A stretch of 64,000 nucleotides of DNA. It comes from a virus. The first letter of the stretch is position 1; every line of letters begins with the position of its first letter. The position numbers and the translations under genes are program-made. The notes beneath the pieces are model-generated. The model did not search any database. It was not told the origin of the DNA and saw only the letters and a program-made list of their open reading frames with translations. The stretch is from positions 55,479 to 119,478 of the IMG/VR virus record IMGVR_UViG_3300045051_000172; one strand, 5' to 3'. Shown piece after piece: positions 1 to 64,000 of this stretch.

Positions 1-188
1 CCGACTTTGATTGAAAATCCCGTCACTTTTCTCCAGTTCCATCCGAGCACTCCCCCAACTAACATGCATAAAAGTGTTCTAGTTCCAGAGGGTTGCATCA
101 AGTTGTTGATAACCATTCCCGTCAAAAGACATGCAATTGTCAACGATGCGAAGTGTGATAGTCCGTGAAGAAATCCATTTTGCTTCAT
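1..188 (-). CDS. Small hydrophobic (membrane) protein, truncated at the window edge
   Basis: Hand translation from ATG at 188: MKQNGFLHGLSHFASLTIACLLTGMVINNLMQPSGTRTLLCMLVGGVLGWNWRKV...; a promoter lies just upstream. Confidence 0.6.
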   Translation of the reverse strand, partial: MKQNGFLHGLSHFASLTIACLLTGMVINNLMQPSGTRTLLCMLVGGVLGWNWRKVTGFSIKV

Positions 189-194
189 GCATTC

Positions 195-223
195 AGGTTA
201 ATGCACTTGATTCTTTTTGTCAA
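195..223 (-). promoter_or_regulatory. Sigma70-type promoter (leftward)
   Basis: TTGACA-17 bp-TAACCT on the minus strand, upstream of the ATG at 188. Confidence 0.6.
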
Positions 224-235
224 TCGGGGTATTCT
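207..235 (+). promoter_or_regulatory. Sigma70-type promoter (rightward) overlapping the leftward one and firing into a non-coding region
   Basis: TTGATT(207-212)-17 bp-TATTCT(230-235). Confidence 0.6.
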
Positions 236-240
236 AAAAA

Positions 241-600
241 AGTTCGGTGCCTTGGGACTAGGTGCGAATCCTAGCTTGCCTCATGAGGTGAAAACATTGT
301 GAGGTACTGGTACAGGCGAATAGCTTGTGCTGAGGAACTAACCAAGAGGCACGTTAAATACTTTCTACCGCAGTTGACTACTGTGCGGTTAGAAGTACGC
401 TCCAATGAGGTAACTCAAAGGAGTAGAATAGGCGAAGAGCTGATTGGTTCCATATCCTCAGTGTTAAGGGCTTTACTCTTAGGAACATATTTCCCTAAGA
501 TCCTAGACATCAGTTCCCAAACTTATGAAGTAATTTCATGAGGTTAGGGAGCTTTTGTCTTTAAGGCTAGTAAACCTAAGCGGGACCAAGGGACACCACA
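241..600 (+). ncRNA. Candidate large structured ncRNA with a tRNA-like (T-arm/D-arm) core
   Basis: No credible ORF; own promoter; many hand-paired helices: 258-274 (T-arm-like), 358-397, 406-417 (GUAA tetraloop), 421-427/472-478, 477-500, 512-553, and end pairing 246-255/586-597. Confidence 0.6.
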
Positions 601-661
601 TGATAAATCGAAGGGTTGGAAGTTAGAGTTTACTGATGCGTCGGGCCATAGTGTCAAAATC

Positions 662-820
662 CTAACGGGACACACTTTCAAGAATGTGGGCTAGTCTCCA
701 AGCATTCAGATTCTTCCGATTGATCCTCTTTTTGATTTCTTTCTTCACCCGAGCCAGGGTGACTTCTTTTAAAGTAATCTTTAATTTCTTTGCGAAATAA
801 TATTTAGATTCAAGAGTCAT
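662..820 (-). CDS. Small basic hypothetical protein (52 aa)
   Basis: Hand translation MTLESKYYFAKKLKITLKEVTLARVKKEIKKRINRKNLNAWRLAHILESVSR; start overlaps the stop of 817..1080. Confidence 0.55.
   Translation of the reverse strand: MTLESKYYFAKKLKITLKEVTLARVKKEIKKRINRKNLNAWRLAHILESVSR
745..770 (+). terminator. Possible intrinsic terminator for the rightward ncRNA transcript
   Basis: TCACCC-GAGCCA-GGGTGA followed by CTTCTTTT; it lies inside the antisense ORF so may be incidental. Confidence 0.35.
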
Positions 821-1080
821 TTATCACCCCAATCGGCCCAATAGGACATCCAGTTCTCCTTCACAAACGGCTTATGTCCTCCTGAGTGAATGATGCAATC
901 GCATTTTCTTTCCTTGGCTTCCTCGTCCGTCGCGATATCCGTGATGTCGTAATTCGCGAACTCGGATTGACCTGTTTTCATTTGACCGTACATTTTCTTG
1001 TGTCGCTCTATTTGAGCCAAGCGTTTCTTCCTCGTCATGGGAGCAACATTAGGCAGAGCCTTAGCTGATAAAACTTTCAT
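817..1080 (-). CDS. Hypothetical protein
   Basis: 87 aa ORF, translationally coupled to its neighbours. Confidence 0.65.
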   Translation of the reverse strand: MKVLSAKALPNVAPMTRKKRLAQIERHKKMYGQMKTGQSEFANYDITDIATDEEAKERKCDCIIHSGGHKPFVKENWMSYWADWGDK

Positions 1081-1487
1081 TCAAATCGTAGTCCTAACTT
1101 TCTCAAAATAATGTGCGAATTCGTGAGAATCAAATTCATCACGTCTTCCTCTAAGTTAGGAGAAATCTTACGATTTTTCGAAATCACTTCTTTTGCCGTG
1201 TCCCGAATGGCCTCTAAAATCTCAACATCACTGAGAATCTTTTTGAGAGGTTCTGCCGGTTTAAGTTCGTAATCAGTCGCCTCGATATATTCGACGGACA
1301 TAGATTCAATCTGACGATTATCCCCGTAGGCGATCCAGCGCATCCCATCTTTTTCTATTACTCGAAAGTAAGAGTCGTCACCGGGGCGCTTGAAAGGGAC
1401 TCCAGTTTTGAGGGCTTCAAGAAAGGTAAGTCCAGGGCCCGGGCCCTCAGTTATTCCATATTGTGTAAGTTGTCGTCGCATGTGCAT
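1077..1487 (-). CDS. Hypothetical protein
   Basis: 136 aa ORF with an AGGAGG Shine-Dalgarno upstream. Confidence 0.7.
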   Translation of the reverse strand: MHMRRQLTQYGITEGPGPGLTFLEALKTGVPFKRPGDDSYFRVIEKDGMRWIAYGDNRQIESMSVEYIEATDYELKPAEPLKKILSDVEILEAIRDTAKEVISKNRKISPNLEEDVMNLILTNSHIILRKLGLRFE

Positions 1488-1536
1488 CCTCCTTTATCAA
1501 TCTTGACTCAACTGATCTAGGAAGTAAAGAGGGGGT

Positions 1537-1696
1537 GTCGGAGAGAACTATGCATCTTTTATAGGGGGAGGGGAAAGCTGCGAAAGAATTTCCTCTCCGA
1601 CTGTTTTCAGAATATCAAAACTTTGACATAAATGCAATGCGCAAAATAAGGAGAATTCTGCGCAAAATTTGACACAAAATGCGGAAGTTTATGTCA
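1537..1696. repeat. Intergenic inverted and direct repeats
   Basis: 9-bp IR GTCGGAGAG 1537-1545/1593-1601; TGCGCAAAAT x2 (1638, 1659); 9-bp IR TGACATAAA 1624-1632/1688-1696. Confidence 0.6.
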
Positions 1697-1879
1697 TTTA
1701 CTTCCGAGCAACGGGAAGTTCTTAAAGTTAACCTTTTGAATAGATTAGGAAATTTGAAAGCCATAGTTATATAATTTACTACACGCAAGATACCCGCCAA
1801 ATACCCATAATCATTGGGGCTTTAAGGTATCTCACTCTCTAGCCTTGACCGGGCCTGGTCCCCGTGAGAAAATGAGGGT

Positions 1880-2188
1880 ATGGAACTCGTAATGGAAATC
1901 ATAGGCTGGATCGGATCGATGGCCTTCGCAGTGTGCGCCGTTCCTCAGGCTTACGATTCTTGGAAGAAAGGTCACTCGCGAGGAATTACTTGGGGCTTCT
2001 ATCTTCTTTGGGTCATCGGCGAAATCTTCACGCTTCTCTATATCATCCCGACTGGCAAAGTTCCCCTCCTCGTAAATTATCTCGTCAATTTGGTTTTCCT
2101 CACAATCATCGGATATTACAAAGCCTACCCACGAAAAAGAACCCGGAAGAGTCACTCTCGCAGATCTCATTTAACTGTGGTGAAATAG
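1880..2188 (+). CDS. PQ-loop / SemiSWEET-like small membrane transporter
   Basis: Three hydrophobic segments; AVPQAY PQ motif followed by ...HSRGITWGFYLLWVIG. Confidence 0.75.
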   Translation: MELVMEIIGWIGSMAFAVCAVPQAYDSWKKGHSRGITWGFYLLWVIGEIFTLLYIIPTGKVPLLVNYLVNLVFLTIIGYYKAYPRKRTRKSHSRRSHLTVVK

Positions 2189-2189
2189 G

Positions 2190-2263
2190 GCCCTACTGAA
2201 AGAGTTGCACTTTCGCCTTCGGAATCCCATAGTATCCGACGTGCCGCTTCACACCGAGTAGGG
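2190..2263 (-). tRNA. Atypical tRNA-like element (His-like features: central AUG triplet, C discriminator)
   Basis: Cloverleaf CCCUACU/AGUAGGG; D arm GUGU-GAAGCG-GCAC; UCGGA/UCCGA stem with 11-nt loop; variable AGGC; T arm GAAAG-UGCAACU-CUUUC; followed by C-CCU rather than CCA. Confidence 0.55.
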
Positions 2264-2272
2264 ACTTCCATA

Positions 2273-2302
2273 TTGACATGAAGAGGTCTCAGACGTTATT
2301 CT
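2273..2302 (+). promoter_or_regulatory. Sigma70-type promoter
   Basis: TTGACA-18 bp-TATTCT upstream of the ORF at 2313. Confidence 0.6.
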
Positions 2303-2312
2303 AAAGGCATCC

Positions 2313-3014
2313 ATGCGCATCATAAGTAACTTCAAAGATTTCTATGACGGTATCAGTCATCAGTATTTAGATAAAGAAATCCTATACTTGCGCAGCAGTG
2401 TCGAAGAATCGCCGGAGCGCGCGAAGGTTCCCGAAGTGAGCAAGTTCGAAATCATCGACTCTCCGAATAATGTGACTTATTTCTTCAGCTTAGAGCTTCT
2501 CGGATTCTGCGGAAAGATCTACCCCATGGCCGTTGTGCGCACGACAGGGATCGAATATAAGCCCACAGAGTTCAATCAATACTCCCAAGGATTCTTCAGC
2601 TACGACAAGCTCGTCGATTTCGTGAACCTCAAAAAGATTCCCATCAAAGAGGGTCGCCGATATCGCTGGTTCAACTTTTCCTACCAAGATAGTTTGGCGG
2701 ATATCGCTCGCTTTTTCGAAACTACTACTGATTACAATAAGTTAGATAAGGTCTTTCAAAGACTCAATACGCCGGTATTCGTCCTGCGCGAGACGGGCCG
2801 CCGCGAGCGAAAGCTGATTACGAATCCCATGCTTAAGAACTTCTCGTTCCAAAAGTTTAAGGACCCGTTCACGACGCACCAAGAACTTTTCATGTATGTG
2901 GGAGGAATCCTCCGACAGCCGGATCGGGAAATGGTCAAGCTTACAGATAAACAAAAACTTGAAAAGAGAGGCTTCGACAAATGGAGCTTCAGAAAACCCC
3001 CGGAGGGAAAATGA
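2313..3014 (+). CDS. Phage hypothetical protein
   Basis: 233 aa ORF beginning MRIISNFKDFYD. Confidence 0.75.
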   Translation: MRIISNFKDFYDGISHQYLDKEILYLRSSVEESPERAKVPEVSKFEIIDSPNNVTYFFSLELLGFCGKIYPMAVVRTTGIEYKPTEFNQYSQGFFSYDKLVDFVNLKKIPIKEGRRYRWFNFSYQDSLADIARFFETTTDYNKLDKVFQRLNTPVFVLRETGRRERKLITNPMLKNFSFQKFKDPFTTHQELFMYVGGILRQPDREMVKLTDKQKLEKRGFDKWSFRKPPEGK

Positions 3015-3202
3015 ATCGACTCATAATGCACCTGATCGGATTAGCCTTAATTCCTTTGATTTTAGCGATCTCAGTTCTGGCTGCGGGACTTGCTTTAGTC
3101 CTCGGAGTTTTTGTTAGTTTGGCCTTGCTAGTTGTGCCCGGACAAGTTAAATTCAATGGAGAGAAACTCAGCAGCATTCTACGAAAGGTAAAACGAGCAT
3201 GA
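3011..3202 (+). CDS. Small membrane protein
   Basis: Long hydrophobic stretch; ATG at 3011 after GGAGG and overlapping the previous stop. Confidence 0.65.
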   Translation: MNRLIMHLIGLALIPLILAISVLAAGLALVLGVFVSLALLVVPGQVKFNGEKLSSILRKVKRA

Positions 3203-3489
3203 AAATCAGTCCTCAGCAATTTGTTCAAAATTTACGAAATGGTGGCCTAAATGCCCAGGCTTCTTTGACTTTAGCGGAAGCTTCTTTAAAGAGCGTTACC
3301 GGCGGAAAGCAAGGCTGGACCTATGCTGATCTTCCGAACTACCTTCAACTTGCTCAGGATTCTCACTATTCAGACTCGATGCGAAAACAGCTTATTCAAA
3401 TGGAACGTGATAAGCCAAAACAGCTTGCCAAACTTCAAGGTTTCTATTCTCAAGTTGTTGGCATTTTGAAGAAACAAGTCAAAGCATAA
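3199..3489 (+). CDS. Hypothetical protein
   Basis: 96 aa ORF coupled by an ATGA overlap. Confidence 0.7.
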   Translation: MKISPQQFVQNLRNGGLNAQASLTLAEASLKSVTGGKQGWTYADLPNYLQLAQDSHYSDSMRKQLIQMERDKPKQLAKLQGFYSQVVGILKKQVKA

Positions 3490-3490
3490 T

Positions 3491-3519
3491 TTGACAATTT
3501 GCCCTGTTCCCGATACATT
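3491..3519 (+). promoter_or_regulatory. Sigma70-type promoter for groEL
   Basis: TTGACA-17 bp-TACATT. Confidence 0.7.
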
Positions 3520-3531
3520 TTAGGGAGACTT

Positions 3532-5199
3532 ATGACTTTAAATCCAAAGAAAATTGCTCAAAAAAACGAGATGGCCGACAAAATGAAAGTTGGCATTTCC
3601 CTCGTTGCTTCCATCGTTAAACGTACTTTAGGGCCCGGAGGTCTTCCGATCCTAATCGAACGAAATGGACAGAACTTAGAAGGTGATCCTCTTGAGCCCA
3701 TGATTACGAAAGACGGAGTCACCGTCGCAAACGAATGTGCCTCAGACGACCCCGAAGTTGATCTCACTATTCAAACCGTCAAAGCAATTTGTAAGAAAAC
3801 AAATCGAATCGCTGGAGATGGAACTACGACCGCGATTGTTTTAGGTGAGGCTTTATATCTTGAAACTCTCAAAGAGCTGGATGCTGATTCAAATTTGAAT
3901 CCTCAGATTGTTCGAGAAGAATTAGAATTGGCAATCAAAGACGTAGTGGCTGAACTTGAAAAAGTTGCAGTACCTGTAAAAGATTTCGCACGCATTGAAC
4001 AAGTTGCAAACATTTCTGCAAACGGTGAAAAAGAAATCGGCTCAGTAATTCGGGCCGCTTTCGAACACGTTGGAGCTGAAGGCGTCGTCACTATCGATGA
4101 AGGTTCCTCAATTGAAACCACGATTGATCGAGTTGAAGGTTTTCAATTTGCTCGCGGAGCCGAATCTCAAGATCGTTTTTTCAATAACAAAGAGAGAACT
4201 AAGTTCGAAGCCAAAGATGCTTTGGTAATTATCTATGACGGCAAGATCGACCACAATGGAAAACTGGTCGCGGTCATGAATACGATTTCAAAAGAATTCG
4301 CAACTGCCGGAGGCGGCATCGGAGCCTTCCCGCCAATTTTAATCATTGCGAATGATTTCAGTTTAGATACTCTTCAACTCCTTCTAATCAATAAAGCCGA
4401 ATCAGGATTAAATTTCTGTGCGGTTCGAAGTCCCAACACGACTACGATTCGTTCCTTGATGCTTGACGATCTGGCGGTATATCTCGGCGGAACCAAGCTG
4501 GGCAATGGAGGCAAAGACCTTCAATCAGCCGAATTTAAGATTTCCAAGGACCAAAACGGAAAGATGGTTTTTACGGGCGACATCGGATTTGTCTCTTCAG
4601 TTATTGTGGATCGCTACAATACAACCCTATTCGGAGGCGGAGGAACTGAACAAGCCGTCACTGAAAGAGTAGACCAATTGAATGCCTCCAAAGAAGCCGC
4701 CTTCAGTGAATACGACCGCTCGATGATTAATGATCGAGTTGCTTCCCTCACAGGTGGAATCGCCAAGATTGGCGTAGGTGGACGGACAGAGTTAGAAATC
4801 AAAGAAAAATATCATCGCATTGAAGATGCCTTGAATGCTTCCCGAGCCGCCATTGAAGCCGGAGTTATCCCAGGAGGAGGCGCGGCCCTTTTCCGAATTG
4901 CCGATCAATTGAGTAAGTCCGACACTGTTGGCCATAGAATTCTTTCGAAGGCTCTCAAGTCTCCCATATTCCAAATCTTGGATAATATCGGGATCGCTCA
5001 TGAGAGTCTAAATTTAGATCAGCTTAAATCTGATCCTACTTTAATTTTCGATGCCCGCAACAAAAAGTTTGTTGATGCATTTGAGGCCGGAATTATCGAT
5101 CCCTTAAAAGTAACCGTAACTGCACTTGAGAATGCCGCATCCATTGCCGGACTTCTTTCGACTTGCGGCGGCGGGATTACTTATCTGAGAAAGGTTTAA
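3532..5199 (+). CDS. groEL: GroEL-like chaperonin (phage Cpn60)
   Basis: TLGPGG, ITKDGVTVA, AGDGTTTA, DALNASRAA, GVIPGGG and GIIDPLKV motifs; ATG 3532 after GGAG. Confidence 0.95.
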   Translation: MTLNPKKIAQKNEMADKMKVGISLVASIVKRTLGPGGLPILIERNGQNLEGDPLEPMITKDGVTVANECASDDPEVDLTIQTVKAICKKTNRIAGDGTTTAIVLGEALYLETLKELDADSNLNPQIVREELELAIKDVVAELEKVAVPVKDFARIEQVANISANGEKEIGSVIRAAFEHVGAEGVVTIDEGSSIETTIDRVEGFQFARGAESQDRFFNNKERTKFEAKDALVIIYDGKIDHNGKLVAVMNTISKEFATAGGGIGAFPPILIIANDFSLDTLQLLLINKAESGLNFCAVRSPNTTTIRSLMLDDLAVYLGGTKLGNGGKDLQSAEFKISKDQNGKMVFTGDIGFVSSVIVDRYNTTLFGGGGTEQAVTERVDQLNASKEAAFSEYDRSMINDRVASLTGGIAKIGVGGRTELEIKEKYHRIEDALNASRAAIEAGVIPGGGAALFRIADQLSKSDTVGHRILSKALKSPIFQILDNIGIAHESLNLDQLKSDPTLIFDARNKKFVDAFEAGIIDPLKVTVTALENAASIAGLLSTCGGGITYLRKV

Positions 5200-5201
5200 T
5201 C

Positions 5202-5780
5202 ATGGAAGAGTTGATGAAATATTTTACTCTGCCTCTGGACAAAGAAGACGGCACTATTACCTACCTCGTCAACAAGATTGAGACTTACGAGAACGGTGAA
5301 TTGCGTATTCTTCTTTTGCATCCCTTGGCCAAGAAGATTTTAATTCCTGTCATTGCAGCCTCTGAGAACGACATGCTTTTGACGCAGACTCAGACTCAAG
5401 GTAAGAGCAACCTCCAGAAATGGATTGAATACGTCATCAAGAATGGCAACATCCTCTCTTTCTCGTCTCGCGAAGACGCGGAGTCCCTCGCAATGATCTT
5501 TGTGGTTAATCGTCGTCTCACTCGTCGACAAAAGTCCAAACTCTCTTCTTTGACTGGAGAGATCTCCATAAACTATTTCAATGGTGATTTGAATATAGCG
5601 ATTCGAACCATCAATGAAAATGAAGTCCTCCTGGATGAATGGAATCGATCCTGGTTCGAGAAATTCTTAGATAAGACCAAGCAAAAGAATAAGTACGGTC
5701 GCCCTAAGCCCTTATCCCCACAAGAACGAGAAGGTCTCTTCCGCATAGCCGGATTTGTTCTTTCTCAATTGGAGGTGTAA
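5202..5780 (+). CDS. Hypothetical protein
   Basis: ~192 aa ORF between groEL and dut. Confidence 0.7.
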   Translation: MEELMKYFTLPLDKEDGTITYLVNKIETYENGELRILLLHPLAKKILIPVIAASENDMLLTQTQTQGKSNLQKWIEYVIKNGNILSFSSREDAESLAMIFVVNRRLTRRQKSKLSSLTGEISINYFNGDLNIAIRTINENEVLLDEWNRSWFEKFLDKTKQKNKYGRPKPLSPQEREGLFRIAGFVLSQLEV

Positions 5781-5781
5781 T

Positions 5782-6312
5782 TTGAGTCTATCCGGAACCA
5801 ACACTGGAGAAGCAGTTACTCTGCAGATGCCAGGATATCCCGTAGTGCAAATCAAGAAGCTCTCTGAGAATGCAATATTGCCGGAAAAAAAGTCAGTCGG
5901 GGCCGCAGCCTTCGATATGTACGCAACAGAAGTCGTAATGGACCGATTTCAAGATTGTCAAATTGTTTATAAGACTGGAATTGCAATGTCGATTCCTGAA
6001 GGTCATGTCGGATTGATTTATCCTCGTTCGAGCATTCGAGATACTTTTCTATCCTTGACTAATGCAGTTGGAGTAATTGACTCTGACTATCGCGGTGAAA
6101 TTACTTTCACTTTCAACTATCGAGGACCCTTGACAAAAATGGTCAGCGGAAAATTAGGAATTCCGATTGATTCCAAAGACAAAATTTATAAGTCAGGAGA
6201 TCGCATAGGTCAAATAATTGTCATGCCGATCCCTTTGGTGTATTATAAAGAAGTGCAGGAACTCAGCCCTACCCTCAGAGGTAGCCAAGGACTTGGATCA
6301 ACCGGGAGATAA
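5782..6312 (+). CDS. dut: Trimeric dUTPase
   Basis: Motifs AAFDMYA, PRSS, GVIDSDYRGE, GDRIGQ, RGSQGLGSTG; TTG start after GGAGG. Confidence 0.92.
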   Translation: MSLSGTNTGEAVTLQMPGYPVVQIKKLSENAILPEKKSVGAAAFDMYATEVVMDRFQDCQIVYKTGIAMSIPEGHVGLIYPRSSIRDTFLSLTNAVGVIDSDYRGEITFTFNYRGPLTKMVSGKLGIPIDSKDKIYKSGDRIGQIIVMPIPLVYYKEVQELSPTLRGSQGLGSTGR

Positions 6313-6316
6313 CTGA

Positions 6317-7984
6317 ATGAGTAAACGCAAATTACCAAAAAAACCTTCCATTAAAAAAGTAGAAAAAGAAAAAGCTAAGGCGAAAAAGAAAGTTCTCAAG
6401 ACGTACACCTCGTTCGTAAAGAAACAAGGGCGTCACCCGACAACTTCCGAAATGCTTCAACTCGGGGTCACCCGAAATACCATTCGTCATCACTATGGAT
6501 CTATTAGTGTTTTGAAAGAATTGGCTCGTGAAGAATTTCCGAAAGTGTTCAGAGACATTATCGATGGAGACTATTTCACCGAACAGCGTTATGAAAAACT
6601 TCAGAACGATGTAAAGAATTATTCTCGTTTCGTAATCACTACCGCAGTAGTGGGTTCTCCTGTTCATAAAAAGTTCTTAGCTGCGATTGAAAATTATTGC
6701 AGTAGAAATCGGGCGCTCCTTTTGGTTCTCCCGTCTGCAGACCCTGCCAAATCTTCTGATTGGGTTTTAGATCGTGTTCTAGCCCAGAAACAAATTCACT
6801 TGGTATTTAAGAACTTGAGCTTGAATTCTAATTTCTTTGTAAGTTCCATTAAAACCAGTGCAAAGCAGCTAAAGCCCATGACTGGCTTGGAGCGCATTGG
6901 AAACCGAAATGGATCTTTCGTATTCGCCTCACCGAAACAAGATCTTGATTTCGTTGCAACTTCCAACACTAAGTTTCCCCACGCTCTCATGACGACGGGC
7001 GCAATCACTCTTCCAGATTATGAAACCGATGAATATATGTCGGAGCGCACCGCGTATCTTGCAAAAGAAGATCACGTTATGGGCGCGCTCATTGTCGAAA
7101 TCGAAGATGACAAGATTTATCACTTCCGTCAAATCCAGGCAGAGTCAACCTCAGGTAACTTTGTGGATTTAGGAGATTATTACAAATCTACCGGCGAAGT
7201 GGAACAGATGGATGCCGAAGCTCTTGTAATGGGGGATTACCACGCTGGAGAAACTGATCCTACCGCAAAACAAGCTTGGAAAGAAGTTGTTCAGGCTGTT
7301 CGAGCAAAAGACTTAGTTCTTCATGACATGTTCAACGGAAAATCGATTTCCCATCATGATAAGAAACGAAAAGTCAAAATGGCTATCAAGTTTAAAGAAA
7401 ATCACTTGTCTCTGCAGGATGAAGCTAAGATCACTGCGGATGAAGCAAATGACCTGGCTTCTTGGATTAAATCCCGAGATGGAAAATTGTTCTGGGTTAA
7501 GTCGAATCATGATGACTTCCTAGCTCGTCTCCTTGAAGACGGAGGTTGGATTGACGATCCGATCAATATGGTTCTTTGTTCGTCTTTAATTGAACCCATG
7601 TCTGAAGGTAAAGATCCTTTGACGGTTTTAATGGAGAAGCAAAAGAATTTGAAGGCAGATACCAAAAGTCGAATTGTTTGGTTGAAAAGAACTCAAGATT
7701 ATAAGATTGCTGGGCATCAAATCGCTGCTCACGGGGATTTAGGTTCGCACGGTTATAGAAACCCTACTCTTGAGAACTTAGAGAATTCTTATGGAAGCTC
7801 GGTTTCCGGCCACTCCCATACTCCTGCGATTCGCAGAAATGCTTGGAGAGTCGGAACCTCAAGTATGCTCAAGCTGGACTACAATGAAGGTCCTTCTGCT
7901 TGGTTGCACACTTCCTGTATCATCTATCCTAACGGCGCTCGACAGCTTGTTAACGCCTTCCAAGGAAAGTGGAGAAAAAAATAG
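6317..7984 (+). CDS. Calcineurin-like metallophosphoesterase with a basic N-terminal HTH-like region
   Basis: MGDYH, LHDMF, KSNHD, AHGD and GHSH metal-binding motifs in the C-terminal half. Confidence 0.7.
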   Translation: MSKRKLPKKPSIKKVEKEKAKAKKKVLKTYTSFVKKQGRHPTTSEMLQLGVTRNTIRHHYGSISVLKELAREEFPKVFRDIIDGDYFTEQRYEKLQNDVKNYSRFVITTAVVGSPVHKKFLAAIENYCSRNRALLLVLPSADPAKSSDWVLDRVLAQKQIHLVFKNLSLNSNFFVSSIKTSAKQLKPMTGLERIGNRNGSFVFASPKQDLDFVATSNTKFPHALMTTGAITLPDYETDEYMSERTAYLAKEDHVMGALIVEIEDDKIYHFRQIQAESTSGNFVDLGDYYKSTGEVEQMDAEALVMGDYHAGETDPTAKQAWKEVVQAVRAKDLVLHDMFNGKSISHHDKKRKVKMAIKFKENHLSLQDEAKITADEANDLASWIKSRDGKLFWVKSNHDDFLARLLEDGGWIDDPINMVLCSSLIEPMSEGKDPLTVLMEKQKNLKADTKSRIVWLKRTQDYKIAGHQIAAHGDLGSHGYRNPTLENLENSYGSSVSGHSHTPAIRRNAWRVGTSSMLKLDYNEGPSAWLHTSCIIYPNGARQLVNAFQGKWRKK

Positions 7985-7991
7985 TTTCCAC

Positions 7992-8020
7992 TTGACGTTT
8001 GTTTTCTTCGACTGTAAAGT
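7992..8020 (+). promoter_or_regulatory. Sigma70-type promoter for the replication operon
   Basis: TTGACG-17 bp-TAAAGT. Confidence 0.6.
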
Positions 8021-8042
8021 TGAACCATAGGAGAACATTCAC

Positions 8043-8615
8043 ATGCAAGTAGAATACAAATTAAAATTGGGTCAAGAAGAATTCACTCTTAAGACGGAAG
8101 TCCAAAACGAGATCGAATTTTTCCAAAAGATGGCTTTCTATTCAGGTCTTCCAAAGACTGGTCCGAATGGAGAGAATGACCTTAAGCTCGTTCACAGAAC
8201 TACCAAGAAAGGCGATTACTACTCAATCGTTTCAGTTTCGGCTGGACAAGAGTATCGTCTCGGAATTTTAAAAGAAGGCGGCCTCTTTCCTAAAGGTTGG
8301 GCTCCCATCTACGGCACAAGCGAAGACGCAGAAGAAACTGCTACGTCTACGGCTCAAGCCACAGTAGCCTCGGTTGAAACTCAAATTGCCGCCGCTACCG
8401 CAGCTCCAAAGGCTGCAGCCGCAACTGCGACTGCCGCTCCGAAAGCAGCAGCTCCCGCAGCCGCTGCACCTAAGGCCGCACCAGCCCAGCGTTCAACGGC
8501 AGACATCATTAATCAGTATGCCGTCGGAAACACCGCAACTAAACCCGCAGCAGCCTCGGCGGCCCCCGCAACCGCCCCAGCAACTGGAAATGTGAACTCA
8601 CTACTTAGGAGATAA
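8043..8615 (+). CDS. Hypothetical protein with an Ala/Pro/Lys-rich linker
   Basis: Globular N-terminus then AAPKAA repeats; GGAG SD. Confidence 0.75.
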   Translation: MQVEYKLKLGQEEFTLKTEVQNEIEFFQKMAFYSGLPKTGPNGENDLKLVHRTTKKGDYYSIVSVSAGQEYRLGILKEGGLFPKGWAPIYGTSEDAEETATSTAQATVASVETQIAAATAAPKAAAATATAAPKAAAPAAAAPKAAPAQRSTADIINQYAVGNTATKPAAASAAPATAPATGNVNSLLRR

Positions 8616-8617
8616 AT

Positions 8618-8920
8618 ATGTCAGATCAAGCTCAACCCAAAAAACGTATCCGAAAGATCGCAAGCGTTTGTTTGTCCGATAAGGCCAATCAAGATGGCTC
8701 GCCAAATCTGTACCTGAAAATCAATGATTATCCAGGGCAGCTTCTCTTTGTGGATAAAGAGACTCAACAAGTTTACGTCGTAAAGACGGCAAGTATTCGA
8801 AAGCCTTATAACGACAATGCTCCAGCATTTGTTCAACAGGAATTGACGATTAATCTGGACAATCCTAAGAGTGCGGAACTCTTGTCTCAGACTAAAGCGG
8901 ACACTGCTGCTAGTGAGTGA
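8618..8920 (+). CDS. Hypothetical protein
   Basis: 100 aa ORF with AGGAG SD. Confidence 0.7.
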   Translation: MSDQAQPKKRIRKIASVCLSDKANQDGSPNLYLKINDYPGQLLFVDKETQQVYVVKTASIRKPYNDNAPAFVQQELTINLDNPKSAELLSQTKADTAASE

Positions 8921-8960
8921 ATAGACCCTCCTATAGTTCACACCCCTGCACTAGAGGACC

Positions 8961-8992
8961 TGAGCATGTCTCAGAAACTGCTCATTCTTTTT
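8961..8992 (+). terminator. Terminator/attenuator-like hairpin before the primase-helicase
   Basis: TGAGCA(8961-66)/TGCTCA(8979-84) followed by TTCTTTTT, then the AGGAG SD. Confidence 0.35.
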
Positions 8993-9003
8993 AGGAGATT
9001 TGA

Positions 9004-10986
9004 ATGCGTTATAAGCTTCTTAAACCTGATTGGGCTCAACCTTATATAAAAGGTAAGGATCGAAAACCCAATCCGGCGTTCATACAAGAAATTCCAGGAT
9101 CTGAAGATACACTCGAAGGTGACTTCACTGAGGAATTCCTTGCGCAAAAAAATCAAGAAGGTTACAACGTCTACTTCTTTCCAAACTTTCCAAAGACTCT
9201 ACATCCAGAAATTAAGTACGCTCGCGGAGAGCATATCGATGTTTTTGATTTCGTTTTTGTAGACATGGATTTAAAAGAAGGGGTTTATCCGACTAAAGAA
9301 GCCTTCTTGAGCAAACTTAGAGAATTTCCCATCCAACCATTTTTGGTAGTTGATTCGGGACATGGAATCCATGCTTATTGGAAGATCTCCAATTTGACTC
9401 GAAACGATTTCGTTTTTACTCAATTACAATTGATTCAAACTTTCACCACAGATGATTCGATCTGGACTGTCAAACAAATCATGCGCGCCCCTGGATACAA
9501 CAATACTAAACGATTCGGGGAATTTGTTCCCGCTGCCGTAGTTCCAGGATTCCAAGGAATAGAGGTTTCTCTTGAGACTCTACGCTCTGCCTTAAGCCCT
9601 TTGACGGCTGATAATAAAACTCGCGGACAACGTCACTTGGACAAAATGGATGGTATTGAATCAGACGAAGATCTGGAAGATTTAGATGTCTCTGAACTTC
9701 CTGAAAAATTTAAAGACGATATCGCCAAAGATCCTTTCTTGAAACAGATTTGGGAAGATCCTAAATCCTATCGAGGAGATCGATCTTCTGCTGACATGAA
9801 GTTAGCCAATATGCTGTTCAACTTAGATTACGACCGAACCGAGGCTTATACCGTTCTAATGAATACGGAGAAAGCTCGAAGTCGAGATGCCCACAATCGA
9901 CACACATACGCATTCACAGTCGTAGACAAAGTTTATAAAGATCGACCTAAATTTTACGAGGACACTGTTGCTGATTATGTTAAGACAGAAGGGGACTTTA
10001 TTGAACTCGGAAAAGAAGTTCGAGGTCCAGAGTGGATGGATGTTCAAGAAGAGAAATGGAGACGCGGACAAGTTCTGGGTCTCGTTCTAGGAACGGGTAT
10101 GGGTAAATCAACCCTATCCTTAGACATCATTAAACACATTCTTCAAAATAATCCCAAGGGACGTTTCGTTTACTTCTCTCTTGAAATGTCTAAGAAGAGC
10201 ATGATTGATAAGTGGCTTCGACTGACGAGAAATGATATGGCCCTTGCGGCTCGGCTTCATATCGTAGCAAATGAAACTAAGTCAAACGACATTCGTCACA
10301 TTGGTCTTCAAGAAGTTGTTTGGATCACTAAAGATATCAAGAAAGTCACTGGCGATGAAATTATCGGCATCGGAATAGATCACATGGGAGAACTCTCTAA
10401 TGTGGTTGACTTGACTAAAAACCCGGCATTCAACGCAAAGGGCGAGCTGGGACAAGGTGCAGGAGATAAGCGTTTCCGAGCATTGGGATACCAATCATTA
10501 TGTTCTAAAGTTAAAGACATCGCCAAGATGCTCAACGTATTTGTAATCATGCAATCACAAACAAGCCGCTTGTATGACATTATGGGCGATATTCCAATTC
10601 CAAAGTCTGGAGCTTTCGGTGCATCTAATTTCGAAAAGATGGTTCACTGGATGGTTACGGGCTGGCAACCGCTGCTCCGTGTTTATACCAAAACCAACAT
10701 GAGAGTCACGGCTTGGCAATATTGCAAATTAAGAACGGTAGGCGAAAGAGATCCGATTAAATTAAATGATCCTCGTCTGCTACTTTTTGATATGAAGATG
10801 GGAGCCTATAGAACTCTCACCGATGACGAAATGGAAGAAGTTAAGCTTTTAACCGAAGAGGCGGACAAACTTCGTTTAGCCCAAGAAAAGAATAAAGGTG
10901 GAGGAGTAGTTTATGGAAACTCTCCCGGAAAACTTTTAGAGCTTGTAGCTCAATACGAACGGTTGAAATCAAATGGTAAAGTTTGA
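9004..10986 (+). CDS. Primase-helicase fusion (RepB/AEP-type primase plus DnaB-like SF4 helicase)
   Basis: FVFVDMD and VVDSGHGIHAYW primase motifs; GTGMGKS Walker A, FSLEM, IGIDH and VIMQSQ helicase motifs. Confidence 0.85.
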   Translation: MRYKLLKPDWAQPYIKGKDRKPNPAFIQEIPGSEDTLEGDFTEEFLAQKNQEGYNVYFFPNFPKTLHPEIKYARGEHIDVFDFVFVDMDLKEGVYPTKEAFLSKLREFPIQPFLVVDSGHGIHAYWKISNLTRNDFVFTQLQLIQTFTTDDSIWTVKQIMRAPGYNNTKRFGEFVPAAVVPGFQGIEVSLETLRSALSPLTADNKTRGQRHLDKMDGIESDEDLEDLDVSELPEKFKDDIAKDPFLKQIWEDPKSYRGDRSSADMKLANMLFNLDYDRTEAYTVLMNTEKARSRDAHNRHTYAFTVVDKVYKDRPKFYEDTVADYVKTEGDFIELGKEVRGPEWMDVQEEKWRRGQVLGLVLGTGMGKSTLSLDIIKHILQNNPKGRFVYFSLEMSKKSMIDKWLRLTRNDMALAARLHIVANETKSNDIRHIGLQEVVWITKDIKKVTGDEIIGIGIDHMGELSNVVDLTKNPAFNAKGELGQGAGDKRFRALGYQSLCSKVKDIAKMLNVFVIMQSQTSRLYDIMGDIPIPKSGAFGASNFEKMVHWMVTGWQPLLRVYTKTNMRVTAWQYCKLRTVGERDPIKLNDPRLLLFDMKMGAYRTLTDDEMEEVKLLTEEADKLRLAQEKNKGGGVVYGNSPGKLLELVAQYERLKSNGKV

Positions 10987-13678
10987 AGATCATCAATACG
11001 TCAACACAGAAGCCAAGTTAGCTAAGTTGGATCAAATCCTCATGGATGGGGATTCTCCTCGATTCAGTGTCCTCGCGTTCGATACAGAATCAAACGGGGT
11101 TGAATTTCACGAGAAGGTTGTCATTGGATTTTCCATTGCAACTGATCGCTACCACGGATATTACGTTCCCCTCCTTGAATGGAAGAGAGACGAAACTTTC
11201 TTTAAGAAAGATAAAAAGTTCGGGGAACTGGGTTCCATAGATGTATTTCCCAAAGGCAATTTAGTTGATGTTTGGACTGGAGAAGTTCTACCAGAGTTCG
11301 TAACTTCCAAAGAATGGAAGATGCCCGAGATGATTCGAGGGTTCTTAGAGCGTTGGACTAAAACCAACCTCATTATGCACAACGCGGCCTTTGACTGTAA
11401 CATTGTTGCGTATAATACCGGGATCGACCTTACACCCAATCTGTTCTGTGACACTATTCTTTTGAAACATGCCATCGATGAAAATCCCCCTCATGGTTTG
11501 AAAGAAGTTGCCAGTTCCTGGAAGAAAGAAATTGGATTTAATCCAGACGAAGACGCAGCTTCTGAAATGAAAGAACTTGGAGTTTCGATCATTCGCAATG
11601 GAGGAAAGTTCTCCAAGATGATTCGATTTGTCTGGAGAGGCGACGGACCCTTGGTAGCCAAGTATGCTGCAGCCGATGCCGCGCTCACATTCGGAGTCTA
11701 CGAAGTTGGACTTCAAAAGTTTCAAGAAGCATTCACTCCGAAGCACTTAGATTGGTTCTTTGGTAAAGAAATTATGCCTCTGGCTCGCGAAGTCGTAATT
11801 CCTATGACTTGTGGGGGAATGTACATCGACTCCCAATACTATAAAGAACTCATTGAGGAAACTGAAAAGATTCTGCTCCGACTAGAAGACGAGGCAATCA
11901 ATGCCCTGGGCCCTATGGCTTACGAATGTCCTTATGGAGATGAACCTGAGAAGGCCGTTTCTAAGAAGGCTTTAAATGAAAAGATTTTAGAACTTGAAGG
12001 TCTCACCTACCCTACGATTACCAAAAAGGGAGAGACGAAACAAAGTCTAGCCAAAGATGCAATTAAGTTAGCTTACGAGTCCACTGGACATTGGTTCTAT
12101 GAATACCTCCTCGGAGAGGGAACCATGAGGTACTCCGATCAAAAATTGGAAGATCTCAAGGATGAAATCTATTACGAAGAAAATGAAAAGGCTCGCCCCA
12201 GATACAAATTCAATATCCGATCTGGGAAGCAACTGAGATGGGTTCTGTTCGATAAGCTTGGAAACAATGCAGCGGACTTCCCTCAGACGGACAAGGCCAC
12301 AGATGAAAACCCAGAAGCTTCTCTCGCGGGAGAAATCCTAGAGGAACACTTCAAGGGTAAGTACGAATTCATCAATCCAATTATTAAATATTTGAAATTA
12401 CACAAGATGATTTCAACTTATGCCAAACCTCTGTTCAAGAAACAGCACGGCGGCTACGTCCACATGGACATGCGTCAATACGGTACAACTTCCGGACGAT
12501 TCGCCTGCCGACGCCCGAACATGCAAAACCTCCCCGCCGTCAAAGATTTCGGTATATGTGGTTCTTGTGAGTCTAAGAACGTCACAGTTGAGAACCCAGC
12601 CATGCTTCTTGCCAATATAAAATGCAAAGATTGCGGGCATGAAGTATTCGAAGTTCGAGACCCCTCGGCAATCAAGAAGGGCTTTATTGCCCCTCCAGGA
12701 CAAAAGATCGTCAATGCCGACTTTGAGTCTCTGGAACCTAAATGCTTTGCATTCATGAGCGGAGACGAAGGTTTGAAGGCGGTTTATAAACAAGGTCTGG
12801 ATCTTTACTCCAAAGTTTACTGCGATATGTTCGACCCGAAGTTCGAGAAGTATTCAGCAAGTAAAAAAGATCCCAACTACCTCGGCAAGGTTGCTCCTGA
12901 TAAACGTAAGGAAATTAAGCCCATAGTATTGGGAATTCCTTACGGAGAAGATGATTGGAAAGTAGCGGATACTCTCGGTCTTAAGATTAAGAAAAGATTT
13001 TTCAATGAAGCTCTTCGAACCTGGGAAGAAAAAGAAATCGTAGATGTAGAAAAAGGAAACTTCTATCGAACTCTGTACCTAGAGGCCTATCCCAGACTCA
13101 AAGATTATATGTACCAATGTGAGTTTGATGCTTTGAACCTGGGCTATGTTGAGACGCTCGTAGGCCGCCGAAGACACTTTAAAGTGGCCCCAGCGATGAA
13201 CAAACTGTTCTTGCACTACGGTGTTGGATTTCAGGAATTCATGAAGCTTTCGAATTCCAAGTTGAAATGGTCGACTCCAAGAGATCTTCCTTTCACTAAA
13301 GAGGATCTGTTCAATGTTTGCACGGATTCCGGCATACCCTACTACATTGTCAAAGAAAATGACAACTGGGCATTCTTGAAATCGAAGCTCAAGAACGAGC
13401 TGAACAATGCCAAAAACTTCCCAATTCAAGGTCTAGCGGCCCATATAACCAATACTGCGATGATTGACATTATGAGAGCTTTTAGGCAGAATGGCATTGA
13501 TGGCTACGTTTGTTGCCAAGTCCATGACGAAATCACTTGTTACGTTCGAGAAGATCAAGCGCAACAAGCTAAAGAGATCGTTCAGGAATGTATGGAGCGA
13601 AATGAAGTGACGGCCCTTTTGGATATACCAATGAGAGCTGAACCTTTGATTGCAAACAACCTCAAGGAAGCGAAATGA
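10973..13678 (+). CDS. polA: Family A DNA polymerase with 3'-5' exonuclease
   Basis: Exo AFDTES/HNAAFD/YAAAD; TTSGRF, NMQNLP; motif A NADFESLE, motif B RKEIKPIVLGIPYG, motif C QVHDEI. Confidence 0.95.
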   Translation: MVKFEDHQYVNTEAKLAKLDQILMDGDSPRFSVLAFDTESNGVEFHEKVVIGFSIATDRYHGYYVPLLEWKRDETFFKKDKKFGELGSIDVFPKGNLVDVWTGEVLPEFVTSKEWKMPEMIRGFLERWTKTNLIMHNAAFDCNIVAYNTGIDLTPNLFCDTILLKHAIDENPPHGLKEVASSWKKEIGFNPDEDAASEMKELGVSIIRNGGKFSKMIRFVWRGDGPLVAKYAAADAALTFGVYEVGLQKFQEAFTPKHLDWFFGKEIMPLAREVVIPMTCGGMYIDSQYYKELIEETEKILLRLEDEAINALGPMAYECPYGDEPEKAVSKKALNEKILELEGLTYPTITKKGETKQSLAKDAIKLAYESTGHWFYEYLLGEGTMRYSDQKLEDLKDEIYYEENEKARPRYKFNIRSGKQLRWVLFDKLGNNAADFPQTDKATDENPEASLAGEILEEHFKGKYEFINPIIKYLKLHKMISTYAKPLFKKQHGGYVHMDMRQYGTTSGRFACRRPNMQNLPAVKDFGICGSCESKNVTVENPAMLLANIKCKDCGHEVFEVRDPSAIKKGFIAPPGQKIVNADFESLEPKCFAFMSGDEGLKAVYKQGLDLYSKVYCDMFDPKFEKYSASKKDPNYLGKVAPDKRKEIKPIVLGIPYGEDDWKVADTLGLKIKKRFFNEALRTWEEKEIVDVEKGNFYRTLYLEAYPRLKDYMYQCEFDALNLGYVETLVGRRRHFKVAPAMNKLFLHYGVGFQEFMKLSNSKLKWSTPRDLPFTKEDLFNVCTDSGIPYYIVKENDNWAFLKSKLKNELNNAKNFPIQGLAAHITNTAMIDIMRAFRQNGIDGYVCCQVHDEITCYVREDQAQQAKEIVQECMERNEVTALLDIPMRAEPLIANNLKEAK

Positions 13679-13941
13679 GAAAATTCATTATCAATTCAGG
13701 TTTGATCTACGCTTTTCCCATAGTTATGTCTTTGGGAGGGGTAATACTCAGTATTAGTGCAGTTCTGGCGATCAACGCAATCTTCATGGATAACGAACAC
13801 CTAGTCGCCAAACTTCTTAGCTTTGCAATTGGATCTTTCGGAGCCACTTATTGCATCCGAGCCACTATGAATATGTTTGAAGAAATTCCTGAAATTCGAC
13901 GTTTACAAAAAGTCCTAGATGACATGGAGAAACGAATATGA
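13675..13941 (+). CDS. Small membrane protein (2 TM)
   Basis: Two hydrophobic segments. Confidence 0.65.
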   Translation: MRKFIINSGLIYAFPIVMSLGGVILSISAVLAINAIFMDNEHLVAKLLSFAIGSFGATYCIRATMNMFEEIPEIRRLQKVLDDMEKRI

Positions 13942-14600
13942 TCTTTATCGCATTCACTGGAGTAAAAGGTTCTGGAAAAACTACCGCAAGCGGATTCTTA
14001 AAAGAACTCGTACCAGACATGCAAGAGGTCACGTTGGCAAAGCGTCTCAAAGATGCCTCTTCTGTGGTGCTCGGAATCCCTCGTGATGACTTTGACAATC
14101 CCGCCGTAAAGGAAAAAGAATTGGCCACTCCAGTTTATCTGGATGAAAAAAATGTTGCTGCTCTTTTTGACTTCTTCAAAGTAACCCCAGACTACGACAA
14201 ACACATTCGTCCGCATATCAGTAAGGTTCTTCATAGCCCGCGCAGAGTGGCTCAATACGTTGGTACGGAAGTTCTTCGAAACTTCGACGAAGATATTCAT
14301 TGCACCGGAGCCGTCATAGATGTGACCGAAGGCGGAATCTACGTCGTAACTGACATGAGATTCACCGGAGAGTACGATTTCTTCAAAACTCGTTACGGAA
14401 CAAATTTCTATCCCTACTACATTCAAAACGGTTTGGCTGAGAAGAAGGTGGACAATCATCCATCAGAAATGCAAGTCTTTGAAGTCGCCAAAAAATGTGT
14501 CAAGTTGGACAATAATGGAACCCTAGAAGATTTGAGAAATAGAGTCTCTCAAGTTTATCAAGAAGTTATGAATACGAGACTCAGCAAAGTTGGAGGATAA
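13938..14600 (+). CDS. Deoxynucleoside monophosphate kinase
   Basis: IAFTGVKGSGKTT P-loop, AKRLK, RRVAQYVGTE and VVTDMRF motifs. Confidence 0.85.
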   Translation: MIFIAFTGVKGSGKTTASGFLKELVPDMQEVTLAKRLKDASSVVLGIPRDDFDNPAVKEKELATPVYLDEKNVAALFDFFKVTPDYDKHIRPHISKVLHSPRRVAQYVGTEVLRNFDEDIHCTGAVIDVTEGGIYVVTDMRFTGEYDFFKTRYGTNFYPYYIQNGLAEKKVDNHPSEMQVFEVAKKCVKLDNNGTLEDLRNRVSQVYQEVMNTRLSKVGG

Positions 14601-14604
14601 ATTT

Positions 14605-15045
14605 ATGGATAATCTTAAATTAATTGGACTCGGAATTGTTTTAGTGATTGCCGGATATGGAATCGGATACTTCGCCGCTCCGGATAAAATCAAGATCGAA
14701 GAAAAGATCATTGAAAAAGAAAAAACGGTCAAGGAAGAAAATAAGAAAGTCACCGAAGAGTACGATCCGAACACTGGGAAGGTGACCAAACGAATTGAAG
14801 AGACCGGCAAAAAGGAAACGAACACAAATTCCACTCAGAAGGATAAGACCACAGAGAAGGAAAAGACCCGCAAGATGTGGGCCCTTAAAGGCGGAGTTGC
14901 TTTAGATCCCCGCAAAGACATGAAGTTGACTCCTAGAGTCGGGGGCGAAGTAAGGCTTCCTATTTTTAACAGTTGGGTTGGAGTTGAAGCCGACATAAAT
15001 ATCGACCGACCGTTGGTTGGTGCGTACCTCAGATTGGAGTTCTAA
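14605..15045 (+). CDS. Membrane-anchored protein with C-terminal amphipathic beta strands ending in Phe (spanin-like candidate)
   Basis: N-terminal TM, charged E/K/T-rich middle, C-terminus ...VGAYLRLEF. Confidence 0.6.
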   Translation: MDNLKLIGLGIVLVIAGYGIGYFAAPDKIKIEEKIIEKEKTVKEENKKVTEEYDPNTGKVTKRIEETGKKETNTNSTQKDKTTEKEKTRKMWALKGGVALDPRKDMKLTPRVGGEVRLPIFNSWVGVEADINIDRPLVGAYLRLEF

Positions 15046-15046
15046 T

Positions 15047-15436
15047 ATGGAATTGCAAGAGATTAAAGGAAAAGTAATGCCGTTCTTGGAAAAGATTTTA
15101 ACCAAGACCCGAACCTCGGAGCAATCAGAAGAGCTTTCAAATGAGTTCATCATTGTTCGATCTCTTCTCGCAGATGAATATGAAGCTGCTGAACGATTAG
15201 CCGGAGCCTTGGAAGCTGAAAAGAAAGCTACCTACGCTCAAGCAGTATTCGCCTCTGGGGAAAAAACGGCAGGCCTAAAAGAATATGATGCAGATCGAAA
15301 TGAATCCGTCGTTCAGATTCGAGCCGCAGTTGCTGAAGCTAATTCCCGAATGAACTGGCTTGAGAATCATTTGAAGATTTTTAATGACGCTACTGTTGGA
15401 TTCAGACAAAAGGCAGATCGTCAAGGGAGAACCTAA
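15047..15436 (+). CDS. Helical protein, possible UvsY-like recombination mediator
   Basis: Coiled-coil pattern; directly upstream of and coupled to recA. Confidence 0.45.
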   Translation: MELQEIKGKVMPFLEKILTKTRTSEQSEELSNEFIIVRSLLADEYEAAERLAGALEAEKKATYAQAVFASGEKTAGLKEYDADRNESVVQIRAAVAEANSRMNWLENHLKIFNDATVGFRQKADRQGRT

Positions 15437-16395
15437 TGGACTTGAAAGACACAATTGCAAAGCTCCGAGAAGGCATCAATAAAGATCTAGGTAAGAAGGT
15501 AGCGCTCGATTTAAACGTCGAAGACCTTCTTCAAGTAGACCAATGGATCAACATGCCAGACTGGTTTACGTTCTTGACCGGCAAAGGAACAGGTATCCCA
15601 TGTGGTCATTTCGGCCAAGTTATCGGTGAACCTGATTCGGGCAAAACTTCCCTGATTATCGCAATGATGATTGCCTGCCAAAAACAAGGCGGGGTTGTCT
15701 TCATGATTGATTCTGAACACAAATTTCCAGTAGATCGATTTGTACGCTTCGGTGGACAGAAAGAACTTCTTCTCCCTCTCGTAGCGGATACCTTGGAAGA
15801 AGCCTGGACTAACTTCGACGCGGTTATTGAACAAGTGAAAGTCCTTCGCAAGAAAGACCCTACAATGCCAATCCTGCTTGTTTGGGATAGTATTGCAGCT
15901 TCAGTTCCGGATGCGATTAAAGAATCCGAAGCTGGACAAGCCCACGTTGCGGTTCAAGCCAAGATCAACAATCAGCAGGTCATTAAGTTTCGCCAAGAAG
16001 TTCGAAAGAACAATATTGCCGCAGTGCTTATCAACCACAGTTATTTTGAAATGAATGGGTATGGCGCTCCGAAAGAAATTTTAAAAGGTGGAAAAGAACT
16101 CACCTTCCATAGTACCTACGTCATCAAGGCAGCCAAGATGGGCTGGATTGATCGTGAGAAAGATGGACGTAAACAAATTATTGGAGTCAAAACCAAGCTT
16201 TCTCCCTACAAGAATCACTTAAGTGACCTTAAGGGAGTTTCTGAAATCGCAATGATCGGGGATACGATTTGTTTCTTAGACGACACGGACGCTATCAAAG
16301 CTACAAGAGAGAGAATCGACGAGATCTTCTCTGGCATCAAGGTGGACACCGTTGAAGAGAAAGAAGCAGCAGAGAACCTCAGAAAGAAAAAATAA
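15436..16395 (+). CDS. recA: RecA/UvsX-like recombinase
   Basis: GEPDSGKT Walker A, IDSEH, VWDSIA, LINH and GGKELTF motifs. Confidence 0.9.
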   Translation: MDLKDTIAKLREGINKDLGKKVALDLNVEDLLQVDQWINMPDWFTFLTGKGTGIPCGHFGQVIGEPDSGKTSLIIAMMIACQKQGGVVFMIDSEHKFPVDRFVRFGGQKELLLPLVADTLEEAWTNFDAVIEQVKVLRKKDPTMPILLVWDSIAASVPDAIKESEAGQAHVAVQAKINNQQVIKFRQEVRKNNIAAVLINHSYFEMNGYGAPKEILKGGKELTFHSTYVIKAAKMGWIDREKDGRKQIIGVKTKLSPYKNHLSDLKGVSEIAMIGDTICFLDDTDAIKATRERIDEIFSGIKVDTVEEKEAAENLRKKK

Positions 16396-17363
16396 TGTTT
16401 TCTTTAAGAGAAGAACCTATCATTTGCGGAGATCCGCACAATAGGCTTAATGAACTTCCTAAGGCCAACTTGTTGTACGACATGCTGGAAGCCTTTCATC
16501 GTGACGTAATTCATCTGGGGGACATCTTCCACACAAAAGAGAAACTTAGTTCGAAGACTTTGAATCTTGTTTACCGCAAATTAAAGGCCTCGAAACTCAA
16601 TCACGTTATCTTGGTTGGGAATCACGATTGGCACTCTCTTGAATGCACTGAACACTCGCTTGAACTTTTTAAAGACCTCCCGAATGTCTTAGTTGTGGAC
16701 AAGCCCACTATTCTTCCAGTTGGGAATAGAGCTGCATTATTCCTTCCGTATTATCATGATTTGCAAAAGTTTAAGAATGCTTTGACTTTCCCTAAAAGAG
16801 AGAAGACTCCTTGTAGTGTCTTATTCATGCATCAAGGAGTTACTGGCTTTGATTATGGAAACGGATTCATAGCAGTTGATGAACTTGATTTTGAGGCCGT
16901 CTCTGGATTTGTAAAGGTTATTTCCGGGCATTTCCACAAGTATCAAGAAAAAGGAAATCTCGTATACCTTGGTACGCCCTACACTCAAGACCATGGAGAA
17001 TCCAATCAAAAGAAATTTTTAGGAATTCTCAAGCCAGACCTATCCCTTGAGTTGATTGAAACTGATTCAGTTTTCCCAAAACACACTACTCACACGCTTC
17101 AATGCCCAGTGACTGAATTTCCAGATATCTCGAAACCTGGATATTACCGTTTCATCCTCACTGGATCTCAAGAGGCGGTAGATGCTTTTCCCAAGGATCA
17201 ATTTCCAGGAGTCAAAATTATTCCCCGTCCCAACGTGTCTGCAAATACTCTTAAGTTGACGGAGAAGCTTTCGAACGAAGGTAAGTTTCAGTTATGGGCT
17301 AAAGACAAGTTAGATAACGAGACAACCAAGTTGGGATTAGAACTTCTGTCGGAGGTCAAATGA
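16395..17363 (+). CDS. sbcD: SbcD/Mre11-like nuclease subunit
   Basis: GDPH, GDIFH, GNHD, MHQ and SGHFH motifs; upstream of an SMC-like ATPase. Confidence 0.85.
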   Translation: MFSLREEPIICGDPHNRLNELPKANLLYDMLEAFHRDVIHLGDIFHTKEKLSSKTLNLVYRKLKASKLNHVILVGNHDWHSLECTEHSLELFKDLPNVLVVDKPTILPVGNRAALFLPYYHDLQKFKNALTFPKREKTPCSVLFMHQGVTGFDYGNGFIAVDELDFEAVSGFVKVISGHFHKYQEKGNLVYLGTPYTQDHGESNQKKFLGILKPDLSLELIETDSVFPKHTTHTLQCPVTEFPDISKPGYYRFILTGSQEAVDAFPKDQFPGVKIIPRPNVSANTLKLTEKLSNEGKFQLWAKDKLDNETTKLGLELLSEVK

Positions 17364-19276
17364 TTGCCTCAGTTCGCGCTAAGAATTTATTTTCATTTAA
17401 AGAGCTTGAGGTCCCCTTCGAGCCCGGCATTACTATGTATGAGGGATTCAACCATGACGATGGAACTGAGGAGGCCGTAGGAAAATCTTCGATTCTGAAT
17501 ATCGTTTCATGGGTTCTATATGGCGAAATTCCCAAAGATGTAAAGATTGACGATGTAGTTCGCATTGGAGAGAAGAGCGGATCGGGAATGGTCGATCTTA
17601 AAAACGGATTCTCGGTCTTTCGATCAAGAAGACCAAATGATCTTTACTTATTCGATTCGGCTACTCAAGAGAAGATCAAAGGTAAGGACGCCAAAGAAAC
17701 TCAAGAAATGATTATCCAAAAGGTTGGAATGAGTTTTAAGACTTTTTGTCAAGCAGTTTATTTTGCTCAGAATTATCCAAATAAGTTTATTACGGCTACG
17801 GAAGAAGACAAGGCTAAGATTTTAGCTGAGATTGATGACTTAAGTCAGTTCGACCGGGCCCGCAAAGAGGCTACTCAGAAAGTTAAGACTTTAGAAGCGG
17901 AATTATCGACTACAGCATTAAAGCTGTCTCATGCGATTCAATCCAGGGACACGGCCCAGCAACAAGTGACTTCTTTGAGAAAGCTGATCTCAGTTCAAGC
18001 TCAAGAGAGGGAACAGAAGTTGGCCAAGCTCACGGAAGATCTTAAGTCGGCTGAATCTTTAGTAGAGGCCCGAGAGAATTCCTTGAAGTCCATGGAAGAG
18101 AGTTTGACGGATCTTCAGGCCGAGAAGGATCATATCAATTCGGCTACGCCAGTGATTACTTCCAAGAAATATGAAATCGAAAGATCCCTGAAAGAGGTAG
18201 ATGCCTTAAAGATTAAAGTCATGAGAGCTAAGGAAAAAGAGAAGGCCGCTGCGAGAGCCGCAGAACTCCTCAATTCTAAGATCATGAAACTTCAGACCCC
18301 AGTAAAGGGTCAATCTTGCCCAACTTGTGGTACTGATCTATCAAAGGCTGATGAAGCCACATTGAACAAACATATCGAGGAATTGAAGCTGGCCTTTCAA
18401 GAGAAAGATAAAGAGACTTTAGCCGCCTCTCAGGAAGCGTATGAATTAGAAGCTTCCATCCCGGATACGGAAGAATCTAAAGGTTTGATTGAACAATTGA
18501 ATTCTGATTTCAAATTGCTAATGGATCGAGGACGAGAAATTGATAAAGCTTTAATGGATGTTCAAAAAGCCGCGTATGAGCTTGAAATGCTTAGAAAGTC
18601 CGTTTCGAATATTTCGAATGATCTTCAAAAGTCAGAAACTTCAATTCAATCAGAAGAGACTCAAAAGCTTCTCTCAGAGGCTGAGTACCAGCAATCTAAG
18701 TTTATCTTGGATGCAGAAAGACTGGAAGACGAGAAATCGAAGGTTTCTTCCGATCTCGCTAAATATTCTGCCCTTAAAGACGCTTTCAAAGAAGTGAAGT
18801 CTTTCGCCTTTAGAAATACCTTGGCGGAGCTTACTCACAAATCTAATTTCTATATGTCTCAACTCTTTAATCAAGAAGTTCGAATTGAATTCTCAAATGA
18901 AGGGGACGCTGGAGAATTATCGAAAATCCTTTGCAAGGTTTCCATCGATGGAGATGAACGACCGTTGGGTCTTTACTCCGGAGGACAGTTCCGCAGAATT
19001 CAACTATCCGTTGACTTAGCCTTATCCGATTTGATTTCAAGCAGAAACCAGGGTAATCTTGGAATTCGATTCTTTGATGAATATTTCAAGGATCTTAGCG
19101 AAACTAGCATGGAGAACTGTCTCCGTTTGTTCCAGACTTTAAAAGGGACTACGATTCTAATCGAGCACAATAGCCTGTTCAAAAGTATCGTAAACCAGAC
19201 AGTCCACATTGAATTAACCGACGGCGTGTCGAGAATAGTAGAATCAGAGTATGGCTCTAAGATATTGGAAATGTAA
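17360..19276 (+). CDS. sbcC: SbcC/Rad50-like SMC ATPase
   Basis: VGKSS Walker A, coiled coils, CPTCG zinc hook, YSGGQ signature, FFDE Walker B. Confidence 0.9.
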   Translation: MIASVRAKNLFSFKELEVPFEPGITMYEGFNHDDGTEEAVGKSSILNIVSWVLYGEIPKDVKIDDVVRIGEKSGSGMVDLKNGFSVFRSRRPNDLYLFDSATQEKIKGKDAKETQEMIIQKVGMSFKTFCQAVYFAQNYPNKFITATEEDKAKILAEIDDLSQFDRARKEATQKVKTLEAELSTTALKLSHAIQSRDTAQQQVTSLRKLISVQAQEREQKLAKLTEDLKSAESLVEARENSLKSMEESLTDLQAEKDHINSATPVITSKKYEIERSLKEVDALKIKVMRAKEKEKAAARAAELLNSKIMKLQTPVKGQSCPTCGTDLSKADEATLNKHIEELKLAFQEKDKETLAASQEAYELEASIPDTEESKGLIEQLNSDFKLLMDRGREIDKALMDVQKAAYELEMLRKSVSNISNDLQKSETSIQSEETQKLLSEAEYQQSKFILDAERLEDEKSKVSSDLAKYSALKDAFKEVKSFAFRNTLAELTHKSNFYMSQLFNQEVRIEFSNEGDAGELSKILCKVSIDGDERPLGLYSGGQFRRIQLSVDLALSDLISSRNQGNLGIRFFDEYFKDLSETSMENCLRLFQTLKGTTILIEHNSLFKSIVNQTVHIELTDGVSRIVESEYGSKILEM

Positions 19277-19565
19277 TAAATGCGAAGAAGTGATTCGCAG
19301 CCTGGAAGACGGGCCTACGCATTGTGAACTCCCCATGGAGATGCAATTGGTTGCGCCCAAAGCCAAATTCATGGAGCCGAGACATAAAGCCAAGGGTAAG
19401 TCGGTTCTTAAAGATCAGAACAAAATGCTTAAGGCCAGAACCCGAGAACATACTCGGGATTTCGAACTTGATGAACTCATTGCCAACAATAGTTTGGACA
19501 TGGCCAAAAAGAACAAATGGATTACGGACAAAGGAAAACGAAGGACTAGGATCGATGACTTATGA
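19251..19565 (+). CDS. Small zinc-ribbon protein
   Basis: WKCNKC...THC at the N-terminus. Confidence 0.6.
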   Translation: MALRYWKCNKCEEVIRSLEDGPTHCELPMEMQLVAPKAKFMEPRHKAKGKSVLKDQNKMLKARTREHTRDFELDELIANNSLDMAKKNKWITDKGKRRTRIDDL

Positions 19566-20185
19566 AGAAATATCTCCTAGCTTTAGATTTGTCTACCAAT
19601 TCCACCGGATGGGCTCTGTTTAACACCGAGTCCAAAGTGCTCGTAGAATTTGGAGTCTTGAAGCCCTCTCTTAAGGGGATCAGCAAATTAGTTTATCCAA
19701 AACTGCAACTCATGAAAATCAAAGCCTTCTCAGCAGAAGTTGCAGATCTCGTCAAAAGATTCAAAAACGATCTTCAATCTATTGTGGTTGAGGAAATCAA
19801 CATGGGCCGCAATCGTATGGGCCAGAAGACCCTAGACGCCTTCCACTTCTTCGTAATGGATGCCCTCGGGGGAATGATTGATTTGGTAGTTTATCGGGAC
19901 TCAGACGGGGCCGACGGCTGGCGCAGGCAACTGGGTCACTTATTGACCGATGCAGATAAAGAGAAAAATAAGCAAGCAAGACTCGACAATAAGAAACTTC
20001 GTCAAAAAGATCAAATAGTTATCCTGACTAAAAAACATGTCACTGCTCGCTGGGTGAACAAAAAGTTCAATAAAAACTTCAACATAGACGAAAACGCATC
20101 GGACAACGATATATGTGATGCCATAGGACTTGGTTGGGCCGGTTTGGAAAAACTGACAGCAAATCAAGGACTTATGCGGGATTGA
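19562..20185 (+). CDS. ruvC: RuvC-like Holliday junction resolvase
   Basis: LALDLSTNSTGWA, IVVEE and DICDAIGLG motifs. Confidence 0.8.
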   Translation: MKKYLLALDLSTNSTGWALFNTESKVLVEFGVLKPSLKGISKLVYPKLQLMKIKAFSAEVADLVKRFKNDLQSIVVEEINMGRNRMGQKTLDAFHFFVMDALGGMIDLVVYRDSDGADGWRRQLGHLLTDADKEKNKQARLDNKKLRQKDQIVILTKKHVTARWVNKKFNKNFNIDENASDNDICDAIGLGWAGLEKLTANQGLMRD

Positions 20186-20230
20186 CCTGACAAAGAATCC
20201 TTGGTACATTGTATATTGAGGTAGTAGAGA

Positions 20231-20719
20231 ATGGCTGACGATAATAAAAAATTCTCAACTGAAGATCGGGCTGAATATTTGGGCCAGGGAGTAGAGTGGC
20301 TGCTCAAGATCGGCTATTTGGAATCTCCTGACGTTCAGATCGCTCTGACGGCGAATATCTACCGGGTATCCGAGCGCATTGAGGACGCCTCGCTGGTTGC
20401 TGACACCGAGCAACAAAAACTTTTGGTTTATCTGAAACTCAGTCCAATTCCGGAACCCCGCCTTTACAATAAGGTTTTTTCTTTCATTCGAAACATCTTT
20501 GGGATGGAAAGAACCGGCATTGACGATTTGACCCAAGAAGAGGTTGGATCTTTAGTCGCGGATATGATTCATCAAGTTTTGCCAGATTACGAACTCAGAG
20601 TTATTTTTGACCACGCTCTTTATTTGAAGGCCAAGGATATGTCCGAAAAGCTTCAAAAAATCCGAGCGGAGACTTTGCTTATGAGAGATAAAGCAAAAGC
20701 TAAGGAAAAGAAAACATGA
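20231..20719 (+). CDS. Hypothetical protein
   Basis: 162 aa ORF; TTGACC-17-TACATT promoter-like sequence upstream. Confidence 0.7.
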   Translation: MADDNKKFSTEDRAEYLGQGVEWLLKIGYLESPDVQIALTANIYRVSERIEDASLVADTEQQKLLVYLKLSPIPEPRLYNKVFSFIRNIFGMERTGIDDLTQEEVGSLVADMIHQVLPDYELRVIFDHALYLKAKDMSEKLQKIRAETLLMRDKAKAKEKKT

Positions 20720-21312
20720 CTTCAACCCTCCTAGCGTTATGCTTGGTCGGGCAGTTCGAAATCAAAGATGTAGAACAAGCCAACAAAGTCATCAACGCGC
20801 TCCAACCAGAACTCACGGATGAACAGGCAATGGACCTTTCTTGGGCCGTTGTCGTAAATGCGCCCAAAGCTGGAATTCCATGGACCAAGTTCCTCGCGGT
20901 CCTCTTCCAAGAATCCTCATTGTGGTTAGATCCTAAAGGCTGCATGGAAGGCAAGAAATGCCATGACTACGGAGTCGGCCAGGTTAATTGGCGAACTTGG
21001 GGAGAAGAACTGAATTTAGATCGATACAAATTACTCACCGATTATGCGTATTCGGTCAAAGTGAGTGCCGAAGTTTTCGCGCATTATCACGCAAAATATA
21101 GCAAAAAAGACCCTAAGAATTGGTGGGGTTTCTACCATTCTAAGACTCCTAGCCTTAAACGGGCTTATCAGGCAAGGGTTCGGGGCGTACATGCTAAAAT
21201 AGTCGGAGAACTAGAGGTAGAGCCAAATGAATCAAGAGTTTTCGACATTTCCGAATCAGACCGTTGCGTATTTGGACCAGGAGAAAAAACATCCTTACGT
21301 TCAGCTCCGTAA
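20716..21312 (+). CDS. SLT-family lytic transglycosylase with an N-terminal signal-like segment
   Basis: LFQES (catalytic Glu), DYGVGQVN and WGFYHS motifs. Confidence 0.75.
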   Translation: MTSTLLALCLVGQFEIKDVEQANKVINALQPELTDEQAMDLSWAVVVNAPKAGIPWTKFLAVLFQESSLWLDPKGCMEGKKCHDYGVGQVNWRTWGEELNLDRYKLLTDYAYSVKVSAEVFAHYHAKYSKKDPKNWWGFYHSKTPSLKRAYQARVRGVHAKIVGELEVEPNESRVFDISESDRCVFGPGEKTSLRSAP

Positions 21313-21811
21313 CCATTTCATCAAGTCCGACGAGACTCCTGAAGAATTTGCCATTAACCGAGGCCTGTCTGAATCAGCTTTAGAGATCATTAAAACCGAA
21401 CGCTGGGTAGCCTTGCGCGACACGCTCCGATCCCAACATGAGGATGTCTATAAGACCGTCGCGGCGTATTACGTCGACAGCTCCCTGAAGTACGAAATCG
21501 AACTCTATGAACTCAAAGCTGCCCAACTGATGGACGAGGTCAATTATTTCCGACGATACAAAGAAAAGTACGGGGACCTCTTCAAAAGAAACGCAGAAGG
21601 TGACTTGGTCTTAGACCATTACGGAAGACCTCTGACTCATGACATCCCTTCTGGGTTAGCCGACCGCTCCGCGCACATCATGGAGTATCTTGAGAATTTA
21701 GGAAAGATCGATAACGTGCATCGAAGATTAAGAGGGGAGATTATAGAAATCGATGCCAGCACTTCGACGGTCGATCCTCTAGCCGGATTACTTGAAAGCC
21801 GAAAAATATGA
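21227..21811 (+). CDS. Hypothetical protein, positional candidate for terminase small subunit
   Basis: Coupled directly upstream of terL; helical. Confidence 0.45.
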   Translation: MNQEFSTFPNQTVAYLDQEKKHPYVQLRNHFIKSDETPEEFAINRGLSESALEIIKTERWVALRDTLRSQHEDVYKTVAAYYVDSSLKYEIELYELKAAQLMDEVNYFRRYKEKYGDLFKRNAEGDLVLDHYGRPLTHDIPSGLADRSAHIMEYLENLGKIDNVHRRLRGEIIEIDASTSTVDPLAGLLESRKI

Positions 21812-23670
21812 GCGTAATGCCCCTAAAAGAATTAGTCGACAAACTTTCGGACATTGAGTTTGCTCGAACCTTCGCAAAGCATCGAGAAAGAATCTTAAGT
21901 GATCCCATTGCATTTTTCATTAAGGGAACTGGATATCTTGATTTCCTTCCCAGTGCTGCGCAATCCGTAGCGTTGAAACTTGCATTCGGACAAACCCTTG
22001 ATGACACGGTCAAATATTTAGTTCCTCAAGAACGAATGACGGCTGATGGAACTTTTTGCTTAATGGATTCTGAAATGACGGAATTCGAACTCTATAACTA
22101 CATGACCGACATAAATTATGACAAGACTAAAAATCCTGTTCTGAATTATTTGGATTTCATCGTCGGTCGTCGGGGCGGGAAAACTACCCTAGCTGCGGCA
22201 CTTTCATGCTTTTGTTCTATCAAGGAAGATTGGTCTAAATACCTAGAAAAGACGCCAGTAGCTACCATTTTGATCTTGTCACCCACAAAGGAACTTTCTC
22301 AGGAAATTCTTGAAATTGTTCGGAACATGTACCAGAACTCTCCAGTCTTGAATCGTTTAATCGACACCAAGAAGAGAAATACTCAGAGCACGTTCAATAT
22401 CAAAGTGCCATTCATCGAAATTGTGGATGGCAAGGAACAAGTTCATTTTTCCAGAGTTCAAATTAAAGTAGGGGCCGCGAGTAAGAAGACTACTCGGGGT
22501 ATCGCAGCTTGCGCGGTGATATGCGACGAAATTTCATTCTGGGGAACCGACGAAAAGTTCGCTGAAACTGACGTTGATATTTTGCGAGCCGTTAAGCCAG
22601 CTCAAGCTCAGTTCAAAGACAAATTCTTACTTATTAAGCTTTCATCTCCCGGGATCAAGCAAGGGGTTCTCTACGATGAATATCAAAAACGATTTGAACT
22701 TCCAGAAAGCTACGCAGTATTTAAAGCCCCATCTTGGGTTTGGAACCCTTCGAAATTTACTGAAGGATTCCTTCGAACGGAATTGGACTTAGATCCAACA
22801 GGATTCGCGTCAGAATATCGCGGCGACTTCGTTGACTCCTTGTCCGACTTTATTTCTCCGGAAAGCTTGGATGCGACGATTCTCAAGGGTAAAACCTTTC
22901 TTACGCCTGAAGCCAAAGGCGAAGACGCTGTATATACAGCAGCAATCGACGCGGCCTTTAAGGGGGACCGTTTTGCCTTTACGGTCATGGGACAACATGG
23001 CGCGCGCATCAAGCAGTACGTCATGAACACCTGGCAAGGTACTCGAAAAGATCCAGTTAAGTCGAGGGAAGTGGCTCAGTACATTTCCACAGTTTGCAAA
23101 GAATTCGGAATCTCAAGGGTCCATGCGGACCAATACGCATTTCAACCCTTGAAGGAAATCTTCGAACAATACGGAGTGAATCTCATAGAAACTCCGTTCA
23201 CGAATACTTTCAAGAAGCAAATTTATTACAACCTGAAGCAAATGATCCATAATTTAAAGATTGACCTTCTTGATAATCACATAAACATTAGTGAAATCAA
23301 ACAGTTAAAGGTTGAACAGACCTCAACGGGTCTGGTTAGAATTGGTCACCCTCCGGGCGGACATGATGACTGCGCGGACGTTACTGCGATTTCGACCTAC
23401 ATTTTGGCCATGAATATGAACAAGGGCGGAGTCCTCGATGTGGCTGAGATTGCAGGAGACTTTGGTATGGATTACAATCCAGATGCGAATACGATTAGCC
23501 AGGCCCCTTCGGCGGAAATGCTGGGAGCGATGTATGGCTATGAAATTTTCAATAATTCTGCGATGTACGTTAGGGACCCAAAAGACGGCCAAATGAAGCG
23601 ATATGACGAAATGGAAGAGGCCGATGAAGATAAATCAGGGGAAGTCGGCGGAGACTTTGTTTTTGCCTAA
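21808..23670 (+). CDS. terL: Terminase large subunit
   Basis: GRRGGKT Walker A, ICDEI Walker B, SSPG, AAIDAA and HDDCAD nuclease motifs. Confidence 0.9.
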   Translation: MSVMPLKELVDKLSDIEFARTFAKHRERILSDPIAFFIKGTGYLDFLPSAAQSVALKLAFGQTLDDTVKYLVPQERMTADGTFCLMDSEMTEFELYNYMTDINYDKTKNPVLNYLDFIVGRRGGKTTLAAALSCFCSIKEDWSKYLEKTPVATILILSPTKELSQEILEIVRNMYQNSPVLNRLIDTKKRNTQSTFNIKVPFIEIVDGKEQVHFSRVQIKVGAASKKTTRGIAACAVICDEISFWGTDEKFAETDVDILRAVKPAQAQFKDKFLLIKLSSPGIKQGVLYDEYQKRFELPESYAVFKAPSWVWNPSKFTEGFLRTELDLDPTGFASEYRGDFVDSLSDFISPESLDATILKGKTFLTPEAKGEDAVYTAAIDAAFKGDRFAFTVMGQHGARIKQYVMNTWQGTRKDPVKSREVAQYISTVCKEFGISRVHADQYAFQPLKEIFEQYGVNLIETPFTNTFKKQIYYNLKQMIHNLKIDLLDNHINISEIKQLKVEQTSTGLVRIGHPPGGHDDCADVTAISTYILAMNMNKGGVLDVAEIAGDFGMDYNPDANTISQAPSAEMLGAMYGYEIFNNSAMYVRDPKDGQMKRYDEMEEADEDKSGEVGGDFVFA

Positions 23671-23682
23671 AACAGCCCCGTA

Positions 23683-23691
23683 TGCTAAGAT
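23683..23691 (+). promoter_or_regulatory. Extended -10 promoter (TGn-TAAGAT)
   Basis: One of a set of TGnTAnnnT elements before structural genes; this copy has a weak -35 TTGCCT. Confidence 0.5.
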
Positions 23692-23722
23692 AAAGGTTGA
23701 AATTCTTCGGTTATAGGAGCTT

Positions 23723-24112
23723 ATGATGTCTAAATTTTTGGATTTACAACTCAAATTCTTGTCTTACGATAGTTCTGCCGAATCCAACGACCCAGCCGAT
23801 GCGATTAAACTCGCCACTAAGGTGCAAGAATCGGCGGTCACTGAAGTGTTTCGCATTCAGACTTCCATTCCTACGGCAACGGTAGATCAAGCCGTGACCC
23901 TTCCAGATGCGGCAACGGATTATTTAATCATCTTGTCGGATCGAGAGATTTCAGTCAAGCTGAATGGAAACTCCGATGTTCAAGTTTTAAAGCCCAAAAC
24001 TCCAGGCAAAAAATGTCTGGTACTCATGATTAGAGGGACTGTTTCCGGATTGAGCATTTCAAATGCTTCTGGAACTGCAGCGAACTTAGATCTAATCATG
24101 GTTAATATTTAA
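23723..24112 (+). CDS. Hypothetical (probably virion) beta-rich protein
   Basis: 129 aa ORF between terL and portal, GGAG SD. Confidence 0.65.
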   Translation: MMSKFLDLQLKFLSYDSSAESNDPADAIKLATKVQESAVTEVFRIQTSIPTATVDQAVTLPDAATDYLIILSDREISVKLNGNSDVQVLKPKTPGKKCLVLMIRGTVSGLSISNASGTAANLDLIMVNI

Positions 24113-24120
24113 GGAATTCT

Positions 24121-26094
24121 ATGGCAGACGGCGACAACAAAGAAGGTATCCTTTCGAAAGCCTTGAATGCTTTTGAAAATTACTTGGACAATCGGATGGA
24201 GAAGGGCGCTAAAGTAGAGCCTGATTTTGCTCCAGTCGAAGAAGACGTACTTTATCGAAAAAGTGCTTACAAAGATCCGAGCTACTCAATCGGAGCCCAA
24301 GGATACCAAGATAAGACCGCTCGCTTGAGCTTCAACTTGCTCAGAGAAATGGCCGTTCGAGATACCGTCGTTTCCGCAATCATTCAAAATTATCAAAACG
24401 ATGTTTCAGACTTCGCGAAGCCCGCCAAAGCAAAATACGAAAAAGGCTTCAAAATTGTTCCGAAGAACGAAAGACAAAAGATTTTAAAACTCATTGCAGA
24501 ACTCTTTCCTGAACAAAAGTCTGAGAAGAAAGAAGAGAAAGACTTTAATAAAGCCTCTGATCCTCTTTTAAACAAAGAAGAAGCGATGGACAAAGAGGAC
24601 AACAATCTGAGCGAAGATTTGATTGATGATGCGATCAATGAAGCCAGCCAAGTAGTAGCCGAACCTCTTACTCTCCGTGAAAAAGAACGGATTGCCAAGG
24701 AAGAACTTGTTCGAAGAAATCTTGAGAAGATTGAAAAGCTCAAAGACTTAGTCATGAGCTGCGGAAATTTAGAGAATCGAAGTTTTGAAGATCGACGATG
24801 GAACTTTGAAGGTCTCCTTCGAGCCATTGTTCGAGATACCCTTACCTTCGATCAGTATGCAATTGAACGTATTCCAAACAATGAAGGCAAGCTCAATCAC
24901 TGGGTTCCAGTTGACGGAGCGACTATTCGATTTGCAACTCCGGCTTTAAAACAACAAAAGGGTCAAATAGCCAGCGAATTCGGTTACGATATTCTTTTTC
25001 CTGAGAAGGAATTAGAAGCTATGCAACAATCAGACGCGATTCAATTGGACGAAAAGAAACTTGAAAACGACGAGTATAAATGGGTTCAAGTTATTAGAGG
25101 CAAGATCGAGCGCGGCTTCACAGAACAAGAACTTGTGGTTGGTATGCGTAACCCTACGACCAATGTTTATTCAAACGGTTACTCTGTCCCTGAATTAGAA
25201 GTGCTGGTCAATACGATTTCCTCACATATTTTCACTGAAAACTACAACCGAATGTATTTCACCCAAGGGTTTTCAGCCAAAGGTATCCTGCACATTAAGG
25301 CTCCACTTCCTCGACGTAAGTTAGAAGCTTTCCGCCTTCAATGGAATCACCTTTTGAAAGGTAATAAGAACTCCTTCCAAACTCCGATTGTTTCTGGTAT
25401 GGACGAGATTCAATGGATTCCTTTGACTCAGAATCATTCTGATATGGAATTTTCCAATTGGATGAACTACCTCATTAAGATTATTTGTTCTTTGTTCCAA
25501 ATTGATCCAATGGAAATTGGCTTCGGAATGAAAGAAGAAGGCCGAACCGGCGGGAACATGGGCGGAGACAACACTCAAGAGAAGCTCAAGCTTTCTCGCG
25601 AAAAGGGTCTCAAGCCAATGATGACTCATCTTCAAAACTTCTTCAATCAAAATATTATCAATCAAATCGATCCTGAATTTGAATTGGTATTCGTAGGTTT
25701 AGACGATGAATCTCAACAAGAAGCTATTAGTCGTCAAGAAAAAGAAGTTAAGTTCAAGAAGACTGTAAACGAGATTCGAGCGGAAGACGAACTTCCTCCT
25801 CTCGACGGATGCGACAAGTTATTGCTCGATCCAAACTACATGCAGTATTACATGAACATGAGTCCAGACGGTCTCAAAGCCAAGCAACAAATGAATGAAC
25901 AGCAAATGCAAATGCAATCGATGCAAGATGGCACTTTGGCTGATCCGAAAGTTGGAGAAGAGCTTGAGAATCAAAAAGATCAACCGGAAGAAGAAGAAGT
26001 TGGCACGGCTTCGGTCAATCCACAAAAAGCTCCCGAAGAAGAAGTACAGAAGTCACTCCTAACCATCGAGCACTATACGCTCCCTAAGGAGTAA
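24121..26094 (+). CDS. Portal protein
   Basis: SNGYSVPELE, FSAKGILHI, DMEFSNWMNYLIKIICSLFQIDPMEIGF and TVNEIRAE motifs; position after terL. Confidence 0.88.
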   Translation: MADGDNKEGILSKALNAFENYLDNRMEKGAKVEPDFAPVEEDVLYRKSAYKDPSYSIGAQGYQDKTARLSFNLLREMAVRDTVVSAIIQNYQNDVSDFAKPAKAKYEKGFKIVPKNERQKILKLIAELFPEQKSEKKEEKDFNKASDPLLNKEEAMDKEDNNLSEDLIDDAINEASQVVAEPLTLREKERIAKEELVRRNLEKIEKLKDLVMSCGNLENRSFEDRRWNFEGLLRAIVRDTLTFDQYAIERIPNNEGKLNHWVPVDGATIRFATPALKQQKGQIASEFGYDILFPEKELEAMQQSDAIQLDEKKLENDEYKWVQVIRGKIERGFTEQELVVGMRNPTTNVYSNGYSVPELEVLVNTISSHIFTENYNRMYFTQGFSAKGILHIKAPLPRRKLEAFRLQWNHLLKGNKNSFQTPIVSGMDEIQWIPLTQNHSDMEFSNWMNYLIKIICSLFQIDPMEIGFGMKEEGRTGGNMGGDNTQEKLKLSREKGLKPMMTHLQNFFNQNIINQIDPEFELVFVGLDDESQQEAISRQEKEVKFKKTVNEIRAEDELPPLDGCDKLLLDPNYMQYYMNMSPDGLKAKQQMNEQQMQMQSMQDGTLADPKVGEELENQKDQPEEEEVGTASVNPQKAPEEEVQKSLLTIEHYTLPKE

Positions 26095-26095
26095 A

Positions 26096-26329
26096 ATGGA
26101 CTCGGAACTAAAAATTAAGATCGAACGTCCTGAAGGAATGACCCAAGAGGAAGCCGAAGAGCTTATCTATAAAGCTTTGTCTATGCCCCGTCAAGGTGAA
26201 GCCCATCAAGAAGAATTTCAAGATCCAGCGATGCAGAGCGTAGTAGACATCATGACTAAGCTGCATAAAAATATTGCCAAAGACATTGCGGCTGAAATTT
26301 TCTCCCAACTTGATAAGGAAGAATTCTAA
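26096..26329 (+). CDS. Small head-region hypothetical protein
   Basis: 77 aa ORF coupled between the portal and gpF-like genes. Confidence 0.65.
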   Translation: MDSELKIKIERPEGMTQEEAEELIYKALSMPRQGEAHQEEFQDPAMQSVVDIMTKLHKNIAKDIAAEIFSQLDKEEF

Positions 26330-27222
26330 TGGTTATCAATAACGAGACCATTGAAGCGATCAGAAAGATCATTGCGAAGAACTATAATCGTCTCGCAATT
26401 GCGGTTCTTGGGCGCAATAATGTTCCCGAAGAAGTTCGAGAGCAATTTCCAGACTTGGATTCAAATCCTCTTTTGGCCATGGTTTACTATCATAATTATT
26501 TGAACGAACAGGGTTCTGCAGATGCCCCGACTGATTATTCGGAAATGCAAGCCCAGCAACAGCCAGATAATCTCCCTCAAGGAGAAGCCCATAGACAGTC
26601 AGTTGACTTTGTCAATTCCAATATTTATCAATTGATTGAAAAGCAAAAGGCTGAAGTTGAATCCCGGGTTGTCGGTTTAGTACGAGACAACAACAATCAG
26701 TATAAGGCTGACGCCCTCCAAAACCTGGATCGAACCGAATATGGCGATTCGGTCGCGAAGGAAAGAACCGTCCCAGAGCTTAAAAAACGTATCGAAAATT
26801 ATCTTGAAACGGATGCCAAGAGAGACTGGAATCGAATTACCAACACAGAAGTCAGCAATGCGCTCGGACAGGGTTCAGTTGACCGAGTCGTATCTCAGAA
26901 CAAGGATAAGAACCTATTTGAAGTTTTTGTCTATAGGGTCAATCCAGACGATGGACGAACCTGCAAATATTGTCGCAAATTTTATATAGACAATGACTCG
27001 TCCCCTAAAGTTTACAGACTATCGACCCTCCTATCCAATGGGACAAACTATGGCAAGAAGGCCGTAGACTGGCGTCCAGTGCCCACTTCAACCCATCCCA
27101 ACTGCCGCGACTCCCAGATTGTGGAACTTCGTCCAGGCTGGGCCGTAAAGCCGGGAGGCAAGGTTACCTACATCGGCATGGAAAAATGGCCGGAATACAT
27201 TCGATCCAAAGTCACAGCTTGA
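26329..27222 (+). CDS. Head morphogenesis protein (Mu gpF / SPP1 gp7-like)
   Basis: RITNTEV, RTCKYC and HPNCR motifs. Confidence 0.8.
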   Translation: MVINNETIEAIRKIIAKNYNRLAIAVLGRNNVPEEVREQFPDLDSNPLLAMVYYHNYLNEQGSADAPTDYSEMQAQQQPDNLPQGEAHRQSVDFVNSNIYQLIEKQKAEVESRVVGLVRDNNNQYKADALQNLDRTEYGDSVAKERTVPELKKRIENYLETDAKRDWNRITNTEVSNALGQGSVDRVVSQNKDKNLFEVFVYRVNPDDGRTCKYCRKFYIDNDSSPKVYRLSTLLSNGTNYGKKAVDWRPVPTSTHPNCRDSQIVELRPGWAVKPGGKVTYIGMEKWPEYIRSKVTA

Positions 27223-27253
27223 CACTTATAAAGCCCTTTGATACGCTATTCTC

Positions 27254-27769
27254 ATGGCAGCAGATCAGAGTTCATTCAATCAAACTCTTCAAAATAATAT
27301 TCAGAATTTGAAGAAGAAACAACGTGAGTTGGAACTTATCGCTAAAGTAGTTGATTTCGTTGGCAAACTTCCTGATGAAGAAGCTGATTTCAAAGACACG
27401 GCTGAGAAGGTTCGAGATCTTTTTACTCAATTCTCCGCAAAAACCATTGAGCTTATCGAAGCCGGGGCCCTAACAGGTCGAAGACTCCCAAAGCCAACAC
27501 AAGCTGCCTTACCTGATTTGCAAGAAGCTCCCCGTCCAGAAGACAACGGAGCCACCGTTTCTAAACTCCCTACTCCCCAACCTGACAAACTCCAATTCTT
27601 AATTGCTTGGAGGCACATGGATGGAAAGCGCGTCAAGATCGGCGAAGAGATGGGAACGGTCAGAGGTTGCGATGCCCCTGAGTTAGTCGTTGCATTAGAC
27701 AATGGAACCACAGCAAGAGTTAGACCTGAAACTTTACAGATGAATCAGCAAGCAGGAAAAGGAAAATAA
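27254..27769 (+). CDS. Hypothetical protein with a possible C-terminal SH3-like barrel
   Basis: 171 aa ORF; TTGACA-17-TACGCT promoter upstream. Confidence 0.65.
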   Translation: MAADQSSFNQTLQNNIQNLKKKQRELELIAKVVDFVGKLPDEEADFKDTAEKVRDLFTQFSAKTIELIEAGALTGRRLPKPTQAALPDLQEAPRPEDNGATVSKLPTPQPDKLQFLIAWRHMDGKRVKIGEEMGTVRGCDAPELVVALDNGTTARVRPETLQMNQQAGKGK

Positions 27770-27770
27770 C

Positions 27771-28328
27771 ATGAGCGGAAAACACCCTACAAATAGTTTT
27801 GCAAACTTAGTCGCACAAACCGCGAATAAACAAGCCAAAGATCATTTGGAACCGTTTATTCAAGCCACTGTCATCAAGAATGTTGCTCAAGCGGCGGGAA
27901 TCGTCGAAGGCAATTTGAAGCGATTCTTGGCAAACGCTCTGACTCGATTGGCTGTTTTGGAAAAGATCGCGATCTCCAAGGGTTTAATCTCTGAAGAAGA
28001 GATCAGCGAAGGCATCTTGAATCAAGAAGATGAAAGCTGGGGATATGCTAAGACTTCAGAAGCCGCCTCTGAAAAAAGTTTAGTTCGACTTGTTGTTCGC
28101 AAAAAAGGTAAAGACCAAACTGAGTTTGCTCTCCCTTACAATCTTCTTGTTCCTTCAGTTGGACAAGGCGCATCAGAACTTTCAAAAGAAGTAGAGACCG
28201 CTTTAGTCGGATTGGCTGTTGGAGATAAAAAAGAAATTCAAGATGGAGATACGACTTTAGAAGTTACCGTCACCCGAGTTTCTAAGAAAAAGGAAGAAGC
28301 TAATGTCGAACAAAGTCAAAAAAATTAA
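27771..28328 (+). CDS. Trigger-factor/FKBP-fold domain protein
   Basis: C-terminal LVRLVV...VGQG...EVETALVGLAVGDKKEI...LEVTVTRV resembles the trigger factor PPIase domain (FEEQLVGMKAGEEKEI...FKVTVKEV). Confidence 0.55.
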   Translation: MSGKHPTNSFANLVAQTANKQAKDHLEPFIQATVIKNVAQAAGIVEGNLKRFLANALTRLAVLEKIAISKGLISEEEISEGILNQEDESWGYAKTSEAASEKSLVRLVVRKKGKDQTEFALPYNLLVPSVGQGASELSKEVETALVGLAVGDKKEIQDGDTTLEVTVTRVSKKKEEANVEQSQKN

Positions 28329-28572
28329 GGGAAATCGAGTAGTCCTCGTTAAGCCTACTGCGACTCAGAAACGAGATGGAGCCTTTTTCGTTCCTGAAGT
28401 TTCTACGAATGTCGGAGTAGTTAAGTTCATTGGAGACGAAGTAGCCGAAAGCTACGGCCTCAAAGTTGGCATGAGAGTGATTTATCTTACTCAGCATGAA
28501 CAAGTTCAAATGGAGAACGAGACCGTTTTCATCATGGAACCTTCCAACATTGTTGCTGAGTTGGAGGACTAA
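28303..28572 (+). CDS. groES: GroES-like co-chaperonin (Cpn10)
   Basis: GNRVVLVKP...DGAFFVPE...GVVKFIGD...LKVGMRVIY...VFIMEPSNIVA follows the GroES pattern and length. Confidence 0.75.
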   Translation: MSNKVKKIKGNRVVLVKPTATQKRDGAFFVPEVSTNVGVVKFIGDEVAESYGLKVGMRVIYLTQHEQVQMENETVFIMEPSNIVAELED

Positions 28573-28575
28573 ACT

Positions 28576-29430
28576 TTGAAAGCCAAATCTACGATTCACC
28601 GGGATCAGAGTGCCCTAGAGAACTATCTGGTCTACGGAATTCATATCTCAAACCGAAAGATATACTTTGGTACGGCTTCCCCTACGGAAGGAGAGCCGGG
28701 GGATCAGTCTGATTTCGGACACAATTCAGTTGCCCTTTATATACGGGCCATCGATCTCATGGTTGAGATGTCCAGCAAACCAATAGAGCTTCACATGACT
28801 TCATACGGCGGAGACCCGTACTTCATGCTCGCGCTCAAGGATAAGATTCTCGAATCCCCAGTCAAGTTTAAATTCTACGGTCGGGGCCGGATCGCCTCAG
28901 CCGCGACCTGGATTATGGCGGTCTGTGACGAGCGCTATCTTTCTGAGGATACTGTGGTCATGATCCATAACGGGTCTACCTATTATCAAGATTTCTCCGG
29001 CAAGGTTCCAATGACCGATGCCAGCATTATGGCTGAACACGACGAGATCCTCCAAGATCGTTTGAATACGATTTTCGCTGAGAACTCTCGAATGCCTAAA
29101 GAATTTTATGACATGATCGTGAAGCGAGATTGCTTCATGACAGCCAAAGAAACAATCATGCTTGGATTGGCCGATGAAATCATCCCTCACCGCAAGAGAG
29201 CCAGTCTACGACAAAGGCGTATCGAGAATCTCAAAGACGCTCCCAGAGCCATTGACATTCAGAGATTAGTCAATCGCTTGGTCAAGAGAACTCACATTGA
29301 CAATGCGGCGCTTAAATTCACCTTTAATATTCAAAAAGAGAAATCAGAAGAATTACCGGATTACGATAATTCGATAAACGAGCTGGGTAAGCTTGGAATC
29401 TCGGAGACTCCGGATGAATCTGATAAGTAA
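28576..29430 (+). CDS. clpP: ClpP-like serine protease
   Basis: IELHMTSYGGD, IASAA (Ser), VMIHN (His), RDCFMTAKETIMLGLAD; TTG start. Confidence 0.85.
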   Translation: MKAKSTIHRDQSALENYLVYGIHISNRKIYFGTASPTEGEPGDQSDFGHNSVALYIRAIDLMVEMSSKPIELHMTSYGGDPYFMLALKDKILESPVKFKFYGRGRIASAATWIMAVCDERYLSEDTVVMIHNGSTYYQDFSGKVPMTDASIMAEHDEILQDRLNTIFAENSRMPKEFYDMIVKRDCFMTAKETIMLGLADEIIPHRKRASLRQRRIENLKDAPRAIDIQRLVNRLVKRTHIDNAALKFTFNIQKEKSEELPDYDNSINELGKLGISETPDESDK

Positions 29431-30196
29431 ATTGATCGAAAAACATCTCAAAGACAAGGATGTTCAAGCCTTTTCTAAGCCTGGCAAAAATTTCTCATTA
29501 AATCCCTCGGTCCTCGGAGACGATTGTCTTCGAAAGAAATACTTCTCATATTTTCGAATGCCCCAGAAGGCCAAAGAGATTGACAATATTTTGATTCTTG
29601 AGAGCGGAAACACCGTTCATGAGCGAGTTCAAGACTGGCTCGGAGATCTGGGAATAGCCATAGATTATCTCGATCCCAAGACTGGAAAAGTGCCAGTAAA
29701 TTACTATACGGGTAAGAAAGATATAGAATTTCCAATCTCAATTCCTCAACTTTTAATTCAAAAAGGTAAGATAGATCGAGTCTGCCTTATGGATGACGAA
29801 CTATGGCTTATTGAGGTCAAATCCATAGGTAGCGAGCAATATAAGAAATTGGATGAACCCAAATTTGACCATACAATTCAAGGAACCGTTTATTTATTTG
29901 GATTCGAAATGTGTCTTCAAGCTGGCAATTACGACCACATTCCAAAGTTGCGCCGAGACATGGTTCCGAAGGGTTTGAAATTCATTTACGTCAATCGAGA
30001 TACTGGTCAGATGAAGGAATATTTCCTAGAAAGAAATGAATCTCTTTTTGTGAGAATTTGTAAGGATATTCAAGAGTTAGCTTATTACATTTTGAACAAA
30101 GAACTTCCGCCTCCACCCAAAGGTGGCATGTGTAAGTTTTGTCCGTATCCAGAATTGTGCGGTAAAAATTTGAATCCCCCTGGAGAAAATAAGTAG
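29414..30196 (+). CDS. Cas4-like PD-(D/E)XK exonuclease
   Basis: DCLRK, GNTVH, GKIDRV, LIEVKS, QGTVY and C-terminal CKFCPYPELC. Confidence 0.75.
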   Translation: MNLISKLIEKHLKDKDVQAFSKPGKNFSLNPSVLGDDCLRKKYFSYFRMPQKAKEIDNILILESGNTVHERVQDWLGDLGIAIDYLDPKTGKVPVNYYTGKKDIEFPISIPQLLIQKGKIDRVCLMDDELWLIEVKSIGSEQYKKLDEPKFDHTIQGTVYLFGFEMCLQAGNYDHIPKLRRDMVPKGLKFIYVNRDTGQMKEYFLERNESLFVRICKDIQELAYYILNKELPPPPKGGMCKFCPYPELCGKNLNPPGENK

Positions 30197-30215
30197 GGGA
30201 ATCCAACAGTATATC

Positions 30216-30473
30216 ATGGGCCTGCGGTTGAATCCGACGCAGAATCTTGGTATGCTTTATAATATGAGTAGAGACTCGACGGAAGTCAAATTATTAACGA
30301 TTCGGCAGAGGTACAGAGATGCCTTGGACTTTTACACAAGTTCTCGTGTTCTCCCTTTGAAACGGGTTCACTACCTCCGAACACAGTTAGAAGTTTGCAC
30401 CGAACTCCTGACTCTTTATCAGAACGCGAAACTAGAAAGGGTCAAACATGGAAAAACTAATCAAGCTTCTTAA
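30216..30473 (+). CDS. Hypothetical protein
   Basis: 85 aa ORF; start uncertain. Confidence 0.5.
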   Translation: MGLRLNPTQNLGMLYNMSRDSTEVKLLTIRQRYRDALDFYTSSRVLPLKRVHYLRTQLEVCTELLTLYQNAKLERVKHGKTNQAS

Positions 30474-31536
30474 AGGTTTAACAAAGGCTTCAATCGTCAC
30501 TTCAATCTTGATTGGCGGCGCGATTACTCTCCTAGCCTACGTTAAGTATCCTTTCGAAAGCACACTTGGACCCCTTCAACAAGAAACTAAAATTGTTGAA
30601 AAAGAAGTTCCCGCAAAAGAAACAGCCACAAATACGGCTACCGCGAAAATCAAAGAGCTTCTTTACACTCCAGCGAATGGAACTCCGGCCAATGATGTGA
30701 AGATTCTTCCAGTGAAACCTTCTCCTGCAAAAACCGAAAAGCAACAAACAATTATTTTGGGCAAGAAAAATACTTTGGTTTTGAAAGGCGTAGTCAATAT
30801 GCTCTCCGTCTCAAAGCTTCAACAAGAAGCAATTTTGATGTCGGCGAAACTTGATAAGAACACCCCGATCTATCTGGTCCTTGACACTCCCGGCGGCTCC
30901 GTCACTGCAGGTCAGATCCTTGTGGATACTCTTAAAGCCCTCCCAAATAAAGTTCACACGATTACCCTTTTCTCGGCATCCATGGGTTATCACATCGTTC
31001 AACGACTTGATGATCGATTGATTCTCCCCTCAGGTACTCTTATGAGTCACCGTATGCGAGTTGGCGGAATCGAAGGACAAGTCCCTGGAGAAGCCGTTAC
31101 CGCAATGAATGATACGATTCGTCTCGCGAATAAACTTGACCGAGAAGTTTCCGAAAGAATCAATATGCCTTTCGAAGAATATAGAGCCGCAATCCGAGAT
31201 GAACTTTGGTTAGATGGTTCTGATTCAGTTGCTCAAAACATGGCAGATAAAGAAATTCTGGCCCTTTGCGGACAAGACATGATGGGCACCTATGAAGAAA
31301 AGATCGACCTCCTGTTCTTTGTCATCAAAGCCACTTGGTCCGAATGCCCTTTGATTCGATTTCCAGTCAAGGTAGAAATGGCCGATCTGACCAGATCTCG
31401 ACAGATTTTCGGAATCCAAGCAGCGGCAAAACAAGCTGAATATGAAAAATTTATCAATACTTTAATGTACGATAAAGCCAAATTTGTCCATGAATACATC
31501 GTTACGGACAAATACAAAGAATTCATATCACAATAA
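30448..31536 (+). CDS. Second ClpP-like protease with an N-terminal membrane anchor
   Basis: TM at residues ~14-33; IYLVLDTPGGSVTAG, SASMG (Ser), LMSHR (His), RDELWL motifs. Confidence 0.8.
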   Translation: MEKLIKLLKGLTKASIVTSILIGGAITLLAYVKYPFESTLGPLQQETKIVEKEVPAKETATNTATAKIKELLYTPANGTPANDVKILPVKPSPAKTEKQQTIILGKKNTLVLKGVVNMLSVSKLQQEAILMSAKLDKNTPIYLVLDTPGGSVTAGQILVDTLKALPNKVHTITLFSASMGYHIVQRLDDRLILPSGTLMSHRMRVGGIEGQVPGEAVTAMNDTIRLANKLDREVSERINMPFEEYRAAIRDELWLDGSDSVAQNMADKEILALCGQDMMGTYEEKIDLLFFVIKATWSECPLIRFPVKVEMADLTRSRQIFGIQAAAKQAEYEKFINTLMYDKAKFVHEYIVTDKYKEFISQ

Positions 31537-31539
31537 GCC

Positions 31540-31638
31540 TTGACATTATTGCGTACTTCTGTCACAACTGAAGTATGTAACAAAGGAGTTGAGATACTCG
31601 ACCCCGCCAAAATAACCGTGCCTTATTGCACAAAGCGG
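31540..31638 (+). promoter_or_regulatory. TTGACA element and hairpin-rich leader before the zinc/HTH gene
   Basis: TTGACA 31540; stems TACTTC/GAAGTA (31554/31570) and CCGC..GTGC/GCAC..GCGG (31604-31638). Confidence 0.35.
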
Positions 31639-31645
31639 ATAGAGT

Positions 31646-32200
31646 ATGAACAATTCCAAACGAGAGGTTCTCAAACGCCTCGAAAAAACCCAACCTAGAA
31701 ATTACTGGAATACCAGCGGTAAAGACCGTCAGTTCATGCGCTCTGCAAAAGATCCAGATCCGACTTGCGAGCCGGAAAAACAAATAGTTCCCTGCCAAAA
31801 ATGTCAATCAACTGACTTAGAAATCACCCGAGTAAAGGGCCCAGCGTTTGACGTGAAATGTAGAACGTGCAGTCATGAAATGCTCGGAGTTCATGGAAGA
31901 ATCACAAAAGAACCAGAAAATGAATGGTGGATTGATTCCCCGGAACACGGATACTGCTTTTGGAAGTTTATTCAGGATAAATCGACTCCGGACGGCAAAA
32001 TGGAGCCAATGCAGCAAAATGAGATTGCCAAGTATTTTGGCTGTTCTGCCACTAAAATTCACTTTATTCTGAAGCAAGCAATTGCCAAGATCAAAGCCCA
32101 AGGGCTGGATGAGGTCTTAAAGGACTTCACTTCAATTGAGCCGACCGGCGAAGCTATCCGCCCCACTATCACTAATTACGACTCTGATTCCGAAGATTAA
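31646..32200 (+). CDS. Zinc-finger plus sigma70 region-4-like HTH protein (candidate transcription regulator)
   Basis: CQKC..CRTC; MQQNEIAKYFGCSATKIHFILKQAIAKIK resembles a sigma region 4 HTH. Confidence 0.55.
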   Translation: MNNSKREVLKRLEKTQPRNYWNTSGKDRQFMRSAKDPDPTCEPEKQIVPCQKCQSTDLEITRVKGPAFDVKCRTCSHEMLGVHGRITKEPENEWWIDSPEHGYCFWKFIQDKSTPDGKMEPMQQNEIAKYFGCSATKIHFILKQAIAKIKAQGLDEVLKDFTSIEPTGEAIRPTITNYDSDSED

Positions 32201-32218
32201 AAAGCTAATCTTTCCCTA

Positions 32219-32227
32219 TGGTAGACT
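32219..32227 (+). promoter_or_regulatory. Extended -10 promoter (TGg-TAGACT)
   Basis: Immediately upstream of the protease ATG; no -35 match. Confidence 0.5.
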
Positions 32228-32233
32228 GAAACA

Positions 32234-33076
32234 ATGGAAACAGTGTTCAAGGCTATTATTCCGGTTGAAATCGATAAAAGTTCAACCGAAGGGGAATGGA
32301 AAATCAGGGGATTAGCCAGTACCTCCTCAAGAGATCAACAAGGCGAAGTCGTACTTCAAGAAGGTCTTGACATCTCTCCCATCGAGCAGAAAAAAGGCTA
32401 TTTCAATTTCGACCATAAAGTCGGACCTGAGAATATGGTCGGTTTGATCGATGGAGGTCGCAAGACTCCAGAAGGATTTTTCGTAGAAGGTCGACTCTTC
32501 AAAAACCACGATAAGGCTAAAGCTTTATACCAAATCATGTCTTCTCTCGGCAAGTCCGATAGAGGCCGAGTTGGGATGTCGGTTGAAGGTGTCATCCGCG
32601 AGCGCGCGGGCCAAGATGGCAAGATCATCAAACGAGCCATGATTAAGGCCGTAGCCCTCACTATGAACCCAGTCAATCAGGACACTTATGTGGATATCGC
32701 TAAGTCCCTGAATGCTGAAGGTATCGATATGGAAGAGAGTTTCAACCTCGGAGTCAGTGAAGATCTGAGTAATGTTCTCTCTGAAGAAGTTCACAAAGCT
32801 TTAGGCGTATCAAGTGCTTATGCCACTAGTACCCCTGCCCAATTAGAAGGCGGGGATGCTCTGGCTCAAGAAAGCCTCGATTCCAAAAAGAAGAAGAAAA
32901 AGAAGCTTAAGAAGATGGACGCCACCATGGCAAAATCCATGATTGGGACGGTTTTGGAGAAACTCCAGATCCTCTATCCTGACTTCTCAAGAACCCAACT
33001 TTTCGAACTCTTCAAGGATCGCCTGAACCAAAGATTCCCCGATTTAACAGGTTCTAAAGAAAACAAAATTAATTAA
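32234..33076 (+). CDS. Prohead (capsid maturation) protease
   Basis: IRGLAST, RDQQGE, GYFNFDH (His), GMSVEG (Ser) and VALTMNPVN motifs. Confidence 0.88.
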   Translation: METVFKAIIPVEIDKSSTEGEWKIRGLASTSSRDQQGEVVLQEGLDISPIEQKKGYFNFDHKVGPENMVGLIDGGRKTPEGFFVEGRLFKNHDKAKALYQIMSSLGKSDRGRVGMSVEGVIRERAGQDGKIIKRAMIKAVALTMNPVNQDTYVDIAKSLNAEGIDMEESFNLGVSEDLSNVLSEEVHKALGVSSAYATSTPAQLEGGDALAQESLDSKKKKKKKLKKMDATMAKSMIGTVLEKLQILYPDFSRTQLFELFKDRLNQRFPDLTGSKENKIN

Positions 33077-33079
33077 AAG

Positions 33080-33088
33080 TGCTATGAT
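33080..33088 (+). promoter_or_regulatory. Extended -10 promoter (TGc-TATGAT)
   Basis: Intergenic, no -35 match. Confidence 0.5.
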
Positions 33089-33129
33089 AAGGCATAGATT
33101 TAACCGCTAGGTAACAAGGAGATTTTCAA

Positions 33130-33345
33130 ATGGCGCTATCAAAAGGTCGACGACAAGGACGAAGTTTACGAAAGACGAATACCATTAAGCCAAAATCGGC
33201 TGAACAAGGTATGCTCATCAATCAAGATTCTCTTATTGATGTATTGAATGCAATCAAAGAAGCAGTTGCTGACGCGACTGATCTTGCTACGCTTCAATCT
33301 GGAATTGCAGCGATTTCTATTCCAAGCAAACTGAGACTTCGATAA
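33130..33345 (+). CDS. Small head-region protein
   Basis: 71 aa ORF with GGAG SD. Confidence 0.65.
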   Translation: MALSKGRRQGRSLRKTNTIKPKSAEQGMLINQDSLIDVLNAIKEAVADATDLATLQSGIAAISIPSKLRLR

Positions 33346-33376
33346 TTTTTAGAAAAGTTTTAACGGAGGCGTTATC

Positions 33377-34288
33377 ATGGCAGATCAAGTTCAAAATACA
33401 GAAGAACTCAAAAAATCAATGGATCAATTGATCGAAGAGTTTTTTGCGGAAGAAGAGGCCACTGCCTCCGAAGAAGTTAAAAAATCTGAGCCCAAGGCTG
33501 AGGAAAAGAAGGAAGAGGGTACGGCCACTTTAGAAAAAGCATCTGATGCTATTTCTCAAATCATCGGCGAACCCAAACAAGCTAAGGAAGAAAGTGACCC
33601 GAACAAAACTCCGGCCACTTTAGCTGACTCTTCAGATAACAACATCAAAGAGAAATCTGAAGATGATGAAAAGAACGGCAAAAAACGCGGTCGTCCAAAT
33701 GACCTTTCTCAAATGTCAATGCGAGATATGTCTACTGGCGAAAGCAAGGGCTCTTATGATGCTTCTATCGCAGAAGCGGCTGTTTCTCCTGCCAAAGCAG
33801 AAGACAGCCAAGTTTCTCCTCCTGAGCACATGAAAAAAGCTGAGACTGTTGAAATCTCCAAAGAAGAATACGAAGCTCTTAAGAAATCTGCTGAAGAAAA
33901 TAAAAAGGCAGAAGAACTTAAGAAAGCTGAAGTAGTCAAAGCTGACACTGAGCGACTTGTTAAGTCTGCCGTTGAAAGCGCTACTGCTGAAATTCGAAAA
34001 GAAAAAGACGAAATCGCCAAGAAACTTGAAGAAACTACTATTCTTGTCAAATCGTTCTTGAAACAACCGAAACCTCGTAAATCGATCTCTTCTGTGGCCG
34101 CTCTCGAAAAAGGCGGATACGAAGGCGAACAAGCCAAAGTGTTCAGCAAGTCAGAAATGCTTGATGCCGCTGAAGAACTTGTTAAGTCGAAAGAACTTAC
34201 GATGGAAGACGTTATTGAACTCGAAAACACGGGCACGATTCACGATAAGTCGAAGCGCGCTGCTGTTGAACGAAAACTTCGTTCTTAA
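33377..34288 (+). CDS. Scaffold-like protein
   Basis: Highly charged E/K-rich coiled coil between the protease and major capsid genes. Confidence 0.7.
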   Translation: MADQVQNTEELKKSMDQLIEEFFAEEEATASEEVKKSEPKAEEKKEEGTATLEKASDAISQIIGEPKQAKEESDPNKTPATLADSSDNNIKEKSEDDEKNGKKRGRPNDLSQMSMRDMSTGESKGSYDASIAEAAVSPAKAEDSQVSPPEHMKKAETVEISKEEYEALKKSAEENKKAEELKKAEVVKADTERLVKSAVESATAEIRKEKDEIAKKLEETTILVKSFLKQPKPRKSISSVAALEKGGYEGEQAKVFSKSEMLDAAEELVKSKELTMEDVIELENTGTIHDKSKRAAVERKLRS

Positions 34289-34313
34289 TTTCTAAAAGTT
34301 CAATTTAAGTTTG

Positions 34314-34400
34314 TGCTACGATAGGTTATCCAATACCCTGGACTCAACCTCAACCGAGTCCTACAGCCAGTTTACCGGCTAAAGTCCCACAAAGGACACA
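34314..34400 (+). promoter_or_regulatory. Extended -10 promoter (TGc-TACGAT) and three-hairpin leader of the capsid gene
   Basis: Stems GGACTC/GAGTCC, AGCC/GGCT and GTCC/GGAC in tandem before the AAGGAG SD. Confidence 0.5.
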
Positions 34401-34422
34401 TTCCACTAAGGAGTATTTTAAA

Positions 34423-35856
34423 ATGGATAGTCTTAATCAACTACCCCAAGATCTTACTGGCTTTGGTGCTGCTAATGCTCAAGAAATCGAACAACTTCAA
34501 AAAGCGTTGTCAATCGGTTCTGAATATGCTACGCAAACCCCTGGGACATTAACCCAAGGTGCTGCGCTTGCTGTTGAAGACCTTGACCGTACTTTGAAAC
34601 TCGTTACCCACAGCATGGAACACATCAAGCTTTGGAAAGATATTGGTAAAGAAAAAGTGAGCCAAACGGTTCATGAATTTAACGTGCAAAACAGCTATGG
34701 AAATGAAGTTCCCGTATTTTTTCAAATGGGCGGAACTCCATCTTCAACCGATGCTAAATATGCTCGCGATGTCGCGATTGTAAAGTATCTTGGAACCCAA
34801 GGACAAGTTCAACACAACTTGACCCTTATCCAAGCCGCTCACGGTCCCGTTATCGCTCGCGAAGTCAAGAACAAGACGATTGAACTCTTGTCGCGTAATG
34901 AACGCGCCATGTTCAGCGCTGATTCTTCGATCAACTCGCTTGAGTATGATGGTATCGAAGCTCAAATCGCTTCAAAAGAAGGTCAAGCTAAGTACAAATC
35001 GACTGCTTTCGCAGGATATGATGGTCTCGGCGTTGACGATTCCGTATTTATCGACATGCGAAGCCGTGACGATATCTTGGATGAAGACTCTTGTGAAGAA
35101 GCCTGCTTGAGAGCAGTGAATAACTTTGGTATGCCAATGGATATGTACTTGGCCACCGACGTTCACTCTGATTTCAGCCGCGCTTTCTACGCAAAGCAAG
35201 TTACTCGTCCTGGAGATCGATCTGCTGCTGGTTACTTGGTTCCTGAATTCGTTGGAACTTTGAATTTCCGATTCAAAGCTAACTTGTTCAACCGAGCCCG
35301 CAAATCGCCTCTCGCTTCTGCGGTTTCTGCTTCTGCAGCTCCCACTCTCGCTTCGCCACTCAGCCCTGCTGACGCGGCTTCCGAGTTTGCTTCTGACGAC
35401 GCTGGTACCTATGGCTACAAGATTTCTGCAGTATATTCGGATGGCGAAACCCTTCCGTCTTCTGAGTCTTCTTTGGCTGTTGCCGCTGGCGACAAAGTAA
35501 CGCTTGCAATCACCTACTCAGGCTCGCCTGTTTACTTGAATGCATTCCGTTCTGCGAAAGATGCTGCTGGTTCTAATTGGCAATTCATTGGTCGAATCGC
35601 ACCTGCTGGTTCGGGCAATGCTCATAACGTCGATTACAACAAAAAGCTTCCTGGACGCAGTTCAGCTTTCTTACTTATGCATGATCCGGATGCGCTTGTT
35701 TTCAAGCAACTCGGCTCTATGATTAAGTATGACTTGGCTGTTACTGACACTTCGTACAAATGGTTACAACTGTTGTACGGAATGGTCGTTATCCAAGCTC
35801 CTCGTAAACACATTATTCTTGAGAATATTGCGTTGTCGAGAGATGTTTCGGCTTAA
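34423..35856 (+). CDS. Major capsid protein (SPO1/K/A511-like)
   Basis: KALSIG..GAALAVEDLDRTLKLVT..LWKDI..TVHEF pattern resembling Herelleviridae capsids; position; strong terminator after. Confidence 0.88.
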   Translation: MDSLNQLPQDLTGFGAANAQEIEQLQKALSIGSEYATQTPGTLTQGAALAVEDLDRTLKLVTHSMEHIKLWKDIGKEKVSQTVHEFNVQNSYGNEVPVFFQMGGTPSSTDAKYARDVAIVKYLGTQGQVQHNLTLIQAAHGPVIAREVKNKTIELLSRNERAMFSADSSINSLEYDGIEAQIASKEGQAKYKSTAFAGYDGLGVDDSVFIDMRSRDDILDEDSCEEACLRAVNNFGMPMDMYLATDVHSDFSRAFYAKQVTRPGDRSAAGYLVPEFVGTLNFRFKANLFNRARKSPLASAVSASAAPTLASPLSPADAASEFASDDAGTYGYKISAVYSDGETLPSSESSLAVAAGDKVTLAITYSGSPVYLNAFRSAKDAAGSNWQFIGRIAPAGSGNAHNVDYNKKLPGRSSAFLLMHDPDALVFKQLGSMIKYDLAVTDTSYKWLQLLYGMVVIQAPRKHIILENIALSRDVSA

Positions 35857-35886
35857 TTCTAAACCTCAGTAAGTCCTGAGTAAGAG

Positions 35887-35924
35887 AGGCTCCTAGGTGA
35901 AAACTTAGGGGCCTTTTCTTTTTT
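35887..35924 (+). terminator. Intrinsic terminator after the capsid gene
   Basis: AGGCTCCTAG-loop-TTAGGGGCCT followed by a T tract. Confidence 0.85.
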
Positions 35925-35977
35925 GTGCGAAAGAAAATAAATCCAATGATATACTGTAGTTAGAAAGAGGTGTTTAT

Positions 35978-36319
35978 ATGGGGATTTCACAATTTTTAAT
36001 CAATTTAGCGAATCAAGCCGACCCTAGAGATAAGGTTTCGGGCGAAATTCTTCTTATTTCGGAAATGATGAAGATTATGGCGGGAGATCAGTCTCTTGCT
36101 TTGGATCATTTCATTTCCAAAGCTCAAGCGGAAAGCGACGATGAAACTTATAATTTCTTGTCGAATATCAAATCTGCTTGCGAAGAATTAAGCGAGAAGC
36201 AAGATGGAGCCTTTGTTCCTGGAACTCCAGCGAACTGGGCAGTTGCTCCTACTAGCGTTCAAGAAGCTATCGATATGTTGGCTGAGAAAGTATCCGACGG
36301 CGGAGTTGATCCTGTCTAA
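35978..36319 (+). CDS. Probable virion protein
   Basis: 113 aa; C-terminal PANWAVAPTSVQEAIDMLA motif; TGa-TATACT promoter at 35947. Confidence 0.6.
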   Translation: MGISQFLINLANQADPRDKVSGEILLISEMMKIMAGDQSLALDHFISKAQAESDDETYNFLSNIKSACEELSEKQDGAFVPGTPANWAVAPTSVQEAIDMLAEKVSDGGVDPV

Positions 36320-36891
36320 GGTTCAGTTCTAGGTTCTTCTTGAAGATACCCATCAAGTTCGGTTTTAGTTCCGAACATCTTCAGGATTTCTAAAGCTTTT
36401 AACATGGTGAGACCGTCTAGGTAGGAAGTTCTTACGAGACGGTCTCTCACGTTATCAAAGTCATTATCATCATCTACACAGACAAACTTATCCCGAGGAA
36501 CATTGTTCTCTTGGGCCCATTTGAGGCAGAGATCTCCTCGTTGAAGTATATTTGGATTGCCCCAGCTCGTGCGACCTTCCATTTTGTCTCCTGTTAAAAC
36601 TTCAGTCATAGCGATCAATTTCTCTTGTGGAACTCCGTGTTTCTTAAGAATCCATTTGATTTGATCTAAGGTAAAGTGCTTCCTCCAACTGGAAGAAATT
36701 ACGATTCGAATTTCTTTATCTTCTGAGAGAATGAACTTCAGGGCTTCCACACAATAGGGGTTGATGCTCCTAGAAGCAGCCCTCTTCGCTCGATCCTTTG
36801 CCGTCGAATAAAGACTCGGAAAGGAATTCCTGTGAAGATCATGGGCAACATTATTTAAAACTCCATCAAAATCTAAGAATAGAATCTTCAT
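36316..36891 (-). CDS. HAD-superfamily hydrolase (HAD_SAK_2-like, RNA-repair associated)
   Basis: LFLDFDGVLN, IVISSSWR and VCVDDD motifs. Confidence 0.85.
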   Translation of the reverse strand: MKILFLDFDGVLNNVAHDLHRNSFPSLYSTAKDRAKRAASRSINPYCVEALKFILSEDKEIRIVISSSWRKHFTLDQIKWILKKHGVPQEKLIAMTEVLTGDKMEGRTSWGNPNILQRGDLCLKWAQENNVPRDKFVCVDDDNDFDNVRDRLVRTSYLDGLTMLKALEILKMFGTKTELDGYLQEEPRTEP

Positions 36892-37063
36892 TTTTCACCC
36901 TATCAGTCCAGGCATGTTTGCAAGTTAAGCAGTCATAATGTCGATAAGTTCGAATTAATACGGGCCGAATAATACTTTCAGCGCAGATTTCAGTATTGGG
37001 AGTTTTGGTTTCTGGCCAAACCATCGAAGAGGTCCATTGACTGTTACATTTAGGACAATTCAT
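36866..37063 (-). CDS. Small zinc-ribbon protein (NrdR-N/Ogr-like)
   Basis: MNCPKC...RHYDCLTC. Confidence 0.6.
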   Translation of the reverse strand: MNCPKCNSQWTSSMVWPETKTPNTEICAESIIRPVLIRTYRHYDCLTCKHAWTDRVKNEDSILRF

Positions 37064-37500
37064 TTTATTTCCTGATCTACTGGAACGAATATATCGAAGC
37101 CGGTGTCATCTTCTGGAGCTTCAACTGAATCCGGGAATACAATTCCGAATTTATATCTTTGGTATTCGAATCTGTTTCCAGTCCATATAGCCTCTTCGGC
37201 GTTCCGGCAATGACCATAATAAGTTCTTCCCACTACATAATCTGACTTGGGGATCATTCCAGCTTCATAGGCTTTTTTAAGACAACCCTCTTTATCGGCT
37301 TTCATGTCTCCTGGACGGAGGAAGGTGTGATAGATCTCGTGAGCTTTCAATCGAAAATCTTTCTTGTCCTGGCATTTTTTACTGCAGAAATGTTCTTCAA
37401 ATCCATCTCTGAATCGTTTGAGCCAGATAGTATTGTCTGCAGTGTAGAAATCTAAAAAGGCCCGACAAGTATCGCAGGTATATCCGTCATCTCTTTCCAT
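37060..37500 (-). CDS. Hypothetical protein with a Cys cluster
   Basis: TCDTC...FCSKKC; ATG at 37500 overlaps the phosphoesterase C-terminus. Confidence 0.6.
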   Translation of the reverse strand: MERDDGYTCDTCRAFLDFYTADNTIWLKRFRDGFEEHFCSKKCQDKKDFRLKAHEIYHTFLRPGDMKADKEGCLKKAYEAGMIPKSDYVVGRTYYGHCRNAEEAIWTGNRFEYQRYKFGIVFPDSVEAPEDDTGFDIFVPVDQEIK

Positions 37501-38044
37501 CGATAATCTCCATGATTTGATCGATTGAAACAGGATAGTAATCCCAAACGTCAACTCCAACATTAATCATGCGTCCGTTGACTTTCCAAGAACCATGAAC
37601 GTGTCCATGAATCAACCATTGACCTTGATCTTTAGGGCGGCGCTCGGCGTAGCGAACTTTATAGTTATTCCTCTCGGCATCCGCCTGTTCTCCAGAGAGG
37701 TAGGGATAGTGGCAGAGAATAGCCTTGTGACCGTTTGGAAGGGCATATTGGGCGCGGGTCACGATAGTCTCGAAGCAATCTCTCGGAATATTCTTCTCTT
37801 TATCGTGGTTACCTTGGATCAAAACTTTGGTTCCATTGAGATCCTGGAGCACTTTACGAGTGCTGGAGGATTGCATGAAGGAGAAGTCGCCGACGATCAT
37901 TACACGATCTCTAGGGGCAACCCGTTCGTTCCAGCGGCGTTTTAACTCACGGTGCATCTCTTCAAGGTCAGCAAAGGGCCTGTTCGATAACTGAAGAATG
38001 TTTTTGTGCCCGAAATGTTCGTCGGACGAGAACCAGTCAGCCAT
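37487..38044 (-). CDS. Calcineurin-like metallophosphoesterase
   Basis: SDEHFGH, VGDF, GNHD, CHYP, HGHVH and INVGVD motifs. Confidence 0.88.
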   Translation of the reverse strand: MADWFSSDEHFGHKNILQLSNRPFADLEEMHRELKRRWNERVAPRDRVMIVGDFSFMQSSSTRKVLQDLNGTKVLIQGNHDKEKNIPRDCFETIVTRAQYALPNGHKAILCHYPYLSGEQADAERNNYKVRYAERRPKDQGQWLIHGHVHGSWKVNGRMINVGVDVWDYYPVSIDQIMEIIDGKR

Positions 38045-38059
38045 AAGCCAGAATACTCC

Positions 38060-38230
38060 AATTTTATCTATTTTTCAATTGTTGCCCCTGAGGCAATTTA
38101 TGTCAAGTAAAATGCATGAAAAACTTGACTCTTTTACATGAAACGTGATTAAAATTTCATGCACTTAGTCTCATAAGTTATTGAAATCATTGACGGTTGA
38201 CTTTCTCTACCAATTTAGTATACTGACTTT
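38060..38230. promoter_or_regulatory. Divergent promoter region with operator-like repeats and an IHF-like site
   Basis: Leftward TTGACA-17-AACAAT; rightward TTGACT..TATACT; IR TGCATGAAA/TTTCATGCA; TAAGTTATTGAAA at 38174. Confidence 0.55.
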
Positions 38231-38242
38231 AGGAGGAAAGCT

Positions 38243-38431
38243 ATGAACACAAATATCAAATCAAATCACAGTCACCTGATTGGTCAAGCCGTGAAAGGTT
38301 TCCGCAAATCCAAGATTCTCTCGATCAACGAAGACCATGAAATCACTTTTGAGTATGAAGTGCTTCCTGGAGTTGTTAAGCAAGACACCCGAGATTTAGC
38401 TCAGGTTGAAGTGCTTACTATCGGAGGATAA
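38243..38431 (+). CDS. Hypothetical protein
   Basis: 62 aa ORF with AGGAGG SD. Confidence 0.7.
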   Translation: MNTNIKSNHSHLIGQAVKGFRKSKILSINEDHEITFEYEVLPGVVKQDTRDLAQVEVLTIGG

Positions 38432-38459
38432 CTTGAGCGAATTAGCCAGGAGACGTGAA

Positions 38460-38654
38460 ATGAAAAGTATGTATATCGGAAATGCTTATCCAGTTCCCCA
38501 CGAGTGCAAGACTTGCAAGTTCGAATGGAACGAAGGAATGTACTACGAACGAGATACAAACTACGAAGGTTACGTTCTCGAAGACGGCGGAACTTGCCCT
38601 AATTGCGGCGAAGAAGATGAAAAATTAGTTGGAAAAAAGGAGAATCTTAAATGA
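38460..38654 (+). CDS. Small zinc-finger protein
   Basis: CKTC...CPNCG; AGGAG SD. Confidence 0.6.
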   Translation: MKSMYIGNAYPVPHECKTCKFEWNEGMYYERDTNYEGYVLEDGGTCPNCGEEDEKLVGKKENLK

Positions 38655-38929
38655 AAACTACTTTATTGGCTCTCGTAATTTTAGCTTTAGGTGGAGCGGT
38701 TGGTTATCAACAACTTCAAATCAAAGCTTTGAAGGAAGATCACGTTTATCTCAAGGACGCGACTTTGAAAGTCATACAACGCATTGACGAGGAGTTCGTT
38801 CTTATGAATGATAATTACACTAGCCGCCAAAATCGATTGCAAGATTCTCTCGAAGAGCGAATCGGAACTTTGGAACGAGATTTAGAAGATCTTAAGTTTT
38901 TATTTGGTACGAAGAAAAAGAGAAAGTAA
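38651..38929 (+). CDS. Membrane-anchored coiled-coil protein
   Basis: N-terminal TM followed by a heptad pattern. Confidence 0.65.
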   Translation: MKTTLLALVILALGGAVGYQQLQIKALKEDHVYLKDATLKVIQRIDEEFVLMNDNYTSRQNRLQDSLEERIGTLERDLEDLKFLFGTKKKRK

Positions 38930-39030
38930 TGACTAACGAAGAATGGCTTCGAATTCTTCTGTTTACAATCGGATTCCTAGCCGGGGTTGCTTTCGAAAGG
39001 CTTCCAGATTTTGATAAGGACGAGGAATGA
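38929..39030 (+). CDS. Tiny membrane peptide (33 aa)
   Basis: MTNEEWLRILLFTIGFLAGVAFERLPDFDKDEE; overlaps both neighbours, filling the gap exactly. Confidence 0.5.
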   Translation: MTNEEWLRILLFTIGFLAGVAFERLPDFDKDEE

Positions 39031-39455
39031 AAGACAAGGACAAACGGTCAGACATTAGAATTCCCTTGCTATCCGAAACGGTAGCAATTTCTTCGGATTT
39101 CTATTTTGATCGCCTTGATGTGGCTGATATTTGTTCAGGAGGAATTTTCGTCAAGATAAAAGAACCTAACCAATTTTTGAAAGCCAAGACTAAAGTTAAG
39201 ATCATTTTCACGTTACCAGGGGATCTCGGAGACCTAGATCTGACTGGAGAAGTTTGTCGAGTTAATTGGATGTTGAGTAAGAAAAAGAACATTACAGTTT
39301 TGGGAATGGCTATTAAATTTGACCCAATGGATGCTGGTCGCAAGAAGATTATGGATGCTTACAGAATTTATTTGAGGAATAAACAAATAATTACCGTCTC
39401 CAAAAGAATCATTGAAGAATTTTTTGGAGATCAAGGACCTAAGAAACTCCTATGA
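39027..39455 (+). CDS. Stand-alone PilZ domain protein
   Basis: RSDIR (RxxxR), DICSGGIFV, GEVCRVNW and GMAIKF motifs. Confidence 0.85.
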   Translation: MKDKDKRSDIRIPLLSETVAISSDFYFDRLDVADICSGGIFVKIKEPNQFLKAKTKVKIIFTLPGDLGDLDLTGEVCRVNWMLSKKKNITVLGMAIKFDPMDAGRKKIMDAYRIYLRNKQIITVSKRIIEEFFGDQGPKKLL

Positions 39456-41239
39456 AACTAAGCGATGGAAAAACTACGAAGAATGGATCGACTTTCTATA
39501 AGGTCGCGGGACTTCCAGCTAAAGAGATCTTCCGACGCCACTTAGGTATTGGAAAATTGGCTGAGGTCGTTCGGGGGCATAGCACGGACAAAGAAGAGAC
39601 TTTCGCTGACTTCCCCAAATCAGTTGGAATTTTTGTTCACGAGAAAAAGATGGTCTTCATTGCGTATAAGATGCGCTTGAATGTCGGAGCCAATGCGAAA
39701 CCTAGAATTTTCGCCGATTCCAAACGATTTACAATCTCTTTTAAGAATGGAAAAGCTTTTATTTACAAGGTCCAAGTGGGACGAGAGCAAACTCCCGTTG
39801 CTAACTACACTTTTAAACCAGAGGCCTTGGTTGAGTTTCTTGCTCGGGAATTGAAGCATTACGATGTTAAAAAGATCAAGCATAAGATTTACAATCAGGT
39901 AGCCAACTTGATTTTCCGAGAAGCTAAGAAGCATGGAATTTTCAAAAAGCATCCTCCTAAAAAAGTGTTTAAACTTTCCAACGTGATGCTTGCGTTAGCC
40001 TATCCGGAACTCATTCCTTTCTGGATGGAAGGCTTTAATCTGAACAATATTCAGAACGATCAAGAAGTTATCAAGCTTTTCAGATCTCTTCCGGCTCCTT
40101 CCGTCACGAGAAAGTTCGTTGAGATCAAAGGAAAGAAGAAGGGACTCATTCGAGAGATCTTAGAGGGAACCAAACTTTACGGCAGTCACGATAAATATCT
40201 GACTACACTTCCCTTCTATGTGGCGAGATTTTTCCAAGGACTTTTGTCTGAGGACCACATTCAGAACGTGCTTAAGTTAACCCGCTCTACTCTTCAGGAG
40301 TCTCTTAAAGATCCCAAATTGGTTCTGACGACTACAGAGCCTTTCGAAAGAGGATGGACTAAAACGGAGCAAAAGCATTATGTCGAAGGCCTGATTTCTT
40401 TCGGCCAGGAATTGAAGACCCATAATTCTAAGATTGAGACTCAGGCTGCAGGTAAAAAGAAAGCCGTAATAGTTAAGATTCCAAACCCGGATACGGTTCG
40501 ACTCAAGGCTTTCTTGGCTAATTTCAAGCCGGAGACTATTCTTTCTCTTTGGGGCGAGATGTTAAATTTCTCGAAGCAAGGACCTCTGGGAAGCCCGCAA
40601 ATGTCCATGTTTGATCTCCGCGACGCTGCCCGACAATGGTTTGAGCGTAAGGAAGAAATCTCTTTAGATTTTGATTTCAGGGGCCTCAAAGAACTTCATG
40701 ACCATATTTCCAGATTGTATCGAAACCTTAAAGATAAGGATTTCCAAATCGAGGTTACGGAGCGTTGCGCCAGTGTTGAGAAGATCCCAGTATCGGAAAA
40801 ATTCCCCGCCGAGATCGTATTTCCCCGTTCTCGATACCAATTGAATGACTGGGGACATGATCTAAGTCATTGTATTGCCAGTTATTCTGAGCGCGCACGC
40901 CGCAAGGAACTCTTGTTGATCGGGGTTGTCAACGAAGGAAAATTGTTGTATACCTTAGAGGTAGACAAGAGTGGAAGGCTGGTTCAATTTAGGGGAAAAC
41001 ATAATGCATCCGCCCCCAAAGAACATCAAGAACCAGTTATGGAGTTTCTGTCTAAGAATGGAATTACCGGGGAAAGACGGGTACGAGTTTATCGTCCTGA
41101 TCCCGCCAGTCCAGGGTTTACTTTACTCGGACCAGGAGATTTTCCAACTACGACGGATTCTAAGTATGAAGAGTTTGCTCCCTGGGAAGTTCCCTTGGAG
41201 AAAAAAGAGGAAGAAGAAAAAGGAGTAGCACATGGCTAA
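39452..41239 (+). CDS. PcfJ-like domain protein
   Basis: C-terminal LNDWGHDLSHCIASY...YTLEV...VQFRGKHN. Confidence 0.75.
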   Translation: MKLSDGKTTKNGSTFYKVAGLPAKEIFRRHLGIGKLAEVVRGHSTDKEETFADFPKSVGIFVHEKKMVFIAYKMRLNVGANAKPRIFADSKRFTISFKNGKAFIYKVQVGREQTPVANYTFKPEALVEFLARELKHYDVKKIKHKIYNQVANLIFREAKKHGIFKKHPPKKVFKLSNVMLALAYPELIPFWMEGFNLNNIQNDQEVIKLFRSLPAPSVTRKFVEIKGKKKGLIREILEGTKLYGSHDKYLTTLPFYVARFFQGLLSEDHIQNVLKLTRSTLQESLKDPKLVLTTTEPFERGWTKTEQKHYVEGLISFGQELKTHNSKIETQAAGKKKAVIVKIPNPDTVRLKAFLANFKPETILSLWGEMLNFSKQGPLGSPQMSMFDLRDAARQWFERKEEISLDFDFRGLKELHDHISRLYRNLKDKDFQIEVTERCASVEKIPVSEKFPAEIVFPRSRYQLNDWGHDLSHCIASYSERARRKELLLIGVVNEGKLLYTLEVDKSGRLVQFRGKHNASAPKEHQEPVMEFLSKNGITGERRVRVYRPDPASPGFTLLGPGDFPTTTDSKYEEFAPWEVPLEKKEEEEKGVAHG

Positions 41240-41624
41240 GAAATCTAAGAAAAAGGTGAAATCGAAGGCACGGAAAGCTGCTCCTAAAAAAGCAGTCCAA
41301 CTTCCAGAGATTTCAAAAAATGAAATGTATGCCTATAAACTCAAACTGGGCAATGGTCAAGAAATCGAAGTTTATTCTTCGAAAGTCGGAACTCATGCTG
41401 CGATTGCAAGAGGTTCGAGAGCTGGGGCAGGAGATATCGCGGCCAATAAAGCAGAAGCCGAAAAACTGGTTGCGGGAATGAAGGCAATTGCCGCATTCAA
41501 GGATATGACTTTCGAAGTTGTTGAAGTTAACTCAGTTGAAATTATTAAACAAGACGGAAGCCGCGAAGAAGTTAAGCCCAGTCTTTGGAAACGAATTTTA
41601 GGATTATTCGGAAAGAAGAAGTAA
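41232..41624 (+). CDS. Hypothetical protein with a Lys-rich N-terminus
   Basis: 130 aa ORF, AGGAG SD. Confidence 0.65.
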   Translation: MAKKSKKKVKSKARKAAPKKAVQLPEISKNEMYAYKLKLGNGQEIEVYSSKVGTHAAIARGSRAGAGDIAANKAEAEKLVAGMKAIAAFKDMTFEVVEVNSVEIIKQDGSREEVKPSLWKRILGLFGKKK

Positions 41625-41945
41625 ATGAAGTTTCACCGTGATGAAGAATTAGCTTTTAACCTGCTCGACATTTTGGGGCGCTCAGACGAGTTCCACAAAG
41701 TAAGAGATCTGGTTGGCGAGCTGCAGACGACAGAATTATTCATATATTCCATCGTACTCAAGCTCAAGAAAGCTAAACTTGTGGAGACCTTACCCGGAGT
41801 ATCGGGAGGAATCAAGAGAGTCAACGGACCAGTCACGGCTTATTTGGTTATGAAAGCTCTTAATCGACTTCCTAAAAAGTTGTCAGGAAAGAGCGCAGAG
41901 CTTGCAACAAACATCGTCACCCTTCTTCAGAAGGAACAACTGTAA
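41625..41945 (+). CDS. Rrf2-like winged-helix regulator
   Basis: IVLKLKKAKLVETLPGVSGGIKRV resembles the Rrf2 LRKAGLVESVRGPGGGYRL motif. Confidence 0.7.
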   Translation: MKFHRDEELAFNLLDILGRSDEFHKVRDLVGELQTTELFIYSIVLKLKKAKLVETLPGVSGGIKRVNGPVTAYLVMKALNRLPKKLSGKSAELATNIVTLLQKEQL

Positions 41946-42005
41946 CGATGGAGGAAGGAATGGGTTCGGGCGTTTTCACGTCCGGACCCTACTTCAATTG
42001 GAGGT

Positions 42006-42542
42006 TTGATGTACGGTCACGGTAGCATGGGAAAATGGTGTCCAGTTTGCGGAAGATCCTGCGAAAAATACATTATGTTCCAACACGAATGGTACTGGAG
42101 ATGTCCATCCTGTAAAATCGATGCTGACAATCCCCCCAAAGCCCAATTGAAACCCCCAAAAGCTTATGTTAAGGCTCACGACGACGAGATGACTGATCCC
42201 GCTTTTCGAGGAATGTACAGCTCAGTAATTCTTGATTTTCAAGCCGACGATTGCATGATGAATAACATCATGATTACGAATGATCCTCACACTGGGAATC
42301 CTACGGCAGAGATTAAGATTGCAGCTCAGGGCCGAGTTAATGGAATTCCTAAAGTGGAAATTTTTACAGAAATTTTTAATGTATCTCCCGGCTGTCCTGG
42401 ATTTGAGAATGAGCTTTGGGAAGAATTGGCAGTTAGAGTTCTTCATTTGAATTTCGCCGCGAATGTCCATGACGTGAAAATTGAATATTTGAAATCTAGG
42501 CTAGGACATAACTATCCGAATAGCAAGATGAATATCTCATGA
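42006..42542 (+). CDS. Hypothetical protein with an N-terminal zinc finger
   Basis: CPVC...CPSC; GGAGG SD. Confidence 0.6.
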   Translation: MMYGHGSMGKWCPVCGRSCEKYIMFQHEWYWRCPSCKIDADNPPKAQLKPPKAYVKAHDDEMTDPAFRGMYSSVILDFQADDCMMNNIMITNDPHTGNPTAEIKIAAQGRVNGIPKVEIFTEIFNVSPGCPGFENELWEELAVRVLHLNFAANVHDVKIEYLKSRLGHNYPNSKMNIS

Positions 42543-42799
42543 CTGAAGTGGATGCCATTAAAAAGTCTTTGCTCCTGTCTGGTTTCGTAAATGGAGGCTT
42601 GCATTTCTTTTTTGAGCAAACCTATAATGCAGTTTATATTCCCACAGACCAAATGACTTCCTTCGAAAACGTAATCGAATATATGCAGACATTCGCCTTC
42701 CATCGTTACCCGACAGTTGAGGAGAGAAAAATTTACTACCGCACTGCCCGAAAGCTGGAGAAGTTTCGTGACAAATTCCGACAATCAAGCAGCATTTAG
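42539..42799 (+). CDS. Hypothetical protein
   Basis: 86 aa ORF coupled by ATGA. Confidence 0.55.
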   Translation: MTEVDAIKKSLLLSGFVNGGLHFFFEQTYNAVYIPTDQMTSFENVIEYMQTFAFHRYPTVEERKIYYRTARKLEKFRDKFRQSSSI

Positions 42800-43277
42800 C
42801 GAGTGCGGACAATATCGTTACTCTCTCACCCGTTATTGGGATTACGAAAAACCTGCCGTCACTTTCGTAATGCTGAACCCCAGCACCGCAGATCACATTA
42901 AAAACGACCCCACGGTTGAAAGATGCCAAAGACGTGCAGTCGAATTAGGATTCGGAGGACTTATTGTGGTTAATCTTTTCGCATTAAGGTCAACTGATCC
43001 CAAGCTTCTTTACAAACATCCCAATCCTGTCGGCGAACACAATGATGAATATATCCAATTGGCTATAAGAAACTCGAAGCAAACGATCTGCGCTTGGGGA
43101 AAGCACGGGCATCTTTACGGTCGGGGTTACGAAGTGTTGAATCTCATGAAAGAGACCCTTCACTACACTGAAAGAGAAATTTATTATCTGAAAATGAATA
43201 AGGATGGAACCCCGGCTCACCCTTTGTACCTTCCTTATGGGGTTAAACCCGCTCTAATGGACCTGGGAGGGCGCTGA
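42768..43277 (+). CDS. DUF1643 family protein
   Basis: AFSECGQYRYSLTRYW, MLNPSTAD, DPT, VVNLFALRSTDP, AWG and HPLY motifs; GTG start after GGAG. Confidence 0.85.
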   Translation: MTNSDNQAAFSECGQYRYSLTRYWDYEKPAVTFVMLNPSTADHIKNDPTVERCQRRAVELGFGGLIVVNLFALRSTDPKLLYKHPNPVGEHNDEYIQLAIRNSKQTICAWGKHGHLYGRGYEVLNLMKETLHYTEREIYYLKMNKDGTPAHPLYLPYGVKPALMDLGGR

Positions 43278-43289
43278 TACAATGAACGT

Positions 43290-43589
43290 ATGTATAGAAG
43301 CGTTTTTTATAGGGTTTTTAAGAGGGGAACCAAGGGACCGGCTGTCTTCAGGGCTTATATTGAGGAACCAGACGATCAAGACTCCCATATTCACGTTTTT
43401 GATGAACTTTTGGTCCAAGGATACGAATGTGAGATGACTCCCATCGTTTTGGACGGCAAATTGTTCGATTTTCTTTTTCACTATACCCTCTTGGAAGCAC
43501 AGAGGTTTTGTGAGACATTAGGTTATGAGATCAACCCTCACTATCCTTTTGAGGCGATCTGGAAACGAAAGCTTTTTAGGGTGAAATGA
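43290..43589 (+). CDS. Hypothetical protein
   Basis: 99 aa ORF. Confidence 0.55.
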   Translation: MYRSVFYRVFKRGTKGPAVFRAYIEEPDDQDSHIHVFDELLVQGYECEMTPIVLDGKLFDFLFHYTLLEAQRFCETLGYEINPHYPFEAIWKRKLFRVK

Positions 43590-43945
43590 TGGAAAGCCTG
43601 TACGCAAAAGCTAAAGCCCTCCTAGAAAGAATGATGTTCCGCAACACCGAAACCAAGATGCATGAGTATGAACAGTTCCTCAAAAATGAGATAAAACCTG
43701 AGGATTTGGTTCACTTTTTCAGTACCCAAGACCTGGCCGAAATTCATTCAAAAGCCTGTCACTTGGCCTCGACAACTTCTTATGGGGAAGAGGTCAATGG
43801 GGAGAGAATTTTCAGTAATCCGGCCCTCTTACAGTCCTACTGCTATTTTCAGGCGGTGTACGGACAGCTCCGAGCCCGGGGTTTAATTCCGCATCAAGTC
43901 CAACTCGGCGATCAGAAAGATCAAAACCGCAAGAACTCGATTTAG
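43586..43945 (+). CDS. Hypothetical protein
   Basis: 119 aa ORF coupled by ATGA. Confidence 0.6.
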   Translation: MMESLYAKAKALLERMMFRNTETKMHEYEQFLKNEIKPEDLVHFFSTQDLAEIHSKACHLASTTSYGEEVNGERIFSNPALLQSYCYFQAVYGQLRARGLIPHQVQLGDQKDQNRKNSI

Positions 43946-43978
43946 CTAGGCTATAATATCTCTTATAAGGAGATTGAC

Positions 43979-44191
43979 ATGGCAGAACGAGCTAAATGTA
44001 AATGCGGTAAAGCGGAAATGAACTTCCCCAATTTGAAGCAAGAACAAATTGATGGCAAATGGGAAAGCGAATGTTGTTTAGAAGCTCCTAAGGCTGAAAA
44101 AGCCCCGGAACCTAAAGAAGAAAAACCCGCTGAACAAAAGGCTGATAAATCATCCAAAAAGAAGAAAAAGGATGAATCAGAAGCCAAGTAA
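43979..44191 (+). CDS. Small charged Cys-containing protein
   Basis: AGGAG SD and TATAAT upstream. Confidence 0.6.
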   Translation: MAERAKCKCGKAEMNFPNLKQEQIDGKWESECCLEAPKAEKAPEPKEEKPAEQKADKSSKKKKKDESEAK

Positions 44192-44462
44192 AATCTATGA
44201 AACTGCGGATGTCGACTTGGCCTCATTTTTGTGCCTTCACGACATTCAATACCTGGATTGCCGGGTAGAAAGTGATCCTCGGTCTGGAAGAGCCCGAGCC
44301 ATCATCAGATTTGTGGATGATAAGCAAAACGCAAGGGATCTCGAAAGAGTTTTTCTTACGTCGGAGTTCAAGAAGTATCGGGACATAAATAAATTTCTTC
44401 TTAAAGAGGTTCACAAGGCTTGTGACCAAATTAAGAAACAAGTGATAGGTGAAGGAAGCTAA
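44172..44462 (+). CDS. DUF5659-like protein
   Basis: IYETADVDLASFL...AIIRF pattern. Confidence 0.5.
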   Translation: MNQKPSKIYETADVDLASFLCLHDIQYLDCRVESDPRSGRARAIIRFVDDKQNARDLERVFLTSEFKKYRDINKFLLKEVHKACDQIKKQVIGEGS

Positions 44463-44464
44463 AT

Positions 44465-44815
44465 ATGAATAAAACTACAGGACCAAATTCAATTGCCCAA
44501 GAAAAGTTCATTGATGATTGCGGTGCAGACAAAATGTCTGACGTTATTTCAGTAGGAACGGCTACTTCGGCTAACATGGCTACTTCTTCACTTCAAGTTG
44601 GAAAAGGCAGCGTCCTTCGAGTTCGAGTCGGGGCAGCCACTTTCATAGCTTTCAGTAACGATAAGACGGCCTTAGACGCCGCGACGATTGATGCAGCCTA
44701 TGTTGCGTCTCCTTGTATTGAGTTACCGGCTGCTGGAACGTATGTGATTGCAAGTCCTGCAAAATGGGCTCGTGCAAGTGCAGATCCAGTTCGCAAAGAA
44801 TTAATTACCGCTTAA
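44465..44815 (+). CDS. Probable virion protein
   Basis: 116 aa Ala/Thr-rich beta protein at the start of a structural block. Confidence 0.55.
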   Translation: MNKTTGPNSIAQEKFIDDCGADKMSDVISVGTATSANMATSSLQVGKGSVLRVRVGAATFIAFSNDKTALDAATIDAAYVASPCIELPAAGTYVIASPAKWARASADPVRKELITA

Positions 44816-44864
44816 GTTTTAAGCCTCTTCTGAAGGGTCAGAAGAGTAGGTTTGGTGAGGCAAA

Positions 44865-45794
44865 ATGATTTACGAAAAAAGGTGGAAAGCTGTTTCCCCG
44901 CGTACATTCACGTCAAGTGGAACTTCTCTCGGAGTAGTTTCAATCTCGTCAACCAAGGGATTTTATGTTAAACAGAAAGTCCTAGTCCAACAAGCCGGAG
45001 TTTCAACGGCATTTCAAGTTCAAGAAGTTCTCTCCAAAACCCAGTTAGTTTTAGGCCCAGTCGGTTCAGATCTTAAGCAAGTTTCTGATCTTTCTGCATA
45101 CACGACGGCTGCTACGATTCGAGCAGATAAGCAAACTCGCCCGGCCATTGAAGCCAAAGAGTACGAGCGTGCGGTATTTGAGGAAGAACCAGTTGTCGCC
45201 AAACGAGTCGTATTGGTCGACGAAGTCGGGGATAAATATGCCAAGGACAATCCCCTTCCAGTTCAACTCTCTGACGGCTCGATCAACATCGGAACAGTCA
45301 ACGCAGAGTTAGAAGTCCAACTCTCCCACAAAGATGACACACCTAATCCTGGAGATGTGGCTGACTCCGTCCGAATCGGAGACGGAACTTACGAACTTGA
45401 TGTGAACCCAGACGGATCTATCAACGTCAATGTTCAAAATAGTTCAGGCGGAAATGATGTAATTTCGGAGTTCGCAGAGATCACTTCCGTCCCATTAAGT
45501 ACGATGACGGACATCCTGACTTATACAGTTCCAGCAGGATTTACTCTAAAATTAGCCAAAATCGAAGTCAGCGGAAGCAACATAGCCACTTATGAGGTTA
45601 CTGTCGATGGGACCTTAGAGGCCCGCAAAAGAACATGGTTTAGTGGGCCCATTTCCGAGACTTTCAATTTTGAGACCGCAGCCGCTGGGGGATTTCCGGT
45701 TCTCGCTGGAAGTGTCATAAAAGTGCGCGTCATCCATGGACGGCCCATGTTGGGAGATTTCGAAGCCCGCCTAATAGGTGAGTTGGATCAATAA
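44865..45794 (+). CDS. Probable virion surface/decoration protein (paralog family member 1)
   Basis: VNPDGSINVNV motif and C-terminal YTVPAG beta domain shared with 46036..46926. Confidence 0.65.
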   Translation: MIYEKRWKAVSPRTFTSSGTSLGVVSISSTKGFYVKQKVLVQQAGVSTAFQVQEVLSKTQLVLGPVGSDLKQVSDLSAYTTAATIRADKQTRPAIEAKEYERAVFEEEPVVAKRVVLVDEVGDKYAKDNPLPVQLSDGSINIGTVNAELEVQLSHKDDTPNPGDVADSVRIGDGTYELDVNPDGSINVNVQNSSGGNDVISEFAEITSVPLSTMTDILTYTVPAGFTLKLAKIEVSGSNIATYEVTVDGTLEARKRTWFSGPISETFNFETAAAGGFPVLAGSVIKVRVIHGRPMLGDFEARLIGELDQ

Positions 45795-45833
45795 TTTAAT
45801 CAACTAGACTCAGATATACTGAAAAGAGGTTTT

Positions 45834-46007
45834 ATGGCAGATTTAGAAACAAAAAGATCAAAACTTGAATTAATGAGAGTTCAGACGGCTAAAGCCGAGC
45901 TTGAATTCAAAATTGAAGAACGTCTTGAAGAGATTGGTCGCCTTAAAGAAGCGATTATAAAGCAAGATGCCCGAGCCGAAGAACTTAAGAAAATTTTAGG
46001 GGAATAA
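45834..46007 (+). CDS. Small coiled-coil protein (57 aa), possible chaperone
   Basis: Hand translation MADLETKRSKLELMRVQTAKAELEFKIEERLEEIGRLKEAIIKQDARAEELKKILGE; GAGG SD. Confidence 0.65.
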   Translation: MADLETKRSKLELMRVQTAKAELEFKIEERLEEIGRLKEAIIKQDARAEELKKILGE

Positions 46008-46035
46008 GCGTAAACCGCTTTTAAGGAGATAGCAA

Positions 46036-46926
46036 ATGGCCGATCAAAACACAAGCCTACCAGTCCGTACAGAAGCCGCCGGGGATGTAATCGTAAAGAT
46101 TGCGGATGCTTCGATACCAGCGCAGCAGTTAACCGTAAACCCAGATGGGTCTATAAATGTTAATGTTGCCGAACCTGTCACAGTTGATGCGACCGATTTC
46201 GATATTCGAGATCTTACTTTCGCGACAGACTCTGTCGACGTTTCTGGTTCTGCAGTAAGTATTACCGGCTCAGTCGTTGTTACTGCAACGGATTTAGATA
46301 TCCGCAATTTAGTTTTTGCAACCGATAAGGTTGATGTTTCAGGATCGTCTGTTACGGTTTCTGGAACGGTCACAGTTGTCGCTACTGATCTTGATATCAG
46401 AGATTTAGCCTTTGCGACGGATAAAGTCGATGTTTCCGGATCTACCGTCGATGTCACCGCGACGGATCTCGATATTCGAGATTTAGACGCGGCGCAAGAT
46501 AGTGTAGAAGCCTGGATTAAAGATGCAACTGGAAATGCGTTTAGTCCATCTAACCCTTTACCTGTGGTTATGGTTTCAGATCTTCCCGGAGATGAAATCA
46601 ATGACCCCAATACTGCAACAGTTGCAGGAGCCGGATCTAATAACCACGATTACACGGTCACTGCCTTAAAAACTCTCTTACTGCATCAAATTGAAGCCTC
46701 TGCTTCTGGAAAAATAAAGCTTCAAGTTCAGATAGAAACTGCAGTGGCTTCGGGAACCTTCATAACTAGATTTGTTAAATTCAACTCTACGGCGAATCCG
46801 AACATCAGTATCATCTTAAAATCCCCGATCACAGTGGCGGCTGGAGTACGAGTTAGGGTTGTAAGATCAAATCTTGAAAATCAAGCTCAAGATGTTTACA
46901 GCACAATTTCAGGCCAAGAAGTATAA
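46036..46926 (+). CDS. Probable virion fibre/decoration protein with tandem repeats (paralog family member 2)
   Basis: Four ATD(L/F)DIR(D/N)L copies, three continuing xFATD(K/S)VDVSGS. Confidence 0.75.
   Translation: MADQNTSLPVRTEAAGDVIVKIADASIPAQQLTVNPDGSINVNVAEPVTVDATDFDIRDLTFATDSVDVSGSAVSITGSVVVTATDLDIRNLVFATDKVDVSGSSVTVSGTVTVVATDLDIRDLAFATDKVDVSGSTVDVTATDLDIRDLDAAQDSVEAWIKDATGNAFSPSNPLPVVMVSDLPGDEINDPNTATVAGAGSNNHDYTVTALKTLLLHQIEASASGKIKLQVQIETAVASGTFITRFVKFNSTANPNISIILKSPITVAAGVRVRVVRSNLENQAQDVYSTISGQEV
46186..46510 (+). repeat. Coding tandem repeat, four degenerate units
   Basis: GATATTCGAGAT identical at 46201 and 46471; protein-level periodicity. Confidence 0.8.
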
Positions 46927-46962
46927 TTAGAATCCCTGGTCTGCAACAGCTTGCTAGGAATT

Positions 46963-46990
46963 AAAGGGGGTCAATAAAGGCCCCCTTTTT
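46963..46990 (+). terminator. Intrinsic terminator
   Basis: AAAGGGGG-loop-CCCCCTTTTT. Confidence 0.7.
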
Positions 46991-47008
46991 ACTGTATAAT
47001 GAGGCAAT

Positions 47009-48967
47009 ATGGCAGATTTAAACGAAAAAGACTCCTCACTAGCCGTTAAAATCACCGGGGCCGACCCGTCAACTGGTATTGAGTCCAACTTTGCCCAAAT
47101 TGACTCTGCGGGAAATGTTCAAGCCATTATAAATAATGCCGCAGGAGCCGCCGCAGTCAATATCCAAGACGGTGGAAACTCAATTACGGTAGACCAACCT
47201 ACCGCAGCCAACCTAAATGCACAAGTTGTTGGTAATGTTGCCGCAGGTGCAACTGACTCTGGAAATCCAGTAAAAACTGGAGGGATTTATAAATCTAGCT
47301 TGCCAACCCTAACTGATGGTCAACGCGGAGATATTCAACTTGACCTTAATAGCAAGCAAATAGTAAAGAGTGAACAAAGAGATGCTCAAACTCTCGAAAA
47401 TGCCAATATTACTCTTAGAAATGAACTCAGAGTATCTGAGGCCATACGGCTAGTTGGAGCCGAACAAGTAGGAACAGTTCTGGATATCAATATGTGGGAG
47501 TCCACTGTCACCGGCAGCGGAGCTGTAACTTCTGGAAGTGGATTAAATCAACTTTCAACAGGCGTCACTGCTAACTCGTCTTCCTTTTTAGCTTCTCGAA
47601 ATCGGGCTCGGTTTATTAACGGCTCAGTAAATGCCTTTTTTGCTGGAGTGAGACTCGGAGATACGGGAGTAGCAAATAATGTCAGGCGTTGGGGCGCGTA
47701 TGATTCAGCCAATGGAGTGTTCTTTCAATTGAATGGAACTACTATTGGAATTGGAATTCGACAAAATTCATCCGACACAATAGTCACGAGTTTCAATGGT
47801 CCCAATGCTTTTACTTTAGATACTAATTTTCATTCTTACGAGATTCAATATAATCCGGGCGGAGCTTATTTTTATCAAGATAGAAAATTAATTCATACTT
47901 TTATCTCAACTACTACTGCATTGACGGATTCACCGCATAATAAATTAGGGTTTGAGTCTACCAATTCCGGAGGCGGAACTTCAAATGCTTCGATTTATAT
48001 TAGAGGTTCTTCGATTCTCAGATACGGTTCGTATCATGCAAAGCCAAGATATTTTCATCCGTTCTTCGTTTCGAGAGTTCAATTTGCATCCGCTTCATCT
48101 AACGGGGCCCAAACTTCAGTAACAGTCACTCTACCGGCTCCCACTACTGCTGGAAATCTTTTGGTCGTCACTGCGATTGCACAAGCCGGAACGGCAACGG
48201 TCTCCGATAGTGCAGCGCAGAGTTACTCAACCGCTGTGAATCAAACTTCAGGAGCATTTAACGGATATCAATTTTACAAGGCCAATACTGTAGGAGGGGT
48301 TACCACGGTGACTCTTACTAGATCTGCCGGAACAGATCGTATGTCAATAATCGTTACTGAGTATGCAAATATTTTGGCATCTTCACCTTTGGATCAAACT
48401 GCATCACAAGCTCAAACTGGAGTTACTTCTTGGACTACGCCTGCGACAGCAACTACGACACAAGCAATAGAATTGTTGGTCGGTTCTGCTATCGATATTT
48501 CAAGAAACAATGCTCCGTTTACTGCTGGGTCTGAATATACTGCGGTGACTACCCAAAACGGAACCGGAGGCGGACACACCTCGACTGTTTTCTCTGAAGA
48601 TAGATATGTCGTAGCGACCGGGGCATATACGGCAAGTGGAACAGTCGGTGCTTCTGATACGGTCATATCAATGATCGGAACCTATAAATTAGATACTTCA
48701 GGCCTTTCCACTGGATTCACAGTCCCAAATACTCCTACTTTGATTGCAATCGGAGTAGGTGTCTTGAGAAAAGTCATAATTAATAATCCGGGAACCAGCG
48801 GAGCCACAGCTACATTTTATGACAACACAACGAATTCAGGCAACCCAATAGCAGTCGTATCTCTGACTTCGGGACAGAATGAATTGGAATATGAATTGAA
48901 TTTTAATACGGGCCTCACAATGGTTTTAAATTCAACGTCTGCAGATATTACGGTAATCTACGATTAA
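47009..48967 (+). CDS. Tail fibre / receptor-binding-like protein
   Basis: 652 aa, Gly/Ser/Thr-rich beta protein with a lectin-like central region (RWGAYD..NGVFF..FHSYEIQY). Confidence 0.65.
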   Translation: MADLNEKDSSLAVKITGADPSTGIESNFAQIDSAGNVQAIINNAAGAAAVNIQDGGNSITVDQPTAANLNAQVVGNVAAGATDSGNPVKTGGIYKSSLPTLTDGQRGDIQLDLNSKQIVKSEQRDAQTLENANITLRNELRVSEAIRLVGAEQVGTVLDINMWESTVTGSGAVTSGSGLNQLSTGVTANSSSFLASRNRARFINGSVNAFFAGVRLGDTGVANNVRRWGAYDSANGVFFQLNGTTIGIGIRQNSSDTIVTSFNGPNAFTLDTNFHSYEIQYNPGGAYFYQDRKLIHTFISTTTALTDSPHNKLGFESTNSGGGTSNASIYIRGSSILRYGSYHAKPRYFHPFFVSRVQFASASSNGAQTSVTVTLPAPTTAGNLLVVTAIAQAGTATVSDSAAQSYSTAVNQTSGAFNGYQFYKANTVGGVTTVTLTRSAGTDRMSIIVTEYANILASSPLDQTASQAQTGVTSWTTPATATTTQAIELLVGSAIDISRNNAPFTAGSEYTAVTTQNGTGGGHTSTVFSEDRYVVATGAYTASGTVGASDTVISMIGTYKLDTSGLSTGFTVPNTPTLIAIGVGVLRKVIINNPGTSGATATFYDNTTNSGNPIAVVSLTSGQNELEYELNFNTGLTMVLNSTSADITVIYD

Positions 48968-48976
48968 GGGTGGAAA

Positions 48977-49741
48977 ATGAATTCGCATAAGGTTGATTGG
49001 CAAACATTTAAAGCTTTCGTAACGGCAAGAAACCTGTCTATTCAATGGATAAGCGTGAATAGCTGCTATCACCTTAATGCCATTGACGGACCATTTTCTT
49101 TGCAATGCGAAATACCACAGGACGGAAGTCAGTCTGGCAACCAATCTGATTTCGAAACTAACTATAAAACTGCAGGTAATGCTTCTTTTTCCGACATAGA
49201 TGGAACTCCTTTAGCCAGACAAAAAGCTTCTAAAAAAGGATGGAGTTTTTGGGCCGTGCCAATTGAAATCACGACTTCTACTTTAGGAGGTTCATTGTAT
49301 TGCAAAGATGTTTCTGGTACGGATATTCCTGGTATGACTTGTAAGATTTACGATTCCAATGATGCAGAGATTACGTCCGGAGGATTGGCTGGAATCAATT
49401 TAACTCAATGTGTGAAGACAGTCTTAGATTTTGAGCCAGCTTTCGATTACGAAATGATCGGCGGAACTTTGAGAATAAATAGTAACCCGGGCTCAGATAT
49501 CAGATTGTGGATCATAGGTGCTCCAGACATTCCTGCAATCTATGGAGGTTCCAAGGAATTTGCTAGTGGGGTTAACTTGAAATTCCTCTCAGCAGACAAT
49601 GCATTTGAAATCGATGGACGAGTTACAAAATATGTGACCTACAGTGCGACTACCCATTCCGGAAAATTGAGAATAGTTCTTAAGCATCCGGCTGGAACAA
49701 ACTTAAATTTACAAGCGGTAATTCATACTTATAAGGCCTAA
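48977..49741 (+). CDS. Probable virion protein
   Basis: 254 aa ORF following the fibre gene. Confidence 0.6.
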   Translation: MNSHKVDWQTFKAFVTARNLSIQWISVNSCYHLNAIDGPFSLQCEIPQDGSQSGNQSDFETNYKTAGNASFSDIDGTPLARQKASKKGWSFWAVPIEITTSTLGGSLYCKDVSGTDIPGMTCKIYDSNDAEITSGGLAGINLTQCVKTVLDFEPAFDYEMIGGTLRINSNPGSDIRLWIIGAPDIPAIYGGSKEFASGVNLKFLSADNAFEIDGRVTKYVTYSATTHSGKLRIVLKHPAGTNLNLQAVIHTYKA

Positions 49742-49742
49742 T

Positions 49743-49907
49743 ATGAGCATCTTAAATAAAGTCACAACTTTGAGAAAAACTGATGGAATATCTGACGCAG
49801 ACATTCAAGCGCATATCGATGCCGAAAATGCAGACAGTTGGTATTTGGTTGGAGTAGATAATCTAATTGGTTGGTATAGATTCTTTTGGGCCAAAGAGAG
49901 TGAATAA
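49743..49907 (+). CDS. Small hypothetical protein (54 aa)
   Basis: Hand translation MSILNKVTTLRKTDGISDADIQAHIDAENADSWYLVGVDNLIGWYRFFWAKESE; fills the gap exactly. Confidence 0.55.
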   Translation: MSILNKVTTLRKTDGISDADIQAHIDAENADSWYLVGVDNLIGWYRFFWAKESE

Positions 49908-50437
49908 TGGATTCCCAAATCTACATCGGATTCTCCACGCATAAGGGCTTCAATCTTACTTCCATTTTGATTCGATGGTTTCTTTCGACTCCATACTCTC
50001 ACGTCTATGTTCGAATTCCTTCTGAAACTCTTCAAAGAGATTTGATCTATGAAGCCAGCGGACTCAAAGTTCATTTCGTTGGTAAAATTAAGTTCTTAGA
50101 GAAATCCAGAGTTGTAAAAGAATACGCAATTGCAGTTTCTTCTGAAGTAAAAACTAAAGTGCTTCAATTTGCAATTGATAATCTTGAAAAACCTTACGGA
50201 CTCAAACAGTTGATCGGAATGATTTGGGTACTTATGGGTAAGAAATTGGGTAAGAACTGGAGAAATCCTTTTCCAAATGGAGAGATGGATTTCATTTGTT
50301 CTGAATTAGCCTGGGACGTTCTTGAAGATTTAGGCTATGAAGAAACTGAAGAACAAGATGCGGACTCGATCTCGCCGTTAGACGTAGATCAATTTCTTAT
50401 GAATTCGCAGCTTTCTTTGTCTTCTTGGCCGGTTTAG
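49907..50437 (+). CDS. Permuted papain-like NlpC/P60 (YiiX/YebB-like) amidase
   Basis: PYSHV (His), IYEA, KPYG and ICSELA (Cys) in permuted order. Confidence 0.8.
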   Translation: MDSQIYIGFSTHKGFNLTSILIRWFLSTPYSHVYVRIPSETLQRDLIYEASGLKVHFVGKIKFLEKSRVVKEYAIAVSSEVKTKVLQFAIDNLEKPYGLKQLIGMIWVLMGKKLGKNWRNPFPNGEMDFICSELAWDVLEDLGYEETEEQDADSISPLDVDQFLMNSQLSLSSWPV

Positions 50438-50900
50438 CTTCGCCTTCAGCCGCCGCAGTTTCAACTGCTTTGGGAGACTTGGTAGTCTTACCTTCTGAAT
50501 CAATCAAATTCTCAAGACAATTTAATTCTGGAAGACTGAGATTTAAGCTGCCATCTTGAGCTTCTTTGGACTCCAAAACCATACTGATTTTGAGAGTATT
50601 GAGAACTGGAAGAGCTGAAGATTCGAGGGAATGAAGTTCATTCAAATCGGCAAGGAATGCAGCACTATCGGTTAATTGATAGGATTTTCCACCGTCGGTG
50701 CTAATCTTGTTTCCGGCTTCATCTTTCTTGGCATGTTTTTCCAAGATCACTGCGTAAAGTTCTTCGTACTTCTTGACTTCTGCAGCAAAGGCATTCAAGA
50801 ATTCTCGAAGTTGGTAGGTAGTTCGCACTGGATACGAAAGCATTCGGATCTTAGAAAGTGCAGTTTGAAGGGCAGGATTAGCGAGTTCATTAAAAATCAT
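50397..50900 (-). CDS. Hypothetical helical protein (lone antisense gene)
   Basis: ~167 aa; GGAG SD before the ATG at 50900. Confidence 0.65.
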   Translation of the reverse strand: MIFNELANPALQTALSKIRMLSYPVRTTYQLREFLNAFAAEVKKYEELYAVILEKHAKKDEAGNKISTDGGKSYQLTDSAAFLADLNELHSLESSALPVLNTLKISMVLESKEAQDGSLNLSLPELNCLENLIDSEGKTTKSPKAVETAAAEGEAKPAKKTKKAANS

Positions 50901-50969
50901 GTGAGATCTCCTTACCCTCAAAGCTATCAAAACCCGAAAGGAAAGTCAATAGGCCTGGTATTCTAGGCT

Positions 50970-51305
50970 ATGGACGAATTTAAAGACCTATTCAAAAGAA
51001 TGAATAAATATGGGATTTATCTTCCTCTCGTCTGCGACCCAAAAACAGGCCGAGGCTCGGTCTCTTTGACTCTGGTATTCCTGAGTTCGATCTGGGTTCA
51101 ACTCTCACTTGTGGGCAAAGTCGTTACTGCATTTGGGGGCCTTGACACGGAATCGGCTATTTACTGGTTCCTAAGCTGCTCTGCGCTCTATTTTGGCCGT
51201 AAATTGTCAGGTAGCAAGGGCGCTGCAGAGCTGTCTAAGCTTGACTCCGAAGGTGAACCCCTCATGAAATCTGAGCCAAAGCCCAAAGTCGATAACCCGG
51301 ACTAA
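50970..51305 (+). CDS. Holin-like membrane protein
   Basis: Two hydrophobic segments, charged C-terminus; KTGRGSVSLTLVFLS. Confidence 0.55.
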   Translation: MDEFKDLFKRMNKYGIYLPLVCDPKTGRGSVSLTLVFLSSIWVQLSLVGKVVTAFGGLDTESAIYWFLSCSALYFGRKLSGSKGAAELSKLDSEGEPLMKSEPKPKVDNPD

Positions 51306-51378
51306 ATCAGTCCAATAAAGAATTCTCAAGAATATCGATATACTGGATAGAGATGTAAACCTTTACCCGGGGAATGGC

Positions 51379-51783
51379 ATGAAAGACAATGATCTTTTAA
51401 TTCAGATAGCGGCAAACCTGACGGATTTCCGTAAGGAAATCAACAACAAAGTGGACTCACTAGCCACTAAAGTTGCCAATTTAGATAAGCAAACAGCCCT
51501 CCAAGCCAAAGACATTGAATTCATCAAACAAGAAGACGCCCAACAAAATAAACTTCTCGAAGAGCACATTGCCGGGGTCAAAGAAGTTCGGAATCAAAAC
51601 ATCCTCCTCAAAGAACAACTTTGGATGGAAATTCAAAGTAAAAATGAAGCCCTAGAAAAAAGAGTTAAGAAACTTGAAAAGCCAGGAGAGTGGCTAAAAA
51701 CTACTATCTGGCTCATGGTAACTCTCGGCGGCGCGGCCTACGGTATCTATCAAATTCTCGAATTCCTTCAGATTCTAAAGTAA
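51379..51783 (+). CDS. Coiled-coil protein with a C-terminal TM (holin/XhlA-like topology)
   Basis: Heptad pattern then IWLMVTLGGAAYGIYQIL. Confidence 0.55.
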   Translation: MKDNDLLIQIAANLTDFRKEINNKVDSLATKVANLDKQTALQAKDIEFIKQEDAQQNKLLEEHIAGVKEVRNQNILLKEQLWMEIQSKNEALEKRVKKLEKPGEWLKTTIWLMVTLGGAAYGIYQILEFLQILK

Positions 51784-51838
51784 TAACCTCAAAATCAGCC
51801 CTCTGATATACTTTATGTAGGAATCAGGAGGCTTTTTC

Positions 51839-52222
51839 ATGGTACTAACGGCGAAAATTCTGAATAGTGATGCGTCCTTAAACTCGTTTTACGAGATTTC
51901 CTCCTTGGATTTTCTTCCAGGAGGCCCCGCAGATTTGGTTATCCGCATCTTCAATCCTCAATCTGAGATTCGATATGTTCCTGGAATTGATGCGAAACTC
52001 ACGATTATTTTGAACAACACAGATGGAACCAACTTGGAAAAGGCAGCCACGGTTGTTGATGCAGGCGACCGATCTATGTGGAAGGTTTCCCTAACTGCAG
52101 AAGAAACCGAAAACCTCTTAGGAGGCAATTTTACGTTTGAGCTGGACACTGAAGGCGATGATTCGATAGTATGGACTGGCCTAGTGACCAACGGAATTAG
52201 AAGTCTCTCCGGAGATTGCTAA
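51839..52222 (+). CDS. Probable virion protein
   Basis: 127 aa; TGa-TATACT promoter at 51804 and AGGAGG SD. Confidence 0.6.
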   Translation: MVLTAKILNSDASLNSFYEISSLDFLPGGPADLVIRIFNPQSEIRYVPGIDAKLTIILNNTDGTNLEKAATVVDAGDRSMWKVSLTAEETENLLGGNFTFELDTEGDDSIVWTGLVTNGIRSLSGDC

Positions 52223-52519
52223 GTGAAGAAAATTTTTAACGTGAGCAAGGACACAGTTGTGCTTCCTAAAGAAAGCGAATATCGCCAACAGCTCATGGAC
52301 AATGTTGAGAAGGTCATTGACGAGAAAAAGATCTTCTGTGCCACGGTTGAGGCATTAATTGAAGGCCTGGAAGATTCTAGGCTTGCAACCCAAAGAGGAA
52401 CGATAGACGCTCTGAATGAGCATCATCGCTACTCGACGATAATGAAGCAAAACAAGGTCGTTTGGATTAATCACGCCAAGGACCGAGAAGGCTTCACTAA
52501 AATTTACTTTGAGGTTTAA
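52223..52519 (+). CDS. Hypothetical protein
   Basis: 98 aa ORF, GTG start adjacent to the previous stop. Confidence 0.55.
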   Translation: MKKIFNVSKDTVVLPKESEYRQQLMDNVEKVIDEKKIFCATVEALIEGLEDSRLATQRGTIDALNEHHRYSTIMKQNKVVWINHAKDREGFTKIYFEV

Positions 52520-52520
52520 G

Positions 52521-53354
52521 ATGTCGATAGAACGAGATGGAATCAAAGAATGTAACGAAATTGAAAATGCGGTTGAACCGCTAATCAATGTCGACGAGCT
52601 TAAGAAGCGTTGGCTATTTGGTATCGTCCCGATTAAAGACGAAACTGGAAATGATTTGCCTGATGAAAGCCTTCAGGCCTTCATCGATACTGCGATTTCG
52701 ATGCTTGAGCATGACTTAGATATTTCAATCATTCCTCGTCGAGTTGTTGAGCCCAAGGATTACTCCGAGACTGACTACTTCGAGTGGGGTTATTTCCATT
52801 TAAACAATATTCCGGTCATCAAGATCAATTCCCTCAAGGTCGTGTACCTTATCGACGAAGACGGAACAGAAGAAACTGTACTTGATATTCCTAAATCTTG
52901 GTTTAGGCTCACGGATCATGCGGGCGAGCTTCGATTGATTCCTAACAATAAGTTTCCAGCTAACCTCGCAATTGACTCAGCGGGCGCATTCTTTCCTGAG
53001 CTGTTTCGCCGTCACGGAATGGTCCCGCATCTGTGGAGAATTGATTATGAATACGGATTCAAGAATGGCAAAGTGCCAAAGCTTGTGAACGCTGCGATTG
53101 GTATGCTTGCTTCTATTATGGCAATGAACATCGCGGGCGATTTGAAGATCGGATCTGGTATTGCATCCACGTCATTGAACTTGGATGGACTTTCTCAAAC
53201 GATTAACTCAACGGCTTCTGCTGAGAATCACACTTACTCTGCAAAAGTCAAAGCTTATGGTGATACTCTGTTCGGTCAACCTGGCGGAAGAAATAACGGA
53301 GTCATTAAGATGCTCCGAGATTACTACAAAGGCTCCAGCTTCAATATCATCTAA
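52521..53354 (+). CDS. Head-tail connector / neck-like protein
   Basis: AISMLEHDLDI, IPVIKI, IDYEYGF and STSLNLDGLSQTI patterns resembling SPO1/K-type neck proteins. Confidence 0.6.
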   Translation: MSIERDGIKECNEIENAVEPLINVDELKKRWLFGIVPIKDETGNDLPDESLQAFIDTAISMLEHDLDISIIPRRVVEPKDYSETDYFEWGYFHLNNIPVIKINSLKVVYLIDEDGTEETVLDIPKSWFRLTDHAGELRLIPNNKFPANLAIDSAGAFFPELFRRHGMVPHLWRIDYEYGFKNGKVPKLVNAAIGMLASIMAMNIAGDLKIGSGIASTSLNLDGLSQTINSTASAENHTYSAKVKAYGDTLFGQPGGRNNGVIKMLRDYYKGSSFNII

Positions 53355-53362
53355 GGTGAAAT

Positions 53363-55084
53363 ATGAATTTAGATTTACTCAAAAGTTTAGAAGAAGCACT
53401 GAAGAAGGGAGAAGACTCTCCTTTTTACGTCGGCGTCGTTCTCTTGAACAGAACGCAAGATCTTATTCTTTTGGGCAAACGAACTGAAGACGGTCAATGG
53501 ACCGGACCCGGCGGAGGCGCTAGAGTTGGAGAGAATCCAAGAGATGCAGCTTGCCGAGAAGTATTCGAAGAGACTGGAATTCAAATTTCCCCGTCCCAAT
53601 TGGTAGATTTACCAAGCATGATGGCCCGCAACAATAAAGCGGTTCATTGCTATATGGTCACTGACTTTTCAATGGCCGAACCGACTCCCGCAAATGATCC
53701 CGACAACGAAGTTAAGAAATGGGTTTGGCATTCAATTGAAGAGAAGCTTCCTGAACCTATGACTGAAGGCCGAAAGACTAGCATTGTAAATGCAAAGCTT
53801 AAACTTCGAGGTCTTTTGAAATCTATCGTTTCGAATGAGAATATCCCAGGCGTTGATCTCAATACCGCTGAATACTCGATGGATGCCATGGCTGCCCGAG
53901 GCAGTGCCAAACTCAAGATGATGGAACAGATGATTGAGAACCTCAATCTCGGAAAGTTCGGAAGCGAGCCAGGCTCCTTTAATCTGGGTAATCAGAATCA
54001 GATTCACCTCTCCAAAGTAGACGAGGGAACTTTCTCAGGTTGGGTCAAGAATGCTGACAGTGAAGTCGTTCTGAAACTCGAAAAAATGCCGATCCCAAGT
54101 ATCCTCCAAGCCCTTGAAGCTAAACAACTTATTGATGATTCTTTCGCTCCGACAGCCGATCTTTCTGCCGACGTTGAACAGATTGTCGAGCAGCATGAAA
54201 AAGAATGGGAAGGCCAAGAAGGAACTCCTGCCGAGCAACAAGCGGACGCCGCTGCGTTCGAGCAAATTGAAGACTTAGTCCGTAAAGAAGAACCAATGGA
54301 ACAGCTTGGATCTTTACTCTCTGCCTTGAATGGTCCGAGAGAAGTTCATATTCATTTGCATAAAGCCGTGAATGAACTTGAAGACGCCCTAATTAAAGCT
54401 GACGACCGACCCAAAGATAAGGGCGGATTTCCCATTGGAACAGTTCGAATGCACGCTGACGGTGAAAAATACCGCAAGATTTCAGCCGGTCATTGGATGC
54501 GCGTAGTCGATCCAAAACAAGGAGAAGGCTCAGATAAGAAAGCCAAGGAAGGCGAAAAAGCTTCTCCCGTAACTAACCCTACGGCTCCCGCTGACAAAGC
54601 CGGTAAAGCGATGAAGATCTCGAAAGATGAACTCGAAATCAGCCTAACTCAAGGAAAGTTCGGAATGATCTCTTCGGGCCGCAACCCTAATTCTCCTAAG
54701 GATAAGCACATGAATTCCGAGGAATTATCGAAGCGCCACGAGAATCTGAAGAAAGATCTTGAATACGCAGGCCTTCATTATGTGGAAATGGAAGGCAACT
54801 ACGGAGAGAAAGAACCCTCTCTTTTAGTGCTCAATGGGGATAAACAACGCTTACAAGAGCTGGGCAAGAAGTATAACCAAGATTCCGTTATTTATGGAAA
54901 CAAGGGAACTCAGCAAATGATCTATACGACTGGCGAAAATGAGGGTAAAGCCCACTATGGTGAGGGCTTCAAAGAGACCCCCGACGCCAAGGAATACTAC
55001 TCCGAAATTCCCCTCAAAGGCGGCAAGAAAATGAAGTTTAGTTTGAATTTTGATTTTAATAGCATGAAAGACGCCAAGGATTAA
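53363..55084 (+). CDS. Multidomain putative internal head protein with an N-terminal Nudix hydrolase
   Basis: Nudix box GGGARVGENPRDAACREVFEETG; K-S/A motifs between domains; FPIGTVRMHADGEKYRK motif. Confidence 0.75.
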   Translation: MNLDLLKSLEEALKKGEDSPFYVGVVLLNRTQDLILLGKRTEDGQWTGPGGGARVGENPRDAACREVFEETGIQISPSQLVDLPSMMARNNKAVHCYMVTDFSMAEPTPANDPDNEVKKWVWHSIEEKLPEPMTEGRKTSIVNAKLKLRGLLKSIVSNENIPGVDLNTAEYSMDAMAARGSAKLKMMEQMIENLNLGKFGSEPGSFNLGNQNQIHLSKVDEGTFSGWVKNADSEVVLKLEKMPIPSILQALEAKQLIDDSFAPTADLSADVEQIVEQHEKEWEGQEGTPAEQQADAAAFEQIEDLVRKEEPMEQLGSLLSALNGPREVHIHLHKAVNELEDALIKADDRPKDKGGFPIGTVRMHADGEKYRKISAGHWMRVVDPKQGEGSDKKAKEGEKASPVTNPTAPADKAGKAMKISKDELEISLTQGKFGMISSGRNPNSPKDKHMNSEELSKRHENLKKDLEYAGLHYVEMEGNYGEKEPSLLVLNGDKQRLQELGKKYNQDSVIYGNKGTQQMIYTTGENEGKAHYGEGFKETPDAKEYYSEIPLKGGKKMKFSLNFDFNSMKDAKD

Positions 55085-55135
55085 AGAAAGCCCGGGTTTG
55101 CCGGTATAATCAGAGATGCTAGGAGTTGCTTGATT

Positions 55136-56530
55136 ATGAGCGATAAGATCGAAAAAGAGATTGAACAGTTAGCAGAAAGCCTTGAAAAAGCGGGCGCGTT
55201 AGCCGGTGAGGGCGTTAGAGGAGGCCAAATTATGGGCCATACTCCAACAGGCCAGCCAATCTATGAAAGCAATTTGCAAGCTCAAAAGCAATGGCGAGAG
55301 CAACATAAGAAGCCTTCCGCAAAAATCAAGAAGAACGAAAGTCCTGAAGATAAAGAAGAAGGCAAAGAAAAAGTTAAGAAATCCGAAGGGGAACTGACTA
55401 TGGAAGTTAAAGACACACTCAAAGGTATTTTGGCCCGAATTAATGAACTTGGACCCGATGGTCTCAAGAAAGCTGCGGCCCTTTTAACTCCTGAGCAAAA
55501 TGCACTGCTCAATAAGATTTTGACTAAGGCCCTTTCAATGGATAAAGAAGCCGTCAAAAAGCCCAAGAATGTTAAAGACCTTAATTCTCACGAGATTCCT
55601 AAGCAAGAAGGAGGCATAGATGAAGAAGATGAAAAATTGGTTAAACCGGAAGCGGACAGCCATCGTGCGCAAGGCGACAACTCTCCTGAAGGCATTGAAG
55701 GTCAAGTCATTAAAAGCGAAAAACCTGCTGTGCAAGGCGATCAAAAAGCTTATGGCGGTAAAGATGCTTCTTCGAACTATGTCGAAAAGTCTGAAGATGA
55801 AGTTGAAATGCCTAAGAAAAAGTTTAAAGAAGAGCATAAAAAGCTCGTTGAAGTCCTTGAAAGCCCTTCTCGCGAAGATGACAAAGAAGAAGCTAAAAAG
55901 CAAAAGAAAGAACTCAAGGAAGAAATGAATAAACCTGAGAAGGAAGACAAGAAAATGAAGAAGTCTGAAGTTTTAGAAGAAATCTATAAGTCGGATGAAA
56001 AACTCTCTGAGCTTTGCAGCAAATGTATGAGCAAAGGAATGAAGAAAGAAAAGTTCCTTGAAAAAGCCAGTGAAATGGGCTGGGATGTTAAGAAATGTGA
56101 TATGGCTTGGAGCCGATCTGAAAAAGCCGCTCAAAAGCCTATGAAGAAATCTATTGAATGGAACGATTGGACTGCTGATGCTTTTGGTATCGGTGCCAAA
56201 CGAGGCCGCAATTTCCATGTGTCGGGTAACGACGTTGAAATTGAAAAACAAGAGACTTCGACTAAAGAAACTCTCAAAAAAGGTGAATATCTTAATGAGT
56301 TCACCCACGAAGTATTTGCCAAATCTGACAACAAGAAAGTTTCGATCAATGATTTGATCGAGAAGAGTCTTGATCGTGATTCTTGCACAGTTGAAGAGAT
56401 TTACCAACACGTTACTGGTAAGAAAGCTCCCAAGACTGCAGTTCTGACCAAGAGCTTTGATGATTCTGAAATCGAAGCAGCTCTCGGAATTGATTCCAAG
56501 AAAGCGGAAGAGATTTTAGGTAAAAAATAA
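55136..56530 (+). CDS. Highly charged putative internal head protein
   Basis: E/K-rich with many xxKS motifs; GVRGGQIMGHTPTGQPIY motif. Confidence 0.65.
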   Translation: MSDKIEKEIEQLAESLEKAGALAGEGVRGGQIMGHTPTGQPIYESNLQAQKQWREQHKKPSAKIKKNESPEDKEEGKEKVKKSEGELTMEVKDTLKGILARINELGPDGLKKAAALLTPEQNALLNKILTKALSMDKEAVKKPKNVKDLNSHEIPKQEGGIDEEDEKLVKPEADSHRAQGDNSPEGIEGQVIKSEKPAVQGDQKAYGGKDASSNYVEKSEDEVEMPKKKFKEEHKKLVEVLESPSREDDKEEAKKQKKELKEEMNKPEKEDKKMKKSEVLEEIYKSDEKLSELCSKCMSKGMKKEKFLEKASEMGWDVKKCDMAWSRSEKAAQKPMKKSIEWNDWTADAFGIGAKRGRNFHVSGNDVEIEKQETSTKETLKKGEYLNEFTHEVFAKSDNKKVSINDLIEKSLDRDSCTVEEIYQHVTGKKAPKTAVLTKSFDDSEIEAALGIDSKKAEEILGKK

Positions 56531-56540
56531 GGAGTGAGCC

Positions 56541-57356
56541 ATGGCCCCTCCAAATAAGCCAAATCCTCCCGGATGGCCCTCCAGCGGTTCCAAACCGGCT
56601 GCGACTTTGCCTAACAATGCAGTTCCCAATACCAAGCGCGTCGACTTTAGACTTGAAGACTTTGACTTGTTCATCAAGCAAAAAGGTATTCGAGTTAAAG
56701 TTTATCGTTCATTGCTTTGCCCTAATGTGAAATCCATTGACTCCGCTGAACATGAGATTGATTGTCCCCTCTGTCTTGGAATGCAATTCATTGACGTGAA
56801 TCCAATTGATTGCTGGGCTGCCCCTCAATCAGACGACCTCAAGAAGAAACAATTCTCTGAGGGTCTATATGACAAGAACATGATTACCCTCACGTTCGAG
56901 CGCGGCATCGACCTGCAATATTTCACTCTTGTGGAGCTTTGTGACTTCACGGATATCTTCTTTGAGAGAGTCAAACGCCAACGCGGTCAAACTGATGTGC
57001 TCAAGTACAAAGCAACCTGTGTCAATGTGTTGGTTGATTCCGAAGGAAAACAACACTACAATGGTCAAGACTTTGATTTAGATCCTAACGGTTCTATCAA
57101 ATGGAGAGTCGATAAGGGCCCTGAGTCTGGCTCAATCTATTCAGTTCACTATCACATGCGAAAACAATACCGCGCAGTTGAAGCTCAACACGTTGATCGA
57201 TACACCCAAGTGTTAAATAAAAACAACGGGGGCAAGATTGAGATGCTTAAACTCTACGAAGAGTGGAAGTTACAGAAGGAATATTTTGTTGAGCGTAAAG
57301 ATCTCAAGGGCAATCCCCTGTCTCCCAATCTCATTCGAGATGAAGACGAAGATTAA
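56541..57356 (+). CDS. Neck/tail-completion-like virion protein with a Cys cluster
   Basis: LLCPN...DCPLCLG; resembles conserved SPO1/K-type virion proteins. Confidence 0.55.
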   Translation: MAPPNKPNPPGWPSSGSKPAATLPNNAVPNTKRVDFRLEDFDLFIKQKGIRVKVYRSLLCPNVKSIDSAEHEIDCPLCLGMQFIDVNPIDCWAAPQSDDLKKKQFSEGLYDKNMITLTFERGIDLQYFTLVELCDFTDIFFERVKRQRGQTDVLKYKATCVNVLVDSEGKQHYNGQDFDLDPNGSIKWRVDKGPESGSIYSVHYHMRKQYRAVEAQHVDRYTQVLNKNNGGKIEMLKLYEEWKLQKEYFVERKDLKGNPLSPNLIRDEDED

Positions 57357-57553
57357 TAGCCCCTACTAGGATCTAAATTAACTTCCCGTTCCCCATCTAA
57401 CTCGTCTTGAATGATTTCGTTTAGACTTCCATCTCGAATACTTAAAACTTTCATTCCGTGCCAGGTTTCTTTTCGTTGATGAGCAAACCAAACAATATTT
57501 GCATCGGTTTGATCCTGTATTTCAAAGCTGACAGTTATTTTACGTTTCTTCAT
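57353..57553 (-). CDS. Hypothetical protein
   Basis: 66 aa ORF, last gene of the minus-strand block. Confidence 0.55.
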   Translation of the reverse strand: MKKRKITVSFEIQDQTDANIVWFAHQRKETWHGMKVLSIRDGSLNEIIQDELDGEREVNLDPSRGY

Positions 57554-57788
57554 TTGTACTCCTATCTTTGACGACGGCTATTGATGGATTAGTTACAGTT
57601 ATAAATTTGTATTTGCTTCCACATTCGGGGCAAGTTTCTGACTCTCTTCCAATTAAATCTTTTGATATGTCAGAAGGGACATCGTAGAGATTATATGCAT
57701 GAAGAGTGCAGTCTCCTGATTTGGACTGCTCCTCAATCTCGTGATTGCAATTAGGGCAATTAAAGTAAATTGAATCATACATTCCCAT
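57540..57788 (-). CDS. Small zinc-binding protein
   Basis: MGMYDSIYFNCPNC...QSKSGDC...CPECG; AAGGAG SD. Confidence 0.7.
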   Translation of the reverse strand: MGMYDSIYFNCPNCNHEIEEQSKSGDCTLHAYNLYDVPSDISKDLIGRESETCPECGSKYKFITVTNPSIAVVKDRSTNEET

Positions 57789-57789
57789 G

Positions 57790-58281
57790 TCATGCTCCTT
57801 TCGAAAACAATTCCTGAATGTACCAAGGTTTGTTGGGGCCGTAAACATTCTTGAGATAAGCCGGATACATCAAGCTGTACGGCTCGATGCAAACATTTCC
57901 ATTGCGAACTCGGCAACGCTCGTCGTGAGGTAAATTCAGCAAACAATGGCCCAGCTCATGGTAAAGCAATCCTTCTTTATCTTCATCGGAGGCCTCATAA
58001 AAAAACTTATCCTCAATGACTATCTGTCTCAGACCTGCGGAATTCTGAAAACAATAGCCAATACGCTTAGGAGCATCGGGGGTAGCCGTCACACCGAAAA
58101 CAACAGTCAAATCTCTCAACTTAACTGTGCGCCCAACTGAGTCAGCATCTTGAACAAAACGAGTGACGTACTCAACAAGAATAGGATCTCCGTCAATAAT
58201 GGGAGATCGGAACTCATTTGAATTGTCAGGTCCGCACGCCGACAAACTTACAACAAATGAGGCTAGATAAATCCATTGCAT
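57790..58281 (-). CDS. Lipoprotein zinc metallopeptidase (matrixin-like)
   Basis: Lipobox LSAC; HELGHCLLNLPH and SLMYP Met-turn. Confidence 0.8.
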   Translation of the reverse strand: MQWIYLASFVVSLSACGPDNSNEFRSPIIDGDPILVEYVTRFVQDADSVGRTVKLRDLTVVFGVTATPDAPKRIGYCFQNSAGLRQIVIEDKFFYEASDEDKEGLLYHELGHCLLNLPHDERCRVRNGNVCIEPYSLMYPAYLKNVYGPNKPWYIQELFSKGA

Positions 58282-58314
58282 GTTATATCTCCCAGAAATT
58301 AAGTTCAACAAAAC

Positions 58315-59013
58315 GGAAAACAATAGACGAAAGTGATTGAACTAATTTCATTGTATTTTCCTATTTGGAATCTGTTGGAAGTTTGGATTCCTATTCGAAA
58401 ATCTCCCAACAACTGAAGTTGAATAGAGTAGAACTGGAATCTTAACATCAGGGCCCGCGCCCTCAAGAATTGCAGCAACTCTATGGTGACCGTCCATAAT
58501 ATGACGGTTGACCACAATGATTGGCCCCGCTGCGCGTTTCGCCACATGATATGGATCGAACTCGGCAATAGCGACTCTCATTCTGTGGTGTTCATGGTCT
58601 ACTAGTACGTCGTGACTCGCAATTAGATCGCCCACTCGAACGCTAGTTTCGTAACAGTGAAAGACATTTACTTCTCGGTTGAGCACTCGGAAGTATTGCA
58701 ACGCGAGTGTTGGCTTCTTGACGATGAAGACCATACGTTGCAGAAGATCCCGAGTTGTGTAACGTGCGACTGCGATGCGCAAGTTCTCTAAGAAGCCAAA
58801 GGTATAAGGGAGACGATAAGAGTTCTTTCGCCCCAAGCCTGCCCATCTGAGAATCAACGCGAGGCTAAGTTGGGCCGCACCGAATAGTATCAAGCCTATG
58901 TTACTAAACAATTTCATTGTTACAATCCTCCAATAAAGTGAAAACAATTCGGAAAACAATAGATAACTGGGAGCCCTCTCGAATTGTTTGTTAGGTTTTT
59001 GGAAAACAATAGA
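58315..59013 (-). repeat. 13-bp direct repeat TCTATTGTTTTCC x3 in intergenic DNA
   Basis: Plus-strand GGAAAACAATAGA at 58315, 58951 and 59001. Confidence 0.8.
58348..58917 (-). CDS. ParB/Srx-like domain protein with an N-terminal hydrophobic segment
   Basis: IMDGHHRVAA motif; GGAGG SD. Confidence 0.6.
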   Translation of the reverse strand: MKLFSNIGLILFGAAQLSLALILRWAGLGRKNSYRLPYTFGFLENLRIAVARYTTRDLLQRMVFIVKKPTLALQYFRVLNREVNVFHCYETSVRVGDLIASHDVLVDHEHHRMRVAIAEFDPYHVAKRAAGPIIVVNRHIMDGHHRVAAILEGAGPDVKIPVLLYSTSVVGRFSNRNPNFQQIPNRKIQ

Positions 59014-59020
59014 TTCATGG

Positions 59021-59236
59021 TCAAATTTCCTCTGCAGTTACTTTAAAAATTTTGAACTTGCAGTTTGAAACTACAATTCCGTTTTCGATATCAAACTTAA
59101 TAACCTCTTTGACTTCCTTGGCCGTCTTGTGTAGGGTAAGGCCCTGGATCGCGTAATATTCTTCAATCGTATGCTCCAAAGATTCAGAAGCAATTCGATA
59201 ACCAAATCCCAAAACTTTCTTTTTAGTGCGTTTCAT
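59021..59236 (-). CDS. Hypothetical protein
   Basis: 71 aa ORF in a coupled minus-strand block. Confidence 0.6.
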   Translation of the reverse strand: MKRTKKKVLGFGYRIASESLEHTIEEYYAIQGLTLHKTAKEVKEVIKFDIENGIVVSNCKFKIFKVTAEEI

Positions 59237-59477
59237 AATTGAGGCCTCCTTTAGTCGACTCCAATTTCTTGACTTCGACCACGCTATGATTCTTTAAAAA
59301 GAGAGTTGCTTCAAAAATATGGTTGCCAGAAACCTCTTCGTAAAATTGACTCAACTCTGCATATTTTTCAAACTTAAATTTTAAAGTCTGACCTTTTTGC
59401 ATACCTCGCAGCGTCAAAAAAGCTTCACTGGCTGTTGCAAAGGTTGGGATCTTGGGGAGTTCAATTAAGTTGCTCAC
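59223..59477 (-). CDS. Hypothetical protein
   Basis: 84 aa ORF, coupled. Confidence 0.6.
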   Translation of the reverse strand: MSNLIELPKIPTFATASEAFLTLRGMQKGQTLKFKFEKYAELSQFYEEVSGNHIFEATLFLKNHSVVEVKKLESTKGGLNYETH

Positions 59478-59680
59478 GCTTCAGTCTCCTTGTACTCGTT
59501 CGCAACCTGGCACATATTCCAGTACATTCGGGCGCTAATATCATAGGCCTTAAGTACATTCTTTAGTGCGATAGCGCCGGGATATCCGTCACGTTTCAGT
59601 GCTGCTTGTTCAATATCAATCCGGGCAAGTAAATCAACTTGACGCTCTAATGCTAACTTGTGTCCTAAATCAAAGTTCAT
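59474..59680 (-). CDS. Hypothetical protein
   Basis: 68 aa ORF, coupled. Confidence 0.6.
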   Translation of the reverse strand: MNFDLGHKLALERQVDLLARIDIEQAALKRDGYPGAIALKNVLKAYDISARMYWNMCQVANEYKETEA

Positions 59681-59925
59681 TGTTCTGTCTCCTCTTCAGT
59701 TTCGTGAATCTCTCCGCAGTCTTCGCAGATGCCTGACTCTTGTATAATCACTTGACAGACTGATTCCACAATCGCTTTTGCATTGAAGAACGGGCCCGCC
59801 GCGATTATAGTTTCCATCCTTGCGGCGTCTGAGTTATCTATCATTCGATTGAAACTCTCGATTGACTGCTCAAGGATGTTAGACACTGACGCTTTGATTA
59901 GTTCTTTCTCTTCTTTAGAATTCAT
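59677..59925 (-). CDS. Hypothetical protein
   Basis: 82 aa; C-terminal CEDCGEIH. Confidence 0.6.
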   Translation of the reverse strand: MNSKEEKELIKASVSNILEQSIESFNRMIDNSDAARMETIIAAGPFFNAKAIVESVCQVIIQESGICEDCGEIHETEEETEQ

Positions 59926-59927
59926 GA

Positions 59928-60884
59928 TTAGGCACCTTTCACTAGTCTAAGGTTGTTCAGACCTTGGTTGAATCTCGAAACGAACTTCTTTACTTCTGGG
60001 ACCTCTTCAGCTCGCACGGAAAATTTACGGTCATGACTGTAATAGCCGGGCTCTTCGGCGTCGATATCTGTCAACTTAACGAACTTCGGGCCTTTATTTA
60101 CTTTCGTCAGAGTAAACTTGAGAATAGACGGGTGACTTGAATAGGTTGAGTTAGACATTTTCCCAATCTCAAGAGTCGTCTCGGTTTCGTTCACAAACTT
60201 AGGGAATACATAGGACCGAAAGTTATAATCGAAAATCTCAAGTAAAGTGAGGCCAACATTTGCGAAAACAACAGTCAACTTGTCGCGATCCCCGTTCCAA
60301 ATTGTGTCAACTAAAGCACGATAAGGCTTCAATTGCTTCTCTTGATATCTAGCCCAAATTCGGTCAACTCGTCTCTCTTCTTGTGGAGTTTGGTTTTTCT
60401 CATGGAATACATTCGGGCGTTCTAATCCAGCGGGGTCGAATATCTCGTTTAGTCGACTGCGAAGATCGCTAAAAAATCCAATCTCATTGTCGACGTTATG
60501 AATATTTTTAGGGATTGAGACATTTTGAATCTTGCCTTTTGCATCACGATATCGAATCAAAATCTCGTCACGCAACTGCACGTCGAAATAGCCCCGGTCT
60601 CTTAGATCGGGATGCGTTCTAAGATTTGCATAGATTTCGAGCGTGTCGCAGCTTCGACCGTTTCCTTTAAAAAGCCGCAAATCTTTCACGTCAAAAATAT
60701 CAGTGCGCAAAGTCATGCCAAGCGTGTCACCGTTGAAATCCTGGTCAATCCCATGGGCGGGCTCAAAGCGGGTATATTCCACACTCAGGGCATTCAATCC
60801 ATCCCAACTATTGATGCTCTCAGTCAAGCGGGCTTGGATCTTCTTTAGGTTGTTTGCTTTCAAAGTTTCGTGTAAGTTTCTCAT
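59928..60884 (-). CDS. Hypothetical protein
   Basis: 318 aa ORF with AAGGAG SD. Confidence 0.75.
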   Translation of the reverse strand: MRNLHETLKANNLKKIQARLTESINSWDGLNALSVEYTRFEPAHGIDQDFNGDTLGMTLRTDIFDVKDLRLFKGNGRSCDTLEIYANLRTHPDLRDRGYFDVQLRDEILIRYRDAKGKIQNVSIPKNIHNVDNEIGFFSDLRSRLNEIFDPAGLERPNVFHEKNQTPQEERRVDRIWARYQEKQLKPYRALVDTIWNGDRDKLTVVFANVGLTLLEIFDYNFRSYVFPKFVNETETTLEIGKMSNSTYSSHPSILKFTLTKVNKGPKFVKLTDIDAEEPGYYSHDRKFSVRAEEVPEVKKFVSRFNQGLNNLRLVKGA

Positions 60885-60908
60885 GGTTACGTCTCCTTTA
60901 AAGTTAGA

Positions 60909-61565
60909 TTATCCGGGGTAGTACTGGGCAGCTTCTTTAGTGATCTTCTTTAAAAATGCTGCAAGTTTTTTGGGGTCTAAAGTTTCAATTTCGAAAGTCT
61001 TTACTTGGTCATAACCTCGGTGATAAGGCGCATCGTCGAATTCAAACATGATATCGACCGTAAAGGTGCCCTCTCCGTCATACATGACGCGCGCTTCGTG
61101 AAAGGTGCGGGCCCCGTCGTATTGTTCTAAAAATTCCAGCTCATAACTCGCAAACTCTTCTGCAAGTTGAAATGAAGCCTTTTCAATTCCGTGATAATTC
61201 ACGTCTTCATTCTTTACGCCTAAATCTGAGAGGGTTTCAGCATACTTTTCAAGGAATGCCTCTTTTGCATCTTCCAATAGTGAATCAATGCGGGCCTGAA
61301 CTTTCTTTTCGACTCCCTTGTCAAGTAAGACCGTATAGAGCGGGTCACCAATGTGGAAGTCGTAAAGGCTCTTGAATGTGGTTACATGCAAGCCGCCCCT
61401 ATTCCAAGAGTGCGGAATGAAGCCCGAACGGCTTCGACACTCAAGCTCTTCAGTCTCTCCGCCGAACGTGTCTTCTAACCAATTTTTGACCACGTCTTGA
61501 GTTACTTGGGGGAGTTGATCGAAATAGTCTGCTTCGTTTGAAAGTTTTTTGAGGTTTGAACGCAT
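60909..61565 (-). CDS. Hypothetical acidic protein
   Basis: 218 aa ORF with AGGAG SD. Confidence 0.75.
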   Translation of the reverse strand: MRSNLKKLSNEADYFDQLPQVTQDVVKNWLEDTFGGETEELECRSRSGFIPHSWNRGGLHVTTFKSLYDFHIGDPLYTVLLDKGVEKKVQARIDSLLEDAKEAFLEKYAETLSDLGVKNEDVNYHGIEKASFQLAEEFASYELEFLEQYDGARTFHEARVMYDGEGTFTVDIMFEFDDAPYHRGYDQVKTFEIETLDPKKLAAFLKKITKEAAQYYPG

Positions 61566-61566
61566 G

Positions 61567-61803
61567 TTACTCTCCTAATCCTGCGACTCGGTTGGCCGCG
61601 ATAGTGTTGACGGTTGCGTACACAATCGAATGAAACTTGGTAGTGCCCCAGCGATAGTCTTTAGAGAATCTGAAGCCCGTGACGTAAAGCACGGGAGAGA
61701 TTGCCACGCCTAAAGCGGTCTTCGCTAAATAGGCCCAATCTTCGGGGGTCTTTAGATATTCACTTGCGATCTTAAGTTCTAGTTTGGCTTGCGTTAAGTT
61801 CAT
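61567..61803 (-). CDS. Hypothetical protein, first gene after the sigma-54 site
   Basis: 78 aa ORF. Confidence 0.6.
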   Translation of the reverse strand: MNLTQAKLELKIASEYLKTPEDWAYLAKTALGVAISPVLYVTGFRFSKDYRWGTTKFHSIVYATVNTIAANRVAGLGE

Positions 61804-61814
61804 GCCCTTAGTTA

Positions 61815-61830
61815 TGCAAAGCTCGTGCCA
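61815..61830 (-). promoter_or_regulatory. Sigma-54 (RpoN) -24/-12 promoter
   Basis: TGGCAC-GAGCT-TTGCA matches the TGGCACR-N4-TTGCW consensus. Confidence 0.75.
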
Positions 61831-61857
61831 AGCGCCCAGTCACATGAGGTTACACCC

Positions 61858-61877
61858 TAACTAATCGAATTCATTGA
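61858..61877. promoter_or_regulatory. IHF-like site
   Basis: TAACTAATCGAATTCATTGA; 16/20 identical to 38174-38193; two mismatches to YAANNNNTTGATW. Confidence 0.45.
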
Positions 61878-61911
61878 GAACTTAAGTTTTGCCTAAATTT
61901 TCGTCACATGA

Positions 61912-62046
61912 ATTGTGACAAAAAATGTCCCAATATTTCGTTATTAGTTCGAATCCGAATGCAGTTTAGTGCGCATTCGTGAGTGATTCTCATTGATTAG
62001 GAATTGGGACAATTTGCGCGCTATTTGGGACAAAAAATGTCCCAAT
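61912..62046. promoter_or_regulatory. Palindromic operator/enhancer-like sites
   Basis: ATTGTGACA-AAAAA-TGTCCCAAT (61912-61934), TTGGGACA-AAAAA-TGTCCCAA (62025-62045), half-site at 62002. Confidence 0.7.
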
Positions 62047-62054
62047 TCAGGCCA

Positions 62055-62087
62055 AATAAAAAGCCCCGGCTGGGAGTTCGCCGGGGC
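62055..62087 (-). terminator. Intrinsic terminator (minus strand)
   Basis: GCCCCGGC-loop-GCCGGGGC followed by TTTTTATTT on the minus strand. Confidence 0.85.
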
Positions 62088-62119
62088 AGTATGGGGTATT
62101 AGGGAGACAACTTTAAAAT

Positions 62120-62431
62120 CTATTTAGCGCGCATTAGGCGGGCCTTGGCTTCATTCAAGGCGCTTCCTGGGGCCGTAACTGATCCCTGCTCATATAAGCT
62201 CAATGCATAGGCTAAATTTCCAAACTTGACGCCTTGCTTCATTCCATCGTCAACGGTTTCCTTAGCGGCGCTTCCGAGCACTTCGACTGTGTCTAACAGG
62301 GCCAAAATCTCATTGACCACAACTTCGGCTTTCTCAAAATTCTTTCCAGTAAAGAGCATGGTGCTCTGATTCACTTCTTTCAAGTTCTTTCTCGCGGCTT
62401 CTAGTTTGCTTCTGATCTCTTGTGCTTTCAT
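62120..62431 (-). CDS. Hypothetical protein
   Basis: 103 aa; GGAG SD and TTGACT-16-TAAACT promoter-like element upstream. Confidence 0.65.
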   Translation of the reverse strand: MKAQEIRSKLEAARKNLKEVNQSTMLFTGKNFEKAEVVVNEILALLDTVEVLGSAAKETVDDGMKQGVKFGNLAYALSLYEQGSVTAPGSALNEAKARLMRAK

Positions 62432-62495
62432 GTTGATCTCTCCCATGACTTCAGTTTACGCCTCTCGCGTCTGGAGTCAAGCCTAGGAAAATCAG

Positions 62496-62702
62496 CTAGT
62501 TAGCCTCGTTTTTGCCGCCCCTAATGATTCTCAATCGGGCCGGGCTATCCTTTGCGATGCCATGGTCGTCTAGCTTGCGCTCTAAATGAGCTTGGGCCGT
62601 TAGGGCCTTGTGCAGCAGATCTTTAAAGATCCGATCCGCAGTCTTAAGGTCGTTTGAGGCAGTTGCATTGTGGAGTGCTTTGATCTTATCTTGTGTGTCC
62701 AT
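62496..62702 (-). CDS. Hypothetical protein
   Basis: 68 aa ORF. Confidence 0.6.
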   Translation of the reverse strand: MDTQDKIKALHNATASNDLKTADRIFKDLLHKALTAQAHLERKLDDHGIAKDSPARLRIIRGGKNEAN

Positions 62703-62717
62703 GGCTTGATTCTCCTC

Positions 62718-62906
62718 TCATTTTAAAGCCCTGGCTAGTACCCGGCTAATTGCTTGACATTCTTCAGGATTTTCACAATTCTTTTGCATTCTCTCTAATT
62801 CCTGAACATATTCAGATTTAGGGGCCGCGCTCGGTTGAAAGCCAAGGTGCAAAAGTGTAATGATTCCAAGGCCAAAGGCTAAACCTATGATTTTATTGAT
62901 ATTCAT
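62718..62906 (-). CDS. Small membrane-anchored protein
   Basis: N-terminal hydrophobic segment. Confidence 0.6.
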   Translation of the reverse strand: MNINKIIGLAFGLGIITLLHLGFQPSAAPKSEYVQELERMQKNCENPEECQAISRVLARALK

Positions 62907-63442
62907 GACGCATATCCTCTCAAGTTGGATGCCTCTTTAGGCAGTTTCAGAGTGTTGGCCTTATAATCTCCGCGAGTCACCACATAGCCGTTAGCCTCAT
63001 TCTGATAAATGTAGTCTGGCTTCTGATCGGTCCAATCGCTCTCGGTGAAAATCTCGAATCCCTCTCGAATAGTGAAAGGGCCTGACTTCACGTTGGCACT
63101 GAATCCGAAGCGGGTCAATATGGCATTTAGGGCATCATTGAATTCGACGCGCTGATCCCATGAGGGCAGGTTAGTGCGTCTTAAGTGTCCGGGGCGGCAT
63201 TGGGTGTTATATCCGAGCTTGTCGGTATCGATGCGAAATTGTGACTTGTTCCAATCGACCTTTAAAGCGGTCGAATTGACGATGTTGGCCTCGCACTTGA
63301 AGCCTAAAGATCGCATGTGATTCTCAATTTCGTCACATACCAGCTCTAATTCAATGGCCAAAGGCTTTCGAAGTTCCCCGTGAGATTTGATTTTAGAGCC
63401 CAAAATGTGTTTATTTACAACTCGAATTTTCGTGATTTTCAT
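62903..63442 (-). CDS. Hypothetical protein
   Basis: 179 aa ORF with AAGGA SD. Confidence 0.7.
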   Translation of the reverse strand: MKITKIRVVNKHILGSKIKSHGELRKPLAIELELVCDEIENHMRSLGFKCEANIVNSTALKVDWNKSQFRIDTDKLGYNTQCRPGHLRRTNLPSWDQRVEFNDALNAILTRFGFSANVKSGPFTIREGFEIFTESDWTDQKPDYIYQNEANGYVVTRGDYKANTLKLPKEASNLRGYAS

Positions 63443-63445
63443 GGC

Positions 63446-63661
63446 TTATTTTCCTTTCGCTGTATACACGTTTTTGATATCCCAAACCTGGGGCTTTCGT
63501 TCGAAGTCACATTTTCTCTTGATCTCTCCGCGTTCCAGTACTTCCACAATGGGAATGATGGTTAGGGCATCTGCTCGCACGTCGAAGACTTCCCAAAGGC
63601 CCTTTTGATAACGGAGAGTTTCACCCTCTTTGAACTCTTTATTGAAGTTGGTTACTTTCAT
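63446..63661 (-). CDS. Hypothetical protein
   Basis: 71 aa; AGGAG SD before the ATG at 63661. Confidence 0.6.
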   Translation of the reverse strand: MKVTNFNKEFKEGETLRYQKGLWEVFDVRADALTIIPIVEVLERGEIKRKCDFERKPQVWDIKNVYTAKGK

Positions 63662-63662
63662 T

Positions 63663-63863
63663 TTATTTTCTCCTAATGATTTCAAACTCTTGCAGTTGCT
63701 CTTCTAGCGCAGCATCGTCTAAATCCTCGAATTCATTCAATAAAGCTTCGTGCGCATCCTCAAAGGTCTTGAATTCGCCGTAATAGCCGGTCTTGTCATT
63801 CCCGGCCCAATCGACGATGTACCAGATTTCATGCTTCACTTGATATGCGTTGTAAAGCTTCAT
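63663..63863 (-). CDS. Hypothetical protein
   Basis: 66 aa ORF, coupled. Confidence 0.6.
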   Translation of the reverse strand: MKLYNAYQVKHEIWYIVDWAGNDKTGYYGEFKTFEDAHEALLNEFEDLDDAALEEQLQEFEIIRRK

Positions 63864-64000
63864 TAGAACGCCCTCGAAAGGATGATATTTTGACCGTTAA
63901 AGATTAGTTGAAAGCCTCGGCTGATGTAGTATCGGATCGTTTCTTTACTCATGGCTTTGAATCCGACTCTCTGACCTGTTACTCTAATTTCGACTTGTCT
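63863..64000 (-). CDS. 3' end of a gene entering from the right edge
   Basis: Open frame ...RQVEIRVTGQRVGFKAMSKETIRYYISRGFQLIFNGQNIILSRAF-stop, overlapping the next ATG. Confidence 0.5.
   Translation of the reverse strand, partial: RQVEIRVTGQRVGFKAMSKETIRYYISRGFQLIFNGQNIILSRAF

Follow-up and report, generated by a model that had tools for sequence, protein, structure and literature searches.

Does an unusually long intergenic gap in the genome of a soil phage encode a structured RNA of its own, and if so, what kind of RNA is it? The locus belongs to a 119,478-bp phage record of IMG/VR (IMGVR_UViG_3300045051_000172; rated complete by CheckV), whose bases 55,479-119,478 make up the window, i.e. 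the whole 64,000-nucleotide stretch of DNA analysed here; all positions below are those of the window. A first-pass annotation had proposed that the gap between two minus-strand genes holds a promoter-driven, densely structured non-coding RNA (ncRNA) of ~350-530 nt and of no recognisable class. Our analysis favours, with some confidence, a genuine structured ncRNA of no catalogued kind, expressed as a stand-alone unit from its own promoter and encoded on the + strand at about 241-600. The unclassified phage ncRNA of the annotation withstood comparison with Rfam, an assessment of coding and the variation in a relative, but its 530-nt form with a terminator did not.

The gap and its genomic setting

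The phage is an uncultured soil phage. Its sequence was found in rhizosphere metagenomes by a k-mer search of public runs. According to Pfam and PHROG matches, it encodes a GroEL-type chaperonin, a T5 A1-like DNA transfer protein, a primase-helicase and a DNA polymerase, together with a terminase, a portal protein and a major head protein that is ~33% identical to the head proteins of Bacillus Herelleviridae. About half of the phage genes carry an upstream Shine-Dalgarno motif. No tRNA or tmRNA gene was detected by ARAGORN in the whole 119-kb record, searches of the phage genome for RVT_1, Cas12f1-like_TNB and TROVE gave no match while the controls were positive, and the small proteins encoded around the locus matched no informative Pfam or PHROG family.

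The genome is as tightly packed as the first-pass annotation had described, with a coding fraction of 93% by simple ORF cover, and the gap at 189-661 is its second largest. Only one code-11 ORF of at least 60 aa (299-541) touches the gap, and no long frame appears in it when TGA is read as W or TAG as Q. The RNA is the lone rightward unit within a leftward gene block and lies inside a broad GC-skew trough (44-65 kb). Features of the locus are collected in Table 1.

Table 1. Predicted and observed features at the RNA locus, in window positions; p, pairing probability.
Feature	Position	Strand	Basis or remark
70-aa gene (5' part; full gene at window -24..188)	1..188	-	ORF; divergent partner of the RNA
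Left copy of 36-nt direct repeat (72% identity)	183..218	.	Borderline significance
Putative leftward promoter, TTGACA (223-218)-17-TAACCT (200-195)	195..223	-	Sequence reading; missed by the scan tool
Putative rightward RNA promoter, TTGATT (207-212)-17-TATTCT (230-235)	207..235	+	Sequence reading
Structured RNA core	246..597	+	Closed by terminal helix 246-255/586-597 (p ~0.9, ViennaRNA)
T-arm-like hairpin, 5-bp stem CUAGG/CCUAG, 7-nt loop UGCGAAU	258..274	+	Local and DNA-parameter folds
9-bp hairpin, G-C and U-A cap, GAAA tetraloop 290-293	278..305	+	p = 0.96
9-bp hairpin, loop GAAUA	309..331	+	p = 0.83
Central domain, stacked stem with tandem G-A/G-A internal loop 346-347/442-443	329..462	+	p = 0.65-0.99
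Hairpin 477-483/494-500 with 10-nt loop and short basal stem	467..504	+	ViennaRNA; p = 0.91
Long irregular hairpin, ~20 bp, loop GUAAU	505..560	+	p = 0.92-1.0
3' trailer common to X3	598..658	+	Homology to X3 stops at 658
Right copy of 36-nt direct repeat	696..731	.	Both copies bracket the RNA module
Terminator-like hairpin in minus-strand ORF 662-820	745..770	+	Outside the block conserved in X3

A strand-specific fold

The + strand of 235-620 folds with a minimum free energy (MFE) of -132.9 kcal/mol (z = -5.27, none of 100 shuffles being as good), while the minus strand of the same region reaches z = -2.90 against shuffles. After GC correction, the MFE of 241-600 (z = -4.9) lies beyond all 1,324 genome windows of 360 nt on both strands, a comparison that slightly favours the target in that 241-600 is optimally placed and the grid windows are not. 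The remaining gaps of the genome fold unremarkably, save one palindrome-rich region. No significant structure was found in 598-790 (z = -1.1 against shuffles), and thus the folded domain is taken to be 246-597.

The strand asymmetry arises because 16 of the 114 predicted pairs are G-U, which become A-C mismatches when read on the opposite strand, and these pairs argue for a + strand RNA over a DNA cruciform. They therefore bear on a different reading of the locus, very unlikely in our judgement, in which it would act as DNA, either as a MITE-like insertion bounded by the inverted repeats 246-255/586-597 or as a site for recombination or replication in the divergent control region close to the genes for helicase and primase. 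Such an element would suit the inverted-repeat ends, the 36-nt direct repeats around the module, the plasticity of a region that is absent from relatives, its position in the skew trough and the above-chance folds obtained with DNA parameters (z = -3.6 and -2.4). Against these stand a predicted structure with several branches instead of a rod, the presence of just one copy in the genome with none further found in searches of IMG/VR, JGI, GTDB or INPHARED, and the lack of iterons and of an AT-rich unwinding element. A replication origin at the skew minimum was rejected, as the minimum lies ~8 kb from the RNA locus; a MITE-like repeat was rejected on the copy number and on the lack of any duplication at the helix ends.

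Nearly all of the helices drawn by hand in the first-pass annotation were reproduced by ViennaRNA, mostly with p > 0.9. The strands of one of them (421-427/472-478) are complementary, yet this helix is outcompeted by 399-403/420-424 in the MFE fold. The central domain bears an interrupted 12-bp hairpin at 359-397 with an 11-nt loop (helices 359-364/392-397 and 367-372/384-389 in ViennaRNA) and, at 399-424, a hairpin with a GUAA tetraloop on the helix 406-409/414-417 (p = 0.99). The long hairpin further 3' combines the helices 512-518/547-553 and 522-529/535-542 (p = 0.92-1.0).

Near the 5' end, U263-G-C-G-A267 of the hairpin at 258-274 matches the T-loop pentaloop pattern, a match of sequence and not of three-dimensional geometry. 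A T-loop is a pentaloop in which U at position 1 and A at position 5 form a reverse Hoogsteen pair (PMC4810234). This hairpin is a local optimum and is present in the DNA-parameter fold too; the unconstrained MFE fold has 258-263/574-583 and 271-277/564-570 in its place, for a gain of only 2 kcal/mol.

One relative and its pattern of substitution

Three of the public runs contain the sequence. One of them, X1, possibly the source sample, gave no contig, and X2 gave only identical fragments; the informative run, X3, gave a 907-nt contig that aligns to 4-658 of the window with ~90% identity, 63 differences and 8 gap positions, and whose flanks are unlike those of our phage on both sides. X3 is the only relative found, so that public data contain two alleles. 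Its differences are listed in order up to 453, and 16 more fall beyond that position. Twenty changes are located in 54-150, within the 70-aa gene (~20%), 12 of them on its third codon positions, and ten more are located in 196-228. The 208 nt of 246-453 also carry ten changes (4.8%), and this part of the RNA is ~four times more conserved than the adjacent gene.

Six of the ten substitutions in 246-453 are at unpaired positions, though paired bases make up 65% of the region. A260U and U272A form a double compensatory change (A-U to U-A) in hairpin 258-274, where G266A also retains a purine at loop position 4. G278A converts a G-U into an A-U pair in hairpin 278-305, the changes at 318 and 322 are both in the loop of hairpin 309-331, and those at 373, 451 and 453 of the central domain are unpaired. 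In the model that includes the T-type hairpin, the sole pair broken in 246-453 is an A-U pair of the GUAA hairpin (A408U). Random placement of ten substitutions broke 5.2 pairs on average and at most one pair in 0.8% of trials (P = 0.008), a value that is post hoc in that this model was chosen after inspection of the variant; with the plain MFE fold, three or fewer broken pairs occurred in 13% of trials (P = 0.13), which is not significant. None of the three indels from 246 onwards disrupts a predicted helix: a 1-nt deletion at 472 and an insertion after 483 are both in loops of 467-504, and a deletion at 605 is past the core. The fourth indel, a 5-nt deletion at 242, is just ahead of the terminal helix. 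Internal twin repeats (314-325/430-441 and 281-289/536-544) were considered and set aside, being not significant and showing no co-variation in X3.

Overall, the X3 substitutions in 246-453 appear to respect the predicted structure, and we take the P value of 0.008 as moderate support. Since the covariation rests on a single variant, the claim of an ncRNA is weaker than the first-pass annotation implied. The high conservation could in principle stem from recent lateral transfer of the segment instead of selection. It is also conceivable that the locus has no function and is random or degenerating sequence with a fortuitously good fold, as might be expected of an orphan with a single relative and no family; we rank this below the DNA-level reading, given that the fold is the most extreme in the genome, that conservation exceeds that of a neighbouring gene by the factor given above and that the hexamers of both promoters are preserved.

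Coding potential of ORF 299-541

ORF 299-541 (80 aa) has a GTG start with GAGGUG 8 nt upstream and is called as a gene in the public record. The least probable of the explanations that we considered is that this ORF is the functional product, carried on an unusually structured mRNA. The Shine-Dalgarno-like bases on which such a gene would depend are sequestered in the 278-305 hairpin, and structure reaches well past the ORF at both ends. Three of the six X3 substitutions inside the ORF are synonymous, and the frame survives the -1/+1 indels at 472/483, which would suit a gene; the wobble sites of the ORF, however, diverge by only ~4% (3 changes), compared with ~37% in the 70-aa gene. This conservation of wobble sites indicates that the conservation of the gap is not due to protein-level selection. 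Similarly, the codon score of the ORF (-0.09) is close to the median of shadow ORFs (-0.06) and not to that of small genes (+0.10). The ORF showed no Pfam or PHROG match, and its product matched only itself among 5.8e9 protein clusters. With codon usage in the shadow-ORF range and wobble sites as conserved as the rest, frame 299-541 shows none of the coding signature that would have counted against the RNA of the first-pass annotation.

Putative promoters and the 3' end

The promoter that had been proposed to drive the RNA has recognisable hexamers and spacing, but it agrees with the consensus at 8 of 12 positions and falls under the threshold of the scan tool. None of the ten X3 substitutions in 196-228 hits either hexamer, despite a local divergence of 30%. 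A start 7 nt past the -10 would be at ~242, four bases ahead of the terminal helix. The putative leftward promoter overlaps the rightward one by 17 bp; in X3 its -35 is unchanged and its -10 becomes TAAGAT. As read from the sequence, this overlap suggests that occupation of one promoter would exclude the other. The ATG of the 70-aa gene is at 188, 7 nt beyond the leftward -10, and is not preceded by a Shine-Dalgarno sequence, which suggests that the mRNA may be leaderless.

A 530-nt RNA that ends at 745-770, as proposed earlier, is not supported: predicted structure stops at 597, homology to X3 stops at 658, and 598-790 folds like its shuffled versions. A hairpin at 745-762 does exist, one such site being found where 1.6 are expected from shuffles, and the 745-770 hairpin is probably not part of the RNA element. 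No convincing terminator for the RNA was found by the terminator scan or in the fold of 598-790, and the scan did not detect any minus-strand terminator in the gap.

These observations bear on the foremost of the alternatives, itself unlikely, that the locus serves the leftward operon in cis or as antisense and not as a trans-acting RNA. The folded region or its rightward transcription would then serve, between ORF 662-820 and the 70-aa gene, for insulation, for processing or for interference through convergent transcription. This alternative would account for a sole rightward unit in a leftward block with no minus-strand terminator in the gap, and read-through past 662 would be antisense to ORF 662-820, which holds the 745-762 hairpin. 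However, the fold belongs to the + strand and does not extend beyond 246-597, X3 keeps the RNA while the downstream leftward gene is replaced, and a conserved promoter of its own seems to serve the 70-aa gene. Further, an insulator needs no ~350 nt of sequence-level selection with T-loop and GNRA features. A stand-alone RNA remains our preferred reading.

Homologue searches and a proposed two-gene cassette

Neither BLAST nor nhmmer revealed the RNA in nine related phage records, three of them complete genomes; the searches were nhmmer and blastn against the GroEL-anchored relatives (L002-L008) and BLAST of the whole records G001-G010. In addition, blastn against 50,697 phage records gave no real homologue. 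A single-sequence covariance model of 329-462 (R1) returned only its self-match when run on eight related records, three named bacterial genomes and 151 Bacilli genomes. Pattern scans were equally unproductive. In IMG/VR, the T-loop hairpin pattern had at least 117 matches, all due to chance according to nhmmer, the R/Y-coded GAAA hairpin and the combination of T-loop and GAAA loop had none, and the junction pair pattern had four, which were coding and due to chance. In the JGI metagenomes, an exact 19-mer had no match, and a two-loop pattern with K allowed at one position had at least 119, mostly tRNA T-arms and none homologous. A pattern scan of GTDB genomes had 70 matches, all of them chance. 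Soil sequences with GGUGCAAAUCC, which may be cobalamin-type arms, also surfaced in the JGI two-loop scan. No related loci were found for the 136-aa neighbour protein, and the gaps of relatives at the equivalent place contain no comparable structured RNA. This lack of homologues in relatives and collections suggests that the element may be young or dispensable.

At the six loci of related phages that could be read, the genes for helicase and GroEL lie near each other in divergent orientation and enclose no more than two small ORFs, whereas several kb of small genes and the RNA separate them in this phage. Relatives that do not contain the RNA, together with the unlike flanks of X3, point to an accessory, laterally shuffled element. 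As X3 shares only 4-658, the conserved unit appears to comprise the 70-aa gene, the control region and the RNA; the leftward gene downstream of the RNA is replaced in X3. The 70-aa gene has a codon score of +0.09, in the range of real genes, and its product probably contains two hydrophobic, membrane-spanning segments, as read by eye; the protein has no relative other than itself in 5.8e9 protein clusters. The direct repeats at 183-218/696-731 are outside the conserved RNA.

Comparison with known RNA classes

A cmscan of the whole window against Rfam 15 (4,227 models) gave no match at the gathering threshold. At E <= 10, with relaxed filters, there was one 13-nt chance match (604-616) in 1-1200 and none in 238-605 (368-nt query). 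Thus, the RNA retains the unclassified status given to it earlier, and the Rfam models, ARAGORN runs and motif checks agree with the reported absence of RNase P, group I and tmRNA signatures. ARAGORN did not detect a tRNA or tmRNA at default settings; only at a 60% threshold did it make a spurious 'permuted' call with 'Tag not identified', and none of the three + frames ends in AA followed by a stop, on which grounds tmRNA was rejected. A tRNA-like acceptor pairing (276-281/314-319) is disfavoured by the X3 changes at 278 and 318. A group I intron was rejected on the lack of + strand exons and of an RF00028 match and on the pairing of the RNA ends with each other; the DNA upstream of the RNA belongs to a minus-strand gene whose substitutions follow a wobble-site pattern.

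RNase P RNA is disfavoured, as the P4 strand GAGGAAAGUCC and other conserved regions are absent and RF00010, RF00011 and RF00373 do not match. A cobalamin riboswitch was rejected for want of a model match at E <= 10, a B12 box and a + strand gene downstream. ROOL and GOLLD were dismissed since neither model matches and the 119-kb record has no tRNA gene, and retron msr-msd, omega RNA and Y RNA since no RT, TnpB-type or TROVE protein was detected in the genome. Similarly, a type I toxin-antitoxin antitoxin was rejected, there being no direct repeat of at least 11 nt shared by the RNA core and the region of the 70-aa gene. The energy of a duplex between the RNA and the 70-aa mRNA is weaker than that of most shuffled controls, and the longest complementarity to potential antisense targets in the phage genome is 12 nt, i.e. 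chance level. This lack of complementarity beyond chance to the partner mRNA or to phage transcripts speaks against antisense pairing and against action as a type I antitoxin.

That the RNA is a strongly diverged representative of a known class missed by Rfam, such as an RNase P-like RNA, a cobalamin-type T-loop aptamer or a group I-like ribozyme, is highly improbable, and this reading ranks ahead only of a protein gene. The length of ~350 nt and the closing helix that pairs the ends resemble RNase P RNA. GAGGAA at 332-337, which resembles the beginning of the P4 motif, is the sole P4-like stretch, and a hand reading allows a 7-bp pairing 337-343/565-571 that would be placed like P4, before the 3' strands of the outer helices; it contains one A-C mismatch and competes with other helices. 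Unlike in RNase P, two hairpins occupy the place of P3, the layout of the specificity domain is not seen and the order of elements differs. With respect to cobalamin riboswitches, the RNA shares GGGA followed by a short hairpin with a UGCGAAU loop, an arm that we take to be near-identical to that of E. coli btuB; this RNA is much larger, and the likeness is one of a single structural motif. No model of any such class scores at E <= 10, neither a full P4 motif nor a B12 box is present, and the RNA has neither a downstream gene on the + strand nor an exon context.

Broader likenesses are to ROOL and GOLLD, large 'ornate' RNAs that are associated with phages and prophages and whose function is not known, and also to raiA and OLE. 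Like them, this RNA is stand-alone, phage-borne, several hundred nucleotides long and composed of multiple helices; its GNRA loops and T-loop-like hairpin suggest a compact tertiary fold, and it shows neither a coding role nor an evident target in cis. ROOL and GOLLD are roughly 580 and 800 nt in length. In contrast, the present RNA is smaller (~350 nt), matches none of their Rfam models, has no tRNA neighbours and is known from two alleles only. The comparison with tmRNA, GOLLD and ROOL in the first-pass annotation is no more than an analogy. The pairs tisB/istR-1, shoB/ohsC and zorO/orzO likewise combine a small hydrophobic membrane protein with a divergent, co-inherited ncRNA. Compared with the type I antitoxin sRNAs, this RNA is several times larger and more structured, and shows no complementarity above chance.

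A possible mode of action and its implications

In the model that we favour, a host promoter of the sigma-70/sigma-A type (TTGATT-17-TATTCT) would start the RNA 4-5 nt ahead of the terminal helix. The body of the RNA, closed by this helix, would comprise three hairpins on the 5' side, two on the 3' side and a branched central domain between them. Long-range contacts made by the T-loop-type hairpin and the two GNRA tetraloops (GAAA and GUAA) may compact it. The closing helix, these loop motifs and the equal conservation of sequence at paired and unpaired positions are typical of RNAs that work through a defined three-dimensional shape, and suggest an RNA of the scaffold, decoy, aptamer or ribozyme type. 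It would act in trans by binding a protein, a ligand or its own copies, as a scaffold, a decoy or possibly a ribozyme. Expression is presumably early, given the place of the RNA among small leftward genes beside the replication module. The RNA gene and the divergent, possibly leaderless gene of the 70-aa membrane protein would be inherited as a cassette, a two-gene accessory unit, in which a polymerase at one of the overlapping promoters would block the other.

More tentatively, and with less confidence than we attach to the existence of the RNA, it might be the founder of a new class: a compact phage RNA with tertiary structure, possibly catalytic, ligand-binding or self-assembling, moving between soil phages in a two-gene cassette with a leaderless small membrane protein and under a switch between RNA and protein formed by the overlapping, mutually exclusive promoters.

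To our knowledge, uncatalogued large structured RNAs recur in uncultured phages, and almost none of them has a known function. The present case is unusually clean, in that a single small gene with its own putative promoter shows conservation above that of a neighbouring protein gene. The T-loop-type hairpin and the two GNRA tetraloops are motifs typical of RNAs with defined three-dimensional shapes, and the RNA is small enough for direct structural work by chemical probing and cryo-EM as well as for self-cleavage, oligomerisation and pull-down tests. If real, it would add an example from a soil phage to these RNAs, and one apparently tied to a small membrane protein.

Features of the whole genome

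The 119-kb phage genome carries genes for a GroEL homologue and for a protein resembling T5 A1, and the whole record contains no tRNA genes. Throughout the record there is no sign of recoding, since all three stop codons are employed (TAA 98 times, TGA 54 and TAG 16).

Other folds, palindromes and a candidate small RNA

At -152.8 kcal/mol per 360 nt, the strongest raw fold of the genome lies in a GC-rich patch (local GC 0.58 vs 0.43), just upstream of the primase-helicase gene. The cumulative GC-skew minimum, at about genome position 64 kb, coincides with this fold, which is possibly origin-related. Among the grid windows (360 nt, both strands), the second most extreme fold after GC correction had a z of -4.2.

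A gene-free region of 316 bp folds strongly on both strands (z of -4.8 and -6.5). The palindrome TTGGGACA-AAAAA-TGTCCCAA occurs in it at least three times, in this or a closely similar form, at intervals of about 90-112 bp. Rfam gave only sub-threshold matches in this region. The array resembles a group of repressor or operator sites.

In L003, a contig of a related phage, a GC-rich stretch of about 270 nt without an ORF has a promoter of the TTGACA type on one side and, on the other, a clean intrinsic terminator (GGCUCAGUC-UUCG-GACUGGGCC, followed by a U-run). Its fold z is only -1.7, and it has no sequence similarity to the structured RNA of the window. This stretch is a candidate small RNA, separate from that of the window.

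Positions of the features (window coordinates unless stated)
Feature	Position	Strand	Location
Strongest raw fold	8243-8780	minus	within ORFs 8043-8615 and 8618-8920
Second GC-corrected fold	35600-36140	+	spans the major head gene's 3' end and the intergenic space after it
Palindrome-rich gap	61800-62120		
Candidate small RNA	L003:838-1138		
Start region of the 70-aa gene	186-223	minus	
Direct repeat, left copy	183-218		
Direct repeat, right copy	696-731		
Helicase-GroEL interval	genome 52611-58976		

The RNA module and its surroundings

The 70-aa membrane-protein gene, the predicted divergent partner of the RNA, is preceded by a putative promoter with a perfect TTGACA -35, a 17-nt spacer and a weak -10. 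Its ATG lies exactly 7 nt past this -10, with no Shine-Dalgarno sequence before it in the start region, and from its sequence the gene is apparently leaderless. A 36-nt direct repeat (26/36 identical) encloses the RNA module with its two copies, the left one of which covers this start codon and the promoter region. This pair may be a recombination scar left by insertion of the cassette (the 70-aa gene, control region and RNA).

In related phages (L002-L005, L334, L335), the DEAD/ResIII helicase and GroEL genes are close divergent neighbours, and the gap of about 110-500 bp between them holds no more than two small ORFs. In the present genome, the same interval holds about a dozen small ORFs, together with the RNA. 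The helicase-GroEL interval is a hot spot for accessory genes.

What the first reader, a model, noticed from the sequence alone, without database searches (positions are those of the whole stretch)
61804..62087. Complete sigma-54 enhancer-type promoter architecture in a phage
Seen, in transcription order on the minus strand: a strong terminator (62055-62087), a perfect palindrome TTGGGACA-N5-TGTCCCAA (62025-62045), a half-site (62002), a near-identical palindrome (61912-61934), an IHF-like site (61858-61877), and consensus TGGCAC-N5-TTGCA (61815-61830) ending ~12 nt before the ATG at 61803. Knowledge: sigma-54 promoters need a bacterial enhancer-binding AAA+ protein bound about 80-200 bp upstream, often with IHF bending in between; phage use of sigma-54 is rarely described. 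No enhancer-binding protein is encoded in this window. Inference: the ~4.5 kb, 12-gene block (57353-61803) is switched on only when a specific host activator is active, tying phage gene expression to host physiological state. The first mRNA would be nearly leaderless.
Basis: partly seen in the sequence, partly recalled or inferred. Interest (0 to 1): 0.8.

Follow-up and report, generated by a model that had tools for sequence, protein, structure and literature searches.

The report
Phage sigma-54 promoters with host operators
An uncultured 119-kb phage starts its block of small early genes from two textbook sigma-54 promoters, and the palindromes upstream of one of them match the operator of a Fic-type (defence-like) DNA-binding protein found only in Bdellovibrio-like bacteria, not any known sigma-54 activator site, which points to the host and to an unusual phage-host regulatory link.

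Summary
The sequence features are real, except that the "IHF-like" site has no consensus support. The −24/−12 element TGGCACGAGCTTTGCA (61815-61830, −) is an exact σ54 consensus. A near-identical second copy, P1 (TGGCACGAGGTTTGCA), lies 2.4 kb upstream across the junction of the circularly permuted record, at the head of the same 16-gene leftward block. The phage encodes no rpoN and no AAA+ activator.

The two promoters share a palindrome, GTCAC-N7-GTGAC, at −107/−118. It occurs nowhere else in the genome and is the best candidate activator site.

In public genomes it lies directly beside one gene family, a winged-helix–Fic protein of Bdellovibrionota, where it flanks that gene's σ70-type promoter. 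A paralogue with a changed recognition helix has a changed operator (TGTCGCAA). That protein is not an enhancer-binding protein.

Even so, four distinct related phage genomes place arrays of these operators 110-260 bp upstream of σ54 cores. In a close relative such a promoter directly precedes an anti-restriction S-AdoMet-lyase gene.

Verdict: these are genuine σ54-type promoters, with precedent in phage YuA and in other phages from this scan. The "enhancer" reading of the palindromes is only partly supported. The operator link to a host defence-like protein is new.

The parts
62054..62087 (-). Intrinsic terminator ending the upstream (P1-driven) transcription unit. Stem at 62063-62087, U-tract at 62054-62062.
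   Evidence: Sequence. RNA fold -19.8 kcal/mol with an 8-bp GC stem, z = -2.46. Position -283 to -259 relative to the predicted P2 start.
62025..62045 (.). Distal perfect palindrome TTGGGACA-N5-TGTCCCAA, centred at -231. It is identical, including the A5/T5 spacer, to the operator upstream of wHTH-Fic genes in Bdellovibrionota.
   Evidence: Identical operators in genomes G008 and G009. Adjacent to the wHTH-Fic gene in 14 of 14 cases.
62003..62011 (-). Solo half-site TTGTCCCAA, at about -204.
61913..61933 (.). Proximal palindrome TTGGGACA-N5-TGTCACAA (one mismatch), centred at -119. It overlaps the next element.
61903..61919 (.). Palindrome GTCAC-N7-GTGAC, centred at -107. It is shared with P1, where it is centred at -118, one helical turn further. 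This is the best candidate for the site of the unknown host enhancer-binding protein.
   Evidence: It occurs only twice in 119 kb, against 0.09 expected, and both copies are at these positions.
61868..61875 (-). AATGAATT block between the upstream sites and the core. It is present in P1 (at -49) and, inverted, in the L209 promoter. It has no IHF consensus match.
61815..61830 (-). σ54-type -24/-12 promoter core P2, TGGCACGAGCTTTGCA.
   Evidence: Exact consensus match, unique in the window. The near-identical extended core TGGCACGAG-N-TTTGCA is found in P1 (genome 144-159) and in relative L209.
61567..61803 (-). First gene of the P2 unit (78 aa, ORFan). Its ATG is at predicted +2, so the mRNA would be nearly leaderless, with no usable Shine-Dalgarno.
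   Evidence: No Pfam or PHROG match.
57353..61803 (-). P2-driven block of about 11-12 small genes. Nearly all are ORFans. One has a weak metallopeptidase-like match and one is a zinc-ribbon protein.
   Evidence: In relative L213 the homologous block carries Gad2-like and S-AdoMet-lyase genes.
62120..64000 (-). The part of the P1-driven unit that lies in the window (7 small ORFan genes). P1 itself is outside the window, at genome 144-159, across the junction of the permuted record.

Best explanation
The 16-gene leftward block of this phage contains small ORFan genes of the early, host-takeover or anti-defence type. It is transcribed by host RNA polymerase carrying σ54, from two promoters.

P1 lies in the divergent control region and has a normal leader. 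P2 re-initiates after a terminator and gives a nearly leaderless mRNA.

σ54 holoenzyme cannot open DNA on its own, and the phage has no activator. A host AAA+ enhancer-binding protein must therefore fire both promoters. This step is inferred. The only upstream element the two promoters share, the palindrome GTCAC-N7-GTGAC at -107/-118, is its most likely landing site.

The conspicuous TTGGGACA-N5-TGTCCCAA palindromes at -231 and -119, with the half-site at about -204, form a second input. They are high-affinity copies of the operator that a Bdellovibrionota winged-helix-Fic protein uses on its own gene. That protein is a tightly autoregulated, defence-like protein with a non-canonical Fic motif.

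The host protein is predicted to bind there. The proximal operator overlaps the candidate activator site, so the likeliest effect is to gate activation of P2, either as an anti-activator or as an architectural co-regulator. The direction of the effect is unknown.

The host is therefore most likely a Bdellovibrio-like bacterium.
For: σ54 cores:
- There are two exact 16-mer consensus matches differing by one spacer base. Both are intergenic and co-oriented with the downstream genes.
- The extended core is conserved in syntenic relative L209/L216, and a perfect core is present in L213.
- L006 has 18 cores in 16 kb, against about 0.3 expected.

No phage EBP or rpoN.

Shared candidate activator site: GTCAC-N7-GTGAC occurs only twice in the genome, with 0.09 expected, and the two copies are offset by 11 bp.

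Operator identity:
- 17 of 120 palindrome loci are Bdellovibrionota.
- 14 of those 17 lie 21-113 nt from a wHTH-Fic gene, and no locus from another taxon does.
- No site with ≤1 mismatch lies outside that locus in five host genomes.
- In L087 the operators flank and enter a TTGATA-N18-TATAAT promoter, my reading of the sequence.
- The TGTCGCAA variant operator goes with a paralogue that is 71% identical overall but only 45% identical in the wHTH, with a changed recognition helix.
- The wHTH occurs once per host genome.

No phage homologue by tblastn or HMM.

The host clade has rpoN, 10-19 EBPs per genome, and canonical -24/-12 sites.

Positional coupling: full palindromes are centred at -231, -204 and -210 in three phages whose intervening DNA is unrelated.

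Block function: in L213 the σ54 promoter directly precedes an S-AdoMet lyase, and the block has a Gad2-like gene.
Against: - Nothing here has been tested experimentally. RpoN dependence, the transcription start and all protein binding are inferred.
- No host EBP is identified. GTCAC-N7-GTGAC was not found upstream of σ54 cores in five Bdellovibrionota genomes, nor in relatives L006, L010, L209 or L213. It could be a remnant of a P1/P2 duplication.
- The host assignment rests on the operator alone. No CRISPR spacer or shared DNA was found in 301 Bdellovibrionota genomes for 20 kb of the phage. GroEL and cultured-phage similarity are uninformative.
- The consistent placement of the operator arrays upstream of σ54 cores in four phages would be explained more simply if their binder were the activator.
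- The same palindrome sits at a UAS position in two other phyla (L051, L094).
- P1 has no clean operator, so the operators are not needed for every σ54 promoter.
Confidence: 0.55

Rival explanations
1. The TTGGGACA-N5-TGTCCCAA palindromes are the enhancer (UAS) of a specific host AAA+ enhancer-binding protein, which activates P2 by DNA looping. On this view the wHTH-Fic protein merely shares, or has evolved to mimic, that specificity.
For: - Arrays of these sites lie 110-260 bp upstream of σ54 cores in four distinct phage genomes whose intervening DNA is not conserved.
- In a Desulfobacterales and a Nitrospirae genome the exact palindrome is centred at -82 and -75 from perfect σ54 cores. About 0.01 such coincidences would be expected among the loci examined (my estimate).
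- In L006 the array lies within a 16-kb region with 18 σ54 cores.
Against: - In five Bdellovibrionota genomes, no site with ≤1 mismatch lies outside the wHTH-Fic locus. A host EBP with this specificity would have no host targets there.
- None of 14 host σ54 promoters examined has such sites.
- Operator and wHTH co-vary, and that wHTH is found in no EBP.
- The L010 array lies in a 65-bp gap between convergent genes.
- P1 works, if it works, without a clean copy.
- The -205 to -230 position is far out for a primary UAS.
Confidence: 0.25
2. The arrays serve a function unrelated to promoter control. Possibilities are iterons or a centromere-like, packaging or origin site bound by an unrecognised phage protein, or a DNA decoy that titrates the host Fic-type defence protein. 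On this view their proximity to σ54 cores is incidental.
For: - The L010 array lies between convergent genes.
- The arrays are dense, with 5-8 half-sites in 60-130 bp.
- L006 and L010 mix both operator variants. That suits a decoy aimed at hosts carrying either paralogue.
- The wHTH-Fic protein matches PADLOC defence-candidate models PDC-S04 and SoFic.
Against: - The position relative to σ54 cores is similar in three phages.
- No phage protein with this wHTH, or with any recognised DNA-binding domain, was found in the block.
- There is only one array per genome and no AT-rich or DnaA-box features.
- The record ends are an assembly artefact of a circularly permuted genome and not a terminus near the array.
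Confidence: 0.12
3. The TGGCAC-N5-TTGCA elements are not used by host σ54. They are either chance matches or the promoter of an unrecognised phage-encoded transcription factor.
For: - No experiment has been done.
- Many of the L006 cores are intragenic and lie on both strands.
- The L209 head region has other repeated motifs that could be phage-specific promoters.
Against: - There are two exact consensus 16-mers, with about 0.015 expected per window. Both are at the heads of co-oriented units.
- The core is conserved in relatives while the flanks diverge.
- Candidate host genomes use the same consensus.
- There is published precedent for a σ54-like promoter in phage YuA (PMC10914365).
Confidence: 0.05

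Closest known systems
Classical enhancer-dependent σ54 promoters (for example glnAp2/NtrC, nifH/NifA, pspA/PspF; from general knowledge)
   Same: Exact -24 GG / -12 GC consensus with correct spacing. Inverted repeats 100-230 bp upstream. No -35/-10 element. The activator is supplied in trans.
   Different: - The promoter is on a lytic-type phage genome.
- No IHF consensus lies between the sites and the core.
- The most conspicuous upstream palindromes match the operator of a non-AAA+ protein.
- The P2 transcript would be nearly leaderless.
σ54-like promoter of Pseudomonas phage YuA (Ceyssens et al. 2008, as cited and re-detected by cappable-seq in PMC10914365)
   Same: A virulent phage that uses a host σ54-type promoter without encoding σ54 or an activator.
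   Different: - YuA is a 58-kb siphovirus of Pseudomonas, unrelated to this phage.
- The text I read mentions no upstream operator array or link to a host Fic protein.
- Here two promoters head a dedicated ORFan or anti-defence block.
Fic-domain anti-phage defence candidates SoFic and PDC-S04 (PADLOC models)
   Same: The Bdellovibrionota protein whose operator the phage carries matches these models over its Fic domain (E 2e-16 and 7e-12). It aligns with FICD structures.
   Different: - It has an N-terminal winged helix with dedicated palindromic operators on its own promoter.
- Its Fic motif lacks the catalytic His (QAFEDVNKRTAR), and this is conserved in all members seen.
- No defence activity has been shown.
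Other uncultured phages with σ54-type promoters noted earlier in this scan (e1-3444879, e1-3405415, e1-3429583, e1-5856742)
   Same: Perfect -24/-12 cores in front of early or accessory genes, upstream palindromes, no phage activator, and often an ATG 12-14 nt after the core.
   Different: These are different genomes with different upstream palindromes. None of the notes shown links the palindrome to a host non-EBP operator. They are unchecked AI notes.

Membership tests
σ54 (RpoN) -24/-12 promoter | GG and GC dinucleotides exactly one helical turn apart within TGGCAC-N5-TTGCW | tested here: met
   P2 (61815-61830) and P1 (genome 144-159) match all 11 specified positions.
σ54 (RpoN) -24/-12 promoter | Located upstream of, and co-oriented with, a transcription unit, and conserved in relatives | tested here: met
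   Both are intergenic, at the heads of leftward units. Perfect cores are present in relatives L209/L216 and L213 while the flanks diverge.
σ54 (RpoN) -24/-12 promoter | Transcription requires RpoN and starts about 12 nt downstream of the -12 GC | not testable with these tools
   Needs TSS mapping and an rpoN mutant or in vitro transcription.
σ54 (RpoN) -24/-12 promoter | The host supplies σ54 and AAA+ activators | tested here: inconclusive
   The phage has neither. The inferred host clade has one rpoN and 10-19 EBPs per genome, but the host itself is inferred, not shown.
bEBP upstream activating sequence (enhancer) | Inverted repeats about 80-250 bp upstream of the core, at a conserved position | tested here: met
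   TTGGGACA palindromes are centred at -231 and -119, with relatives at -204 and -210. GTCAC-N7-GTGAC is centred at -107 and -118.
bEBP upstream activating sequence (enhancer) | The same site occurs at σ54 promoters of the host's own regulon | tested here: not met
   For TTGGGACA-N5-TGTCCCAA, no site with ≤1 mismatch lies outside the wHTH-Fic locus in five Bdellovibrionota genomes, and none occurs at 14 host σ54 promoters. For GTCAC-N7-GTGAC plus a core, there were 0 hits in five genomes. It was met only in two unrelated phyla, L051 and L094.
bEBP upstream activating sequence (enhancer) | Bound by an AAA+ (Sigma54_activat) protein | not testable with these tools
   Needs footprinting or pull-down.
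Operator of the Bdellovibrionota wHTH-Fic autoregulator | Sequence TTGGGACA-N5-TGTCCCAA, usually with an A/T-rich spacer and in multiple copies plus half-sites | tested here: met
   The phage sites are identical to the G008 and G009 operators, including the spacer. There are two palindromes plus a half-site, as at the host loci.
Operator of the Bdellovibrionota wHTH-Fic autoregulator | Operator and DNA-binding domain are linked: adjacency, exclusivity and co-variation | tested here: met
   In 14 of 14 cases the operator is adjacent to the gene, and only in Bdellovibrionota. There is one locus per genome. The TGTCGCAA variant goes with a changed recognition helix.
Operator of the Bdellovibrionota wHTH-Fic autoregulator | Physical binding of the protein to the phage sites | not testable with these tools
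   Needs EMSA, footprinting or ChIP.
IHF-assisted σ54 promoter | IHF consensus WATCAANNNNTTR between the UAS and the core | tested here: not met
   No match with ≤1 mismatch in P1 or P2. The IHF preference of the host is unknown.

The most novel reading that the evidence does not exclude
A sub-clade of ~119-kb phages of Bdellovibrio-like bacteria wires the σ54 promoters of its early anti-defence genes to arrays of operators for a host Fic-type, defence-like DNA-binding protein. The phages track both specificity variants of that protein (TGTCCCAA and TGTCGCAA).

On this reading the phage reads the presence or state of a host defence protein as a transcriptional input. Alternatively, the host protein defends by sitting on the phage's control region. 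Either case is a direct promoter-level phage-defence interaction of a kind not described.

A bolder version is that this non-AAA+ protein is an obligatory partner in σ54 activation.
Probability: 0.25. Interest if true: 0.85.

Novelty: new variant of a known kind. Interest (0 to 1): 0.6.

Why it matters
σ54 promoters are silent until a signal-controlled ATPase fires them. A phage that puts its early or anti-defence genes behind them hands the timing of infection to host physiology. That is rare in described phages, with YuA as the precedent.

Three things are new here.

- The phage has two such promoters heading one dedicated gene block.
- The upstream palindromes can be traced to a specific host protein family. 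This gives a host prediction (Bdellovibrionota, for which very few phages are known) from a regulatory motif alone.
- That protein is a Fic-type, defence-like autoregulator, and related phages carry arrays matching both of its specificity variants. This suggests co-evolution between a phage control region and a host defence or regulatory protein.

All of this is testable with simple DNA-binding and reporter assays.

Tried and rejected
- Named phages. A megablast of the region found nothing. The polymerase and portal are ≤30-40% identical to cultured phages, so no host could be inferred.
- Close relatives through the 318-aa block protein in IMG/VR: none found.
- GroEL as a host marker: about 40% identical to all phyla, so uninformative.
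- Spacers or shared DNA. 20 kb of the phage against 301 Bdellovibrionota genomes gave only a chance 29-mer inside a gene and low-complexity K/E-rich matches, with no repeat array.
- tRNA and Rfam: no hits.
- A phage-encoded binder. tblastn and a wHTH HMM against all six-frame ORFs of the phage, L006, L010 and L209 gave a best E of 3.5. Pfam and PHROG scans of the block ORFs found no DNA-binding domain.
- An EBP next to the L051 or L094 sites: none.
- A phage-like UAS at 14 host σ54 promoters: none.
- Literature. The motif search returned only noise. The Desulfovibrio EBP motifs are given only in figures. The YuA primary paper is not held, so its claim was verified only through PMC10914365.
- The 10 IMG/VR hits to the palindrome and the 25 hits to the extended core are near chance expectation. 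Only L006 and L010 proved relevant.
- The Desulfobacterales wHTH-Fic homologue has a different wHTH and no palindrome, so it was inconclusive.

Full report
**1. What is in the sequence**

On the minus strand, in transcription order, the elements are as follows.
- A terminator: stem GCCCCGGC/GCCGGGGC at 62063-62087 plus a U-tract. It folds at -19.8 kcal/mol, z = -2.5.
- The perfect palindrome TTGGGACA-N5-TGTCCCAA at 62025-62045.
- A solo TTGTCCCAA at 62003-62011.
- TTGGGACA-N5-TGTCACAA at 61913-61933.
- TGGCACGAGCTTTGCA at 61815-61830.
- The ATG at 61803, which lies 12 nt after the core. If transcription starts 12 nt after the C of the -12 GC, the ATG is at +2.

These features are not chance.
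- The 8-mer TTGGGACA occurs five times in the whole 119-kb genome, four of them here.
- An exact match to the σ54 16-mer is expected about 0.015 times per window, by my arithmetic.

The one element I could not confirm is the "IHF-like" site. Neither promoter region contains WATCAANNNNTTR with ≤1 mismatch.

**2. Setting**

- The window is the last 64 kb of a 119,478-bp IMG/VR record that CheckV rates complete.
- The record's ends overlap by 111 bp with one mismatch, so the genome is circular or permuted as assembled.
- The phage encodes its own DNA polymerase, primase-helicase, SbcC, GroEL, terminase and an SPO1-like portal. It is far from any cultured phage.
- Almost all genes are on the plus strand. 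The exception is one leftward block of 16 small ORFan genes (window 57353-64000, continuing across the junction to genome position 116).

**3. A second promoter**

- Genome 144-159 (minus strand, outside the window) reads TGGCACGAGGTTTGCA. It differs from P2 by one spacer base.
- It lies in the 540-bp divergent region at the head of the leftward block and is followed by AAGGAG-N8-ATG.
- So P1 drives window 64000→62120, the terminator stops that unit, and P2 re-initiates for 61803→57353.

P1 and P2 share more than the core.
- GGGACA-N6/7-GTCACA-N6-GTGAC: the GTCAC-N7-GTGAC palindrome is centred at -107 in P2 and -118 in P1, one helical turn apart. It occurs nowhere else in the genome, with 0.09 expected.
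- An AATGAATT block in the spacer.

**4. No phage activator**

- PF00158 and PF04552 find nothing in this record. PF00158 finds nothing in the records of L006, L010 and L003.
- σ54 promoters without exception require an enhancer-binding ATPase (stated for example in PMC4641369). The block must therefore depend on host σ54 and a host activator. This is inference.

**5. What the big palindrome is**

- Seventeen of the loci are Bdellovibrionota, from about 16 genomes.
- In 14 of these the palindrome lies 21-113 nt from one conserved 466-aa gene. No locus of any other taxon has that gene nearby.

The protein has these features.
- An N-terminal winged helix.
- A Fic domain (Pfam PF02661 at E 8.5e-8; FICD structures at E 1e-10; PADLOC PDC-S04 at 2e-16 and SoFic at 7e-12).
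- A conserved non-canonical motif, QAFEDVNKRTAR, which lacks the catalytic His.
- No AAA+ domain.

The operators have the consensus TATTGGGACA-N5-TGTCCCAATA. Two of them lie 70 bp apart, with a half-site, and they bracket and enter a σ70-type promoter. In L087 this reads TTGATA-[TTGGGACA…]-TATAAT, my reading. That is the arrangement expected for tight autorepression.

Further evidence that the protein binds its own operator:
- In five host genomes, no site with ≤1 mismatch lies outside that locus.
- The wHTH profile hits exactly one gene per genome.
- A paralogue in another Bdellovibrionota genome (L212) is 71% identical overall but only 45% identical in the wHTH. Its recognition helix is changed (SDEGDRKAIRRVL → DDSSDRRTIQRAF) and its operator is TTGCGACA-N5-TGTCGCAA.

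The phage copies are identical to the G008 and G009 operators, including the spacer. The phage has no homologue of the protein.

**6. The arrays are nevertheless tied to σ54 cores in phages**

The 271-aa gene next to the block has more than 180 relatives, many on 114-120-kb contigs. Among the sequences examined:
- L213 (69% identity) has a perfect core, TGGCACGCAGTTTGCA, inside its leftward block. A half-site plus a perfect palindrome centred at -204 lie upstream. The core directly precedes an S-AdoMet-lyase gene, and the same block has a Gad2-like gene.
- L209/L216 (syntenic, 50-72% identity) has TGGCACGAGTTTTGCA with three TGTCGCAA-type sites at -184 to -132 and an inverted AATGAATT block.
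- L006, a distant relative, has a mixed array with its palindrome centred at -210 from TTGGCAC-N5-CTGCAT. It has 18 σ54-like cores in its first 16 kb, against about 0.3 expected.
- More distant relatives, with 36-56% GC, lack both elements.
- In L010 the array lies between convergent genes.

The intervening DNA is unrelated in these phages, while the position of the array is similar. That argues for functional coupling.

**7. Weighing**

The σ54 promoter call is strong. It rests on two exact cores, conservation in relatives, and the use of the same consensus by the candidate host clade, which has rpoN and 10-19 EBPs per genome.

The identification of the palindromes as the EBP enhancer is weaker than the operator reading.
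- The only protein that co-varies with the site is not an EBP.
- Host genomes have no such sites at their own σ54 promoters.

I cannot exclude the enhancer reading, for two reasons.
- In a Desulfobacterales and a Nitrospirae genome the same palindrome is centred at -82 and -75 from perfect σ54 cores.
- The phage arrays are consistently promoter-proximal.

My best model is therefore a two-input promoter. An unknown host EBP acts through GTCAC-N7-GTGAC or something near it, and the host wHTH-Fic protein binds the palindromes. The proximal palindrome overlaps the candidate activator site. The direction of the effect is unknown.

**8. Host**

The operator argues for a Bdellovibrio-like host. GC content is compatible (43.6% for the phage, 37-52% for the host loci). 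No independent support was found from spacers, shared DNA, tRNAs or GroEL.

**9. Novelty**

- σ54-type promoters in phages have precedent. YuA "is dependent on both σ70 and σ54" and has a σ54-like promoter detected by cappable-seq (PMC10914365).
- This scan has noted several other uncultured phages with such promoters on other DNA. Those are unchecked notes.
- New here are the traceable host operator, its variant-matched arrays in related phages, and the link to a Fic-type, defence-like protein.

I rate this a new variant of a known kind.

Noticed in passing
window 63890-64000 = genome 1-111: The record's two ends overlap by 111 bp with a single mismatch. IMG/VR calls it 'linear', but it is a circular or permuted assembly. 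The first gene of the P1 unit and P1 itself straddle or lie beyond the window end.
   Followed up: yes
L202 (= L006 record) 1-16000: There are 18 σ54-like cores (≥10/11 consensus positions) in 16 kb, against about 0.3 expected, and 5 in the other 70 kb. Twelve are on the gene strand, several at gene boundaries, and six are antisense or intragenic. A palindromic double core, TGGCACATAGTTTGCATATGCAATCGGTGTGCCA, lies at 3562-3595. This phage may run much of its early programme on σ54, or may soak up σ54 holoenzyme.
   Followed up: partly
L213 10807-19227: In the closest near-complete relative, the homologous leftward block encodes a Gad2-like (anti-Gabija) protein and an S-AdoMet lyase (anti-restriction). 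This marks the block as an anti-defence region.
   Followed up: partly
L087:1858-3258 and orthologues (L097, L104, L150, L212 and others): The Bdellovibrionota wHTH-Fic family has a strictly conserved non-canonical Fic motif, QAFEDVNKRTAR, with Gln where the catalytic His should be. It is single-copy per genome. In L087 it is followed by a nucleotidyltransferase/HEPN pair. Its function is unknown.
   Followed up: partly
L210 around 1500: In another Bdellovibrionota genome, direct TTGCGACA repeats lie just after the stop codon of a gene whose product ends in a winged helix ('…TKGATNRLEY') that weakly matches the wHTH profile (E 0.006). This may be a related DNA-binding protein with its wHTH at the C-terminus.
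   Followed up: no
L037, L048, L050 and others (Lachnospiraceae RUG554); L040, L059 and others (Acidimicrobiaceae ZH-Jul18-164); L038, L063 and others (Actinomycetota ELA250, LacPavin): The same 21-bp palindrome recurs at many loci within single genomes, with a genome-specific spacer (AAAAT/ATTTT, GCTGC/ACTGC, GCAGT). It looks like an intragenomic repeat family and is unrelated to the phage.
   Followed up: no
L209 5225-5580: The head of the leftward block in this relative has four or more copies of a CCCGGGCTCCTCTGC-like repeat instead of a σ54 core. This may be a different promoter or operator system.
   Followed up: no
window 55130-56530: A 466-aa ORF with a long Lys/Glu-rich low-complexity region and no family match. 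It produces spurious nucleotide hits in bacterial genomes.
   Followed up: partly
window 3499-5199: The phage encodes a full-length GroEL-type chaperonin (PHROG 5725, E 6e-112). It is about 40% identical to bacterial GroELs of every phylum tested.
   Followed up: partly
window 62453-62480 (-): A σ70-like TTGACT-N16-TAAACT lies just upstream of the 108-aa gene (62120-62446) inside the P1 unit. It may be an internal σ70 promoter.
   Followed up: no
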